Position numbers and translations under genes: made by a program. 46,352 nt of DNA from Minisyncoccota bacterium (GTDB lineage Bacteria; Patescibacteriota; Minisyncoccia; Phycocordibacterales; UBA9973). Below, piece by piece: positions 1-46,352 of the stretch. How positions within the stretch are numbered: the stretch's first letter is position 1; each line of letters opens with the position of its first letter. The DNA is taken from contig JAOAUE010000027.1 in NCBI GenBank assembly GCA_030157745.1, positions 1,314 through 47,665 on the forward strand, given 5' to 3'. Under the pieces are notes generated by a model that worked only from the letters and a program-made list of their open reading frames with translations, searched no databases and was not told the DNA's origin.

Positions 1-1044
1 AAAAAAATATTTGTCGGTATTTCAGGCGGAGTAGATAGCTCTGTTGTTGCTTATTTGCTCAAAAAACAAGGCTATGACGTGCATGGCATATTTGTAAAGA
101 CTTGGGCACCAGATTGGCTTCCTTGTACTTGGGTAGATGAAAAGCGTGACGCAATGCGAGTCTGCGCATCTCTTGATATACCATTTCATTTCCTAGACGC
201 TGAAGAAGAATATAAAAAAGGTGTAGCAGACTACATGGTAGCTGAATACAGGGCAGGCAGAACTCCAAATCCAGATGTACTGTGCAATCGTGTTATCAAG
301 TTTGGCGCTATGTGGCAGTATGCTAGAGAGCATGGTGCTGACGCTGTTGCTACAGGACATTACGCACAAACTGATGGAAAACATTTGATGAAAGGCTTTG
401 ATGATTCAAAAGATCAAAGTTACTTTCTTTGGATGATAAGTAAAGATGAACTGGAACACATCATGCTTCCAATAGGACATTTAGAGAAGCCTGAAGTTCG
501 CAAGATCGCTGAGAAGGCAAAGCTTTTCACAAGTGACAAAAAAGACAGCCAAGGTATTTGCTTTTTGGGTGATGTTGATATGAGAGAATTCCTCGCTCAC
601 TATATAGAACAAAAAAGTGGACCAGTTATTGATACTAACGGAGAAATAGTAGGTGAGCATGATGGAGTCTGGTTTTATACATTAGGAGAGAGACATGGTT
701 TCAAAGTAACCAAACAAACTACAGACCAAAAGCCTTATTATATAGTTGCTAAAGATATAGAAAAAAATACTCTGATAGTTTCTCACAACCCAAAAACAAA
801 TCTAAATGAAAAAGAAAAGCAAATCATAACTCTACGAGATACCAACTGGTTTTTTGACTTAGAGGAATTAAAAGAGGGTATAACCGCACAAATCCGTTAT
901 CACGGAGAGTTTATCCCAGCAAAGGTAATAAGTGCTGAGACTATTGAGCTCTCTTATTCTGGAACTATTGCCGAAGGACAGTCTTTGGTTTTGTATCATG
1001 GCGACAAAGTTGTCGGCGGAGGTGTAATAGAGAAAATATCATAG
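1..1044 (+). CDS. mnmA: tRNA-specific 2-thiouridylase MnmA; the 5' end runs off the window
   Basis: Frame 1 is open from nt 1. It reads KKIFVGISGGVDSSVVAYLL (PP-loop SGGxDS motif) and joins tracked ORF 55..1044. The rest matches the MnmA family pattern (CNRVIKF, DQSYFL, GICF). Confidence 0.9.
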   Translation, partial: KKIFVGISGGVDSSVVAYLLKKQGYDVHGIFVKTWAPDWLPCTWVDEKRDAMRVCASLDIPFHFLDAEEEYKKGVADYMVAEYRAGRTPNPDVLCNRVIKFGAMWQYAREHGADAVATGHYAQTDGKHLMKGFDDSKDQSYFLWMISKDELEHIMLPIGHLEKPEVRKIAEKAKLFTSDKKDSQGICFLGDVDMREFLAHYIEQKSGPVIDTNGEIVGEHDGVWFYTLGERHGFKVTKQTTDQKPYYIVAKDIEKNTLIVSHNPKTNLNEKEKQIITLRDTNWFFDLEELKEGITAQIRYHGEFIPAKVISAETIELSYSGTIAEGQSLVLYHGDKVVGGGVIEKIS

Positions 1045-1059
1045 TATACTTATATTCAT

Positions 1060-1536
1060 ATGCAACAAATTTTTAATATTTTAGGGGCTGATGTTTTTGT
1101 AAGTCTTTTTATCGCTATGGGTCTCGGTATTGCTATAGGAGTCGAGAGGTACTTGGCAGGTAAAACTGCTGGAGTGCGTACTTATACTCTTGTTTCTATG
1201 GGCTCAGCACTCTTTGTGATTATTTCTCAAATCATTACTTCAAGGTTTGCAGGACAAACTTTTGATCCTATGAGAATGGCAGCTCAGATAATCGCAGCTG
1301 TTGGTTTCCTAGGTGTTGGAGCTATTTTCCACAAAGACAACCAAGTTAGTGGTGTTACAACTGCAGCAGGGCTATGGGTTTCAGCGGGAGTAGGTATGGC
1401 TTGTGGCTTTGGACTATATTCTTTGGCTATTATGGCAACACTTCTGACCCTTTTTACTTTTATTGTTCTATGGTTTATCGAAAAACAGATCCGCAAGTTC
1501 TCTCGCCAAGACGACACAACAAACCATTCTCTTTAA
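1060..1536 (+). CDS. MgtC/SapB family membrane protein
   Basis: 158 aa with multiple TM segments. The GIAIGVERYLAGKTAGVRTYTLVSMGSALF stretch is typical of the MgtC N-terminal domain. Confidence 0.75.
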   Translation: MQQIFNILGADVFVSLFIAMGLGIAIGVERYLAGKTAGVRTYTLVSMGSALFVIISQIITSRFAGQTFDPMRMAAQIIAAVGFLGVGAIFHKDNQVSGVTTAAGLWVSAGVGMACGFGLYSLAIMATLLTLFTFIVLWFIEKQIRKFSRQDDTTNHSL

Positions 1537-1584
1537 TATAGACAAAAAACCTATATTTGTTAGGATGTATACAAACTTATCTAT

Positions 1585-1833
1585 ATGCCTATTTTAAATA
1601 AAGGTTTTTTACCACCTTCTCGGGTTAATATTGATAACCTCAAGAAGTTATCAGAAGACTTCAGGCCTAATCACTGCTCTTTTAGCTTAGCATTGAACAT
1701 TGATTCATCACCTGAAGCTATTTACGCCGCTGGCGCTAAGCTGACAATGGACCTAAAGAAATTTTCAGAAAGTGGTTTTACAGATGAATCAATAGGGTTG
1801 AAGCCTATAACGAGTAGTTTTTTTAAAGAGTAG
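1585..1833 (+). CDS. hypothetical protein (82 aa)
   Basis: ORF track only. It is followed by a hairpin plus T-run near 1836-1860. I recognise no motif. Confidence 0.4.
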   Translation: MPILNKGFLPPSRVNIDNLKKLSEDFRPNHCSFSLALNIDSSPEAIYAAGAKLTMDLKKFSESGFTDESIGLKPITSSFFKE

Positions 1834-1887
1834 CCGGTTTCTGGTTACCCTTTTTTTATTACTTTTTTTTTGCTAAAGTAAGACTAT

Positions 1888-3636
1888 ATGACATCCTCTG
1901 AGATCAGAAAACGGTTTTTGGACTTTTTTGCCAAGCGTGGACATGCAATTTTGCCTAGTGCGCCGTTAGTACCCAAAAACGATCCGTCAGTACTTTTCAA
2001 CACTGCTGGTATGCAACCGCTTGTGCCTTTTCTTATGGGCGAAAAGCATCCATTAGGAAATCGTCTAGCGAGTTGTCAAAAGTGTGTTCGCACTGTAGAT
2101 ATTGAAGAAGTAGGGAATCATAAAAATTTAAGTTTTTTTGAAATGCTTGGCAACTGGTCACTCGGCTCATATTTTAAAGAAGAATCCATTGGTTGGAGTT
2201 ATGAGTTCCTAACTTCAAAAGAAGAAGGGCTCGGTTTAGATCCAAAGCGCCTATATGTCACTGTTTTTGAAGGCGACGAAGACGCACCAAGAGATATGGA
2301 GGCGGTAGAGATATGGAAAAAATTTATTCCGGAAAATCGCATATATTTCCTCCCGAAGAAAAACAACTGGTGGAGCCCAGGAGACAATGGCCCGTGCGGA
2401 CCTGATACTGAAATGTTTTATGATGTAACCGAGAAAGGTCTTGGGGACTTAACTCATGAAGAATATGTGGTAGCTGATGACAAGGGTGAGGTTGTTGAGA
2501 TTTGGAACAACGTCTTCATGGAGTACGAAAAGAAAGACGGGAAAGTCATCGGCAAACTCCAGCAAAAAAATGTAGACACTGGTAGCGGGCTGGAGCGAGT
2601 TACGATGCTTATGCAAGGTAAAAGAAATGTCTATGAATCAGATGTTTTTGCTCCTGCTATGGAGTTTATTGAACTTAATACAAAAGGCATCCCTGATGAG
2701 CGCAGTGCACGTATTATTGCTGACCACACTCGTTCTGCAACTATGCTAATAGCTGATGGAGTAGTACCTTCGAACAAAGATCAAGGTTATGTACTTCGAA
2801 GATTTATTCGTAGGGCAGTAGTTCAAGCCAAAAACATTGGTTTTTCTTATGAACTTCTTGGAGTATTACAAAGTGGCTTTATGGCAAAGTACGAAGACGT
2901 ATATCCAGAACTCAAAGAAAATGTAGACGCACAAAAAGAAATATTTAATAAAGAAGTAGAAAAGTTCATCAAAACTCTTGAGGCAGGGCTGAAAGAGTTT
3001 GAAAAAGGAACTGATCCTTTTATACTAGCTACTACTTATGGTTTTCCTATTGAAGTCACCGAAGAAATAGCCAAAGAAAAAGGTATAACTATAGACAGAG
3101 CCGATTTTGATCAAAAAATGAAAGCTCACCAAGAAGCATCTCGCGCTGGAGCAGAGCAAAAGTTCAAAGGAGGTCTTGCAAACACCAGCGAACAAACAAC
3201 CCGTCTTCACACAGCTCACCATTTACTATTAAAGGCTCTACAAGAAGTTGTCAGTCCTGACATTCACCAAAAAGGCTCAAATATCACCGAAGAGCGACTG
3301 CGTATAGACTTTAACTTTGATAGAAAACTGACAGAAGAAGAAAAGAGTGCAGTAGAGAACAAAGTAAACGAGTGGATAAGGCAAGATTTGAAGGTAGTAA
3401 AAAGAGAAATGCCACGAGAAGATGCAGAGAAGCTCGGCGCGGAAATGGAGTTTGGAGTCAAATATCCAGAGGTTGTTTCTGTTTACTTTATTGAAGATGT
3501 AAATGGAAATACTGTATCAAAAGAATTTTGTGGTGGTCCGCATGTAGAGCGCATAGGGACATTGGGAACTTTCAAAATCCAAAAAGAAGAGGCTTCTTCA
3601 GCTGGAGTGCGTCGTATCAAAGCCATTCTAAGTTAA
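1888..3636 (+). CDS. alaS: alanine--tRNA ligase, short form (582 aa)
   Basis: The N-terminus IRKRFLDFFAKRGHAILPSAPLVPKNDPSVLFNTAGMQP and the FFEMLGNWS, GPCGPDTE and DTGSGLER motifs mark the class II AlaRS core. The editing-site metal motifs HTAHHLL and CGGPHV are also present. Confidence 0.95.
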   Translation: MTSSEIRKRFLDFFAKRGHAILPSAPLVPKNDPSVLFNTAGMQPLVPFLMGEKHPLGNRLASCQKCVRTVDIEEVGNHKNLSFFEMLGNWSLGSYFKEESIGWSYEFLTSKEEGLGLDPKRLYVTVFEGDEDAPRDMEAVEIWKKFIPENRIYFLPKKNNWWSPGDNGPCGPDTEMFYDVTEKGLGDLTHEEYVVADDKGEVVEIWNNVFMEYEKKDGKVIGKLQQKNVDTGSGLERVTMLMQGKRNVYESDVFAPAMEFIELNTKGIPDERSARIIADHTRSATMLIADGVVPSNKDQGYVLRRFIRRAVVQAKNIGFSYELLGVLQSGFMAKYEDVYPELKENVDAQKEIFNKEVEKFIKTLEAGLKEFEKGTDPFILATTYGFPIEVTEEIAKEKGITIDRADFDQKMKAHQEASRAGAEQKFKGGLANTSEQTTRLHTAHHLLLKALQEVVSPDIHQKGSNITEERLRIDFNFDRKLTEEEKSAVENKVNEWIRQDLKVVKREMPREDAEKLGAEMEFGVKYPEVVSVYFIEDVNGNTVSKEFCGGPHVERIGTLGTFKIQKEEASSAGVRRIKAILS

Positions 3637-3638
3637 AC

Positions 3639-3718
3639 AAAAAATAACATTGATTTTATTAGCGAGAACTGTTTGAGCAAAGCGAGTTTTCGAGATAGTA
3701 AAATCAATGTTATTTTTT
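3639..3718. repeat. long palindromic element / bidirectional terminator with conserved core (copy 1)
   Basis: Perfect 20-nt arms lie at 3639-3658 and 3699-3718. The core is GAGAACTGTTTGAG (3664-3677) and CGAGTTTTCGAGA (3683-3695). The same two core blocks recur at 36319-36362. Confidence 0.8.
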
Positions 3719-3752
3719 ATTCTCAAAGCAACTGATGCTATAATATAAACAC

Positions 3753-4925
3753 ATGTCTAAACAAAACGGCAAAATTATTCCTGTTGCGATTTTTGATATT
3801 AGTTCTAGCTCTGTCGCTGGGTCACATACACTAATAAACAAGACCGGAGAAGGCAAATCAAATGTTTCTTTTTTAGCAAGTTCTAGAAAATTTTTAGAAC
3901 CAAAGGAAGATATAGATATAGCTCGCTTTGTCTCTGACAACCTGGCATCCCTAGAGTCTGTCATAGCAACCTTACAAAAGGCTGATAACCACAAACCAAA
4001 AGAAGTCTTTGTCTTACTTAGCTCTCCTTGGTTCGTTTCGCAAACTAGAAATATAGTCTACACCAAGACTAGTCCCTTTGTTTGTACCCAAAAACTGATA
4101 GATTCTTTGATCCAAAAAGAAATAGACTTCGTTGTTGAGCATGATATGGAGAGATTTGGCTCTATGGGTACCGACGGCAAAATAATAGAGAAACAAATAT
4201 CAAAAATAACTCTAAACGGCTACGCTACCAACAATCCCTTTAACAAAAAAACAACAAGTCTAGAAATTTCTATACTAGTTACTGTTTCTCCGAACAAAAT
4301 AGTAAAAGAATTTATTTCAAAAATACAAAAAGCTTACGGTAGACCAAAGATAACTTTTGCGACTAGTCCATATGCTACGTTTATAGCAACCAGAGACTTC
4401 AATAATGCTCCAGAGGAGCTTTTGATAATAGACGCAGGAGAAGAAACTACAGACATAGCATTTATAAAAAACCATATTTTCCTTTATCAGCAGTCTTTCC
4501 CAATTGGATTTTATGAGCTTTATAGGAAAATATCAGCCTCAAATCACGGGACATTACTTGAAACTAGGGCATTAGTAGAAACATTCAGACTAGGCAAACT
4601 CTCTGCACAAATAACAAGCAACTTACAAAAAATAACCGAAGACTTCGGTGAAGCTTGGGGCAATAAACTCAAAGAGAGTTTGCAAATCTCTCAAAATTTT
4701 AAAATACCTGAGAATATTTATATTATTTCTATGGCGCCATTTACTTCTTTTTTCTTATCTTATGTAAAAAATAGTGAATTCATAAAAAATTTCATTTCAG
4801 GAACAAAACCAAATACCTCTGAAGTAGAGTCAACACTCTTCACTAGCCATATAAGCTCTATAGACCCTGAAAATATCGACAACACACTGACAGTCGGAGC
4901 ATTGTTTGCATCTAGAGTCCTATAA
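3753..4925 (+). CDS. actin-like ATPase fold protein (PilM/FtsA-like)
   Basis: VAIFDISSSSVAGS resembles the phosphate-1 motif of PilM/FtsA. LIIDAGEETTDIAFI resembles the DxGxxxTD phosphate-2 motif. The family call is tentative. Confidence 0.5.
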   Translation: MSKQNGKIIPVAIFDISSSSVAGSHTLINKTGEGKSNVSFLASSRKFLEPKEDIDIARFVSDNLASLESVIATLQKADNHKPKEVFVLLSSPWFVSQTRNIVYTKTSPFVCTQKLIDSLIQKEIDFVVEHDMERFGSMGTDGKIIEKQISKITLNGYATNNPFNKKTTSLEISILVTVSPNKIVKEFISKIQKAYGRPKITFATSPYATFIATRDFNNAPEELLIIDAGEETTDIAFIKNHIFLYQQSFPIGFYELYRKISASNHGTLLETRALVETFRLGKLSAQITSNLQKITEDFGEAWGNKLKESLQISQNFKIPENIYIISMAPFTSFFLSYVKNSEFIKNFISGTKPNTSEVESTLFTSHISSIDPENIDNTLTVGALFASRVL

Positions 4926-4935
4926 AAAACATATT

Positions 4936-6183
4936 ATGAAACTCTATGATGTCATCAGAAAAGAAAAGCTACCGGAGAAGGCCTCAGAAGAGCCTAGAGA
5001 AGAGTTTGTATTTGAAAACAAACCAAAACCAACAACCAGACGTAAGAAGATTATTTTCTTTGCTCTAGTTAGTATCTTTGTTTGCCTGATTTATATATTG
5101 GGAGTAAAGCTTGTTAGAGCAAAAGTTACGATTCATGAACGTAGTATCCCTTTTAATATAGAAAACACGATCATAGAACTCCCTCATGAAAAAAACAGTG
5201 ACCCAAAAAGGCTTTCATTCCAAACAATGACTATTCAAAGCGAGATAAATAGAGAAATATTTGGATCAGAACTTACCCAGATAACAGGCAAAGCAAAAGG
5301 TAGCGTCATTTTTATCAATGAATACTCAAAATCTTCTATAACACTAAAAAGTGGAACAAAACTTATAGGCCAAAATGGCAAAACATACCAAACAAACCAA
5401 AGCGTAGTTATACCTGGCTATACAATAGACGCAAAAAAGAAGAAAGTCTCCGGCGCCTCTAGTTCTGTCGTTATTACAGCCGTAGAAACAGGACCAAATT
5501 CAAACTCAAAAGGTATGTCTTTGAGTATTTCTGGATACAGCGGGTCAAAAAAGTCTCAAGTTTACGCTAGAACAGTAGGAGAGTTGCTAGGAGGTGAGTC
5601 AGGAATGCGACACACAATATCAGAAGCTGAACGCGAAGGAGTTGTCGAGTCTCTCAAAACCCAGCTTTCTGAGAGGCTACGTCGAGAAACAAGAGCACAA
5701 GTCCCTAGTGGTTTTATTACTTACCCAGACCTACAGTTTATTTCTATAGATCCAGATAGTCTAAGTCTTTCAGGGGAGGGTGTGAAATTTAGCGCAAAAA
5801 TAAAAGGCACTATGGTTTCTTATCTAATCCCTCAGAGTTTACTGGAGAGTGCTATAGCCAAAGAAGTTCTTAGTGATTCTTCTTATAGAGAAGTGGCTAT
5901 ACCTAACATAAGTGATTTGGATGTTTCTCCCGAAAGCGCTATACCGGCGAACTCTGGAACACCACCGAACAGTATTTCTATAAAGATCTCTGGTAGTGGC
6001 AATATCATTACCAAAGCTTCAAAAGAGCTTATAAAACAAGCTCTTATTGGAACTAGTAGGAATAAATTTGATTCTTTAATAGCAAATTTTCAAGAGATAG
6101 AATCAGCCGAATTTAAGCTTATTCCTTTTTGGTCTCCATTTTTCCCAAATCAAGATAGACTTTTCAACATAGAAACCAAATAA
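4936..6183 (+). CDS. membrane-anchored hypothetical protein
   Basis: The ORF track gives 4906..6183. I prefer the ATG at 4936 (MKLYDV) because it does not overlap the upstream gene. A single N-terminal TM (IIFFALVSIFVCLIYILGV) precedes a large extracytoplasmic part. Confidence 0.55.
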   Translation: MKLYDVIRKEKLPEKASEEPREEFVFENKPKPTTRRKKIIFFALVSIFVCLIYILGVKLVRAKVTIHERSIPFNIENTIIELPHEKNSDPKRLSFQTMTIQSEINREIFGSELTQITGKAKGSVIFINEYSKSSITLKSGTKLIGQNGKTYQTNQSVVIPGYTIDAKKKKVSGASSSVVITAVETGPNSNSKGMSLSISGYSGSKKSQVYARTVGELLGGESGMRHTISEAEREGVVESLKTQLSERLRRETRAQVPSGFITYPDLQFISIDPDSLSLSGEGVKFSAKIKGTMVSYLIPQSLLESAIAKEVLSDSSYREVAIPNISDLDVSPESAIPANSGTPPNSISIKISGSGNIITKASKELIKQALIGTSRNKFDSLIANFQEIESAEFKLIPFWSPFFPNQDRLFNIETK

Positions 6184-6229
6184 AGTTTGACCTTTTTTTG
6201 GCTTTGTAGTATATTGTCTTTTGTAACTC

Positions 6230-6439
6230 ATGACAGATCAGCCAAATGTTGTTAAGGGCACTATTTTAGAAGCTCTGCCAAATACTATGTTTCGAGTTGA
6301 ACTCGATACTGGGGCTACCCAAGTGGCTTATTTAGCTGGAAAAATGAGATTAAATCGTATCAAGGTTTTAGTGGGAGATACTGTTGAGGTACTCCAAGAC
6401 CCGTACGGTGGAAAAGGACGTATTGTCAGAAGAATGTAA
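6230..6439 (+). CDS. infA: translation initiation factor IF-1
   Basis: 69 aa with an S1-like fold pattern: GTILEALPNTMFRVELDTG...LAGKMRLNRIKVLVGDTVEV. Confidence 0.95.
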   Translation: MTDQPNVVKGTILEALPNTMFRVELDTGATQVAYLAGKMRLNRIKVLVGDTVEVLQDPYGGKGRIVRRM

Positions 6440-6485
6440 ATAGTATATAATAGCCCTCTCTGACCGAGAAACCTTTCCTATTTTT

Positions 6486-6596
6486 ATGAAAATAAGATCA
6501 ACTGTAAAAAAAATGTGTGCTAAGTGTAAGATTGTTAAACGCAATCGCCATTTAGTTGTTATTTGCGAAAATCCAAAGCACAAACAAAAACAATAA
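6486..6596 (+). CDS. rpmJ: 50S ribosomal protein L36
   Basis: Found by hand because it is below the ORF-track cutoff. It reads [36 protein letters not shown] and sits in the canonical position between infA and rpsM. Confidence 0.9.
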
Positions 6597-6600
6597 TATT

Positions 6601-6981
6601 ATGCGTATTTTAGGTATAAACATTCCAAATGAAAAGCGACTAGATATTGGGCTTACAAGTCTCTATGGTGTTGGCTCAGCTACAGCTCTCAAAGTTTTAA
6701 AACAAGTTAAGGTTGATCCTAGCACAAAAAGTAAAGACCTTTCGATAGACCAAGAAAATGCTATCAGAAAATTGATAGAAGAAATGACTATAGAAGGTAA
6801 CCTCCGCCGAGAAATAGCTTCAAATGTAAAAAGACTAAAGGATATCAAAGCTTACAGAGGTATCCGCCACATGAGAAAGCTTCCTGTAAAAGGGCAACGA
6901 ACAAAAACAAACTCTAGAACTGTTCGAGGAAACGTAAGAAACACAATGGCCTCAGGTCGTCGTAAAGAAAGTAAAACATAA
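6601..6981 (+). CDS. rpsM: 30S ribosomal protein S13
   Basis: MRILGINIPNEKRLDIGLTSLYGVGSATA. Start moved from the tracked 6556 to the ATG at 6601, after the rpmJ stop. Confidence 0.95.
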   Translation: MRILGINIPNEKRLDIGLTSLYGVGSATALKVLKQVKVDPSTKSKDLSIDQENAIRKLIEEMTIEGNLRREIASNVKRLKDIKAYRGIRHMRKLPVKGQRTKTNSRTVRGNVRNTMASGRRKESKT

Positions 6982-6987
6982 AAAATC

Positions 6988-7419
6988 ATGGGAAAAAAAC
7001 GAATTGCAACTCAAGAAGGACAACTGGTGGACGCGAAGGCGCGTTCTTCTACAGCGCGCGGAGCTAAGAAAAAGCTCGTTACTTGCATGCTTTCTATCGA
7101 ATCAACCTTCAACAACACAAAAGCTGTTGTTTCTGACCTCAAAGGAAACGTTCTCTTTTGGTCTTCTTCTGGCTCACTAGGATTTAAAGGTGCTAAAAAG
7201 GGTACTCCTTTCGCTGCTTCAAAAGTAGGAGAAATCTTGGCTGAAAAAGCAGTAACTGCTGGCATAAAAGAAGTTCACGCAGTTGTAACTGGAGTAGGTT
7301 CAGGTCGCGAACCACTTATCCGTGCCTTTGTAGCCCCTGGTATCGATCTTCTTTCTATAAAAGACCGAACACCGGTGCCACACAACGGTCCAAAGCCTAA
7401 GAAACCTCGAAGAGTATAA
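6988..7419 (+). CDS. rpsK: 30S ribosomal protein S11
   Basis: STFNNTKAVVSDLKGNVLFWSSSG..KGAKKGTPFAA is an S11 signature. The operon position also fits. Confidence 0.95.
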   Translation: MGKKRIATQEGQLVDAKARSSTARGAKKKLVTCMLSIESTFNNTKAVVSDLKGNVLFWSSSGSLGFKGAKKGTPFAASKVGEILAEKAVTAGIKEVHAVVTGVGSGREPLIRAFVAPGIDLLSIKDRTPVPHNGPKPKKPRRV

Positions 7420-7423
7420 ACAT

Positions 7424-8035
7424 ATGAAAACAATTGCAAAATACAAAATGTGTCGTCGTTTAGGAGCAGGAGTGTTTGAGAAGTGTCAAACACAAAAATT
7501 CGCTGCTGTCGAACAAAAAACAGTTAGAGGCGGAGCAAACGCAAAGCGTCCAAAGGCTCTATCTGGTTTCGGTCTTCAACTTCTTGAAAAACAAAAAGTT
7601 AGATTTACTTATGGTATCAGTGAAAAGCAACTACAAAACTACGTGAAAGCTTCTTCTACTGCAAAAGATATGTCAGTAACTGACAAACTAAATGAGCTCC
7701 TCGAAACTCGTCTCGATAATGTTATCTATCGTCTTGGCTTTGCGCCAACTCGTAGACAAGCTCGTCAAATGGCTTCTCACGGACACTTCACAGTAAACGG
7801 TAAAAAGTCAACTATTCCATCTCAACATCTCCACACTGGAGACATTGTGGCAGTGCGAGAAGGAAGTCGTGGATCAGCACTTTTTGCTGATTACGTAAAA
7901 AATATGAAAGATAGAAACTACCCATCTTGGCTTAAACTCTCTCCGGAACAAATGCAAGCTGAAGTAGTTTCAAAGCCAAAAAACGAGGAGCAATTCCTCA
8001 AATTTGAAACTGTGCTTGAGTTCTATAGTCGTTAA
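7424..8035 (+). CDS. rpsD: 30S ribosomal protein S4
   Basis: The YGISEKQL, RLDNVIYRLGFAPTRRQARQMASHGHFTVNG stretch is the S4 RNA-binding domain. Confidence 0.95.
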   Translation: MKTIAKYKMCRRLGAGVFEKCQTQKFAAVEQKTVRGGANAKRPKALSGFGLQLLEKQKVRFTYGISEKQLQNYVKASSTAKDMSVTDKLNELLETRLDNVIYRLGFAPTRRQARQMASHGHFTVNGKKSTIPSQHLHTGDIVAVREGSRGSALFADYVKNMKDRNYPSWLKLSPEQMQAEVVSKPKNEEQFLKFETVLEFYSR

Positions 8036-8084
8036 TAAAGCATAAACTTGCAAAAATTACAAAATAATTGTATTATTTAAAACC

Positions 8085-9080
8085 ATGAGCCAGCAAACAA
8101 TCATACTTCCATCAAAACCAAAAGCAGTATTAGAAGAAGGATTTAAGGGCGTGTACGAGATAGACGGACTTGTTCCAGGATACGGATACACCCTTGGAAA
8201 CTCACTTCGCAGAATAATCTTATCTTCTCTTAGAGGTTCTGCAGCAACAGCTGTAAAAATAAACGGTGTTAGCCATGAATTCTCTACAATAGAAGGCGTT
8301 AAAGAAGACGTTATAACAATGCTTCTTAATATCAAAAATATTCGCTTCAACCTCTCTGGAGACGAAGCACAAAAAGTAACTCTTTCTGTAAAAGGACCAA
8401 AAGTTATAACTGCAAAAGACCTAAGTTCAAATGGTTCTGTAGAAGTTATCAACTCTGACCAATACATTTGCGAAATAACAGGCAAAGCAACTCTAGATAT
8501 CGAAATCACCATCGAAAAAGGTCTAGGATTTGTTCCTCGTGAACAACACCACAAGCAAAAAGCTGAGATTGGTACAATCTTTTTGGATGCCATCTTTTCA
8601 CCAATCCGCCGTGTATCTTACGACGTTGAAGAAATGCGTGTAGGGGACAAGACAAACTTCAATCGACTACGTATGACTATCGAAACAGATGGTTCTATCA
8701 CTCCACGCGAGGCTCTAGAGCAATCAGTCCACACTATGATTGAGCAACTAGCTGCTATTATTTCTGTTGATTCACAAAAGATAGTAGAAGAGATCCAAAT
8801 GTCTATCTCTACTCCAGCCTCTTCTGAAAAAGCTTCTATGACAGAAAAAGGTGAAGACGATGAAGATGTAGATGTAACTGATGTTTTGAAAAATCGCATC
8901 GACACTATCGGCCTTTCAACTCGTACACTTAACGCTCTCTCTGCTGCAAATATCCGAACAGTTGGAGGTATTGCTCGCAAGAAAGTTGAAGATCTCCTAG
9001 AGATAGACGGTATAGGGGACAAGGGTATTACTGAGATCAAAGAAGCACTTTCTGCTTTTAACTTGTCACTTAAGGATTAA
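8085..9080 (+). CDS. rpoA: DNA-directed RNA polymerase subunit alpha
   Basis: GYGYTLGNSLRRILLSS-type N-terminal domain. The C-terminal domain reads LSTRTLNALSAANIRTVGGI. Confidence 0.95.
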   Translation: MSQQTIILPSKPKAVLEEGFKGVYEIDGLVPGYGYTLGNSLRRIILSSLRGSAATAVKINGVSHEFSTIEGVKEDVITMLLNIKNIRFNLSGDEAQKVTLSVKGPKVITAKDLSSNGSVEVINSDQYICEITGKATLDIEITIEKGLGFVPREQHHKQKAEIGTIFLDAIFSPIRRVSYDVEEMRVGDKTNFNRLRMTIETDGSITPREALEQSVHTMIEQLAAIISVDSQKIVEEIQMSISTPASSEKASMTEKGEDDEDVDVTDVLKNRIDTIGLSTRTLNALSAANIRTVGGIARKKVEDLLEIDGIGDKGITEIKEALSAFNLSLKD

Positions 9081-9104
9081 TTTGTTAATGTAAGGAACAC
9101 AGAT

Positions 9105-9461
9105 ATGAGACACCACAACGCCAACAGAACATTTGGAAGAGATAAAAATCAAAGAAGCGCCCTTCTCAAAGGTCTTGCCGCGTCTCTTATTGAACATGGT
9201 AGTATTTTGACTACTGAAGCAAAAGCCAAAGAGCTTCGTCCGAAAGTAGAAAAAATGGTTACAAAAGCCAAAAATCCTACTCTAACAAACCGAAGACTTC
9301 TTCTTTCTTCTCTTTATAACAACACTTTTGTGGTGGATAGACTTATCGGAGAGATCGCCCCAAAATTTGAGAAACGTGCAGGCGGATACACTCGCATTAC
9401 AAAAGTAGTTCAAAGAGCTGGTGATGCTAGTAAAATGGCAGTAATAGAGTTTGTGAGTTAA
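9105..9461 (+). CDS. rplQ: 50S ribosomal protein L17
   Basis: MRHHNANRTFGRDKNQRSALLKGLAASLIEHGSILTTEAKAKELR. Confidence 0.95.
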   Translation: MRHHNANRTFGRDKNQRSALLKGLAASLIEHGSILTTEAKAKELRPKVEKMVTKAKNPTLTNRRLLLSSLYNNTFVVDRLIGEIAPKFEKRAGGYTRITKVVQRAGDASKMAVIEFVS

Positions 9462-9466
9462 TTATT

Positions 9467-9814
9467 ATGGAATACACAGTAGATGCAACAAATAAATCCC
9501 TAGGACGAGTAGCTACAGAAGTGGCATCTTTGCTCATGGGCAAAAATACAACTTCTTTTGTAAGAAACGAGACACCAAATGCAAAGGTGACTATCGTTAA
9601 TGCTTCAAAGATAACTATCCCAAACCAAAACAAACTTTTGGAAAAGACTTACAACTCTTTTTCAGGCTATCCAGGTGGACTCAAGCAATCAACAATGGCA
9701 CATGTAGTTTCTACAAAAGGCTACAGTGAAGTACTAAGACAAGCTGTCAAAGGCATGCTTCCAAAAAACCGCCTTCAAACAACTCTTATGAAGAACTTAA
9801 AGGTTAGCGAATAA
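9467..9814 (+). CDS. rplM: 50S ribosomal protein L13 (short, 115 aa)
   Basis: VDATNKSLGRVATEVASLLMGK and AVKGMLPKNRL are L13 motifs. Confidence 0.9.
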   Translation: MEYTVDATNKSLGRVATEVASLLMGKNTTSFVRNETPNAKVTIVNASKITIPNQNKLLEKTYNSFSGYPGGLKQSTMAHVVSTKGYSEVLRQAVKGMLPKNRLQTTLMKNLKVSE

Positions 9815-9834
9815 TAATTTTAAATACTGCTTAT

Positions 9835-10239
9835 ATGGAAAAATCAAAGAAAACATACATAGAAACTATCGGCCGACGCAAAACTTCAACTGCGCGTGTT
9901 CGTATGACTCCTAGCACAAAGCAAAGCTACGAGATCAACGACAAAGATTTGGCTACTTATTTCGCAACTACAGAACTTCAAAAGATAGTTACAGATGCTT
10001 TTACTACACTAGATAGCAAGTCTCACTACAGTATCACTGTTAAAGTCTCTGGTGGTGGTATCCACTCTCAAGCTGAAGCTATCCGCCATGGTATCTCTCG
10101 TGGACTTGTAAAAGAAGAAGAGGGCACAAAAACAACTCTCAAAAAAGCTGGCTTCCTCAAGCGTGATCCTCGCATGAAAGAACGACGCAAATTCGGTCTC
10201 AAAAAGGCGCGTAAGGCTCCACAATGGTCTAAGCGTTAA
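9835..10239 (+). CDS. rpsI: 30S ribosomal protein S9
   Basis: GRRKTSTARV near the N-terminus, GGGIHSQAEAIRHGISRGL, and C-terminal RKAPQWSKR. Confidence 0.95.
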   Translation: MEKSKKTYIETIGRRKTSTARVRMTPSTKQSYEINDKDLATYFATTELQKIVTDAFTTLDSKSHYSITVKVSGGGIHSQAEAIRHGISRGLVKEEEGTKTTLKKAGFLKRDPRMKERRKFGLKKARKAPQWSKR

Positions 10240-10247
10240 AAACAATC

Positions 10248-10270
10248 AAGTCCCGTATGGGGGCTTTTTT
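10248..10270 (+). terminator. intrinsic terminator after rpsI
   Basis: AAGTCCC / GGGGGCTT hairpin followed by a T6 run. Confidence 0.6.
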
Positions 10271-10319
10271 GTTTGACAAACAAATATTTGTGAGTAATAT
10301 CAAGAAAAACTACAACATT

Positions 10320-10559
10320 ATGGAAATATTAGAAAGTCTTCAAGAAGGGGTTTACGTCTTACTGGTGACCAAATCAGGGCTCCTTATCAAAGGTACAGTG
10401 AAAAATGTATCTAAAGAAAAAAAGATTGTTACCCTCGAAAAAGAGGAGGATGAGGAAAGAGTTGAGTTCCTTCAATCTGGTAATGGTGCGGTCTATACAG
10501 CAAAAACAGTAGAGGTGGATTTTGATTTTATTGGAGCAATAGGAATAGATCCTACCTAA
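10320..10559 (+). CDS. hypothetical small protein (79 aa)
   Basis: The tracked ORF start at 10257 lies inside the rpsI terminator hairpin. The ATG at 10320 (MEILESLQEG) is the first plausible start. No motif recognised. Confidence 0.45.
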   Translation: MEILESLQEGVYVLLVTKSGLLIKGTVKNVSKEKKIVTLEKEEDEERVEFLQSGNGAVYTAKTVEVDFDFIGAIGIDPT

Positions 10560-10567
10560 GCTCTACC

Positions 10568-10595
10568 AGCCCGGACACATAGTCGGGCTTTTTTG
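10568..10595 (+). terminator. hairpin terminator (AGCCCGGAC-ACATA-GTCGGGCT + T-run)
   Basis: Read directly. The same stem appears in inverse orientation at 10930-10950. Confidence 0.7.
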
Positions 10596-10640
10596 TTTAT
10601 GGTTAAATTATATGCTATAAAGATACAAATTGTAACGATT

Positions 10641-10916
10641 ATGAAAAATACAGGAAACATAGATCCACTAAAAAAATGGGAGTATATTCTTGAAAAAGAA
10701 AGAATAGACTTTAAAAAATTTGAAGACGGTCTTCAGGCAAGAATAGATAAAAGGGATGGGGAAGGTCACAGTACATTGCAAATTAACATATACTACAACA
10801 AATCAATTGGAGTATTTGCTAATTTCAAAGGATTGGGTGAACTAGTCCCAAAACTCACTCCTACTGAAGCGATTGAAAAGTTCAAAACATACAAACTCGC
10901 TTTTTTTAGTAATTAG
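10641..10916 (+). CDS. hypothetical small protein (91 aa)
   Basis: The tracked ORF start at 10593 overlaps the terminator T-run (10568-10595). The ATG at 10641 (MKNTGNIDPL) is preferred. No motif recognised. Confidence 0.45.
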   Translation: MKNTGNIDPLKKWEYILEKERIDFKKFEDGLQARIDKRDGEGHSTLQINIYYNKSIGVFANFKGLGELVPKLTPTEAIEKFKTYKLAFFSN

Positions 10917-10929
10917 CTCTCTTAAATCA

Positions 10930-10957
10930 AGCCCGACTATGTGTCGGGCTTTTTTTA
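10930..10957 (+). terminator. hairpin terminator (AGCCCGAC-TATGT-GTCGGGCT + T-run)
   Basis: Read directly. Its loop is the reverse complement of the loop at 10577-10581. Confidence 0.7.
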
Positions 10958-11000
10958 TTTAAAAAAATAAATATACCAATACTACAGAATAAAAAAGTAA

Positions 11001-11049
11001 CTTTGGTCTCAAGAATGCCCGAAAAGCTCCACAATGACCTACTATAAAG
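11001..11049 (+). repeat. degenerate copy of the last ~45 nt of rpsI
   Basis: Ungapped alignment to 10191-10239. I count 31 of the first 40 positions identical, including the 11-mer GCTCCACAATG (10216-10226 and 11026-11036). It is followed by its own terminator at 11051-11075. Confidence 0.65.
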
Positions 11050-11050
11050 A

Positions 11051-11075
11051 AAAGCCCCCGAAAAAGGGGCTTTTT
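11051..11075. terminator. bidirectional hairpin terminator
   Basis: AAAGCCCC / GGGGCTTT stem flanked by A- and T-runs. It lies downstream of both the rpsI-copy segment (+) and the 11098..11526 gene (-). Confidence 0.65.
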
Positions 11076-11097
11076 GCTTACTATTTGTTAACTTGTG

Positions 11098-11526
11098 CTA
11101 TAAGGGTTTTATGTAGGAACCTGTTCCATCTTTAGGAAAATGAATTCTTGTACCCTTATCATAGTAAAACTCCATATATGTTCCCATGTCGCTTACTAAC
11201 CACTTTTTTTCATCAGGCATCCAGATCACTCCAATTTGGTTGAAATAAATACCTTCCTGATAGAAAAATATATTTGGTATAAGGCGCTCCGTGTTTTTTG
11301 ATAAAATTAACGGGCCTTCTGTCCCAGATATCTGCTTAGATATCAATAAATTAATATCATGGTTTGCACTTTTCTGTGAGTTGTAACAGTATATCTTATT
11401 ACTTCTCATGAGTTCGACAACATTGTCTACTTCTCGCGCAAGTGTGATATACCTTTTACTTTGTGCAGTCGCATGGAACGTACAAGTCAGTACAAAAAAT
11501 AAGCTGGAAAAGAGTTTATATTTCAT
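11098..11526 (-). CDS. secreted hypothetical protein
   Basis: From the ATG at 11526 the N-terminus MKYKLFSSLFFVLTCTFHATAQ looks like a signal peptide. No domain recognised. Confidence 0.5.
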   Translation of the reverse strand: MKYKLFSSLFFVLTCTFHATAQSKRYITLAREVDNVVELMRSNKIYCYNSQKSANHDINLLISKQISGTEGPLILSKNTERLIPNIFFYQEGIYFNQIGVIWMPDEKKWLVSDMGTYMEFYYDKGTRIHFPKDGTGSYIKPL

Positions 11527-11632
11527 AATAACATTTTTTATAATTATATCATATATTAACAGCAATGTCAATGTGCTCCAACCCTTTTATTAGGGCTTTT
11601 TTGTTGGTTAATTTTCTGTATAATATGCTCGT

Positions 11633-12178
11633 ATGGAAGAAGAAAATGACATTACTATAGAAGAATCCACCGAAGAAGGTGGGGTTATTTCTGCTGGCAA
11701 CAAAGTCAAGAAGCTTCAAGACCGCATCAAGGAACTTGAAAAAGAAAAGGCTGAATATCTCGACGGCTGGCAACGCGCTCGGGCTGACTATGCCAACCTC
11801 CAAAAGTCTACTGATGAAGACAAAAAGAGGATGCGGAGCCTTTTTGAGGAGAGCTTCATAGAAGAGCTATTACCGACAGTTGATAGTTTTCTCATGGCGA
11901 TGAGCAACAAAGAAGCATGGGGGAAAGTAGACCCAGCTTGGCGCACAGGTGTGGAGTATATCTACAACCAACTCATGAATACTTTGGAAGCTAGAGGCTT
12001 GAAAGTTTTTGGCGAAATAGGAGAGGCTTTTGATCCAGCTCGTCATGAAGCAGTAGGAGAAGAGGCGACAGAAGATACAAAGCTAGATCACAAAATAGCG
12101 AAAGTAAACCAAAAAGGCTTTATGCTCGGAGAGTCTATCCTGCGACCGGCTCGTGTAATTGTTTACGCTAAAAAATAA
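11633..12178 (+). CDS. grpE: nucleotide exchange factor GrpE
   Basis: Coiled-coil N-terminus followed by RARADYANLQK, LLPTVDSF and FDPARHEAV motifs. Confidence 0.9.
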   Translation: MEEENDITIEESTEEGGVISAGNKVKKLQDRIKELEKEKAEYLDGWQRARADYANLQKSTDEDKKRMRSLFEESFIEELLPTVDSFLMAMSNKEAWGKVDPAWRTGVEYIYNQLMNTLEARGLKVFGEIGEAFDPARHEAVGEEATEDTKLDHKIAKVNQKGFMLGESILRPARVIVYAKK

Positions 12179-12193
12179 GTTTATAATTGTTTT

Positions 12194-12478
12194 ATGAAAA
12201 AAGTTGTAAAGAAGACTACAACCGAAAAGCATGTCACCGAAAAAACTTTTGAAAAAGCGATGGTTTCTATTGCCAAGTCTTTTGCTCGTACAGAAGATCG
12301 ATTTGATAGGATAGAAAAAAACTTTGACCGTGTTTTTGGTGAACTAAAAAATATTCGAGAGGATAATCATGACTTCAAGAACAGAATGTTGGTAACAGAA
12401 ATCACAACTTTAAAACATGATCAAAAAATTGAAAATATGCTCTCTAGAATAGAGAAACTAGAAGCAAAAATAAAATAA
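12194..12478 (+). CDS. hypothetical coiled-coil protein (94 aa)
   Basis: ORF track. It has a charged heptad-like composition and no recognised motif. Confidence 0.4.
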   Translation: MKKVVKKTTTEKHVTEKTFEKAMVSIAKSFARTEDRFDRIEKNFDRVFGELKNIREDNHDFKNRMLVTEITTLKHDQKIENMLSRIEKLEAKIK

Positions 12479-12479
12479 G

Positions 12480-12983
12480 TTATTTCACCATCTCAAAAAA
12501 GGCTTTGCGGGTTTCGGTGTCGATGTTATCTGTGACAAAGACCATGAGCTCGGTAGTTAGACCAAAGTCTTTTTTGATATTGGCAAAGAGGTATTCGTAG
12601 GGGAAAGGAGAGATCCAGACACTATTTTTCAGACACACAAAACCAGCCTTTTTGAGGAGATATCGGAGAGCTTCTCTCTCGTCCTTTCGACTCTCTGGAA
12701 GGTCTAGGAGTGCTATGCGCCACTTGCCATCCCAAGCAGGAGTGATGTTGGTGGTGTCTTGCTCCAAAGAGAGGCTATGTAGCTTCCTTCTGCCGGCCTT
12801 TGTGAGCTTCACATAATCATTTTGACCACTATAGTGGTTCTCCACCAAGCCAGACTCCGAAAGCCCTCTGAGAGAGCGTTTTAGCGCATTTTGAGGCCCT
12901 AGGTGACCCATTTCAGATACTACCAAAGCCGGCTTTTCAGCCAATAATTTCAATATTTTTTTAGAAAAAGATTGTTTTTGCAT
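12480..12983 (-). CDS. PaaX-like winged-helix transcriptional regulator
   Basis: wHTH-like LKRSLRGLSESGLVE..VKLTKAGRRKL is followed by WDGKWRIALLDLPESRKDEREALRYLLKKAGFVCLKNSVWISP, the pattern I associate with PaaX-family C-terminal domains. Start taken at the ATG at 12983. Confidence 0.6.
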   Translation of the reverse strand: MQKQSFSKKILKLLAEKPALVVSEMGHLGPQNALKRSLRGLSESGLVENHYSGQNDYVKLTKAGRRKLHSLSLEQDTTNITPAWDGKWRIALLDLPESRKDEREALRYLLKKAGFVCLKNSVWISPFPYEYLFANIKKDFGLTTELMVFVTDNIDTETRKAFFEMVK

Positions 12984-12989
12984 AAATAG

Positions 12990-13018
12990 TTGACAAACCA
13001 ATAATTATCTGCTAAGAT
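12990..13018 (+). promoter_or_regulatory. sigma70-type promoter TTGACA-N17-TAAGAT
   Basis: TTGACA 12990-12995, 17-nt spacer ending in TGC, TAAGAT 13013-13018. Two further TGCTATAAT extended -10 boxes lie at 13032-13040 and 13057-13065. Confidence 0.55.
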
Positions 13019-13081
13019 ATGATTAGAAATTTGCTATAATTTTTTTTGTATATATATGCTATAATATCGATGTAAATCGGG

Positions 13082-13109
13082 CCCCTCTTTACAAAAAGAG
13101 GGGTTTTTT
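13082..13109 (+). terminator. intrinsic terminator in the paaX-like/dnaK intergenic region
   Basis: Perfect 9-bp stem CCCCTCTTT / AAAGAGGGG with a 4-nt loop and a T6 run. Confidence 0.75.
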
Positions 13110-13115
13110 ATTTTC

Positions 13116-13144
13116 TTGACACAAAAAAAGGATAGCACTATACT
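13116..13144 (+). promoter_or_regulatory. dnaK promoter TTGACA-N17-TATACT
   Basis: Read directly. It leaves a ~100-nt leader that contains the inverted repeat CAAGTATTT / AAATACTTG and a direct repeat ATTTTGCG. Confidence 0.6.
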
Positions 13145-13246
13145 TACTTTTGTACAAGTATTTTGCGACCACGAAAAGACTGTTAAATACTTGATTTTGC
13201 GTTATCTTTCAACTTTATAAACTTTATAACTTTTAACTAACTACAT

Positions 13247-15121
13247 ATGGGAAAAATAATTGGAATTGACCTCGGAACTACAAACAGCGCTGTTGCCATC
13301 ATCGAAGGTGGACAGCCAAAAATTATAGAAAATATCGAAGGCGCACGAACTACTCCATCTATTGTGGCAGTGGGCAAAAATGGCGACCGCCTTGTTGGCC
13401 TTCTTGCAAAAAGACAAGCAGTAACAAACCCTCAAAATACTATCTACGGTGTGAAGCGCTTCATGGGACACAAATACGATGATCACGGAATGGAAAAAGT
13501 GATCAAGACTTCTCCTTTTTCTGTGACAAAAGATATCAACGGTGGCGCACTTATCAAGCTCGGCGACAAAGACTCACGCCCAGAAGAAATCTCAGCGATG
13601 ATACTCCAAAAGATCAAAGCAGATGTCGAAGCCAAGCTCGGAGAAAAAGTTACAGAAGCTATCATCACCGTACCAGCATACTTCAACGACGCACAACGAA
13701 AAGCTACCAAAGACGCTGGTGCTATCGCAGGACTAGATGTGAAGCGTATCATCAACGAGCCGACAGCAGCGGCACTTGCTTATGGCTTTAACAACAAAAA
13801 GAATGAAAAAATAGTTGTTTATGACTTTGGAGGTGGGACATTTGACGTTTCAGTTCTCGAAGTTACAGAAGATGTTATAGAGGTGAAAAGTACAGATGGA
13901 GACTCACTCATGGGAGGCCGTGATATCGATCTCAAGATCATCAACTGGATAGCAGAAGAATTCAAAAAGCAAAGTGGTGTCGATGTTTCAAAGGATCCAC
14001 TAGCTCTACAGCGTCTGGATGAAGCTGCAGAAAAAGCAAAGATAGAACTCTCTACAACACCAGAAACTGAGATCAACATTCCATTTATCACTTCGACTGA
14101 CGCTGGACCACAGCACTTGCTCCTCAAGATGTCTCGCGCAAAGCTTGAAGAGCTAGCTGATGAATTCATCGCACAGTCTATCGACATCACCAAGCGAGCT
14201 GTTGAAGCCTCTCCATTTAAAAAAGAAGAGATCAACGAAATCATCATGGTCGGAGGACAAACTCGCATGCCAAAGATAGTCGAAGAGGTACAAAAGTTCT
14301 TTGGCAAAGAGCCAAACAGATCTATCAACCCAGATGAAGTTGTAGCGCTCGGTGCCGCAGTACAAGGAGGTGTACTCCAAGGAGATGTGCGCGATGTGCT
14401 TCTTCTTGATGTTATACCTCTATCTCTAGGGATAGAAACTATGGGAGGAGTTGCAACAAAACTTGTTGAAAGAAATACAACTATTCCTTCATCAAAGAGC
14501 CAGATATTTTCTACCGCAGCTGACAATCAAACTTCTGTTGAGATTCATATCACTCAAGGTGAGCGCCCTATGGCAAGCGACAACAAGAGTCTTGGACGAT
14601 TTATCCTCGATGGTATCGCTCCAGCACCTCGTGGTATCCCACAAGTAGAGGTGACATTTGATGTTGATGCCAACGGTATTCTATCAGTGAAAGCAAAAGA
14701 CAAAGCCACAGGCAAAGAACAGTCTATCCGCATCGAAGCTTCTTCTGGTCTTTCAGCAGACGATATCGAAAAAATGAAAAAGGATGCTGAACTCCATGCT
14801 GATGAAGACGCCAAAAAGAAAGAACTCGCTGATATCAAAAACACAGCCGACCTTACTATCTTTACAGCCGAGAAATCTCTCGTTGATCACAAGGACAAAA
14901 TCACTGAAGAGATCAAGACTGGTGTTGAAGCAAAGATTGCGTCTCTCAAAACAGCAAAAGACGGAACAGACAAAGCCGCTATCGAAACTGCGATTCATGA
15001 ACTCTCAACAGAAATGCAAAAGATAGGGGAAATAGTTGCTTCGGCAAGCTCAGCACAAGAAAAAAATGAATCCTCAGAAGGATCAGTAAAAGACGCGGAA
15101 GGGGAAGAAAAGGCGGAGTAA
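13247..15121 (+). CDS. dnaK: molecular chaperone DnaK (Hsp70)
   Basis: [17 protein letters not shown] and VGGQTRMP motifs. Full-length at 624 aa. Confidence 0.98.
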
Positions 15122-15126
15122 GACAC

Positions 15127-15155
15127 TTGACAATTTAGGGGCAACATGCTAAGAT
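15127..15155 (+). promoter_or_regulatory. promoter TTGACA-N17-TAAGAT directly after the dnaK stop
   Basis: TTGACA 15127-15132, spacer ending in TGC, TAAGAT 15150-15155. Confidence 0.6.
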
Positions 15156-15161
15156 TAACTT

Positions 15162-15250
15162 AGAACATAAACATGACTACATCTTACTTAGCCATGTTGG
15201 TAATTTAGGAGTTAACAGAAGGGTTGCCGTTTCCACGGGAACCCTTTTTT
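15162..15250 (+). ncRNA. candidate small RNA (~90 nt) bounded by a promoter and an intrinsic terminator
   Basis: The promoter is at 15127-15155. The terminator GGGTTGCCG / CGGGAACCC plus T6 is at 15221-15250. No ORF longer than about 11 codons lies between them. Confidence 0.4.
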
Positions 15251-15567
15251 GTTTCTAGCTTATATATGATTTTGTGTTAAAATAGCTTGTATGAATCACG
15301 TACGAAACCGCGGTCACGGTTACGTATAGTGGTACAAAAGTTATATTTCTAAATTGGACTTTTATTAACGCTATAATAATTAAAACAGAGAGTAGACCGC
15401 GACCTGTTTCGTACGTGATGAACAAGAAGAGAAAAATCGCTGCAAAAAAGAAAAGAAAAGCTGACGGGAAAACAGTCAGTCTGCGCCACCGCTAATATTG
15501 GCGAGATAACCAAGACTTACAAAAAGAAAGTCCCGCCAAAAACGGGACTTTCTTTAAATTAAAAACA

Positions 15568-16644
15568 ATGTCAAAAGACTATTACAAAACATTAGGAATA
15601 GAAAAAAGCGCTTCTAAAGAAGAAGTCAAAAAAGCCTTTCATAAAATGGCGCACAAATACCATCCTGACAAAAAGGATGGGGATGAAGCCAAGTTCAAGG
15701 AGGTCAACGAAGCCTACCAAGTCCTCTCTGATGATCAGAAGCGCTCAGCTTATGATCAGTTCGGTTCTGATGGCCCGCAATTTGGCGGAGGTGGAGCAGG
15801 CTTTGATGGTTTTGACTTCGGTAATTTCTCTGGGGGTTTTTCACAAGGTCAAGGTGGCTTTGAGTTTGATATAGGCGACATGTTCGGCAGTATGTTTGGT
15901 GGAGGTGGACGCCGTGGCAAACCTCGCGGAGCCGATTTGCAAACAAACATGACTATAGATTTCAAAGAATCAGTCTTTGGTGTAGAAAAAGAACTCAAGG
16001 TAACCAAACCTTCTGTTTGCAACACTTGTAAGGGCGATGGCGCAACTCCTGGTACCAAACTTCACGAGTGCGATAAATGTAAAGGTTCTGGAACTATACG
16101 CACAGTACAGCGCACCATCATCGGACAAATAGCGACCAACGCTACTTGTGACAAATGTCACGGAGTCGGCAAAATACCAAAGGATCCTTGCAAAACTTGT
16201 CGGGGAACTGGTGTTGTAAATGACACTCGCACTATTCGCATAACTGTCCCAGCCGGAATTCAAAACGGCGAGACACTCAGGCTCTCAGGTATGGGCGAAG
16301 CAGTCCAAGGCGGGCAAGCAGGAGACTTGTATGTACACATCTCTGTTGCTCCACACAAAAATATTTCTAGAAAAGGCGCAGACTTGTATGCAAACCTAGA
16401 TATTCGTCTTACCGATGCGCTTCTTGGAAATACTTATGAGATAGAGACACTAGACGGAACAAAAAAAGTAGAAGTTCCTAGTGGCACAAAGATAAATTCC
16501 CAAGTAGTTTTGAAAGGTCTTGGTGTGCCGACCAGCCGAAGTCATCGCGGGAACTTTGTGGTAAACCTCAATATCAAAATGCCAGAAAAACTTTCCAAAG
16601 AAGCTAAAGCGCTAGTAGAGGAACTCAAAAAAGAGGGGATATAA
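15568..16644 (+). CDS. dnaJ: molecular chaperone DnaJ
   Basis: J domain with HPD (KYHPDK), a G/F-rich linker, and four CxxCxGxG zinc-finger repeats. Confidence 0.97.
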   Translation: MSKDYYKTLGIEKSASKEEVKKAFHKMAHKYHPDKKDGDEAKFKEVNEAYQVLSDDQKRSAYDQFGSDGPQFGGGGAGFDGFDFGNFSGGFSQGQGGFEFDIGDMFGSMFGGGGRRGKPRGADLQTNMTIDFKESVFGVEKELKVTKPSVCNTCKGDGATPGTKLHECDKCKGSGTIRTVQRTIIGQIATNATCDKCHGVGKIPKDPCKTCRGTGVVNDTRTIRITVPAGIQNGETLRLSGMGEAVQGGQAGDLYVHISVAPHKNISRKGADLYANLDIRLTDALLGNTYEIETLDGTKKVEVPSGTKINSQVVLKGLGVPTSRSHRGNFVVNLNIKMPEKLSKEAKALVEELKKEGI

Positions 16645-16650
16645 AAAAGA

Positions 16651-16678
16651 AAAAGTCCTGATTACTCAGGACTTTTTT
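16651..16678. terminator. bidirectional terminator between dnaJ and the convergent membrane-protein gene
   Basis: GTCCTGA / TCAGGAC stem flanked by A- and T-runs. Confidence 0.7.
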
Positions 16679-16679
16679 G

Positions 16680-17180
16680 TTAAACATTTTCTAAATGCTC
16701 GTGCTTGTGGGGGATAAGGTGCGACAAAACACAACCAACTATTCCACCGAGGACAAAATAAACCATCAGAGATTCATGCTCGCTGTGTGAACTAAAGTCA
16801 TCTATATACTTTGGTAAAAACAAATATATAGAACCTATAGCCACAACACCTGAAAGGAAAAGTGGTATTTTGGCTTTTTTAAAGTGCTTGCTTGTTTCCC
16901 CAAAAAGAAAAATGAAATCAAGAGCGACATGAAAAAAGAACCAGAAAGCTACCCCACCGTATACTGGATGAGCACTATACTCTATGGCCTCAAGCACCAT
17001 ATGCACCAAAAGAAAAAGGATGCTCAAAATACTAGAAAAGCGATGAGCAAAAATAGCCAACAAAAATCCTCCAAAGATTAGAGGCACTGACCAATTTGGC
17101 TCAAAACCAGTTTCGGCTATATGTACACTGAGGGCTACAAGGTAGCCAAAAAGAAATACTTTCCAAAGAATATTTTTCAT
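16680..17180 (-). CDS. His-rich polytopic membrane protein, unknown function
   Basis: 166 aa with about 5 TM segments. Histidines recur in or near the TM segments and at the C-terminus (HLIPHKHEHLENV). Confidence 0.5.
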   Translation of the reverse strand: MKNILWKVFLFGYLVALSVHIAETGFEPNWSVPLIFGGFLLAIFAHRFSSILSILFLLVHMVLEAIEYSAHPVYGGVAFWFFFHVALDFIFLFGETSKHFKKAKIPLFLSGVVAIGSIYLFLPKYIDDFSSHSEHESLMVYFVLGGIVGCVLSHLIPHKHEHLENV

Positions 17181-17246
17181 AATTTATGATTAAAAGTTTA
17201 CCACACTTTACAGTATTTTTATGGAAAGTAAATAGATGATAGGTAT

Positions 17247-17348
17247 TTGACAAATGACTATAAATATGCTATGATATAAGTATAAGGTTCTTTGAGCGTT
17301 TTAGTTGGTTTTCCAGAGTTTTCTGAAAAAGGAGAGTTTTGGTAAACC
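17247..17348 (+). promoter_or_regulatory. promoter (TTGACA-N17-TATGAT) plus conserved 5' leader, module A
   Basis: By hand alignment, 95 of 102 nt are identical to 18422-18523. The last 51 nt are identical, including AAGGAGAG and a TTG codon. Confidence 0.7.
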
Positions 17349-17364
17349 CGCTAAAATATAAAGT

Positions 17365-17538
17365 ATGATACAAAAAAAAGTAATATACTCGATTATAATT
17401 TGTCTCACAATTGGATTTGTGATTGCAAATTATACATACCAACTCTTTACAAAAAGAGACTGGACAAAAGCTACCGAGCGTTCTTATTTTCAGATTGGAC
17501 TAGCGATTACAATCTGTGCAATGATTGCTACAAAGTAG
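17365..17538 (+). CDS. small two-TM protein (57 aa), module A
   Basis: Found by hand: MIQKKVIYSIIICLTIGFVIANYTYQLFTKRDWTKATERSYFQIGLAITICAMIATK. Its ATG overlaps the TGA of a 9-codon upstream ORF (17339-17368). A terminator lies at 17552-17583. Confidence 0.5.
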   Translation: MIQKKVIYSIIICLTIGFVIANYTYQLFTKRDWTKATERSYFQIGLAITICAMIATK

Positions 17539-17551
17539 ACTATATACAATG

Positions 17552-17583
17552 AAGCCTCCGAAACAAAACGGAGGCTTTTTTTA
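17552..17583 (+). terminator. intrinsic terminator of module A
   Basis: AAGCCTCCG / CGGAGGCTT stem plus T7. The tail GGCTTTTTTTATTGCCC (17573-17589) is identical to 18744-18760. Confidence 0.75.
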
Positions 17584-17638
17584 TTGCCCAATTTTATTAT
17601 TACAAAATAAAAAACTAGCATTTCTGCTAGTTTTGTTT

Positions 17639-18190
17639 TTACTTTTTTAATTTTAACCAATCACTTTTAAATACTGCCAAAAGAATCTCATCATGATACT
17701 TTCCGTCACGGTAAAACTGCTTGATGCGTTTACCTTCGATTTTGTAGCCACAGTTAAGGTTGTGTTTGATACTGCCCTTATTATCAGCAAAGGCAGCGCT
17801 ACAGATCTTTCTCAGGTTAAGTGTCATAAAGGCATATTCCAATACAAGCATTTTTGCTTCCTTGGCATATCCCTTGTTCCATTCTTCTTTGGCGCCAAGC
17901 ATAGAGCCCGTAGTTGCGACACCATCTACATAGTTGATTTTCATTAGAGCCATTGTGCCAAGAAGTTTTTGATTTTTCTTGAGAACAACGGCAAAATTAA
18001 CATCTCCACCACGCGTCATTACTTTCTTTATCCAAGTTTCTTCATCAATTTTGGATACTGGTATGACGTTGGTAAGATACCGACGTACCACTGGATCATT
18101 TGCATACCTTTGTAAGGTTTCTAGATCAGAGAGATCGATTGGTCGCAAATAGATTCTTTTTCCTTCGAGAAAAACAATTTTGTCCTGCAT
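17639..18190 (-). CDS. GNAT family N-acetyltransferase (RimJ/RimL-like)
   Basis: 183 aa. The pattern is LRPIDLSDLETLQRYANDP ... EWNKGYAKEA ... LNLRKICSAAFADNKGSIKHNLNCGY, typical of the RimJ/L-type acetyltransferase fold. Confidence 0.75.
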   Translation of the reverse strand: MQDKIVFLEGKRIYLRPIDLSDLETLQRYANDPVVRRYLTNVIPVSKIDEETWIKKVMTRGGDVNFAVVLKKNQKLLGTMALMKINYVDGVATTGSMLGAKEEWNKGYAKEAKMLVLEYAFMTLNLRKICSAAFADNKGSIKHNLNCGYKIEGKRIKQFYRDGKYHDEILLAVFKSDWLKLKK

Positions 18191-18391
18191 AATATTTAAT
18201 TTTTAAGGTTAAAAAAACCGGCATCACAGGCCGGTGTTTATACAGAAATCAAAAGTTTACTTATGCACAAAATAACGGCCAACGAGAAAAAGCGGAGAGG
18301 GAAATAGCTCCCGCTGTCATATGGACTGTATTTTGTTTTGCACATAAATAATGCATGGGTTTTATATTAGCACATTTTTGTTAAAAGTAAA
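18191..18391 (-). promoter_or_regulatory. structured leader with promoter and two terminator-like hairpins upstream of the GNAT gene
   Basis: On the minus strand: TTTACT-N16-TAATAT (18391-18364, spacer ending TGC). A 12-bp long-range stem pairs 18328-18347 with 18261-18276. One hairpin plus T5 is at 18314-18284. A second, ACCGGC/GCCGGT plus T7, is at 18235-18211, 20 nt before the ATG at 18190. Confidence 0.5.
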
Positions 18392-18421
18392 CATATCGTG
18401 CAAATAGCTACATTTTTATAA

Positions 18422-18523
18422 TTGACAAGTCACTATAAACATGCTATGATATAATTATAGGGTTCTTTGAATGTTTTAGTTGGTTTTCCAGAGTTTTCTG
18501 AAAAAGGAGAGTTTTGGTAAACC
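18422..18523 (+). promoter_or_regulatory. promoter (TTGACA-N17-TATGAT) plus conserved 5' leader, module B
   Basis: Paralogue of 17247-17348; see that entry. Confidence 0.7.
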
Positions 18524-18708
18524 AATTAAAAGAAACAATGAAATATTTAAACGCAATCGGATTTTTCTTACTTTTTGCTTTTATTGCAATTTTGATAGTT
18601 GCAGTAGAAAGTAAGAATATTAATTCTTTTATTTTTGCTGAAATTTGTGCCTTTGCTGGTATTATATGTATTGCAATAGCAAACAGAAAACAAAAAGTGC
18701 TGGTGTAA
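18514..18708 (+). CDS. small two-TM protein (64 aa from TTG, 56 aa from the ATG at 18538), module B
   Basis: ORF track. Here the conserved leader TTG codon is in frame with the hydrophobic body (MVNQLKET-MKYLNAIGFFLLFAFIAILIV...). A terminator lies at 18725-18753. Confidence 0.5.
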   Translation: MVNQLKETMKYLNAIGFFLLFAFIAILIVAVESKNINSFIFAEICAFAGIICIAIANRKQKVLV

Positions 18709-18724
18709 TATCTGCAAAAAGTGT

Positions 18725-18753
18725 GGCCTTCTCCAAAAGAGAGGGCTTTTTTT
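18725..18753 (+). terminator. intrinsic terminator of module B
   Basis: GGCCTTCTC / GAGAGGGCT stem plus T7, with the same GGCTTTTTTTATTGCCC tail as module A. Confidence 0.7.
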
Positions 18754-18786
18754 ATTGCCCGATTTATTGTAAAATACACCTTATAT

Positions 18787-20244
18787 ATGGCATCGCTAGA
18801 AGAGCTCCGAGAGGAGAGACTGAAAAAGAAAGCTATTCTCGAAGAGAGAGGCTTTGATACCTATCCTGCCAAAAGTGAGCGTACTCACACTATATTTCAG
18901 TTCAAAACCCAATTTGAAGCTCTTGCAGAGAACAAAGAACAAGTAACTCTAGCTGGGCGTATCATGAGCGCTCGTGGACAAGGAGCTCTGGCTTTTTCTG
19001 ATATTTTTGATGGCTCTGGCAAAACACAGCTTTTCTTGAAAAGTGACGAGATGGATGCAGAAGCTTATGCTCTCTGGAATGAAACTACCGATGTCGGAGA
19101 TTTCGTAGAAGCGACAGGTATTGCATATATGACAAAAAGAGGCGAACAAGCACTCTTTGTATCTGGATGGCGCATGCTTACCAAAAGCCTTCTTCCGCTA
19201 CCTGAGAAATGGCATGGCATCACTGATCCAGACGAAAGATACCGCAAGCGATACCTAGATATCCTAACTGATTCAGAACTCCAAGACCTCTTCTACAAGA
19301 AGTCACAATTTTGGGAAGTTACTCGCAACTTTATGAAAGAAGCAGGTTTTCTAGAAGTAGAAACCCCAACTGTTGAAGTAACTACCGGTGGCGCAGAGGC
19401 AAATCCTTTCAAAACACATCACAACGATTTTGATATCGATGTCTTTATGCGTATATCTGTTGGAGAACTCTGGCAAAAGAGACTGATGGCTGCAGGATTT
19501 GCCAAGACATTTGAAATAGGACGCGTATACCGAAATGAAGGCTCAAGTCCTGACCATCTCCAAGAATTCACCAATATGGAGTTCTACTGGGCTTTTGCTG
19601 ACTATGAAATGGGTATGGACCTTGTAGAGCGACTATATAAGAAAATAGCAGTAGATGTTTTCGGCAAGACTGAATTCACAACACGCGGACATACTTTTGA
19701 TCTCGGAGAAGAATGGAAGAAAATAGACTATGTACAGGAAGTAGAAAAGCAAACAGGTATCAATGTGCTCGATGCATCTGACGAAGACATGAAAGCCAAG
19801 CTCGATGAACTCGGCGTGAAATACGAAGGTGCAAACAAGGAACGTCTCACTGACACACTTTGGAAATACTGCCGAAAGAATATCTCTGGTCCTGCATTTC
19901 TCGTACGTATACCAAAGCTCGTCTCACCACTAGCAAAATCATGTACTGATGATCCTAGAGTAACAGAAAGATTCCAAGTACTCCTTGCGGGCTCAGAAGT
20001 AGGCAATGGCTTCTCAGAACTCAATGACCCAATAGATCAACGTGCTCGCTTTGAACTCCAACAAAAACTTATAGAAAGTGGCGACGAAGAAGCAATGATG
20101 CCTGAATGGGAATTCGTAGAAATGCTCGAACACGGCATGCCACCGACTTGTGGCTTTGGCTTTGGCGAAAGGCTATTCGCTTTCCTTGTAGACAAACCTC
20201 TTCGCGAAACACAACTCTTTCCACTTTTGAAACCTAGAGAATAA
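18787..20244 (+). CDS. lysS: lysine--tRNA ligase (class II)
   Basis: Start moved to the ATG at 18787 (MASLEELREERLKK), because the tracked start at 18721 lies in the module B terminator. The motifs FLEVETP, FEIGRVYRNEG, and GGFGFGERL-type class II motif 3 are present. Confidence 0.95.
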   Translation: MASLEELREERLKKKAILEERGFDTYPAKSERTHTIFQFKTQFEALAENKEQVTLAGRIMSARGQGALAFSDIFDGSGKTQLFLKSDEMDAEAYALWNETTDVGDFVEATGIAYMTKRGEQALFVSGWRMLTKSLLPLPEKWHGITDPDERYRKRYLDILTDSELQDLFYKKSQFWEVTRNFMKEAGFLEVETPTVEVTTGGAEANPFKTHHNDFDIDVFMRISVGELWQKRLMAAGFAKTFEIGRVYRNEGSSPDHLQEFTNMEFYWAFADYEMGMDLVERLYKKIAVDVFGKTEFTTRGHTFDLGEEWKKIDYVQEVEKQTGINVLDASDEDMKAKLDELGVKYEGANKERLTDTLWKYCRKNISGPAFLVRIPKLVSPLAKSCTDDPRVTERFQVLLAGSEVGNGFSELNDPIDQRARFELQQKLIESGDEEAMMPEWEFVEMLEHGMPPTCGFGFGERLFAFLVDKPLRETQLFPLLKPRE

Positions 20245-20250
20245 ATTTAT

Positions 20251-21114
20251 ATGACTTCTAAAACATCTGAAGAGAAAATTAAAAAGTTTATTGAAAAAAC
20301 AGGTTTTATTTTAGAAATGAAGGTATCTCAATATTTAATAGAGCAAAACTGGCAAGTAGAAGTGGGAAACTCTTTTATTGACCTAGAAGAAATGAAACGA
20401 AGAGAAATTGATATAGTGGCAACAAAAATTATTAATAATATAGAGGTTACATTAATAATAGAGTGTAAACAAAGTAATCAAGATCAATGGGTTTTTATTT
20501 GTTCTTCAAAAAACCCTACTAGGTTCTATTATTCAACTAAACACAGCCCAAAAATAAAAACTTTGAGTAGTAAAAAAATACTTAATGTAATGCACACAAT
20601 GGATAAAACAGTTTCTCTTGCTCAAAACTATATAACTTTTGATAAACGTAAAAATAAAAAAGCTAATACTTTACAAATCGAAGAATCTCTATATAAACTA
20701 CCCAAATCTTTAATAGATGTTGCCAGAAAAAGTATTATTTTTCAAGAAGAAAAAAAGAAAATTTTTATCCCTTGTTGCATTTTTAGTGATGAAATATTTT
20801 CTGCTCAATATTCAGAAAATGGACTATCAGTAAAAGAGCAGTCTGTAATTCAATATAATATTCAGTTTGAACCAAAGGCTTATAGTAAAAAAAATAGATT
20901 AAAGATAGACGAAAGCTTTACAGAAACATTAGGTAAAGAGAGTGTTAACATATCTCCTCTTATAATAGAAATGATTTTAGATATCGCAGATAAGTTTGGA
21001 ACAAAATACCAAATAGATTTTGTTAGCAATAAACATTTAAAAGATTACTTAAATAAGGTTGAAGAAGGTGTAAAACTTATATCAACCAGAAAATGGTCAA
21101 TGAACGTTAAGTAA
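20251..21114 (+). CDS. PD-(D/E)xK nuclease-fold protein (Mrr/Hjc-like N-terminal domain) with an unknown C-terminal half
   Basis: GFILEMKVSQYLIEQNWQVEV ... REIDIVATK ... TLIIECKQS fits the D...(D/E)xK restriction-endonuclease-like core. By eye the gene is visibly more AT-rich than lysS. It starts 6 nt after the lysS stop. Confidence 0.55.
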   Translation: MTSKTSEEKIKKFIEKTGFILEMKVSQYLIEQNWQVEVGNSFIDLEEMKRREIDIVATKIINNIEVTLIIECKQSNQDQWVFICSSKNPTRFYYSTKHSPKIKTLSSKKILNVMHTMDKTVSLAQNYITFDKRKNKKANTLQIEESLYKLPKSLIDVARKSIIFQEEKKKIFIPCCIFSDEIFSAQYSENGLSVKEQSVIQYNIQFEPKAYSKKNRLKIDESFTETLGKESVNISPLIIEMILDIADKFGTKYQIDFVSNKHLKDYLNKVEEGVKLISTRKWSMNVK

Positions 21115-21118
21115 AAAT

Positions 21119-21547
21119 ATGAAAATCACTAAATTTGAAAAATCTGATTTTGATTCACTAGAGAATCTGAAAGCGAAAGCTTGGTCAACGGCCGACAAAG
21201 AACATTATGGTGAAATTCAGCCTGTTTTCTTTAAAGAAGAATTTACTCTTACTGCAAAAGAAGGTGATGAGGTTGTAGGATACATAACTGTCATTTGTGA
21301 TAGCGGTGTGGCACAAATAGAGCCTCTTATGGTTGACCCTGACAAAAAAGGACAAGGTATTGGCTCAGCACTCCTACAAGAAGCCGAAAAGATGGCAAAA
21401 GAAAAAGGTGTTCACAAGCTTTGGCTTGAGACAGGGGAAGACTGGAAAGCAAAAGAGTTTTATCTAAAACATGGATACACTGTTCGCGCAGACTTACCAA
21501 ACCATACTGGTGGATACAACTTTGTTTTAATGGATAAGATGATTTAA
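21119..21547 (+). CDS. GNAT family N-acetyltransferase
   Basis: 142 aa. VDPDKKGQGIGSALLQEAEKMAKEKG is the acetyl-CoA binding Q/RxxGxG/A motif. Confidence 0.8.
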   Translation: MKITKFEKSDFDSLENLKAKAWSTADKEHYGEIQPVFFKEEFTLTAKEGDEVVGYITVICDSGVAQIEPLMVDPDKKGQGIGSALLQEAEKMAKEKGVHKLWLETGEDWKAKEFYLKHGYTVRADLPNHTGGYNFVLMDKMI

Positions 21548-21552
21548 GAGAT

Positions 21553-22161
21553 ATGGAAAACCAAAATAATGATTTAGAAATGAAACCGAAATTCGAAATT
21601 GCTTATAGAGGCAAGATGTTTGAGGTTGTGACTTGGGAAGGCAAGCCAGGTGTGACATTTGAAGCTGCAGTTCGGGCTCCTGGAGTACGACTTCTTATTG
21701 AGACAGAAAAAGGTGGTGAAAAAGCACTCCTTATGACACGAGAACTCAGAAGGGAGGTGGGTGGTTGGGATTATAGACTTCCAGGAGGCAAGGTATTTGA
21801 TACTTTGGAAGAACTCGACAAGCATAGAGAATCAGGACAAGACATAGCTCCACTTGTAGAAGAAGCAGGCAAAAAAGAAGGGGAGCAAGAAGCAGGTATT
21901 TCTGGTGGCAACTATGAACAAATAGCAGTATCAAAAGCTGGAGCGTCAGTAGAATGGGATTTGCACTATCTCAAGGTTACAGGCGCACAGATAGGAGAGC
22001 AAAACCTAGAAGAACATGAGCAAGGGGACATCGAGACAGTCACACTCTCAGCACAAGAAATATTTGAAAAGCTTACAAACAGAGAAATCAAAGAAGGTCG
22101 TAGTGCCGACATGCTCTGGTCATGGCTTTATGAAAATGGGTTTATAGGGTTTAAGAAATAA
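21553..22161 (+). CDS. Nudix-like hydrolase (divergent)
   Basis: LPGGKV ... an inserted segment ... EEAGKKEGEQEAGI approximates a Nudix box GX5EX7REUXEEXGU interrupted by an insertion. Confidence 0.5.
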   Translation: MENQNNDLEMKPKFEIAYRGKMFEVVTWEGKPGVTFEAAVRAPGVRLLIETEKGGEKALLMTRELRREVGGWDYRLPGGKVFDTLEELDKHRESGQDIAPLVEEAGKKEGEQEAGISGGNYEQIAVSKAGASVEWDLHYLKVTGAQIGEQNLEEHEQGDIETVTLSAQEIFEKLTNREIKEGRSADMLWSWLYENGFIGFKK

Positions 22162-22162
22162 T

Positions 22163-22717
22163 ATGAAAAAAGTTTTTATAATTCATGGTTTTGAGGGAAT
22201 GCCAAACGGAGCGTGGCGAGGGTGGCTCATGCAAGAACTTGAGAAACAAGATATATACGCATGTGCGCTTCCAATGCCGACACCAGAAGCTCCTATCAAA
22301 CAAGAATGGGTGGACGAGATTTCTAGAGCTATAGAAATGAATCCAACTGACGACATATACCTCGTTGGGCATAGCCTTGGTTCAACAGCTATTTTAAGAT
22401 ACTTAGAAACTAGTGATCAAAAAATCACTGGAATAGTTTTGGTTTCTGGACCAATTATTAAAACAATGAATAGAAAGATTGATAACTTCCTAGAAACACC
22501 ATTTGATTTTGAAACCATAAAGACAAAAGCAGAAAAGTTTGTAGTGATTCATGGAGACAATGACCCCTATGTGCCTGCAGTAGATCATGGAGACATTTGC
22601 TCTAAAGCTCTAGACGCGCAATATATTGTCATCAAAAATGGCGAACACCTAAACGGTTCTGCTGGCTACCACGTACTTCCTGAATGTTTAGAAGTGTTAA
22701 ATAGTATAATGAAATAA
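22163..22717 (+). CDS. alpha/beta serine hydrolase (YdeN/RBBP9-like)
   Basis: MKKVFIIHGFEG..., nucleophile elbow GHSLGS, and a late HGDNDPYVP ... EHLNG. This is the pattern of the small serine-hydrolase family. Confidence 0.7.
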   Translation: MKKVFIIHGFEGMPNGAWRGWLMQELEKQDIYACALPMPTPEAPIKQEWVDEISRAIEMNPTDDIYLVGHSLGSTAILRYLETSDQKITGIVLVSGPIIKTMNRKIDNFLETPFDFETIKTKAEKFVVIHGDNDPYVPAVDHGDICSKALDAQYIVIKNGEHLNGSAGYHVLPECLEVLNSIMK

Positions 22718-22718
22718 T

Positions 22719-22814
22719 ATGAAAACAATACTTGTAGACGCAGTAAATACAAAAGCTAACAAAGACACTCGCGACCTTGTTGCTTTAAAAGACTTTTTGG
22801 ATAAGAATTTATAA
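22719..22814 (+). CDS. very small ORF (31 aa), possibly a gene fragment
   Basis: Found by hand: MKTILVDAVNTKANKDTRDLVALKDFLDKNL. It uses the same AAATAATATGAAAA stop-start junction as the preceding gene pair. Confidence 0.3.
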   Translation: MKTILVDAVNTKANKDTRDLVALKDFLDKNL

Positions 22815-22815
22815 T

Positions 22816-23466
22816 ATGAACCAAATAAACGAAACATTTCCTCAGAATAACGAACAGCCAAAAACACAAGAAGAACTTGAGGTATTGTTAGAAAAAGCCA
22901 AAAAAAGACTGTCGAGTGAAGAAAAACGAGCCGGTGAGTTTTATAATATTGAACTTTATCAAGTATTTGAGGAGGCGATCAAAAATTTTAACAGTGATTC
23001 TGAGGTAATTAGAGTTTATTTAGACTCAATAGGTAAAGATTATGACCAAGCTGAAGAAAACCTAGATAAAAAAATGCTTTTTGATAGAACTTATATAAGA
23101 CCGATAAAAAAAGAAATTCAAGAAATCGAAAACTCTTTACGTGCAATAAAAAATAAAGAATATAGACTGCAACAAGAACAACTAGAGAAAGAAAGTGAAC
23201 AAAAAGAAGAAGAAGCTTTTAATAAAGAAAAACAGCAACTTGAGATAAAATTATACGAAGCTTTGAGCAAGATACATGATCAGATACCAAAAGAAGCAGA
23301 AGATATGGGGATGACTACTGAGTCAGCGATGAAGGTTTACCTCCCAAACTTAGTTGATCATGCTCATAGACTTGAATCATTAATAAATCAACTTAGTGAA
23401 GTAAAGAATTCTTATGAACTTACGCTTTTTAAAAAAGACCTCGTTTTTAGTAGAATAGATTTATAA
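22816..23466 (+). CDS. coiled-coil hypothetical protein (216 aa)
   Basis: ORF track. It is E/K/Q-rich with heptad-like composition. An 18-nt perfect direct repeat flanks it (22807-22824 and 23459-23476). Confidence 0.5.
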   Translation: MNQINETFPQNNEQPKTQEELEVLLEKAKKRLSSEEKRAGEFYNIELYQVFEEAIKNFNSDSEVIRVYLDSIGKDYDQAEENLDKKMLFDRTYIRPIKKEIQEIENSLRAIKNKEYRLQQEQLEKESEQKEEEAFNKEKQQLEIKLYEALSKIHDQIPKEAEDMGMTTESAMKVYLPNLVDHAHRLESLINQLSEVKNSYELTLFKKDLVFSRIDL

Positions 23467-23467
23467 T

Positions 23468-23542
23468 ATGAACCAAGTGATTACAAAAGGCGACCTCGGC
23501 ACCGAAGAATTCCCTGAACTTTTAGAAGAAATCATCAAATAA
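23468..23542 (+). CDS. very small ORF (24 aa), possibly a gene fragment
   Basis: Found by hand: MNQVITKGDLGTEEFPELLEEIIK. It starts with the same ATGAACCAA as the 22816 ORF. Confidence 0.25.
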   Translation: MNQVITKGDLGTEEFPELLEEIIK

Positions 23543-23604
23543 TCCAACTGTTGTTTTTTAATATTTCAAACTCATAATTTCTAGATAGTTATCAGTGTAA
23601 AGTG

Positions 23605-23634
23605 TAAAAAATACCCCTACTATTGTAGGGATAT
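23605..23634 (-). terminator. intrinsic terminator of the 23639..23965 gene
   Basis: On the minus strand, a CCCTAC / GTAGGG hairpin is followed by a T-run. Confidence 0.6.
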
Positions 23635-23638
23635 TAAA

Positions 23639-23965
23639 TCATGCGGTTTCTTTGATTCTTGTTTCAAGCCAGACAATATCTTTGGCAGTTTCTAAAGAAA
23701 GCGGTTTTGACATGGTTAGGTTTTTATACTCAGGAAGATGTATACAAGCAAATATTTTTGCCGATTTTACTGCACCTTCTGGTGTTTCGCCAAAACCTGT
23801 GTAAACAACTTCTTCTTCGTTAGAAATACCTTTCCCTGTAAGAAGAGCTGCTTCGTACAGGGCCTTATCATTCTCATGTTCGCCAGTAAGATATTCTTTT
23901 TGTTGATGATTATTTAGGTAATATTTTCTTACCTTTTTTACTTCGCATTTGTAGTATGTGGCCAT
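23639..23965 (-). CDS. hypothetical protein (108 aa)
   Basis: ORF track, with the start moved to the ATG at 23965 (MATYYKCEV). No motif recognised. Confidence 0.45.
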   Translation of the reverse strand: MATYYKCEVKKVRKYYLNNHQQKEYLTGEHENDKALYEAALLTGKGISNEEEVVYTGFGETPEGAVKSAKIFACIHLPEYKNLTMSKPLSLETAKDIVWLETRIKETA

Positions 23966-24014
23966 ATAAAAGTATTTTCTAAATACTACCACCAACAAAA
24001 TTTATAAGCAATTT

Positions 24015-24043
24015 TTGATAAAAAAGCCTTTAAATGCTAGAGT
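24015..24043 (+). promoter_or_regulatory. promoter TTGATA-N17-TAGAGT for the ABC-F gene
   Basis: The spacer ends in TGC, as in the other promoters here. The -10 box ends 11 nt before the ATG at 24055. Confidence 0.5.
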
Positions 24044-24054
24044 GTTTGTACTTT

Positions 24055-25566
24055 ATGTTAAAAACTATTTCACTAAAAAACATCTCTCAAAGCTTCATGG
24101 AGCGAACAATCCTTGATGGAGCATCACTCAAGGTATCAGAAGGGCAACGGCTTTGTATCGTTGGCGAAAACGGCGCTGGCAAATCTACGCTTCTCAAAAT
24201 CATCGCTGGAGTACTAGAGCCGACAAAAGGCTCTCTGGAGAAAAACGGACACATCAGAGCGCACTATGTCCCACAAGAATACAGCAAAGAAAATCTAGGA
24301 AAGACTATCGGAGGGTATATCGATACCAATGCAGGCATATCACTTACTCCCAAGGTCTATCGCTTTGGCAAAATACTCGGATTTAATCTTGAGAAAAACG
24401 TAGACAAATACTGCCATGAGCTCTCCGGTGGACAACAAAAGATCCTAGCCATTAGTTGCGGACTTGCTGTTGCGCCTGACTTTTTACTTCTCGACGAACC
24501 AGAAAACCACCTCGACATCGTGAGTCGTAAAGAACTTGTAAGTCTTTTGCAAGAATATCGAGGAGGAGTACTCTTTGTATCTCACGATAGAACAATGATC
24601 GATAGTATTGCTGATAAAGTCGTCGAGGTTTTGGGTGGTAAAACTCACATTTCAGAAGGAGGGTATCAAGACTACATAGATACTAAACTCTCTCGTATAG
24701 AAGGCATGCAAAGAGAATACGAAAAAGAAGAGCGAAGGATAAGACAACTCCAAGCGGGTATCGGTATTCTAGAAGCGAAAGCATTTCGTGGTAAAGAGGT
24801 TTCGGCATATCAAAAAGCCAAGAAAGAGCTTGAAGAGCTCAAAGCAGATCACAAAGAAAAAGGTAGACCAGAAGACAAAAAAACAAAAGTAGTTCTACAA
24901 CAATCGGGCTCAAATATTCATGGGGGCAAATTGCTATGTCGAATAGATAATATATCTTTTGGCTATCCAAATACCAAGGGTGATATCATAAAAAACATCA
25001 GCTTAGATATTCGCAAAGGCAGTCACATAGTGCTCCTTGGACGAAATGGCTCTGGTAAGAGTACATTTCTAAAATGCTTGATGGGCAACCTATCACCAAA
25101 AGAGGGGAGTGTCTCGTGGGCAGAAGGTTTGAAGACTGCATACTTTGATCAGCATGCAGAATTTGATCCTCAGAAAAATGCATTTCAAATAGTTTGTGAT
25201 GAGCTACATGTGCCAGATCAAAAGGCCAGAGCTATCTTGGGTATGATGAAATTTTCCAAAGAAAAAATGGAAATAGTGACAAAGGATCTCTCGGGTGGAG
25301 AGCGTATGCGAATACGTTTTGCTCTAGTCTTTGGAGCTAATCCTGACTTTATCATCTTTGATGAGCCAACAAATCACCTCGATGAAGTCACTTGGGAAAT
25401 ACTCCTAGATGCCTGCAACAAGACGACGAGTACCATCCTCCTCGTGACACACGACCATGAATTTATAGCTGAGCTACAAAACAAAACATTCTGGCTTTTG
25501 AAAGGGCAACAGGTCAAAGAACGCGCTGCAGACCTAGAAGACTTGATAGAAGAGCTACGAAACTAA
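24055..25566 (+). CDS. ABC-F family ATPase (two ABC domains, no TM domain)
   Basis: Walker A motifs GENGAGKST and GRNGSGKST, signature motifs LSGGQQ and LSGGER, and a charged inter-domain linker. The tracked start at 24034 lies within the promoter. Confidence 0.85.
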   Translation: MLKTISLKNISQSFMERTILDGASLKVSEGQRLCIVGENGAGKSTLLKIIAGVLEPTKGSLEKNGHIRAHYVPQEYSKENLGKTIGGYIDTNAGISLTPKVYRFGKILGFNLEKNVDKYCHELSGGQQKILAISCGLAVAPDFLLLDEPENHLDIVSRKELVSLLQEYRGGVLFVSHDRTMIDSIADKVVEVLGGKTHISEGGYQDYIDTKLSRIEGMQREYEKEERRIRQLQAGIGILEAKAFRGKEVSAYQKAKKELEELKADHKEKGRPEDKKTKVVLQQSGSNIHGGKLLCRIDNISFGYPNTKGDIIKNISLDIRKGSHIVLLGRNGSGKSTFLKCLMGNLSPKEGSVSWAEGLKTAYFDQHAEFDPQKNAFQIVCDELHVPDQKARAILGMMKFSKEKMEIVTKDLSGGERMRIRFALVFGANPDFIIFDEPTNHLDEVTWEILLDACNKTTSTILLVTHDHEFIAELQNKTFWLLKGQQVKERAADLEDLIEELRN

Positions 25567-25605
25567 AGGTTTTTTGCTTTGTTTTAGTTATCCACAACTT
25601 TTTTC

Positions 25606-25634
25606 TTGCATGTGAACGATTGTTCACATATAAT
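25606..25634 (+). promoter_or_regulatory. promoter TTGCAT-N17-TATAAT with an embedded LexA (Cheo-type) box
   Basis: The palindrome TGTGAAC-GAT-TGTTCACA lies at 25611-25628. Its core GAAC-N4-GTTC at 25614-25625 fills the spacer exactly. Confidence 0.75.
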
Positions 25635-25672
25635 AAAATCATACAAGAATTAGTTATTATAGAGGGAAAAAT

Positions 25673-25864
25673 ATGACAACAACACAATATCAAAAAAGTT
25701 TACAAAGAGAACTAGCAACACTGAACCGCCGTATCGACATGATGATTATCAAGGGGCAGTCTTATGTATCAGAATCACGCAAGCACAAGATGCTCCTAAG
25801 ACAATTGCGCGCTATACAAGGACAAAGCTTCTTTAGTAGATTAACAACTTCACTGAGCTTTTAA
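25673..25864 (+). CDS. small protein of unknown function (63 aa), first gene of the lexA operon
   Basis: ORF track. A GAGGGA Shine-Dalgarno-like sequence precedes the ATG. The protein has a basic helical region and a hydrophobic C-terminus. Confidence 0.55.
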   Translation: MTTTQYQKSLQRELATLNRRIDMMIIKGQSYVSESRKHKMLLRQLRAIQGQSFFSRLTTSLSF

Positions 25865-25865
25865 C

Positions 25866-26054
25866 ATGTCTACAAGTCCACAATTTCGCCAAGCCATCAT
25901 AAAAAACTTGGAAAAGCTAAATTCCCTTAACTTCTCTATAACTCCACATGCTACACTAAATATGCATTTAGAAGATTATTCCAAGCATAGCTACCTCAGA
26001 AAACAAAAAAGTAGAGGTCTACTACGAACAATCTTTTTGCAAAAAGCTTTCTAA
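25866..26054 (+). CDS. small protein of unknown function (62 aa), second gene of the lexA operon
   Basis: ORF track. It starts 1 nt after the upstream stop and ends 2 nt before lexA. Confidence 0.5.
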   Translation: MSTSPQFRQAIIKNLEKLNSLNFSITPHATLNMHLEDYSKHSYLRKQKSRGLLRTIFLQKAF

Positions 26055-26056
26055 AA

Positions 26057-26620
26057 ATGACTGGCCCCATAGAACAACTAAAGAACTTCTACAATCGCGA
26101 AAAGCGTATGCCTAGTTATAGCGAGATGATGTCTCTCTTTGGCTTCAAATCCAAAAATGCTGTTTATCGTTTGGTCCAAAAAATGCTAAGTGCTGGAGCA
26201 GTAGAACAAGACCACTTGGGTAGACTTTTGCCGACTTCTATATTTAGTGAGATCCCTATGGGTGGTCTTGTAAAAGCCGGACTTCCATCAACAGTGGACC
26301 CCCAGACTGAAAGCATAAATCTAAACGACCTCCTTATAAGCAAGAAAAACGAAACATATCTACTCGAAGTAGATGGGGATTCTATGATAGAAGCTCATAT
26401 CGAACCAGGAGATATGGTAGTAGTAGAGCGTACCCAAAATGCTAGAGAAGGAGACATAGTCATCGCTATGGTAGATAGAGAGTACACTATGAAATACTTC
26501 CGCAAAGAAAAATCAGGTAAAATATATCTAGAACCAGCTAACAAAAACTACAAAAACATTTATCCTACAGAATCTCTAGAAATAGTGGGTGTAGTAAAGG
26601 GTGTGGTTAGAAAATACTAA
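26057..26620 (+). CDS. lexA: LexA repressor (S24 peptidase)
   Basis: The N-terminal wHTH is followed by VDGDSM (catalytic Ser) and TMKYF (catalytic Lys) in the C-terminal domain. Confidence 0.9.
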   Translation: MTGPIEQLKNFYNREKRMPSYSEMMSLFGFKSKNAVYRLVQKMLSAGAVEQDHLGRLLPTSIFSEIPMGGLVKAGLPSTVDPQTESINLNDLLISKKNETYLLEVDGDSMIEAHIEPGDMVVVERTQNAREGDIVIAMVDREYTMKYFRKEKSGKIYLEPANKNYKNIYPTESLEIVGVVKGVVRKY

Positions 26621-26623
26621 AAT

Positions 26624-26644
26624 AAAAAGCCCGTGAGGGCTTTT
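26624..26644. terminator. bidirectional terminator after lexA
   Basis: AAAGCCC-GTGA-GGGCTTT with flanking A- and T-runs. Confidence 0.7.
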
Positions 26645-26645
26645 G

Positions 26646-26894
26646 TTACTTATGTTCCAAAAAATACTTTTTCTGCTTTTCTGTCGGTTTGCCTTTGTAA
26701 AACAAACCATCCGGAGATGAGCCAAACGGCACTCTCTCAATAGTAAGATACGCAGTATCCTGACCAATAATAGCTACAGGAGTCTTAGAGGGGCTTTCAG
26801 GTGGTATAACAACAACTTTTGGCGTAGGGTTTTTGATAACAATAATTGTAGCTATCAAGCAGATTAAAATGCTGTATAACGGCAGATTTTTCAT
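26646..26894 (-). CDS. small membrane-anchored protein (82 aa)
   Basis: ORF track. The N-terminal TM or signal segment is LPLYSILICLIATIIVI. Confidence 0.45.
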   Translation of the reverse strand: MKNLPLYSILICLIATIIVIKNPTPKVVVIPPESPSKTPVAIIGQDTAYLTIERVPFGSSPDGLFYKGKPTEKQKKYFLEHK

Positions 26895-26953
26895 GTTTTT
26901 TTATTAAAGAATAACACTTTTAAAACCTTGGTCAATAGAAATACCAAATACTC

Positions 26954-27850
26954 TTATTGTGCTGTGTTCAAGCCAAGCTCTTGTATATATGGGGCAAGAA
27001 CATCGCTTATATGTCTTTGGTTCAAAGTCATTTGATATGGGTTTTCTGCGAGCTTTTTCCATGGCGCAAGCTCTCCAAATGGATACTGCCCAAAGACTAT
27101 AACCGGAGTGCCCTTTTGTATTATTTCATTTCCGTCACCCGACAATGTCCATTGATCTGCCCAATCATAAAACCACATTGCGTCTTTTGCAGAAAATCGT
27201 ATACATGAGTGACTAGCAGGATAGCCAGGAAGCTCATATTCGTGGATACCTATACCGCCAAGATTATCGATATTGAAGTTCCATTTGAGTATCCATTCAT
27301 CATTTGATGTGCTGATGACCTCTTTGCCTTTCCAGTTGGTATGAAAAAGGCCGTTTGGAGTTGGGGTAGACTTTTTGCCAGTGCTGATACCACCAAAGCG
27401 CACCAAAGTGCCATACTCATAAGCTCCAAATTCTTGAGAACCTTGCGCAACAAATAAAATCTTTGGAATATCTATAAGCTCTGGAATACTCCTAGGAAAA
27501 GAAGACAAAGCAAAAAGGTCGTCATATCGAGTTGGATAAACTATCACCATACCTTTTTGAAAATGCTTTTCATCTATCCTGTTGAGTGAAAGCACAGCCT
27601 CAATATTTTCAAAACCCACCACTTCAGTTACCTCCTTGCCTGGCTGATCGGAAGAGGTCACTATTTTTAAGTAAGTAAGTGGTAAGATTTCTGGCTCTTG
27701 TGGTTTCGGTACCTCTGGTGTTGGGACAACCTCTCTAGGAGACTTTGGTGAAAAATCAAAGCTTTTCTGAGAAAAGACATAGCCAGCAACGCCTAAAGCC
27801 ACCAAAATAGCCGGGACAAGTATCGAGAGAAGATTATTTTTACGGGTCAT
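26954..27850 (-). CDS. L,D-transpeptidase (YkuD domain)
   Basis: GIGIHEYELPGYPASHSCIRFSAKDAMWFYDW contains the H...SxGC(I/V)R-type catalytic motif. There is an N-terminal TM anchor. Confidence 0.8.
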   Translation of the reverse strand: MTRKNNLLSILVPAILVALGVAGYVFSQKSFDFSPKSPREVVPTPEVPKPQEPEILPLTYLKIVTSSDQPGKEVTEVVGFENIEAVLSLNRIDEKHFQKGMVIVYPTRYDDLFALSSFPRSIPELIDIPKILFVAQGSQEFGAYEYGTLVRFGGISTGKKSTPTPNGLFHTNWKGKEVISTSNDEWILKWNFNIDNLGGIGIHEYELPGYPASHSCIRFSAKDAMWFYDWADQWTLSGDGNEIIQKGTPVIVFGQYPFGELAPWKKLAENPYQMTLNQRHISDVLAPYIQELGLNTAQ

Positions 27851-27897
27851 GATTGGTAGTATTGTATAGCAAATTAGTAAGGTATAATAGTACCTAT

Positions 27898-28650
27898 ATG
27901 AAATTGATCACATTAAACACTTGGGCCGGTAGACTAAAAGAGCCTTTTGAAAAGTTTTTGAAAGAAAAAATGTCTGATACTGATATTTTTTGTTTTCAAG
28001 AGATTTTCAATGACCTTGATGAGGAACTAGAAACAAATATTGATGAGCGTGGGCGCAACAAACATATCTTGAAAGAAATTACTGAAATCCTTATAGATTA
28101 CAACGCTTATTTTTGTCCTGTTATAGAAAATGTTTATGGTATCGCTATTTTCCTAAAAAAAGGATTTGAGGTTATAGCTAGTGGAGAGGTTATGCTTTAT
28201 GAGAATCCTGCGTTTACTTCTACAAGAGATGGGGTAGACCATACACGAAAAATGCAATGGATCCATATAAAACATGGACGCAAAGATGTCATGATCATGA
28301 ATGTTCATGGACACTGGAGCCCAGAAGGAAGGAGAGATAATGAAAATAGGATAGAGCAATCAAAAGCGATTAAATCATTCATTGAAACAACAGGGAATAC
28401 ACCCAAAATAATGGTTGGTGATTTCAACTTACTTCCTGAAACAGAAAGTATCAAAATGCTTGAAGAACACTTTATCAACCTTATAACTAAATACAACATA
28501 TCAACAACTTGGACTGAGCTGGCGAAAGAAAACGATAAACACGCAGACTACGCCTTTGTTTCTGACGAAATCTTGGTAGAAGGCTTCGAGGCTTTGCCAG
28601 ACGTAGTCTCAGATCACGTGCCTCTAGCTCTACAATTTGACGTATTTTAG
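27898..28650 (+). CDS. endonuclease/exonuclease/phosphatase (EEP) family protein
   Basis: MKLITLNTW, FCFQEI, GDFNLLPET and SDHVPL motifs. Start moved to the ATG at 27898; a TATAAT box lies at 27883-27888. Confidence 0.8.
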   Translation: MKLITLNTWAGRLKEPFEKFLKEKMSDTDIFCFQEIFNDLDEELETNIDERGRNKHILKEITEILIDYNAYFCPVIENVYGIAIFLKKGFEVIASGEVMLYENPAFTSTRDGVDHTRKMQWIHIKHGRKDVMIMNVHGHWSPEGRRDNENRIEQSKAIKSFIETTGNTPKIMVGDFNLLPETESIKMLEEHFINLITKYNISTTWTELAKENDKHADYAFVSDEILVEGFEALPDVVSDHVPLALQFDVF

Positions 28651-28712
28651 TATATGTTGCCTAGTAAAAGATAGCGGAAGAAACTCCAAATTTTGGAGTA
28701 GTATGTGACTAT

Positions 28713-29114
28713 ATGGAAAATATAACTAACAAAACACTTCTCACAGCCATGATAATCCTTGGTGTCGTTATAGCGCTTATGATCGTACCTCTATATCCCA
28801 AGAGCTATGTGGGTACACGTAGTCTAGGAGCAAACGCTTTTGATAGTTTTGGCACGAACCAAAACAATGCAAATCTTGGTATATACATGAATACTAACTA
28901 TGGTGTTTCCGATTTTAGAACAAGTAATACTCGCACCATAACAGAAACAAACTCTGTACCAACCACAAACAAGACTTATTACTACACCACATATGAAAAC
29001 ACTCCAAACCTACCAGATGAAACTGGGTACGGATACTACGGCGAAGGTTATGTGCCAGCCGGATGTGAAAGCGGTGTTGACTACAGTCTAACTACAGGCG
29101 AGCCTTGCGGATAA
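28713..29114 (+). CDS. membrane-anchored N/T/Y-rich protein with a Cys-bracketed C-terminal motif
   Basis: ORF track. It has an N-terminal TM and a low-complexity middle section. The C-terminus reads GCESGVDYSLTTGEPCG. Confidence 0.45.
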   Translation: MENITNKTLLTAMIILGVVIALMIVPLYPKSYVGTRSLGANAFDSFGTNQNNANLGIYMNTNYGVSDFRTSNTRTITETNSVPTTNKTYYYTTYENTPNLPDETGYGYYGEGYVPAGCESGVDYSLTTGEPCG

Positions 29115-29177
29115 ACTAAAGTTTGACAAAACGTATTAAGGATGTAGTATTGTCTCAAACAAAAAAACACCTTTAAT

Positions 29178-29471
29178 ATGAATAGCATAATCTTTGACAT
29201 CGTTAACGAAAACGGAAATTCTTTCTACCTTGTTTCAGCAAAAGAAAATCTGAACTTAAACCTAACAGTTTTTGAAAACCCAAAAATAACAAGAGAGGAA
29301 GAGGTTCAAACAGAAGAACTTCCTGGGTCTTTCAGAGGAGAGGTTAGAAAAATATTTGATAATCAACTCAATACTATTTCCCATGGTTTCTATGGGGAAA
29401 CTCTTTCAGAACAAAGGATTGAGCTTTTTTTCCAAATTTTGGAAAGACTCAAAAAAACTGAAGCTGTCTGA
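29178..29471 (+). CDS. hypothetical protein (97 aa)
   Basis: ORF track, TGA stop, with a terminator hairpin at 29488-29517. Confidence 0.45.
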   Translation: MNSIIFDIVNENGNSFYLVSAKENLNLNLTVFENPKITREEEVQTEELPGSFRGEVRKIFDNQLNTISHGFYGETLSEQRIELFFQILERLKKTEAV

Positions 29472-29787
29472 TAAAAAGTTAAAAACAAAGCCCCGACAAT
29501 TGCCGGGGATTTTTTTATTTTTAGGCAGGGAAGTGGTAAAAAGGAAAAAAGGACAAAGGCCTCAAAAAAGGCTTTTTGTATTTTAAAGTGGTAAATATGT
29601 CAGGGAATTAAAATAAAAAATTTCTGCTTCGAACAGGAAATAATGATGACTGTCTACCACAATCAAAAATAAGCCCGAGGGAAGTGCTCTTTATAGAATA
29701 AGGCTATTTCGCCCCATACAGTGTCGTAAAAGATATATTGTGCGACACTATATAGTTTAAAGGGTGCATCCCCTCAACTAGACAAAA

Positions 29788-30597
29788 CTACTGAAATGCT
29801 GTGATACAACTATTGAATCTTCGCACTTCTTGATTATAAATATTTATCTTTTGTTTTGATGCCACCAACTTTGCATTATAAGCATCTACTTTTGCGTTGA
29901 ATGTTTCTATCATTGATTGGTAAGAACTTTGATTTTGAGCTCCTGGAGCTTCAAGAGACTTTTTGAGGTTTATGATTATCCCCTCCTCTGCCTTTAATTC
30001 GCGGTTTAGAGCGTCTATGGACGCCTTTAGGTTTGTATCTATGCTTGGGCAAACAATACGACTAGTGCCAAAGTGTTGTACTGCAAACCAGACATTTTTG
30101 CCTTCGTACTTTGCGTACTTTACTGAAACACCAATCTCTTGATATTTAGAGCTCAAAATATTTGCGCGGTGGCCTGGGCTATTCATCCATGCATCGACTA
30201 TTTCTTTGGCGCTTGAAAAATTTCCAAGAGCAAGATTTTCTCCCATAACTACATACTGATAACCTACCTTTGTTCCGAGATCAGAAACACCATCACCATT
30301 TGGTGAGTTGTGTTCAAAGTATTGAAGATCAATCATGTCTTGAGTTTTTATATCAGAAGATTCATTCAATTTTTCATTGATAGAAAGTGGTGGGAGCCCT
30401 TCTAGAACTCTTTGTTTGTTGGTTTCTTCAATAATGTCAGTGATGATAATATCTGGCTCTTCTTTTATGGTACCGATGGTCTTAATAGTAGAAAAAACCT
30501 TATAAGTCTTCAAGTTTAGACTGTTATTAAAATACTGACTAAAAGCCCAACCGCCTAAGACAAATATAGATAAGATTGTAAGAAATTTTTTCAACAT
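29788..30597 (-). CDS. CAP/SCP (YkwD-like) domain secreted protein
   Basis: Starting at 30597 (MLKKFLTILSIFVLGG) gives a signal or anchor segment. The CAP-domain pattern is FEHNSPNG ... MGENLA ... AWMNSPGHRANIL ... GV. Confidence 0.8.
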   Translation of the reverse strand: MLKKFLTILSIFVLGGWAFSQYFNNSLNLKTYKVFSTIKTIGTIKEEPDIIITDIIEETNKQRVLEGLPPLSINEKLNESSDIKTQDMIDLQYFEHNSPNGDGVSDLGTKVGYQYVVMGENLALGNFSSAKEIVDAWMNSPGHRANILSSKYQEIGVSVKYAKYEGKNVWFAVQHFGTSRIVCPSIDTNLKASIDALNRELKAEEGIIINLKKSLEAPGAQNQSSYQSMIETFNAKVDAYNAKLVASKQKINIYNQEVRRFNSCITAFQ

Positions 30598-31010
30598 GAT
30601 CCTTTTGTATACCCTTGTAGAGTAGCATCTTCTACGCTTTGAAACCAAATATAATTTTCTGGTTTTATCCTATTTGTAGCTGAACAACCTGGAGTATAGT
30701 ACTTGGTGCCATTTTTTGATCCAACATAAATACCCTTTTTTGATTGATCGGTAATTTCTGAATTGTTTACATTGTTATTTTGGCCCTGAACTTCACTTGT
30801 ATCTATATTGCTTTGAGATAAATCCTTTTGTACCCCAAGAACTTTTTGTTGAGATAAGGTCTCTTCTTGGCAAGAAAATACAATACCACCATTAGATACT
30901 GCCCTTTTTTGGGAAGCGGTTTGATACCCTAAAATATAAGAAAGTATAGCGAGTAAAAGCACAAAAAATACAAACAAGGTTTGATAGTATTTTTGGACAA
31001 AAGACTTCAT
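30591..31010 (-). CDS. membrane-anchored protein with a C-terminal Cys-pair domain (Ada-Zn-like / sunset-type)
   Basis: From the ATG at 31010 (MKSFVQKYY) there is a TM segment. The C-terminus reads YVGSKNGTKYYTPGCSATNRIKPENYIWFQSVEDATLQGYTKGSC. The family assignment is tentative. Confidence 0.5.
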   Translation of the reverse strand: MKSFVQKYYQTLFVFFVLLLAILSYILGYQTASQKRAVSNGGIVFSCQEETLSQQKVLGVQKDLSQSNIDTSEVQGQNNNVNNSEITDQSKKGIYVGSKNGTKYYTPGCSATNRIKPENYIWFQSVEDATLQGYTKGSC

Positions 31011-31118
31011 ATAAAACCTATTATACCCTTTTAAAACATACAAAATAAGCCCCTATTCCCCACCCTTTTGAGCTATATTGACAAAAACATACTCTAAGGT
31101 AGAAATACCCCTATTTTG

Positions 31119-31147
31119 TTGACATTGGAGCTTATTTGATATATTAT
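31119..31147 (+). promoter_or_regulatory. rpmA promoter TTGACA-N17-TATTAT
   Basis: Read directly. A second TTGACA at 31078 has a poor -10 box. Confidence 0.5.
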
Positions 31148-31178
31148 TGTGGTCTAATAAAAATTATTACTTACATAT

Positions 31179-31457
31179 ATGGCACATAAGAAACAAGGAG
31201 CGGCATCGAAAAACCTAAAAGATTCAAATCCACAGTACCTCGGTACCAAGATTTATGATGGAGGCAAAGCAACAGCTGGTGCTATCATTGTGCGCCAAAG
31301 AGGAACAAAAATCCTAGCTGGAACAAACGTTGGACTAGGAAAAGACCACACTTTGTTTGCTCTCAAAGAAGGAACTGTGAAGTTCACAAACAAAAGAAAG
31401 CTGAACTTTGATGGAACAACTTCTACTCGCAAAGCAGCTCACATAATAACAAAATAA
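31179..31457 (+). CDS. rpmA: 50S ribosomal protein L27
   Basis: [12 protein letters not shown]...[28 protein letters not shown]. Confidence 0.95.
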
Positions 31458-31460
31458 ATA

Positions 31461-31491
31461 AAAATCTCTGAGGTAAGTCTCAGAGATTTTT
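31461..31491. terminator. bidirectional terminator between the convergent rpmA and rplI
   Basis: AAATCTCTGAG / CTCAGAGATTT stem. Confidence 0.75.
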
Positions 31492-31927
31492 ATTTTGTGA
31501 TAGATAGAGTGATTTCTTTTTTATAAGCTCCTTCTACTATTTGTATTTTGTACTCCCCTGTTTCTTTTATTGGTTTTGTTAAGATAATATTTTTAGCAGA
31601 GAGATTTATTCGTTTTTTGGACAGCGCATCGACTATCTCGTCTTCACCTATACTTGAGAAAAGGTGCCCCTTTTCATTTGCCTTTACAGAGATAGACAAA
31701 GTCTCTTCTGGTAAGCTCTTGATAGCTGACTCTAAAAGCCCGTGCTCCAAATCTTTGCGTGCTTTAGTTGAAGATATTTTTCGATTTAGTGCTTCTATGT
31801 TTTTTGCAGTAGCAGGTATAGCCTTTTTTGAAGGGAAAAGAACGTTGTCTGCGTATCCTCCAGCAACTTCGACTATCTCATCTTTTTTCCCAACCTTATT
31901 TATATTTTGTATTAAGATAACTTTCAT
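31490..31927 (-). CDS. rplI: 50S ribosomal protein L9
   Basis: MKVILIQNINKVGKKDEIVEVAGGYADNVLFPSKKA. Confidence 0.9.
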   Translation of the reverse strand: MKVILIQNINKVGKKDEIVEVAGGYADNVLFPSKKAIPATAKNIEALNRKISSTKARKDLEHGLLESAIKSLPEETLSISVKANEKGHLFSSIGEDEIVDALSKKRINLSAKNIILTKPIKETGEYKIQIVEGAYKKEITLSITK

Positions 31928-31933
31928 GTTAGT

Positions 31934-33169
31934 TTATTTTTTTGCTACATAATCAATAGCTTGCTTAAGTTCTATATCATTTTCTATATCTTTATTTTGG
32001 TCAACTAAAACAGTAGGTGTTAACCCGCTATCTGATATAGAAACACCTTTTGGTGTATACCATTTTGCAACTGTTATTTTGATAGAGGTACTTGGTGTTA
32101 GTTTCATCAATTCTTGAACCGAACCTTTACCAAAAGTCTTCTCCCCTAGTAGGGTAGCTACTCCGTGCTCAGAAAGCGCTCCAGCAAGTATCTCTGATGC
32201 AGAAGCAGAACCTTTGTTGACCAAGATAGCCATCTTGATTTTATTTTTGAAAATACCTGGGCCTGTGCTTTTGTGCAAAACAAGGTCCTCATCTGTTTTA
32301 CCTATTTCTTTAACTACGACCTCTCCTTGTGGCAAAAACCAACTAGCCATAGAAACCGCTGCTTCTAGATATCCGCCAGGATTGTTTCTGAGATCAAGCA
32401 CCAACCTGTCATAACCAGAATCAACAAATTCTTGTAAAGCCTTCCTAAAGAGCTCTGGTGACTGCGCAGAAAAACTATAGAGCTTAATAACAAACACTCC
32501 TTGGGCTTCGTGTTTTTCAACATCAACTGTTGGGATAGAGATCTTGGCGCGAGTCATAGAAATCTCTTTGGGAGTGCCTAGCCCATCTCGAACTATAGTT
32601 ATAGAAACATCAGTCCCTGGCTCTCCTCTTATAAGATCAACCGCATTGTCGACACTCATATCAGAACTAAGCTTGTCTCCTATCTTTACTATCTTGTCCC
32701 CGGCCATGATACCCGCTCTATAAGCAGGAGTGTTTTTCAGTGGAGCTACAACAGTTAACACTCCGTCTTTTTGTGCCATTTCCATACCGACACCACCAAA
32801 CTCACCAGAGATTTGAGTTTCAAAATTCTTGGTTTCTTCCGGATCAAAAAATGTTGTGTAGGGATCACCAAAAGAAGCAAGGAGTCCTTTTATCGCGCCA
32901 TATAGATGCTCCTCATTGCTAGTTTTGCCAGCCTCAGGGTACTTTTCTTTGACTAGTTGCCACGCTCGCCAAAAAGGCTCAAAGTCTGTTGTTTGAAGAT
33001 TTGGAACAGTGGAGTCCTTGTTTACTATATCTACTATCTTCTTTGATGCGGGTCTATTTTCATAGCCAACATAAACACCGATCAAAAATATACCAGCTAG
33101 GGCAACAATCCCTACCAATATTCTAGCTCCTAGATGAATATGATTTTTGTGTATTTGTTCGTTTTCCAT
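31934..33169 (-). CDS. S41 family C-terminal processing peptidase with a PDZ domain
   Basis: PDZ-like GIMAGDKIVKIGDK, the LDLRNNPGG motif, the SASASEI catalytic Ser region, and GxxTFGKG. The ATG at 33169 is preferred over the TTG at 33178. Confidence 0.85.
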   Translation of the reverse strand: MENEQIHKNHIHLGARILVGIVALAGIFLIGVYVGYENRPASKKIVDIVNKDSTVPNLQTTDFEPFWRAWQLVKEKYPEAGKTSNEEHLYGAIKGLLASFGDPYTTFFDPEETKNFETQISGEFGGVGMEMAQKDGVLTVVAPLKNTPAYRAGIMAGDKIVKIGDKLSSDMSVDNAVDLIRGEPGTDVSITIVRDGLGTPKEISMTRAKISIPTVDVEKHEAQGVFVIKLYSFSAQSPELFRKALQEFVDSGYDRLVLDLRNNPGGYLEAAVSMASWFLPQGEVVVKEIGKTDEDLVLHKSTGPGIFKNKIKMAILVNKGSASASEILAGALSEHGVATLLGEKTFGKGSVQELMKLTPSTSIKITVAKWYTPKGVSISDSGLTPTVLVDQNKDIENDIELKQAIDYVAKK

Positions 33170-33170
33170 A

Positions 33171-33386
33171 TTAACCAATGAATGTTCCTTGCTGGCCTTC
33201 TATTCTTTTTAATTTCAGGCGCAAAATCCTTACACCTTTTTTTATAGACAGCACAAGAGCGAGACTTACAAGACCAACAGCAAAAAGTATTATATTTTTT
33301 ATAGTTCTAGGTAGCCCCAATAAAGGTAGCGCGGTGATCAAAATACTATTGAATATTAGTAGTTTTATTTTGCCATTCATAGACAT
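33171..33386 (-). CDS. small two-TM membrane protein
   Basis: ORF track; hydrophobic profile only. Confidence 0.4.
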   Translation of the reverse strand: MSMNGKIKLLIFNSILITALPLLGLPRTIKNIILFAVGLVSLALVLSIKKGVRILRLKLKRIEGQQGTFIG

Positions 33387-33423
33387 GTATTATACCAAAA
33401 TAGTTGCAAAATGTAACTTTGAG

Positions 33424-34104
33424 TTATTTTGGTGAGACTATACAAACAAACTCTCCTCGGCACTTGTCTTTGTGCTCTTCAAAATACTTGGCGAGCTCTT
33501 CTCCAGAACCAAAAATATATTCTTCAAAAACTTTTGTCATTTCTCGAGCAATAAAAATTTCTCTGTCAGAAATAACACCCCCTAACTCTTTCATAGTTTT
33601 GACTATGCGGTGCGGAGACTCATAAAAAACAACTACGTGTTCTATATCTCTTATTCGCGCGAATAGTGTCTGCCGGCCTTTTTTGTGCGGGACAAAACCA
33701 ACAAATTCAAAATGATCTGATGGGTACCCAGAAACTGATAAAGCCGAGATAACAGCTGACGCTCCGGGCACAGGTACTACTTTGGCTTCCGGGTATAACT
33801 TGCGAAACTCAGAGACGAAAAAGCTCCCTGGGTCAGAGATGGTCGGAGTGCCCGCGTCTGTAACCAAAGCTATATACTCATGGCTTCCACAACGCTCCAG
33901 TGCCTTTTGTAGGGCATTTTTGGTACTCATAGCATGACTTGCCACAAACTCTCTATTTCCTTCTATTCCAAGGAGTTTGAGCAACTGACCACTAGTACGA
34001 GTATCTTCTGCCACTATCAAGGTAGCTTGCTCTAGCACTTCCTTAGCGCGAATAGTGACGTCCTTCAAGTTCCCTATTGGGGTTGCAACGATAGATAAGA
34101 CCAT
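33424..34104 (-). CDS. rsmI: 16S rRNA (cytidine-2'-O)-methyltransferase RsmI
   Basis: VATPIGNLKDVTIRAKEVLEQATLIVAEDTR and TDAGTPTISDPG are tetrapyrrole-methylase-fold RsmI motifs. Confidence 0.85.
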   Translation of the reverse strand: MVLSIVATPIGNLKDVTIRAKEVLEQATLIVAEDTRTSGQLLKLLGIEGNREFVASHAMSTKNALQKALERCGSHEYIALVTDAGTPTISDPGSFFVSEFRKLYPEAKVVPVPGASAVISALSVSGYPSDHFEFVGFVPHKKGRQTLFARIRDIEHVVVFYESPHRIVKTMKELGGVISDREIFIAREMTKVFEEYIFGSGEELAKYFEEHKDKCRGEFVCIVSPK

Positions 34105-34171
34105 ATATTTACATTATAGCACAAACTTGACTTTTTGTTAAGGTGTAGTAATCTAAAGAAAAACTCTAAAG

Positions 34172-34351
34172 ATGGTACTAAAATTAATAAAAAATTATGC
34201 TTTTCAAAAAGCTGTCTTCTATTTTCTTGCAATGCTTGCTTTTGGTTATGTTGCAATAATTAATGATAAAAATGCTTTACTGTGGTGTGGGGGTACCGCA
34301 CTAACCACAGGGTCATTTTTGTTATTTAGTAGCTGGGCAACGAAAATTTAA
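34172..34351 (+). CDS. small membrane protein (59 aa)
   Basis: Found by hand: MVLKLIKNYAFQKAVFYFLAMLAFGYVAIINDKNALLWCGGTALTTGSFLLFSSWATKI. The hairpin GTGGAGAAATCCAC plus T-run follows at 34364-34385. Confidence 0.4.
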   Translation: MVLKLIKNYAFQKAVFYFLAMLAFGYVAIINDKNALLWCGGTALTTGSFLLFSSWATKI

Positions 34352-34386
34352 ATTTTGTAAAATGTGGAGAAATCCACTTTTTTTTA

Positions 34387-34407
34387 TGCGTGTACATAGA
34401 ATCGGAC
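34387..34407 (-). repeat. partial copy of the tRNA-Ile 3' end (T-arm 3' half plus acceptor 3' strand)
   Basis: TGCGTGTACATAGAATCGGAC versus TGCGTGTACATGGAATCGGAC at 34983-35003, 20 of 21 nt identical. Both copies are preceded by a T-run. Confidence 0.8.
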
Positions 34408-34409
34408 AA

Positions 34410-34976
34410 TTATGCTTTCTTGGAGTATTGCCGAAGAGAAAGCAACGTCATTCCTCCGTCGAAAATAACGTAATATAGAACATACATATATTCTTTTAGA
34501 GAATCCTTTGGAGTAACAATAAACGCTAAAAGGCTTGCCAATGCAAAGAAAAGCCAAAATAGAACATTCTCTTCACTAGGTTTATGAATAACCCTAATGA
34601 GAGTCGGTAATGAACCTACGAAATGGGCTATTAATCCTATAGAAAGATTAATGATTGGAACATCTGCTACGAGCCATATAATAAGGCTTATGACCAACAG
34701 AACACTAGCAATAATTTCATTTCTAGCAAATATTCTATTTCCCTTACTAAAAAGACTGCCAAGAAAAATCAAAAAAGAACCAAAAGCCGCAACCCAAGCA
34801 ATGGCAAGTGTTGCCTTATTATTTTGAAGCTGGATAACACTAAATAAACTATTTACACCAAGAGCAAGCCATACAACCCGACTAAAAAGATTCGGCTTAT
34901 ATGTTTTCTTAATAATTGCATATATACCAAAAGCATATGATGCCAAAGCAAGAATGATAATAAAAGAGGTAATCAT
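34410..34976 (-). CDS. polytopic membrane protein (188 aa), unknown function
   Basis: The tracked ORF extends into the tRNA gene. The ATG at 34976 (MITSFIIILALAS) lies 6 nt after the tRNA 3' end. There are about 6 hydrophobic segments. Confidence 0.55.
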   Translation of the reverse strand: MITSFIIILALASYAFGIYAIIKKTYKPNLFSRVVWLALGVNSLFSVIQLQNNKATLAIAWVAAFGSFLIFLGSLFSKGNRIFARNEIIASVLLVISLIIWLVADVPIINLSIGLIAHFVGSLPTLIRVIHKPSEENVLFWLFFALASLLAFIVTPKDSLKEYMYVLYYVIFDGGMTLLSLRQYSKKA

Positions 34977-34982
34977 TTTTTG

Positions 34983-35054
34983 TGCGTGTACATGGAATCG
35001 GACCATGGACCTCCGTCTTATCAGGACGGCGTTCTACCACTGAACTATACACGC
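34983..35054 (-). tRNA. tRNA-Ile (anticodon GAU)
   Basis: Hand-folded cloverleaf. Acceptor GCGTGTA/TACACGC, D arm GTTC-AGTGGTA-GAAC, anticodon arm CCGTC-CTGATAA-GACGG, variable AGGTC, T arm CATGG-TCCGATT-CCATG, discriminator A, CCA not encoded. Confidence 0.8.
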
Positions 35055-35132
35055 CTAAGCTTGTGCTTCGGCGTGCAAGCACGCCAATAACAATAAGCTG
35101 ATTTATTATACTTATTTTACCTTTTTTTTCAA

Positions 35133-35215
35133 GCGAGGGCGCATAATATCATTTGCGCAGTGAGGACTCTGCGCAGGCATCCGCAACAAGCAAATGATAT
35201 TGTGCGTCCGAGCGC
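35133..35215. repeat. long imperfect palindrome between prfA and tRNA-Ile
   Basis: The arms GCGAGGGCGCATAATATCATTTGC and GCAAATGATATTGTGCGTCCGAGCGC enclose a ~33-nt core that has its own GCGCAG/CTGCGC hairpin. Confidence 0.65.
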
Positions 35216-35218
35216 CTT

Positions 35219-36169
35219 TTATTCCTCCCCTATACCTTCATCATCACCTACAGTAAATTCCCCACTCTGAAGCGCTTCTATTATTTTATCTAACTTACCA
35301 AGCATTATACCTGGTATATTTGAAAAGTTTTGACGTATTCGGTGATCTGTAACTCTATCTTGAGGAAAGTTGTAAGTACGGATTTTCTCACTTCGATCGG
35401 CTGTACCTATCTGCGCCTTGCGATCTCCAGAATACTTTTTGGCTTCCTCTTCTTCTTTCATTTGTTGAAGCTTGGCAGTTAGGATTTGCATCGCTTTTTC
35501 TCTGTTAGCAAGCTGACTTCTTTCACTAGTACTACGCACATCGATACCGGTAGGCTTGTGGATGAGGCGCACCGCTGTTTCAACTTTGTTAACATTTTGT
35601 CCTCCTGCTCCACCAGAGCGTGAGTACTCCATGTCCAAGTCTGCAGGATTGATAACAAAATTTACCTTTTTACGCATTGGAAGAATAGCAATAGAAGCAG
35701 TAGAGGTATGAATGCGTCCGTTTTTTTCTGTTGCTGGTACTCTTTGCACTCGGTGTACCCCTGTTTCAAATCGAAGTAATTTGTATACATCTTTACCTTT
35801 TATTTCTCGAGTATAGTCATCTAGATGACGAGTAGTCCAACCTTTACTATCAGCATAGCGCTCGTACATGTCAGCGAGTTCAGTAGCAAAAATAGCGGCC
35901 TCATCCCCTCCTGCCCCAGCGCGAGCTTCAAGAATGATTTCGTTGGGAAATTCCTCTTCTTCTTTTTCTGCCTTTTCTATATCTTTTATTTGGTTTTCAA
36001 TAGCCTCCTTTTGGACAACAATAGTAGACCTTTCTTCCTTGACCATATCAGCGAGACTTGGATCGGTAGCCAAAAGTTCCTCAAGATCTTTTTCTTGATT
36101 CAAAAGCTTTTCGTATTCTCCTGCCAAATATGCAGTACGAGGATTTTGTTTTAGTGTTTCTATATCCAT
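35219..36169 (-). CDS. prfA: peptide chain release factor 1
   Basis: The GGQ motif ([11 protein letters not shown]) and the PAT tripeptide (RVPATE) are diagnostic of RF1. Start taken at the ATG at 36169. Confidence 0.93.
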
Positions 36170-36290
36170 CACGAACAAAATAGGAATTATATATTCCCTT
36201 GATTATCTAATAATTTGATTGGTTTCGTTTCTTTAGTCATAGTTTATATCTTATTTTGTACGTGATCCATGTATAATCTATTTTAGCAAA

Positions 36291-36388
36291 AAAGCCCGAA
36301 TAGGGCATTTTATGTTTTGAGAACTGTTTGAGGTCCGCCAGCTGGCGGACGAGTTTTCGAGAAATATAAAATGTCCTACGAGGGCTTT
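36291..36388. repeat. long palindromic element / terminator with conserved core (copy 2)
   Basis: The outer arms are AAAGCCC..GGGCATTTTAT / ATAAAATGTCC..GGGCTTT. The core is GAGAACTGTTTGAG (36319-36332), then a perfect 18-nt palindrome GTCCGCCAGCTGGCGGAC, then GAGTTTTCGAGA (36351-36362). Confidence 0.8.
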
Positions 36389-36394
36389 CTATAG

Positions 36395-36646
36395 CTACTT
36401 CTTTGCAGAAGCAAGACGCTTTTTGAATCTATCTACTCGTCCAGCAGTGTCGATAACTTTTTCGTTACCTGTGAAGAATGGGTGTGAAGCACTAGATATT
36501 TCAACTCTAAAAAGTGGGTATTCTTTACCTTTTATAGTGATAGTTTCAGTAGTATTGATAGTAGAACCAATGATAAATTGGGTATCTGACGAGTTGTCGT
36601 GGAAAACAACTTCTCTAAAGTTTTTTGGGTGAGTGTCCTTTTTCAT
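36395..36646 (-). CDS. rpmE: 50S ribosomal protein L31 (type B, no CxxC)
   Basis: [15 protein letters not shown] ... [12 protein letters not shown] ... GRVDRFKKR. Confidence 0.9.
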
Positions 36647-36702
36647 AGGCTCTTATTCTAGCATAGAGTGCTAATTTTTCAAGTTTTTAATACAAATAGT
36701 CT

Positions 36703-38067
36703 CTATCTTCTAGAAACACCATATTGTTTCAAATAGTCAATATCAGACTGAACTGAGCGGGCTATAGACATAACGTTGTTGCCGTAGAAGCTATTTGGTG
36801 GCCTCTTACCATCACAAGATCGTCCTGAATAATACCTACAAGCCGCATTTCTTTCGGCAGATTCTCCACCAACGGCTCCTCGGCGCTTGAGGTAGACCGC
36901 AGAAGCCATAATAGCATCTTGGGCACGCCAAGGGTTGGCGATACTAACACCTAAATCACTTGCGACTTCTTCGGCTACTGACTCCCATGTTGAAGGTATA
37001 AACTGAGCAGGGCCCATAGCTCCTCCCCAACCTCCTCCGGCAATAGGACAAGATACTGGTGTTGTATCAGGGTTAAGACCTAGTGCCTCAGTTATCCTCT
37101 TGAACGGAGCTTGGTCACGAGTAGGGCTCATAACATTTTTCCAACTCTTACTTGGTGGATCTCCGGCTCTATTACAAGTACCAACATTTTTTCCGAGATT
37201 TGATTCTTGAGTAAGAATAGCCAAAATAAATGCAGTACGAACTCCTGTCTTTGCTGACGCCGCCTCCGCATATTCATAAGCCTGTGCGAAAGGAATAGCT
37301 TTTGTATTTCCACCAGCAAAACTAAAGAGTTTGTTTCGTATCTCTGTAACTCTCTTTTGTCTTTCCGCCAAGACAGCTTGGTATTCTTTTTCTTTGCTTT
37401 GGCTTATTTGTAGTAATGTCTTTTTTTCTTTTTCAGATTGCTCAACAACTTTTTTTTGATAATCCAAAGAACTCTTGGCATCAAGCTCATCCTCTTTTTT
37501 GGACTCGAGTTGTTCTTTTTGATCTTCTGTTAGAGATTTGATTTGTTTTATCTTGTTTACTGAAGCATACAAAGATTGCTTCACAGAAAGAAAGTCATCT
37601 AAATCTTGATAAAAATCAGAAACGGAGTCAGCGCTAAGCAAAACATAAGTAGCGCCTTTTTGATCTATCTCATTGGTCTTTTTTATAAGCTGAGCCATAG
37701 AACTTCGCTCTCGACCTATTTCAGACTCTAGATCATTTATGGCCTTGGATTTTTGGTTTATTTCTTGACCAAGTTTGTTGATGGCTATAGTTTTGGCACG
37801 GATTTTGAGTTTGGCGGTTTCTATCTGAGAAGTGAGGAGGGCAACGTCTTTTTTGAGGGTTCCAGTTTTTTGTTGTTGGCTTTTTAGGATGGCTTCTTTT
37901 TCTTTTATTTCTTGCTCTAAAACTTTGAGCTCGGCTTCGAGTTGGGCACGCTCTTCTGCTGAAGTAACCTGAGCCAAAGCCAAGCTTGGCAAGCTAGCCA
38001 AAGAAGTAATACTAGTAGCAAAACTAATAGCAACAATCAATATAAAAATAAAAGCCTTACGCATCAT
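36703..38067 (-). CDS. secreted coiled-coil protein with a C-terminal lytic-transglycosylase-like domain
   Basis: A signal peptide is followed by ~250 aa of coiled coil and then AFILAILTQESNLGKNVGTC (E-S catalytic-type motif of SLT-like muramidases). Confidence 0.6.
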   Translation of the reverse strand: MMRKAFIFILIVAISFATSITSLASLPSLALAQVTSAEERAQLEAELKVLEQEIKEKEAILKSQQQKTGTLKKDVALLTSQIETAKLKIRAKTIAINKLGQEINQKSKAINDLESEIGRERSSMAQLIKKTNEIDQKGATYVLLSADSVSDFYQDLDDFLSVKQSLYASVNKIKQIKSLTEDQKEQLESKKEDELDAKSSLDYQKKVVEQSEKEKKTLLQISQSKEKEYQAVLAERQKRVTEIRNKLFSFAGGNTKAIPFAQAYEYAEAASAKTGVRTAFILAILTQESNLGKNVGTCNRAGDPPSKSWKNVMSPTRDQAPFKRITEALGLNPDTTPVSCPIAGGGWGGAMGPAQFIPSTWESVAEEVASDLGVSIANPWRAQDAIMASAVYLKRRGAVGGESAERNAACRYYSGRSCDGKRPPNSFYGNNVMSIARSVQSDIDYLKQYGVSRR

Positions 38068-38133
38068 ATGTAAGACTTTTATTATAACAAAATATTACTG
38101 TTTTTACCCTTGACTAAAGAGTGTAGGTGTTGA

Positions 38134-38772
38134 TTAGCTTGCAGGTTCTTCTGCTCCCTCTTCTTCTTTCTTACCTTTCTTTTCTACTTCAATAGCGTCA
38201 AGATCCAACACTGGTGTTTCTTCTTTTTCTTCTACAAAGGCAGAAACAGAAGCCACAACATCTTCGCCATCAGTTACAAGAGTTACCCCCTTTGGAAGAG
38301 CTAAGTCTTTGGCATGAATAACGTCACTAAGACTTGCAAGAGGAGTTAGATCCACAGTGATAGAGTGTGGTAGGTCAGCAGGCAAAGCTCGCACTTCTAC
38401 TTCGTGCATAACCTTAACAACCATACCGATACCTCCTTTTTCAGCTTCAGCAAGACCTGTGAACTCAATAGGCACAGCAACTTCTGCCTCTTTGTTCATA
38501 TCGATAACTAGGAAATCAACGTGAGTTGGTTCTCCACGAACTGGATCTCTCTGAAGGTCGTGAATCAAAGCTGACACCTTCTCTCCTCCCATATCTAGTG
38601 TTATAGCAGTAGTCTCCCCTGCTTCTCTAAAGAGTTTTATAAACTCTACTTTTGGTACAGAAATAGCTGTTGATTCCTTGCCAAAGCCGTAAAATACAGC
38701 TGGAATTCGCCCCCCATCTCTTAATTCTTCTGGTTTTTCACCTTGTCTTTTTGTTGCTTGTAGTATTAACAT
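38134..38772 (-). CDS. rplY: 50S ribosomal protein L25 / general stress protein Ctc
   Basis: GRIPAVFYG ... HDLQRDPV ... HVDF, plus an acidic C-terminal extension. Confidence 0.85.
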   Translation of the reverse strand: MLILQATKRQGEKPEELRDGGRIPAVFYGFGKESTAISVPKVEFIKLFREAGETTAITLDMGGEKVSALIHDLQRDPVRGEPTHVDFLVIDMNKEAEVAVPIEFTGLAEAEKGGIGMVVKVMHEVEVRALPADLPHSITVDLTPLASLSDVIHAKDLALPKGVTLVTDGEDVVASVSAFVEEKEETPVLDLDAIEVEKKGKKEEEGAEEPAS

Positions 38773-38887
38773 AGGGCTTTATTATACGGCAAAAGCCTAA
38801 AAATGCAAATAAAGGCAATCAATAATATTTACATTAAAAAAACTTGACTTCTGGTTTTATAATTGTATCATTATAAAAAATAAAAAA

Positions 38888-39307
38888 ATGGACAATTTAA
38901 AAGAATATTGGAAAACAAGCTCTTGCTTCTATAAGAAAATGGGGTTAGACCCTTCAAAAGACATGAAGCCTCTGGGAGATAATGCACTTATTTTAAATAT
39001 TGCTTCTATAAGTAAAAAATTTGAAGCTTACGAAGGGATTATCCATGGTGGTTATGTATCAACCCTTTTAGATTCTGTTGGAGGTATAACTGCTCTTTTT
39101 TTTGCTGATAAAAAGTTTGGGAAAATAGCCTTAACAAGTTCAATGAAAGTAGAGTTTAAAAGACCTCTTAGTCCTCTTGTAGAATCAAAAGTGATTGGGT
39201 CAGTTTCTGCCCTTACAGAAAATGGGTGTTTAGGAGAAGCAAAAATATACCAAAAAGACAATGTTGTTGCACAAGCAATATTTTCTTTCAGGTTTAAAAA
39301 ACCTTAA
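38888..39307 (+). CDS. hotdog-fold thioesterase (PaaI-like)
   Basis: IIHGGYVSTLLDSVGG matches the PaaI/YbgC-type active-site region. Confidence 0.65.
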   Translation: MDNLKEYWKTSSCFYKKMGLDPSKDMKPLGDNALILNIASISKKFEAYEGIIHGGYVSTLLDSVGGITALFFADKKFGKIALTSSMKVEFKRPLSPLVESKVIGSVSALTENGCLGEAKIYQKDNVVAQAIFSFRFKKP

Positions 39308-39337
39308 AAACCGTGATTGAGTTCATGGTTTTTTATT

Positions 39338-40999
39338 TTATGACCTATGATCTTGCTCATGCTTCCTTATGAGGTGATCGGTTATGTATTTGAACGAACC
39401 TCCTACCTTTTTGCCGGGGTTAAATATATATTCTGGATCAAATATTTCTTTGGTTTTTTTGAAAAGCTCCAAAACTTTTTCGTTATATATATAAGACAGA
39501 TACGGAGTGCGGATAATACCATCGTTGTGCTCAGCGGTGATAGACCCTCCGTAACGTGCAACGAGGTCATAAACTTTTTGTGACAAGTCCAAAATAATAT
39601 CTGAAGAAAATGGATTATTGAGGTCCATAAGAGGGATAATATGAAAGTTGCCATTGCCGGCATGCCCAGCAATAGTGTAGTCAAGTTTGTAGTGAGAAAG
39701 TATCTCTTGAAGTTCCGGCAAAAACTTCGGCATATCATGTGGACTAACGATAATATCATCTATAAATGGTGCAGTGCGCTTGCCTTTTGCATGATTGCGA
39801 AGAAGGGCAAAGCTCTCGCGTCTTATTTTCCAATACTTTTCTATTTCTCCTTTTGAGCGAGCTATCTTTGTCTGGAAACCAAATGGCTTTACAGCTTCTA
39901 GTATATCTCCTGCTCTTTTTTCTAAATCCTCTTCATCGTTCCCTGTTACTTCAGCCATCAGTATCATCTTTGGTACCCCACCACGAAGCACCAAAAACAT
40001 ATCAGGGATGAATTGTAATCCTAACTTGATAGCACCCCAAAACCCAAGACGCTTGAAAAAATCCCAGATAAATCTTATCGCCAGCTTCATACTGTAGTCA
40101 TCAAAGGATTCAAAACTCTCTGGCTCATAGCGCATAACAGTATCAACGACTTCACCTAGCTTATCGAGTTTGGACATATAGATGACAACCATCTTTGAAT
40201 ACTTTGCAACAGGCACAAGTGAGAACTCTATCTCTGTAGTGATACCGAGAGTTCCCTGAGAACCAACGATAAGTTTGTTGAGGTCAAAAATTCCTTTTTC
40301 TCTATCCCAAACATTCCAAAGGTAATACCCAGCACTATTTTTACTAACTTTTGGTTTGGCTTGTTGAAGCAAATCATAGTTTTGCTCTACGAGATCAAAG
40401 ACTTGTTTATAAATCCGCCCTTCGAAGTCTTCACGAGCTATCTTGGCCAAAAGTTCAGTTTTGTTTAGCGGTTTTACTTCATAAGTTCTGCCGTCAGAGA
40501 AAACAATTCTTTGTCTTTTGACATATCTTTCGACTTTGCCGTATTTGATGGTTTTTTCTCCACCAGAGTTGTTCCCCACCATTCCTCCGACCGCACAGAG
40601 ATCCTTGGACGCTGTATAAGCCGGCATGATAGAGCCATGTGCGAGAGTTTGTTTTTCAAAGTCTCGATAATAAACTCCGGGTTGAACAATAGCTTTTTCT
40701 TCGTCAACAGAGATAATGTTGTTGAGATATTTTGTAGTATCTAAAATAATAGACTCGTTCAGTGGTCCTCCGGACATACAAGTACCAGCTGATCTTGGTG
40801 TTATCGAGACTTTTGTATCAAGCTTTTTTTGCTCTTTTGTAAAAGAAACCAAAGTCTCTACATCAGCTTCATCTTTTGGAAAAACTACCACTTCTGGCAC
40901 AACCTCAAAAAGCGATGCATCATGGCTGTATTTTTCTAGAGTTTTTTCATCCTGCTCTATGTCGCCCTTAAAGACTTTTTTGAGTATTTCTAAATTCAT
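39338..40999 (-). CDS. FAD-binding oxidoreductase (GlcD / D-lactate dehydrogenase-like)
   Basis: The PCMH-type FAD-binding N-terminal domain (ITPRSAGTCMSGG, GGMVGNNSGG) is joined to a C-terminal FAD-oxidase domain (GGSITAEHNDG). Confidence 0.75.
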   Translation of the reverse strand: MNLEILKKVFKGDIEQDEKTLEKYSHDASLFEVVPEVVVFPKDEADVETLVSFTKEQKKLDTKVSITPRSAGTCMSGGPLNESIILDTTKYLNNIISVDEEKAIVQPGVYYRDFEKQTLAHGSIMPAYTASKDLCAVGGMVGNNSGGEKTIKYGKVERYVKRQRIVFSDGRTYEVKPLNKTELLAKIAREDFEGRIYKQVFDLVEQNYDLLQQAKPKVSKNSAGYYLWNVWDREKGIFDLNKLIVGSQGTLGITTEIEFSLVPVAKYSKMVVIYMSKLDKLGEVVDTVMRYEPESFESFDDYSMKLAIRFIWDFFKRLGFWGAIKLGLQFIPDMFLVLRGGVPKMILMAEVTGNDEEDLEKRAGDILEAVKPFGFQTKIARSKGEIEKYWKIRRESFALLRNHAKGKRTAPFIDDIIVSPHDMPKFLPELQEILSHYKLDYTIAGHAGNGNFHIIPLMDLNNPFSSDIILDLSQKVYDLVARYGGSITAEHNDGIIRTPYLSYIYNEKVLELFKKTKEIFDPEYIFNPGKKVGGSFKYITDHLIRKHEQDHRS

Positions 41000-41000
41000 A

Positions 41001-41861
41001 TTATTTAATCCTACTAAAAACTTTTAACTTCTCTTCTACTACCTTTTGCATTGATAACTTGCCGGCTTCGCCGTATTTGTACGGAGCAACATCCTCTGGA
41101 TTTTCTGCCATATACTTTTTGACTCCTTCCGTATAAGCCTTGCGAAGTTCTGTATTTATATGAACAACACAGATACCAGAGCGTATCGCCTCTTCAAAAT
41201 CAGCATCGTTACCAGATCCGCCGTGAAGAACAAGAGGTGTGTCTGTTGCTTTCGCTATTTCTCTTATCCTATTTATATCGAGACTTGGATCAACACCGCC
41301 TTTCATCATGCCATGGATGTTTCCTACAGCTGGAGCAAGCATGTCAGCACCTGTTTCTTTCATTAGTTTTTGGGCGTCTTCTACTTTTGTGAGATTTTCA
41401 AGAGATACACCCTCAGGAACACCATCTAAAACTTTTGAAGATTGACCTATATATCCAAGCTCTACCTCTACAATCACATCGTGCAAACTTTTGTGAGCAT
41501 ACTCCACACACTCTCTTGATTTTTCTATGTTTTCTTCTAGACTAAGTTTTGCTCCGTCAAAAATAACGCTGTCATATCCAGCATCAATGCATTTTTTTAC
41601 GTTATCGACACTATAATGATGATCAGCATTTAAAAATATAGGGATCTTGAGATTGCTTCTGATACTTCTTACCATCGCCACAGCCTCATTTATACCTATA
41701 GCTCTCTCTTCACCTTCAGAGACACCGACAATAACAGGCACACCCACATTTTGTGCTCCGTGAGCTATAGCCCAAAGCCCTTCAATATTTGAAAAGTTAA
41801 AATGCCCTATGGCTTTTTTGTCTCTTTTGGCTTCAGCAATATAAGCTCTTAGGGTTTTCAT
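41001..41861 (-). CDS. fba: class II fructose-bisphosphate aldolase
   Basis: Start at the ATG at 41861 (MKTLRAYIAEAKRDKKAIGHFNF). The LNADHH, GNIHG and VLHGGSG motifs are present. Confidence 0.88.
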   Translation of the reverse strand: MKTLRAYIAEAKRDKKAIGHFNFSNIEGLWAIAHGAQNVGVPVIVGVSEGEERAIGINEAVAMVRSIRSNLKIPIFLNADHHYSVDNVKKCIDAGYDSVIFDGAKLSLEENIEKSRECVEYAHKSLHDVIVEVELGYIGQSSKVLDGVPEGVSLENLTKVEDAQKLMKETGADMLAPAVGNIHGMMKGGVDPSLDINRIREIAKATDTPLVLHGGSGNDADFEEAIRSGICVVHINTELRKAYTEGVKKYMAENPEDVAPYKYGEAGKLSMQKVVEEKLKVFSRIK

Positions 41862-41903
41862 AAAACAATTGTACCACAGTGATAAAATAGCTATAATACC
41901 TTT

Positions 41904-42896
41904 ATGCAAAATGAACAAATAGAATTTTTGGCTATCGGGGATCTTGTAACTGATGCCTTTATAAAAATAAAAGATGCGAGGGTGACTTGTGATATAGACG
42001 AGCACAACTGCAAACTCTCGCTACGCTTTGGAGACAAAGTCCCATACGAATCAGTCGAAGAAGTGCGCGCTGTGGGCAATAGCGCCAACGCTGCTGTTTG
42101 CGCCTCTAGACTTGGAGTATCTTCTGCTCTTATGGCAAATGTTGGGAAAGATACTCACGGACAAAACTGTCTTGATGAACTTATAAAAAACAATGTCTTA
42201 ACAAAATACGTAGGAGTCCACGAAGGTATCCCTACCAACTATCACTATGTGCTTTGGTATGACGTAGATAGAACTATACTTGTAAAACACGCCCACTTTC
42301 CCACATCTTTCCCTTCTGACATGATGGCACCAAAAATGATTTACCTCTCTTCTTTAGGAGAAGGAACAGAAGACTACCACAGAGAAATCTCAAACTTTGT
42401 CTCTGCTCACCCAGAAACAAAGTTAGTCTTTCAGCCAGGAACATTCCAAATGAAAATGGGTGTTGAGGCACTAAAGGACATCTACCAAAACACATACGCT
42501 TTCTTTTGTAACGTAGAAGAAGCACAAAGAATACTAAAAGTAGAGACTGGAGAAATAAAGGTTTTGATAAAAGGCCTTCACGACCTAGGGCCAAAAAATG
42601 TATTTATAACTGATGGGGTCAAAGGAGCTTATGCTTCTGACGGCAAAGAGGCTTATTTCATGCCTATATACCCACATGATCCATATGAAAGAACTGGTGC
42701 CGGAGATGCATTTGCCTCTACTGTCTCTGTCGCACTCCTTATGGACAAGTCTTTAGAAGAAGCACTCTCTTGGGGACCTATAAACTCCATGAGTGTTGTA
42801 GGATACGTCGGCGCACAAAAAGGTCTTTTGACAAAAGATACGCTGGAGAAATATCTATCTGAAGCTCCAAGTGATTATAAGATTAAAAATATATAA
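41904..42896 (+). CDS. PfkB family carbohydrate kinase
   Basis: Ribokinase-like fold with the C-terminal GAGDAFAS motif. A TATAAT box at 41892-41897 lies 6 nt before the ATG. Confidence 0.8.
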   Translation: MQNEQIEFLAIGDLVTDAFIKIKDARVTCDIDEHNCKLSLRFGDKVPYESVEEVRAVGNSANAAVCASRLGVSSALMANVGKDTHGQNCLDELIKNNVLTKYVGVHEGIPTNYHYVLWYDVDRTILVKHAHFPTSFPSDMMAPKMIYLSSLGEGTEDYHREISNFVSAHPETKLVFQPGTFQMKMGVEALKDIYQNTYAFFCNVEEAQRILKVETGEIKVLIKGLHDLGPKNVFITDGVKGAYASDGKEAYFMPIYPHDPYERTGAGDAFASTVSVALLMDKSLEEALSWGPINSMSVVGYVGAQKGLLTKDTLEKYLSEAPSDYKIKNI

Positions 42897-42900
42897 ATTT

Positions 42901-43329
42901 ATGGAAGACTTTGAAAAATTTAGTTCTGAAAATAGAGTAATAGCTGACACTGATCATGTGTTAGAAGTAAGCGCGAAAGAAGAAAAATTTTATCCTAGCG
43001 AAATAATAAAATCTTTTGATCAAAAGATAGCAAAATTACACGCAGAGCTCTTGCGTATAGAATCCTACATGGATGCCAAAAAAAATAAACCTGCTATTGA
43101 GGGGCAAATAGACAGTCTGACTATGTCTAGACCAGTTTCAGCTCTTAGTATTTCAGAGAAGTTATCTGAGGTACAAAAATATGATCTACTAATAAAATCT
43201 TTCGAAGAAAACGGGGTACCTTCAGAGATTTATAAGGAAGCAAAAGAAGATTTAGAATACTTAAAATCTAAAGTACTTCTACTTTCTCAAATAAAAAATG
43301 TTGCGGAAAATAATCCTAGTTTAAACTAA
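42901..43329 (+). CDS. hypothetical coiled-coil protein (142 aa)
   Basis: ORF track, with the start moved to the ATG at 42901 (MEDFEKFSS). Confidence 0.4.
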   Translation: MEDFEKFSSENRVIADTDHVLEVSAKEEKFYPSEIIKSFDQKIAKLHAELLRIESYMDAKKNKPAIEGQIDSLTMSRPVSALSISEKLSEVQKYDLLIKSFEENGVPSEIYKEAKEDLEYLKSKVLLLSQIKNVAENNPSLN

Positions 43330-44321
43330 TTTTTTCTATCTAAGACTTTCAAAACGGCACTCATTATGTCATCACGACCCATGCCGTAATGCTCTATTAG
43401 CTCATTTGGTGTTCCTGATTGACCAAATAGATCCTGAACTCCAACGAACTCTATAGCTGTTGGATAATTTTTTGCCAAACACTCAGCTACTGCTCCACCC
43501 AAACCACCTGCGATTTGGTGCTCCTCTACCGTTACTATAGCTTTTGTTTCTTTAGCCACTTTTATGATCAACTCTTCATCCAGAGGCTTGATGGTGTGGA
43601 TATTTACCACGATAGCCTTGATATGTTTTCTTTCCAAATCTTTTGCTACACGCATAGCATTTGCTACCAACGCCCCTGTTGCAACTATAGCAACATGAGC
43701 AACACCTTCTGGGCGGAAAAGTATTTGACCCTTTCCTATTTCTAGAGGCGTATCTTCTGTAGTGATGGCAGGCGTCTTTTCTCGGGCCAGCCGTAGGTAT
43801 GCCAAGAGAGGGGCCTGCGCAAGCGCTATGGTCATTTTCTTTGCTTGGAGGGCATCACAAGGCGAAAGAACCACCATGCGGGGAATAACACGCATAAGAG
43901 CTATGTCTTCTATGGCTTGGTGAGTACCACCATCTGGGCCAACAGAAACACCTGCGTGGCTTCCGACAATAACAGCTTTTCTATCATTGTATGCAAGAGT
44001 TGTACGGATCTGCTCCCAGTTTCTTCCCGGAGAAAACATTGCATAAGAAGAGAAAAATGGATATTTACCCATCGCTGCTATACCACTTGCGACAGTTGCC
44101 AAGTTTTGCTCAGCTACTCCTATCTCTACAAATCTCTCTGGAAACTTGTTTTTGAACAAATGCATTTGAGTACTTTCAGTCAGATCGGCAGAAAGAGCGA
44201 CAATGTCTTTGTTGCTCTCACCTGCTTGTGCCAAACCTTCACCAAAGCCTTTGCGAATTGGTACTTGCTCTACATCATCAGAGAAGATTTTTGTATTTAG
44301 TTTTAAATCAGGATTTAACAT
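43326..44321 (-). CDS. transketolase, C-terminal subunit (pyrimidine-binding plus C-terminal domains)
   Basis: IGVAEQN, SYAMFS and VGPDGGTHQAIEDIA motifs. The start at 44321 avoids overlap with the upstream Nudix gene. Confidence 0.9.
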   Translation of the reverse strand: MLNPDLKLNTKIFSDDVEQVPIRKGFGEGLAQAGESNKDIVALSADLTESTQMHLFKNKFPERFVEIGVAEQNLATVASGIAAMGKYPFFSSYAMFSPGRNWEQIRTTLAYNDRKAVIVGSHAGVSVGPDGGTHQAIEDIALMRVIPRMVVLSPCDALQAKKMTIALAQAPLLAYLRLAREKTPAITTEDTPLEIGKGQILFRPEGVAHVAIVATGALVANAMRVAKDLERKHIKAIVVNIHTIKPLDEELIIKVAKETKAIVTVEEHQIAGGLGGAVAECLAKNYPTAIEFVGVQDLFGQSGTPNELIEHYGMGRDDIMSAVLKVLDRKN

Positions 44322-44325
44322 ATTT

Positions 44326-44772
44326 TTATTTTTCAGATAAACTCCAATCAAATTCCGAAAAGATTACTCCTAACTTATACTGTTCAATTCCATGTCGTGC
44401 CTTAGGTATTGTATTCTCTGGAAGATCGCCTAGTGAAAACCATTGTAAGTCATCACACTTATCCGGCTCAGTTATTGTTGGTTCTCCTTCCCATTTATCG
44501 GCTATCAAAAAAAATTCGATACGTTCATGCTTTTCACCATAACGGTGCATTACATGAACAACTCGTAAATCTTCTTTTTTAATGTTTACACCTATCTCTT
44601 CTTTTGCCTCACGAATCGCAGCAATTGTTACGGGCTCACCCCCGTCGATATGTCCAGCAGGCACTTCATAATCACCATCACGATAACCAGTATTCATACG
44701 ACGCATAAGCAAGATTTTTTTATCTTTTATAAGTAGAATATTTACAACACAAAGTAATTGAAATCTTTCCAT
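44326..44772 (-). CDS. Nudix hydrolase
   Basis: The canonical Nudix box is GHIDGGEPVTIAAIREAKEEIGV. Confidence 0.85.
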   Translation of the reverse strand: MERFQLLCVVNILLIKDKKILLMRRMNTGYRDGDYEVPAGHIDGGEPVTIAAIREAKEEIGVNIKKEDLRVVHVMHRYGEKHERIEFFLIADKWEGEPTITEPDKCDDLQWFSLGDLPENTIPKARHGIEQYKLGVIFSEFDWSLSEK

Positions 44773-44778
44773 ATAATT

Positions 44779-45651
44779 TTAATTATGTTCACTCTTAATT
44801 TTACCATTTAATGTTCTTAGCTCTTGAAGTGCCATATTTGCCTCTTCTTTGTTTGGCGCTTTACCATGCCACTCAAATTTGCGTTCAAATTCTCGCACAC
44901 CTTTTCCAGGAATAGTGCGCGCAATGATAACGGAAGGCTTTTCAAATACAGCTTTGGTTTTGTGAACAGCATCAATGATGGCTTCTATATTGTGTCCATC
45001 TATTTCTTGCACATGCCAGTTAAAGGCTTCCCACTTGGCATTGAGCGAATCTAGTGGCATGACATCCTCTGTATAACCGTCTATTTGGATATTGTTTCTA
45101 TCTACTATCGCTATGAGATTACGAAGCTTTTCTTTGCCAGCGAGCATTATTGCCTCCCAGTTATTACCTTCATTGAGCTCTCCGTCTCCTAGTAAACAAT
45201 AAAAGTATTTATCACTAGTGACACCATTATCTATCCTGTCAGCCAGCGCCATACCAACAGCCTGAGAAAGTCCGCATCCGAGCGGGCCTGAACTATTTTC
45301 TAAGTATGGCAAAAATTCTCTATGAGGATGTCCTTGAAGTCGACTACCAAACTTCCGTAATGTTTGAAGCTCTTCTGTAGGAAAGTATCCAACGTGAGCC
45401 ATAGTGGCATAAAGTACAGGATTGATATGGCCATTTGAAAGGATAACTCTGTCTCTCTCTTTCCAGTCGGGATTTTCTGGGTCATGACGAACTAGATCAA
45501 AGTATAGTGCAGTGAAAACATCAGCCATTCCGAGAGGTCCTGCAGTGTGACCTGATCCAGCAGACAAAAGCATAGAGATGATGCTTTCTCTTATTTCATT
45601 TGCTTTTATAGATAGCTCTCTTGTTGAATAAGTGCCAATTTTATTTTTCAT
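44779..45651 (-). CDS. transketolase, N-terminal (thiamine-diphosphate-binding) subunit
   Basis: GHTAGPLG, SNGH and GDGELNEGNNWEA motifs. Confidence 0.9.
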   Translation of the reverse strand: MKNKIGTYSTRELSIKANEIRESIISMLLSAGSGHTAGPLGMADVFTALYFDLVRHDPENPDWKERDRVILSNGHINPVLYATMAHVGYFPTEELQTLRKFGSRLQGHPHREFLPYLENSSGPLGCGLSQAVGMALADRIDNGVTSDKYFYCLLGDGELNEGNNWEAIMLAGKEKLRNLIAIVDRNNIQIDGYTEDVMPLDSLNAKWEAFNWHVQEIDGHNIEAIIDAVHKTKAVFEKPSVIIARTIPGKGVREFERKFEWHGKAPNKEEANMALQELRTLNGKIKSEHN

Positions 45652-45653
45652 TT

Positions 45654-46352
45654 TTATGAGTTAGCAAGATTTTGTAACTCTTCTATTGTACCGTGAGGAT
45701 CGATACTTTGAAAGATAGCAGAACCCACAACCAACCTCCGAGCGCCAGCTTTTACAAGATCTGGAATATTTTTGGCGTTTACTCCACCATCAACACTGAT
45801 ACGAATACTCTCTCCATAAAGCTCATAGACTTTTTTTACAAGTTCTATAGATTTTTCTGTGAAAGGTTCTCCTTGAAAACCTATATGTTCTATACCCATA
45901 CACTGAATACGCCGCAGGTATGGTACAAGTGGAGCAATTTCTGCTGGGTCATCATCGAGATCTAGCGCAATGCCAAAAGAAATCATTTGCCTAGTTATCT
46001 CTGGCAGATTTTCAAAATAATTTAGCAAACTCTCTACAGAAACACTCTTTTTATGAAAAATTATCTTCGAGGGGCCAAGTGCGATGAAGGTGTCCATTTG
46101 TGACAGTGGGTCAGCAACCATCAAATCAAACTCATAGTTGATACTGTCCCAGTATGGCAAACCCTCCTCTTCTTTGATTATCGCGTCTTTGCGAGAAACT
46201 TCTTTGCCTGTCCACCACCATGTTTTGTTGTTTACAAATTTTCCATCACAAAAATCTATCTGTATAGTCGGAGCAATAGCGCGGACCTTTTCTACCGCTT
46301 GCTCTATATCTCTAAAACTTTGTGGCAATATCGCCGGAATTATTTCTATCAT
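45654..46352 (-). CDS. rpe: ribulose-phosphate 3-epimerase family protein (divergent)
   Basis: IQIDFCDGKFVNN, FDLMV, GIEHIGFQGE, SVDGGV and VVGSAIF line up with the HIDxMDGxFVPN, HLMV, NPGFGGQ, VDGG and VAGSxxF motifs of Rpe. The ATG is the last codon-complement of the window (46350-46352). Confidence 0.65.
   Translation of the reverse strand: MIEIIPAILPQSFRDIEQAVEKVRAIAPTIQIDFCDGKFVNNKTWWWTGKEVSRKDAIIKEEEGLPYWDSINYEFDLMVADPLSQMDTFIALGPSKIIFHKKSVSVESLLNYFENLPEITRQMISFGIALDLDDDPAEIAPLVPYLRRIQCMGIEHIGFQGEPFTEKSIELVKKVYELYGESIRISVDGGVNAKNIPDLVKAGARRLVVGSAIFQSIDPHGTIEELQNLANS

Follow-up and report, generated by a model that had tools for sequence, protein, structure and literature searches.

A hairpin repeat family with a conserved tip at gene boundaries of Patescibacteria, tentatively read as a REP-like DNA element

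Two long hairpins in the intergenic spacers of a Minisyncoccota genome carry the same short sequence blocks within arms that are otherwise different, and the locus raises the question of what kind of element this core represents and whether it is read as DNA or as RNA. Both hairpins lie in a stretch of 46,352 nt, the whole of which was analysed and is called the window here. Copy 1 has perfect arms of 20 nt (3639-3658 and 3699-3718) around GAGAACTGTTTGAG-CAAAG-CGAGTTTTCGAGA at 3664-3695. Identical blocks of 14 and 13 nt recur in copy 2 at 36319-36332 and 36350-36362, within a hairpin that extends over 36291-36388; the outer arms of copy 2 are imperfect and unlike those of copy 1, and its insert is an 18-nt perfect palindrome, GTCCGCCAGCTGGCGGAC, the final C of which is common to the second block. 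The arms, the repeated blocks and the palindromic insert had been described in this way by the sequence-only reading of the window, and the description is exact; the gapped block pattern matched twice in the window and in none of 100 shuffles. That reading had also looked to a genome-wide pattern search. When the genome that contains the window (G000; 507 kb, 94% complete) was searched, the exact gapped pattern returned only the two window copies, and a relaxed pattern, CTGTTTGAG-N3-30-CGAGTT, added two further diverged copies, one adjoining fmt (C2:4257-4316) and one after gyrA (C18:15989-16058), as well as copies in genomes of the same genus.

Copy 1 lies downstream of alaS on the same strand, and its 5' outer arm (AAAAAATAACATTGATTTTA, 3639-3658) begins 2 nt past the stop codon of that gene (3634-3636). 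The named relatives of the AlaRS bear the labels Saccharibacteria, Minisyncoccia or Paceibacterota, which places the host among the Patescibacteria (CPR). Based on the sequence and the family pattern, the 5' side of the lower junction is TTAGC (3659-3663), in which C3663 pairs with G3694, and a tandem G.A is formed by G3664-A3665 opposite G3692-A3693. The stretch GAGAAC (3664-3669) provides the GA of this lower tandem G.A, the GAA of a 3-bp helix and a C, and TGTTTGAG (3670-3677) provides a U-rich bulge (UGUYY) and the 5' half of an upper tandem G.A (YGAG). The mini-hairpin insert CAAAG (3678-3682) reads GCAAAGC together with its flanking G and C, a variant of GCGNAGC, and CGAGTT-TTC-GAGA (3683-3695) supplies the 3' half of the upper G.A, the UU, the 3' strand of the helix and the 3' half of the lower G.A. 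The 3' outer arm, TAAAATCAATGTTATTTTTT, follows at 3699-3718, all of these parts being read on the plus strand. The extended -10 promoter of the next gene, TGCTATAAT (3736-3744, plus strand), lies 18 nt past the hairpin, and extended -10 motifs of this type recur in orthologous spacers. The TGCTATAAT motif ends 9 nt before the ATG at 3753, no Shine-Dalgarno sequence is present, and the layout (window 3736-3755) is repeated in orthologous spacers, which suggests from the sequence that the mRNAs downstream of such promoters are leaderless.

The whole hairpin of copy 2 (36291-36388, read on the plus strand) separates the rpmE stop codon (36395-36397, minus strand) from the promoter of prfA, and it runs antisense to rpmE (L31) as well as to prfA (RF1). 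Within its conserved core (36319-36362, plus strand), the mini-hairpin position is occupied by the nested GC-rich palindrome (36333-36350), and the extended -10 motif of prfA, TGCTAAAAT (36280-36288, minus strand), overlaps the T-run 3' of the hairpin on the minus strand. This GC-rich mini-palindrome, (T)CCGCCAGCTGGCGG(A), recurs in the same genome at C19:9704-9725, C8:3328-3363 and C6:1863-1901, and is also found at the mini-hairpin position in copies of relatives (L095, L132). The window holds a third element of the same superfamily at 35133-35216 (plus strand), a tip-swapped relative termed type 2, with the tip GAGGAC-TCTGCGCAGGCA-TCCGCAA, arms of 17 bp that include a single T.G wobble, and CGAG/CGAG closing its base; this element occupies the space between the stop codon of prfA and the -35 box of the tRNA-Ile promoter. 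Each of the three window copies thus has a stop codon on one side and the next promoter on the other.

The sequence-only reading had predicted that further copies would exist, and this was borne out. A covariance model built from a seed of 23 copies gave 67 matches in 25 of the 51 genomes of the genus, with one to six per genome. When 150 other genomes of the order were searched, weak matches were found in only five; they were judged to be true copies and have the common CUGUUUGAG-hairpin-CGAGUU tip on very large hairpins with perfect outer stems of 29-37 bp. The pattern scan of 400 genomes of the phylum gave about as many matches as a reversed control; about half had a clear hairpin insert, and the hairpin-insert matches cluster in approximately 25 of the 400 genomes, belonging to many families. 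Four to eight copies per genome were observed in G586, G428, G479, G489 and G507. The eight copies of G586 are alike over approximately 150 nt, arms included, with unique flanks, and the seven copies of G428 over approximately 200 nt, with a core (GAGAAC-UGUCUGAG-CACAG-CGAGUU-UUCGAAA) close to that of the window. An inner element of approximately 95 nt is common to the four copies of G489, and their outer stems of 6-14 bp are site-specific and perfectly paired, and in G062 the outermost stem extends over the stop codon of prfA and an inverted copy of it further downstream. At three loci of G586 (L253, L257, L252), the main element is followed or partly replaced by a second repeat, CCCCCGAAGTCCTGAGCAAAGCGAAGGCGTAGGGGGA, whose tip style, YGAG-CAAAG-CGAAG, is that of the main G586 element. 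The two window hairpins and the element at 35133-35216 are therefore copies of a non-coding hairpin repeat family that is patchily distributed across Patescibacteria.

Among the copies of G000 and its genus, no two are recent duplicates, and loci are common to several species. The element was found at alaS, rpmE-prfA, prfA-rsmI, prfB, fmt, gyrA, recG, mreC-tgt, uvrB-uvrA, xerC, cysS and ruvC-ruvB (neighbour proteins mostly named by eye), and every located copy of the family is intergenic. Approximately half of the distinct genus loci adjoin genes of DNA repair, recombination or topology, or tgt, a count that is inflated by orthology; these are uvrB/uvrA (L009, L018, L047), gyrA (L012, L014, L015), recG (L006), ruvC/ruvB (L048), xerC (L026) and tgt (L008, L023, L030). 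Other families with a conserved core atop site-specific long hairpins were noticed in G000 (C23:4499-4581 and 4594-4681; C11:16328-16436; C20:726-834 and 9817-9894; C7:15761-15865 and 27514-27609), as were palindromes of the ACTTTATAA type at C14:6018, C15:4930, C16:5695 and C3:26157.

Alignment of the copies resolved a common architecture in elements of 80-200 nt, present in one to eight copies per genome. The base is often a CGAG/CGAG tandem G.A. The outer stem of 15-27 bp is site-specific in its distal part and subfamily-specific in the proximal 6-8 bp, and it leads to a lower loop in which a 5' GA stands opposite a 3' GA, GCA or GGA. The 3-bp helix that follows covaries (GAA/UUC, GGA/UCC, GCA/UGC). 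A pairing of GAGAAC with GUUUUC over 6 bp had been proposed for the core and is only partly right: this covariation supports a 3-bp helix that adjoins a tandem G.A loop, not a fixed helix of 6 bp. An asymmetric loop comes next, with a C and a U-rich bulge (usually UGUYY, 4-7 nt) on one side and UU on the other; the bulge and the YGAG beyond it are invariant in the 23 seed copies, and the variants UGUCU and UGUUC occur elsewhere. The upper tandem G.A (YGAG versus CGAG) is followed by a closing G-C pair and a mini-hairpin of very variable length. In the seed alignment, 83% of cells were paired versus 58% in shuffles, and both sides change in 15 of 17 pairs; at the pair adjoining the closing G-C, all of C-G, G-C, U-A, A-U and U.G occur. 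The lower module (GAGGAC...UCCGCAGG) also carries alternative tips, the commonest being the type-2 tip UCUGCG(Y)AGGCA. The suggestion of a recognised element agrees with this: the core is selected, and probably recognised, within unrelated stems.

When the inserts of 5 nt were compared (n = 43), 25 gave GCGNAGC and 10 gave GCANAGC, and the N of GCGNAGC was A in 12, T in 8, G in 3 and C in 2. As DNA, GCGNAGC is an extraordinarily stable mini-hairpin with a Tm of approximately 76 °C, and it is far less stable as RNA, the related r(GCGAAAGC) melting at 39 °C (PMC13037366). GCGNAGC mini-hairpins serve as single-strand initiation signals (phage G4, ssiA) and as the hairpin promoters of the phage N4 virion RNA polymerase (PMC13037366). 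The family resembles these signals in that its commonest tip is exactly GCGNAGC, with all four N, within a larger single-strand fold for which a DNA fold is predicted; it differs in that those signals act in the replication or transcription of phage or plasmid single-stranded DNA, and the conserved module that surrounds the mini-hairpin here is unrelated to them.

At fixed sites, the element turns over. In the alaS 3' spacer, G000 and G011 have a type-1 tip; G021, G020 and G050, together with three metagenome contigs, have a type-2 element whose arms are unrelated; and most other genomes of the genus and metagenome contigs have no such hairpin. Between rpmE and prfA, the mini-hairpin is swapped between orthologues with identical arms, the GC-rich palindrome of G000 being replaced by GGCAAAACC, GGGCAAAACC or GCAAAGC (G011, G020, G046). 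Within the genus, one and the same gene boundary has thus seen gain, loss and tip exchange of the element. A metagenome search for a near-identical strain with an empty site returned nothing closer than 89% protein identity. The idea that recombination between the arms often flips the tip was ruled out by the stable orientation among orthologues, which is described below.

The two strands of the element are not equivalent. On the strand that reads GAGRAC (the purine-rich strand, or GA strand), the outer stems of the pattern-found copies have 22 G.U versus 4 A.C. Over all model matches, the ratio for 1x1 mismatches was 61 to 9, a figure biased by the reward that the covariance model gives to G.U, from which only the pattern-found count is free; purine-purine mismatches exceeded pyrimidine-pyrimidine ones by 34 to 18 over the same matches. 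The predicted stability of the GA strand was higher than that of its complement in 58 of 71 copies, and in the three window copies this held with DNA and RNA parameters alike. The fold of one strand, the GA strand, is therefore kept. Its orientation relative to the neighbouring genes is mixed, with about ten sense and about ten antisense loci in the genus, and is also mixed in the young family of G586. Among orthologues, the orientation is stable: three genomes have the element antisense at the gyrA spacer and at least seven have it so at rpmE-prfA, and in three others it is sense. Given that the GA strand serves the neighbouring genes as template as often as it is their coding strand, we infer that selection acts on the fold of this strand as single-stranded DNA. 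A rule that ties the orientation to the replication strand was rejected, since copies 1 and 2 are both on the plus strand yet on opposite skew strands, and since one spacer of G055 holds two copies in opposite orientations. GC and AT skew change sign at approximately 29.5 kb in the window, where the gene strand goes from plus to minus; this switch may mark a replication terminus or reflect mere coding-strand bias.

The reading that we tentatively favour is that of a REP-like but distinct, non-autonomous DNA hairpin element, whose conserved tip would be a single-stranded-DNA recognition structure for an enzyme postulated here, the window copies serving also as gene-boundary hairpins. Against it stand the tandem G.A, the G.U pairs and the covarying stems, which are equally typical of structured RNA, and the T-runs found 3' on the GA strand in all eight copies of G586, which resemble an RNA terminator.

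The main rival is accordingly a structured RNA module, in which a kink-turn-like, tandem-G.A protein-binding motif in 3' UTR or terminator hairpins, or in a small RNA, would bind a protein, or would protect or end transcripts. The strong covariation of the stems, the phylum-wide conservation of the bulge and G.A motifs, the excess of G.U far above A.C and the G586 T-runs after the GA strand all agree with it, as do RNA-like substitutions, C45 to U giving G.U and G46 to A giving A.A in the tandem G.A. The layout CUGUUUGAG-stem-CGAG is reminiscent of hammerhead domain 2 and of box C/D kink-turns, and the order of helix, bulge, tandem G.A and helix is that of a kink-turn. A kink-turn, however, has a 3-nt bulge and usually a partner of the L7Ae family, whereas the bulge here is of 4-7 nt opposite 2 nt (UU), which is not canonical, and neither L7Ae (PF01248) nor Nop (PF01798, E-values up to 1) gave a match in G000. 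The hammerhead has a three-way junction and CUGANGA/GAAA cores, whereas two helices are present here and A6 and A14 are replaced (UGUYYGA, GAG); the Rfam hammerhead models gave no match even at E-values up to 10. The TIGR-Tas systems of CPR bacteria comprise box C/D-like guide RNAs in tandem arrays beside a tas (Nop) gene, with CCA and UG as 'boxes' (PMC12045711). Identity with TIGR-Tas arrays was rejected, because the elements are dispersed singly and not in tandem arrays, their layout and motifs differ, and G000 has neither Nop nor L7Ae.

Transcription of the neighbourhood also argues against the RNA module. Approximately one copy in two runs antisense to the genes on both sides, an orientation that is kept among species (rpmE-prfA in G000, G011, G020 and G046; the gyrA 3' spacer in three genomes). 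Few extended -10 promoters (TGnTAnnnT) are directed into the element, none of them from a constant short distance, and the lower stability of GCGNAGC as RNA weighs on the same side. With Rfam 15 at the gathering threshold, the window yielded tRNA-Ile only; local E-value scans at both loci gave weak long-hairpin matches, mostly to microRNA precursors and far below gathering scores, and the distant relatives of the element matched no family. The literature searches returned no description of such repeats in Patescibacteria. As to the small structured RNA that had been suggested, an independent small-RNA gene was rejected on the lack of an inward extended -10 at a fixed close distance and on an orientation that is about 50:50 and stable across species; the wider idea of an RNA module is considered somewhat unlikely.

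It is quite improbable that the hairpins are ordinary gene-boundary terminators or insulators of shared ancestry, in which the core would be kept only as a nucleator of a stable hairpin and would not be specifically recognised. The position of all three window copies suits such a role, as do the A- and T-tracts at the base of copy 1, with its T-rich 3' arm, the T6 that follows copy 2 on the transcribed minus strand, and the nature of GCGNAGC and tandem G.A as stabilising motifs. Nevertheless, a T-run (at least four T) follows the hairpin, on a rough count, in no more than 4-5 of the 71 copies, so that the label 'terminator-like', given to the hairpins in the sequence-only reading, fits the two window copies only; the terminator scan left copies 1 and 2 uncalled, their loop being too long for its criteria. 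Any stable loop would suffice for a terminator, whereas the sequence of the asymmetric 9+6-nt loop is conserved from genus to phylum, and the fold of the GA strand is the better one even at sites where transcription yields the other strand.

A site at which a regulator or nucleoid protein binds duplex or cruciform DNA, placed upstream of promoters and activating or insulating independently of orientation, is very improbable: copies do lie 17-45 nt upstream of extended -10 promoters, which often point away from either edge of the element in either orientation, and the -35 box of the tRNA-Ile promoter in the window abuts the type-2 element, but many copies have no promoter motif nearby, a duplex site would need neither long site-specific inverted arms nor an excess of G.U over A.C on one strand, and the complementary hairpin of a cruciform, which would contain C.U and A.C mismatches, has a lower predicted stability.

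The element behaves as repeat DNA: in some genomes it has multiplied as near-identical copies of 150-200 nt, and its sites, which it occupies in either orientation, are flanked by a stop codon and the promoter that follows. Under the favoured reading of a non-autonomous DNA hairpin element, and by analogy with RAYTs, which read REPs, the conserved tip would be the recognition structure for a hairpin-reading enzyme of mobilisation or processing, and the window copies would also separate alaS, rpmE, prfA and tRNA-Ile from the next transcription unit. The family resembles the REP/BIME/REPIN-RAYT systems: these are small, non-coding, intergenic palindromes at gene ends, in either orientation and sometimes as inverted pairs (here in the mreC-tgt spacer of G055), which form imperfect hairpins, for which the fold of one DNA strand matters and whose sequences are family-specific. 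The family also differs from them. Here the tip is conserved and the stem is site-variable; the elements are of 80-200 nt versus 20-40 nt for REPs, with one to eight copies per genome versus tens to hundreds; and the flanking tag is CGAG on both arms, in G.A pairs, versus a 5' GTAG.

Rickettsia palindromic elements (RPEs) and MITE-like repeats (Correia, ERIC, RUP) are long hairpins of approximately 100-150 nt that are non-autonomous, patchy and located at gene boundaries, and the family resembles them in each of these features. MITEs, however, keep terminal inverted repeats and make target duplications, whereas in this family the ends are least conserved and the centre is conserved; the G586 element ends with GTCGCC...GCGAC, and its unique flanks have no evident direct duplication. 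RPEs are known for in-frame insertion in genes, whereas all located copies of this family are intergenic.

No mover or reader was found, which, together with the low copy number and the lack of recent duplicates in G000, counts against the DNA-element reading. The Y1 transposase of the RAYT family (PF01797) had no match in G000. Y1_Tnp was present in all five multi-copy genomes tested, but its base rate in the phylum is 189 of 401 genomes (47%), and genomes with the motif have about the same rate; at the loci of the eight Y1 genes of these five genomes, no element adjoined. A link to a Y1 transposase or RAYT is therefore unsupported. Of the earlier suggestion of a REP- or MITE-like mobile hairpin, the repeat behaviour stands, but a REP or MITE in the strict sense does not, given the conserved centre, the absence of Y1 from G000 and the lack of any copy beside a Y1 gene in the five genomes. 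Many of the Y1_Tnp matches in the phylum are frames of 200-260 aa that cover only the last two thirds of the profile, and these possibly represent a lineage-specific HUH family.

A bolder version of the DNA-element reading, which we consider unlikely, is that the tip is a self-folding single-stranded-DNA module of a new class of mobile element, which would land at gene boundaries, take its arms from local sequence and be read by a hairpin-specific enzyme other than a RAYT. The folded tip might, for example, prime copying of the adjacent flank, which would also account for the surplus of G.T mispairs on one of the strands.

Tiny and streamlined as their genomes are, Patescibacteria across the phylum retain at gene boundaries a folded, strand-specific element of 80-200 nt, and its tip, in which tandem G.A are stacked with a GCGNAGC mini-hairpin, is conserved beyond many proteins. 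The covariance model and the pattern make these elements annotatable, and a 32-nt oligonucleotide is a tractable probe for pull-down. If the element is mobile DNA, its conserved centre and local arms would imply a route unlike the logic of REP/RAYT and of MITEs; if it is an RNA or DNA signal, it would point to a hairpin-reading factor in a lineage with almost no known regulatory biology.

Follow-up and report, generated by a model that had tools for sequence, protein, structure and literature searches.

A conserved mRNA leader in bacteria usually belongs to a downstream gene that is conserved as well, and this link is used to guess what the leader does. Folds in the 5′ UTR are a feature of type I toxin mRNAs such as hok, tisB and fst, and in the RNase III-processed leaders of E. 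coli adhE and phage lambda N cleavage of a helix can switch translation on. Chromosomal integron arrays, exemplified by the Vibrio VCRs, carry near-identical attC repeats between their cassettes, the base of each attC site being conserved and its tip variable, and phage ‘morons’ are autonomous promoter–gene–terminator units. To our knowledge, almost nothing is known about post-transcriptional control in the Candidate Phyla Radiation. Stretches of 50 nt or more that share 80% identity or more upstream of non-paralogous genes in one genome have been described as putative mobile promoters, some of which are really RNA motifs (PMC3575422; Matus-Garcia, Nijveen & van Passel 2012).

The window considered here, the whole 46,352-nt stretch of DNA that was analysed, contains a locus at which a leader outconserves the neighbouring housekeeping genes while the gene under its control is interchangeable, a contrast that points to an RNA function independent of the payload. 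The structured 85-nt leader is an exception among apparently leaderless mRNAs that lack a Shine–Dalgarno (SD) sequence, and could show how ribosomes handle long 5′ UTRs; the locus itself is a compact natural series of gene replacements within a constant regulatory frame, with a known range of a handful of metagenomic populations.

Two copies of one cassette upstream of lysS

Two promoter–leader–ORF–terminator units lie on the plus strand between a gene for a His-rich membrane protein and lysS, as follows.

16680..17180, minus strand: gene for a 166-aa, six-helix membrane protein (left flank), divergent from the module and adjoining the leader in every related locus.
17247..17275, plus strand: promoter A, TTGACA-17-TATGAT with TG before the −10 box (promoter scan; hexamers kept in 9/9 leader copies).
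17282..17364, plus strand: leader A, predicted 5′ UTR, running from single-stranded AUAAGGUUCUUUGAG through the hairpin to a 9-nt spacer (start at 17282 inferred from the −10 position; covariance model R1 match, 88.8 bits).
17299..17356, plus strand: hairpin A, 13 bp, a U·U mismatch and 12 bp (G·U-rich), loop GAAAAA (MFE −26 kcal/mol, z −4.5).
17365..17538, plus strand: ORF A, 57 aa, two TM helices by hydropathy, member of an unannotated small-protein family.
17551..17589, plus strand: terminator A (stem 17551–17578, T-run 17576–17582) with the conserved tail ATTGCCC.
17611..17634, no strand assigned: bidirectional terminator at the GNAT 3′ end, outside the module and common to L014.
17639..18190, minus strand: GNAT (Acetyltransf_3) gene between the modules (Pfam 1.2e-22).
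18422..18450, plus strand: promoter B, TTGACA-17-TATGAT with TG.
18457..18537, plus strand: leader B, predicted 5′ UTR (covariance model R1 match, 90.5 bits).
18474..18531, plus strand: hairpin B, with the same 18-nt tip as hairpin A (MFE −28.6 kcal/mol, z −5.2).
18538..18708, plus strand: ORF B, 56 aa, two TM helices (homologues in relatives; dN/dS).
18725..18760, plus strand: terminator B (stem 18725–18747, T-run 18747–18753) with the tail ATTGCCC.
18770..20244, plus strand: right flank, a putative lysS −10 box, TAAAAT (18770–18775), and lysS (ATG 18787; Pfam tRNA-synt_2, 9.4e-65).

The first-pass annotation had described segments 17247–17348 and 18422–18523 as identical at 95 of 102 positions, each opening with a TTGACA-17-TATGAT promoter, sharing their final 51 nt and leading to an intrinsic terminator with a common tail, and all of this holds. 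Both segments belong to a 113-nt direct repeat (17244–17356 and 18419–18531; 90% identity); the seven mismatches all fall within the first 51 nt of the 102-nt segments (17254, 17256, 17265, 17280, 17285, 17296 and 17297), and shuffled sequence gives an expectation of 0 matches like the identical 51 nt. The −10 box is preceded by TG in both promoters (promoter score 11/12), and the terminator tail GGCTTTTTTTATTGCCC occurs in the window at 17573 and 18744 only. The repeat pair falls within the definition of putative mobile promoters (a shared stretch of 50 nt or more, 80% identical or better, at −150 to −50 of two starts in one genome): the portion at that distance from both ATGs (17244–17315) is ∼90% identical over 72 nt and includes all seven mismatches, and the downstream coding sequences, ORF A and ORF B, are non-paralogous. 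The ∼20 nt past the tail of terminator A resemble the −10 region of lysS, a remnant common to L014. The shared terminator tail belongs to the lysS upstream region and was probably duplicated along with the unit.

Distribution of the module among relatives

The module occupies a fixed site, between the His-rich membrane protein gene and lysS, and the leader has been identified at this same locus in six related metagenomic populations (L010/L011, L012, L013, L014, L027/L028 and L029), with two tandem copies in L013; the comparison set comprises nine copies from ∼6 populations. lysS lies in the same place in all relatives whose contig reaches that far. No leader was found elsewhere in the 46-kb window, in 9 kb of additional contig or in the other loci examined. 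These carriers form a clade of tiny uncultured Paceibacterota, and the module is lineage-specific. The genes dnaK–dnaJ adjoin the module locus. Among related organisms, the L030 clade (membrane protein 75% identical) keeps the promoter and has a different leader hairpin, indicating that the leader element is dispensable or replaceable.

The 166-aa membrane protein, with invariant residues H20, H46, H60, E64, E67, H84, D88, H99, H154, H158 and H162, has no sequence match in Pfam, NCBIfam or PDB; its AlphaFold model (pLDDT 59.6) was too poor for a fold search. A synteny search with this protein across GTDB genomes recovered the L011 contig only, and scans of genome and metagenome collections with an exact 33-nt probe and a degenerate hairpin gave no matches, while a 22-nt block kept in L010 located L012–L014 along with a chance match, L015. 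Viral contigs were considered as carriers on the strength of two chance 18-mer matches, which the covariance model did not confirm; short contigs L019–L026, at first taken to break at the leader, break at an rve-transposase insertion sequence.

The GNAT gene, which the first-pass annotation treated as a bracketed part of the arrangement, is incidental: it has its own leader, is found among relatives in L014 only, is missing from the locus in L010, L013, L027, L029 and the covered part of L012, and does not separate the two modules of L013.

Conservation and folding of the leader

The leader core consists of a conserved, single-stranded 5′ segment of ∼16 nt followed by a hairpin, rich in G·U pairs and at least 25 bp long, the base of which is invariant while the tip varies freely. 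Core identity is 83–95% in all pairs of copies, and identity to L013, L027 and L029 is 70–76% for dnaJ and 65–68% for lysS. The promoter hexamers are kept in 9/9 leader copies and the first half of the spacer is variable; the transcribed hairpin is more conserved than the promoter spacer, and also more than dnaJ and lysS, across lineages with saturated synonymous sites.

A consensus of 25 pairs with one U·U mismatch is paired in 96% of cells across the nine sequences, compared with 37–63% when the pairing partners are slid out of register, and folding z-scores range from −3.7 to −5.2. Predicted folding energies are −26 to −29 kcal/mol for the sense strand and −12 to −14 kcal/mol for the antisense (−12.4 for hairpin A); with relatives included, hairpin stability is −22 to −31 kcal/mol at 37 °C. 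The covariation score of the hairpin exceeds that of all 500 shuffles, with exchanges between G-U, G-C and A-U pairs; double-sided covariation is confined to three pairs near the tip (nine copies, ∼6 populations) because most helix positions never vary, and every lineage-specific tip lengthens the helix. In both arms the sequence is conserved past the needs of pairing, invariant G·U pairs included. The leader is held by strong purifying selection acting on the sense RNA, and the first-pass proposal that the flanks are a conserved, structured and predicted-transcribed leader, as opposed to the debris of neutral duplication, is borne out by the further copies in relatives and by the folding.

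The hairpin does not branch, lacks any conserved loop or junction, shows no competing fold, and is long enough to serve as an RNase III substrate (continuous dsRNA of at least 20 bp, ∼two turns). The AUG of the payload ORFs is usually predicted to be unpaired, at 0–12 nt from the helix across copies. In keeping with the first-pass annotation, which recognised no described riboswitch class in it, the leader belongs to no Rfam family: in the window only a tRNA passes the gathering threshold, and the best matches on the leader at E ≤ 10 are eukaryotic miRNA and snoRNA models far below threshold. No relevant description was found in the literature on Patescibacteria leaders. Mimicry of the tRNA-Lys anticodon by the 5′ segment was also considered and set aside, with no convincing stem seen on inspection.

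Interchangeable genes behind a constant leader

The leader precedes at least six gene families that are unrelated to one another; none is annotated, and three encode soluble proteins. ORF A (57 aa) and ORF B (56 aa) each have two hydrophobic stretches, as first described, and no protein or DNA alignment joins them: BLASTP returns nothing at E ≤ 100, and the two payload DNAs resemble each other no more than shuffled sequences do (z = 0.7). Relatives carry hydrophilic payloads (57, 103 and at least 86 aa) as well as membrane payloads (87 and 156 aa), mutually unrelated except for two small families, that of ORF B and that shared by L027 and L029. Every leader copy is followed by an ATG and an ORF within 12 nt, and the ORF fills the space up to the terminator in 8/9 copies (all those whose end lies on the contig), whereas P = 0.014 for a random ORF of at least 56 codons.

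ORF B is a real gene under purifying selection, with homologues in L010/L011 (91%) and L014 (62%), dN/dS of 0.21–0.45 and dS of ∼1.1 relative to L014; within its family, the spacer from helix to ATG measures 0, 7 and 10 nt. The terminator stem of L013 cassette 1 matches that of the ORF B family. ORF A was suspected of being a spurious orphan when a word-indexed search returned only itself; a full HMMER scan of 1.84e9 representatives identified a real family of 21 further proteins (E ≤ 1e-3; most of 45–65 aa) with the motif YQxFTKxDWxxAxERS(F/Y)FQ. The ORF A relatives with genomic context (3/3) lie between rpsB–tsf and proS, and no such leader accompanies them at these proS loci. Searches for a link to defence or phage families gave no PADLOC or PHROG match.

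Translation starts

The hairpin in this genome includes AAGGAGAG and a TTG, a pairing of elements to which the first-pass annotation drew attention; the pair is present here and is not conserved in relatives, where the purine tract is lost or altered, and SD motifs are rare in the genome. A reading of the two as an SD sequence with a TTG start is accordingly not upheld, since neither is conserved (L012 has GGAACAATATTCTGG). Sequestration of an SD sequence or start codon looks unlikely on the same comparison, as does a conserved upstream ORF from TTG 17339: L012 lacks both the tract and the TTG, and L010, L027 and L029 carry altered versions. From this TTG the ORF runs into ATGA in two copies, and in a third it is in frame. 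A longer ‘MVFQSF’ ORF was likewise discarded, as it uses three different frames of the 3′ arm across copies. For ORF B, the start previously placed at TTG 18514 is most likely ATG 18538 (56 aa), as in its homologues. An SD-like motif, leniently defined, precedes only 8/49 genes in this SD-poor genome, and −10 boxes stand 7–11 nt ahead of many ATGs, from which the genome appears to use mostly leaderless or very short, SD-less 5′ ends; with TAAAAT 18770–18775 as its putative −10 box, lysS itself would start almost leaderless.

A proposed cis-acting gate and its alternatives

We put at about 0.6 the probability that both cassettes descend as paralogues from one lineage-specific expression module, whose leader acts in cis as a post-transcriptional gate on the mRNA. 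Such a module would comprise a near-consensus sigma-70 promoter, a 5′ leader of ∼85 nt, a start codon, and a short ORF with an intrinsic terminator, the leader being kept under constraint while the ORF behind it would have been swapped many times. Tandem duplication of the entire unit, −35 box through lysS promoter region, would predate the split from L014. The two hairpins of the window were probably homogenised later by gene conversion, because the tips of A and B are 100% identical, yet tips share only 11–56% between lineages, and all seven mismatches lie upstream of the tip. The long helix beside the AUG may gate translation and/or mRNA stability, and the ORF might be translated only once the helix has been cut by a dsRNA-specific nuclease (e.g. 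RNase III), or else unwound or bound by some factor; recognition of the hairpin by a protein is suggested by its invariant sequence and by G·U pairs that are never corrected. It is possible, if unlikely, that a lineage-specific machine, be it an RNA-binding regulator or a recombination system, recognises the hairpin, and that the site upstream of lysS is an ‘expression socket’ for small accessory genes; if so, promoter, leader and terminator would be supplied by the site, and very small genomes could plug in and swap small accessory genes in an integron-like trial of genes.

It is rather unlikely that what the unit makes is the leader, as a small RNA or an RNA for protein docking that works in trans or independently of the ORFs, which would then hitch-hike on a strongly transcribed unit that is always kept. 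Its conservation whatever follows, the constraint on both arms past pairing needs with their invariant G·U pairs, and the functional incoherence of the payloads would all suit such a role; however, the hairpin has neither a terminator nor a U-run behind it, which means that the RNA runs on into the ORF, and the ATG with its ORF stands at most 12 nt behind every copy and extends to the terminator in eight. Exchange of small-gene cassettes at the DNA level, with the hairpin as an attC-like or other single-strand recombination site, would account for cassette homology that stops at the 3′ base of the hairpin, for the attC-like conserved base and variable tip, for repeated payload turnover and tandem arrays in L013 and the window, and for one strand folding far better than the other. 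This is nevertheless very unlikely, given that a promoter of its own stands in every cassette at a constant 16 nt ahead of the helix, that inspection revealed no RYYYAAC/GTTRRRY core sites (the helix ends are GTTTTAG ... CTAAAA/TTAAAA), and that no integrase or recombinase Pfam domain occurs in the called genes of L001 and L033 (about 1–11,500 and 12,700–23,200 of the window); moreover, the helix–ATG spacer varies inside the ORF B family, and the ORF B-like terminator stem of L013 cassette 1 shows that there is no fixed 3′ junction. Neutral reuse of a strong promoter, copied with its leader before new genes so that the leader only carries the promoter, agrees with the putative mobile promoter definition (PMC3575422) and with the greater likeness of copies within a genome than between genomes, but a hairpin that outconserves promoter spacer, dnaJ and lysS despite saturated synonymous sites, and a fold that survives replacement of its tip, make it very improbable.

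The control element for small membrane proteins proposed in the first-pass annotation does not fit a leader that also precedes soluble, hydrophilic ORFs. Those same ORFs weigh against a type I toxin–antitoxin system, in which hydrophobic ORF toxins would be blocked by the 5′ UTR fold and an antisense RNA, and for which the 56–57-aa ORFs A and B with two hydrophobic helices, the strong promoter and the very stable helix beside the start would otherwise speak; consensus scans, which weak or unusual promoters escape, found no minus-strand promoter conserved inside the cassette in the window, L010 and L014, where the one weak minus-strand site that they share is the lysS start region read in reverse. 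With an SD-like tract that is not conserved, SD sites that are rarely used, ORF A relatives that live at proS loci without the leader, and payloads that do not form a toxin family, the system is extremely unlikely to be of this type. Sensing of a ligand or of temperature by the helix is just as improbable: a conserved leader without an Rfam match could be a riboswitch, and many G·U and A-U pairs beside the heat-shock genes dnaK–dnaJ could mark an RNA thermometer, but a single unbranched helix with variable tip, no conserved loop or junction, and no apparent alternative fold or expression platform, in front of at least six unrelated families of membrane and soluble proteins with no shared function, does not resemble a riboswitch, and a helix of at least 25 bp with −22 to −31 kcal/mol (37 °C) has far more stability than melting in an aquatic organism would allow, with no functional SD for the helix to pair.

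Comparison with known systems

The module shares with putative mobile promoters the near-identical upstream regions before non-paralogous genes, and departs from them in that its conserved part is mainly a transcribed hairpin, with the terminator side conserved too, and in that it keeps to a single syntenic position in diverged lineages without spreading to many loci. Like hok, tisB and fst, it can place a small hydrophobic ORF behind a strong promoter and a highly stable 5′ structure near the start codon; unlike them, it has soluble payloads as well, no conserved SD and no antisense RNA gene that could be found. The long, near-perfect helix of more than 20 bp in the 5′ UTR, by the initiation region, recalls the adhE and lambda N leaders, although there is no sequence relationship and cleavage in the module is a hypothesis. 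With integron arrays it has in common unrelated short ORFs split by a repeated imperfect hairpin of conserved base and variable centre, in strain-variable arrays, whereas the units here, numbering only one or two, have their own promoter and terminator, their G·U pairs indicate pairing as RNA, and they lack core sites and an integrase (called genes of L001 and L033). Finally, like the phage morons, the module is a self-contained transcription unit inserted between two core genes; unlike them, it sits in a chromosomal core context (dnaK–dnaJ, lysS), where nothing but the ORF changes inside a constant regulatory frame.

Tandem modules and their conserved leader

The two modules of the window, each comprising a promoter, hairpin leader, short payload ORF and terminator, lie between the minus-strand gene of a His-rich membrane protein and lysS, with a GNAT gene between them.

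17244–17356 and 18419–18531, direct repeat of 113 nt, 90% identical, the longest repeat in the region
17365–17538, ORF A, 57 aa
17551–17578, terminator A, intrinsic
18538–18708, ORF B, 56 aa
18725–18747, terminator B, intrinsic

As the first-pass annotation had counted, two 102-nt segments within the repeat agree at 95/102 positions, with 7/7 mismatches in the first 51 nt and the last 51 nt identical, a match absent from shuffles of the window; each copy opens with TTGACA-17-TATGAT, with TG before the -10 box, and GGCTTTTTTTATTGCCC follows both terminators and occurs nowhere else in the window. Further leader copies, for which that annotation had proposed a search, are present in relatives at the same locus, giving a nine-copy alignment (window copies included) from which the covariance model was also built. 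Conserved across this alignment are both promoter hexamers, the block TAAATATGC preceding the -10 box, the 5' segment TAAGGTTCTTTGAAG, and the further blocks GTTTTAGTTGGTTTTCCAGAGT and, after a variable 14–30 nt, GTTTTGGTAAACCAAYTAAA, with the payload ATG 0–12 nt past the last conserved block.

A single helix of 25 pairs is predicted by RNAalifold across the nine copies, with 96% of helix cells paired versus 37–63% when partners are slid by 1–3 columns, and the covariation score exceeds 500/500 shuffles, in support of the suggested RNA element. Two basal pairs show G-U/G-C/A-U exchanges, with double changes near the tip; all lineage-specific tips lengthen the helix, as does the GC-rich insert CCGCCAGCTGGCGG that L013 and L014 (two of the relatives' loci) carry there, and single-sequence folding z-scores range from -3.7 to -5.2. 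The 64-column leader core retains 83–95% identity in all pairs, whatever the distance, and the hairpin tip 11–56% between most copies. No Rfam family was matched, in keeping with the earlier failure to recognise a described class; with filters off, the covariance model matched only the two known copies in the window, and it found no extra leader in 9 kb of additional contig or in the other loci compared.

Payload ORFs

The lack of similarity first described for the two payloads was upheld: ORF A and ORF B give no BLASTP alignment, at the DNA level they resemble each other no more than shuffled sequence does (z = 0.7), and each contains two hydrophobic stretches. ORF B is a real gene, with three homologues at dN/dS of 0.21–0.45. 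For ORF A, a word-indexed search returned no relatives, leaving it orphan-like; when all 1.84 billion representatives were scanned in full with HMMER, 21 other proteins came up at E ≤ 1e-3, a family mostly of 45–65 aa in which two helices flank the motif YQxFTKxDWxxAxERS(F/Y)FQ and which has no match in Pfam or PDB. All three relatives with genomic context lie between rpsB-tsf and proS (L035 4001–4177, L036 2315–2482 and L037 4001–4198), behind short leaders without a copy of the module hairpin, a distribution which indicates that ORF A is an imported family member set behind the lysS-locus leader.

Payloads of two relatives' loci, L027 and L029, are homologous (E = 1e-9); apart from these and the ORF B family, payload pairs are unrelated, and none of the payloads matched Pfam, PHROGs, PADLOC or NCBIfam. 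Three are hydrophilic, and the proposed tie between the leader and small membrane proteins does not hold.

The locus in related populations

The window DNA is part of a 191,824-bp aquatic-metagenome contig (ERZ964694), and a close ORF B homologue is annotated as Candidatus Paceibacterota. Relatives' loci were reached by way of proteins homologous to ORF B or to the 166-aa membrane protein and of a conserved block of 22 nt, and they share one order throughout: dnaJ, the membrane protein gene (minus strand), one or two modules and, where the contig reaches, lysS. Flanking genes are 89.5% identical between L010 and the window; identity to L013, L027 and L029 is 70–76% for dnaJ and 65–68% for lysS.

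Table. Module content of the locus in related metagenomic populations
L010/L011, membrane protein gene to lysS: a single module carrying a homologue of ORF B; both ORF A and the GNAT gene are missing
L012: a gene on the reverse strand followed by one module, whose soluble ORF is new; the contig stops within that ORF, leaving lysS out of view
L013: a pair of modules separated by 409 nt, whose ORFs (57 and 103 aa) are soluble
L014: a remnant ORF lacking a promoter, followed by the GNAT gene and one module whose ORF is homologous to ORF B
L027/L028: one module; membrane ORF of 156 aa
L029: one module; membrane ORF of 87 aa

Terminator tail A, the GNAT gene, leader B, ORF B and lysS are collinear with L014 at 81.5% identity, and the tandem state would therefore predate the window/L014 split; two modules also occur in L013, without the GNAT gene. 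The single L010 module has a left flank matching cassette A and an ORF matching cassette B, the product that would be expected of deletion between two leader repeats. The tip is identical in both window hairpins and differs between lineages, and mismatches between the window leaders occur only in the promoter half (Fisher p = 0.0125), which fits homogenisation of the window hairpins by gene conversion.

In a related clade (L030 170–290, reverse strand), the module promoter is kept (TTGACA ... TATAAATATGCTAATGT), but the hairpin of its leader (GGATGTA ... TACATCC) is unrelated and another ORF follows, showing that the leader itself is replaceable. A related clade with a 75% identical membrane protein (L019–L026; L020 82–948) carries a rve-family transposase IS just upstream of that gene, at the module position, and many of its short contigs break at the IS. 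In L013 (6395–6432 and 5855–5895, reverse strand) and L014 (5945–5975), the terminator tail is followed by a short hairpin, TCCCGCC-NAGTA-GCGGGA, which is absent from the window and might be a small repetitive element.

Terminator tails and synthetase genes

The sequence TTTTTTATT(G/A)CC stands directly after the terminator preceding lysS in this clade, or proS in other Patescibacteria (L035–L037), 22–46 nt before the synthetase ATG (window 17577–17588 and 18748–18759; L035 4222, L036 3238, L037 4246), and nowhere else in the window or the loci compared. The tail was rejected as a payload part since it occurs only upstream of lysS or proS, and therefore belongs to the region fronting the synthetase genes; cassette A holds a duplicated tail copy plus a remnant resembling the lysS -10 region. 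It may be a promoter or control element that these aminoacyl-tRNA synthetase genes have in common.

Neighbouring features

On the minus strand, the GNAT gene has a separate promoter (TTTACT, 16–17 nt, TAATAT with TG) and a leader of ~150 nt, 85% conserved with L014 (promoter and leader at window 18191–18396, minus strand; L014 5340–5560). In this leader a helix pairs distant segments, and an intrinsic terminator (18235–18217) lies only 27 nt ahead of the GNAT start codon, an ATG. A 31-aa ORF within the leader is broken by a 1-nt indel, so the leader is probably non-coding; nothing significant was found in Rfam (best E = 8.7), and attenuation or riboswitch-like control is a candidate role for it. 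The 166-aa membrane protein (16680–17180, minus strand) has six helices with invariant His/Glu/Asp (HMVLEAIE, HxxxD) and a His-rich tail, and looks like a metal-ion transporter; it is named ArgO in one JGI record, has no sequence match in Pfam, NCBIfam or PDB, and its AlphaFold model reaches a pLDDT of only 59.6. A cumulative GC skew peak at about 29,000–30,500, where the prevailing orientation of genes changes from plus to minus, fits a replication terminus.

Function of the leader

A start signal made of the SD-like AAGGAGAG and the TTG codon was abandoned, neither being conserved among leader copies. A lenient SD-like motif occurs in only 8/49 window genes, and many have a TATAAT-like -10 box 7–11 nt upstream of their ATG, so the usual mRNA in the window seems to be leaderless or nearly so. 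A leader peptide was rejected, no reading frame being kept through the leader.

The favoured reading, held at a probability of roughly 0.6 for the account as a whole, is that the leader would be a cis-acting post-transcriptional gate. With at least 25 bp, -22 to -31 kcal/mol and an end 0–12 nt before the AUG, the helix would hinder initiation unless cut or opened, and its length is that of an RNase III substrate. The G·U pairs are never 'repaired' to G-C and both arms are invariant, which would suggest protein recognition of the leader, or a need for limited stability.

A recombination site is a less favoured reading; the window hairpins fold well on the sense strand only (-26 and -28.6 kcal/mol, versus -12.4 and -14 for antisense) because many pairs are G·U, and this strand bias, with the fixed-register promoter, points to a hairpin acting as RNA, not DNA. 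Neutral promoter reuse would account for a shared promoter before unrelated ORFs; core identity is kept despite saturated ORF B synonymous sites between the window and L014 (dS about 1.1), which argues for strong purifying selection on the leader. An RNA function independent of the payload would sit well with the diversity of payloads, and is to be weighed with the finding that in 8/9 (L012 being cut off by the contig end) the ORF begins just past the helix and stops shortly ahead of the terminator (P = 0.014 for a chance ORF of 56 codons or more). The type I toxin system raised at first pass shares the structured leader before a small ORF; an antisense RNA was rejected, no antisense promoter being conserved in the ORF B cassettes, and membership tests did not place the module among type I systems. 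A riboswitch, the other early suggestion, or a thermometer would likewise be a structured leader; tests for membership of either class, and of integron cassettes, were negative.

Among known systems, the window pair formally qualifies as 'putative mobile promoters' (PMC3575422), from which the module differs in its conserved transcribed hairpin and its fixation at one locus; in its working it would somewhat resemble leaders processed by RNase III or the structured leaders found on mRNAs for type I toxins.
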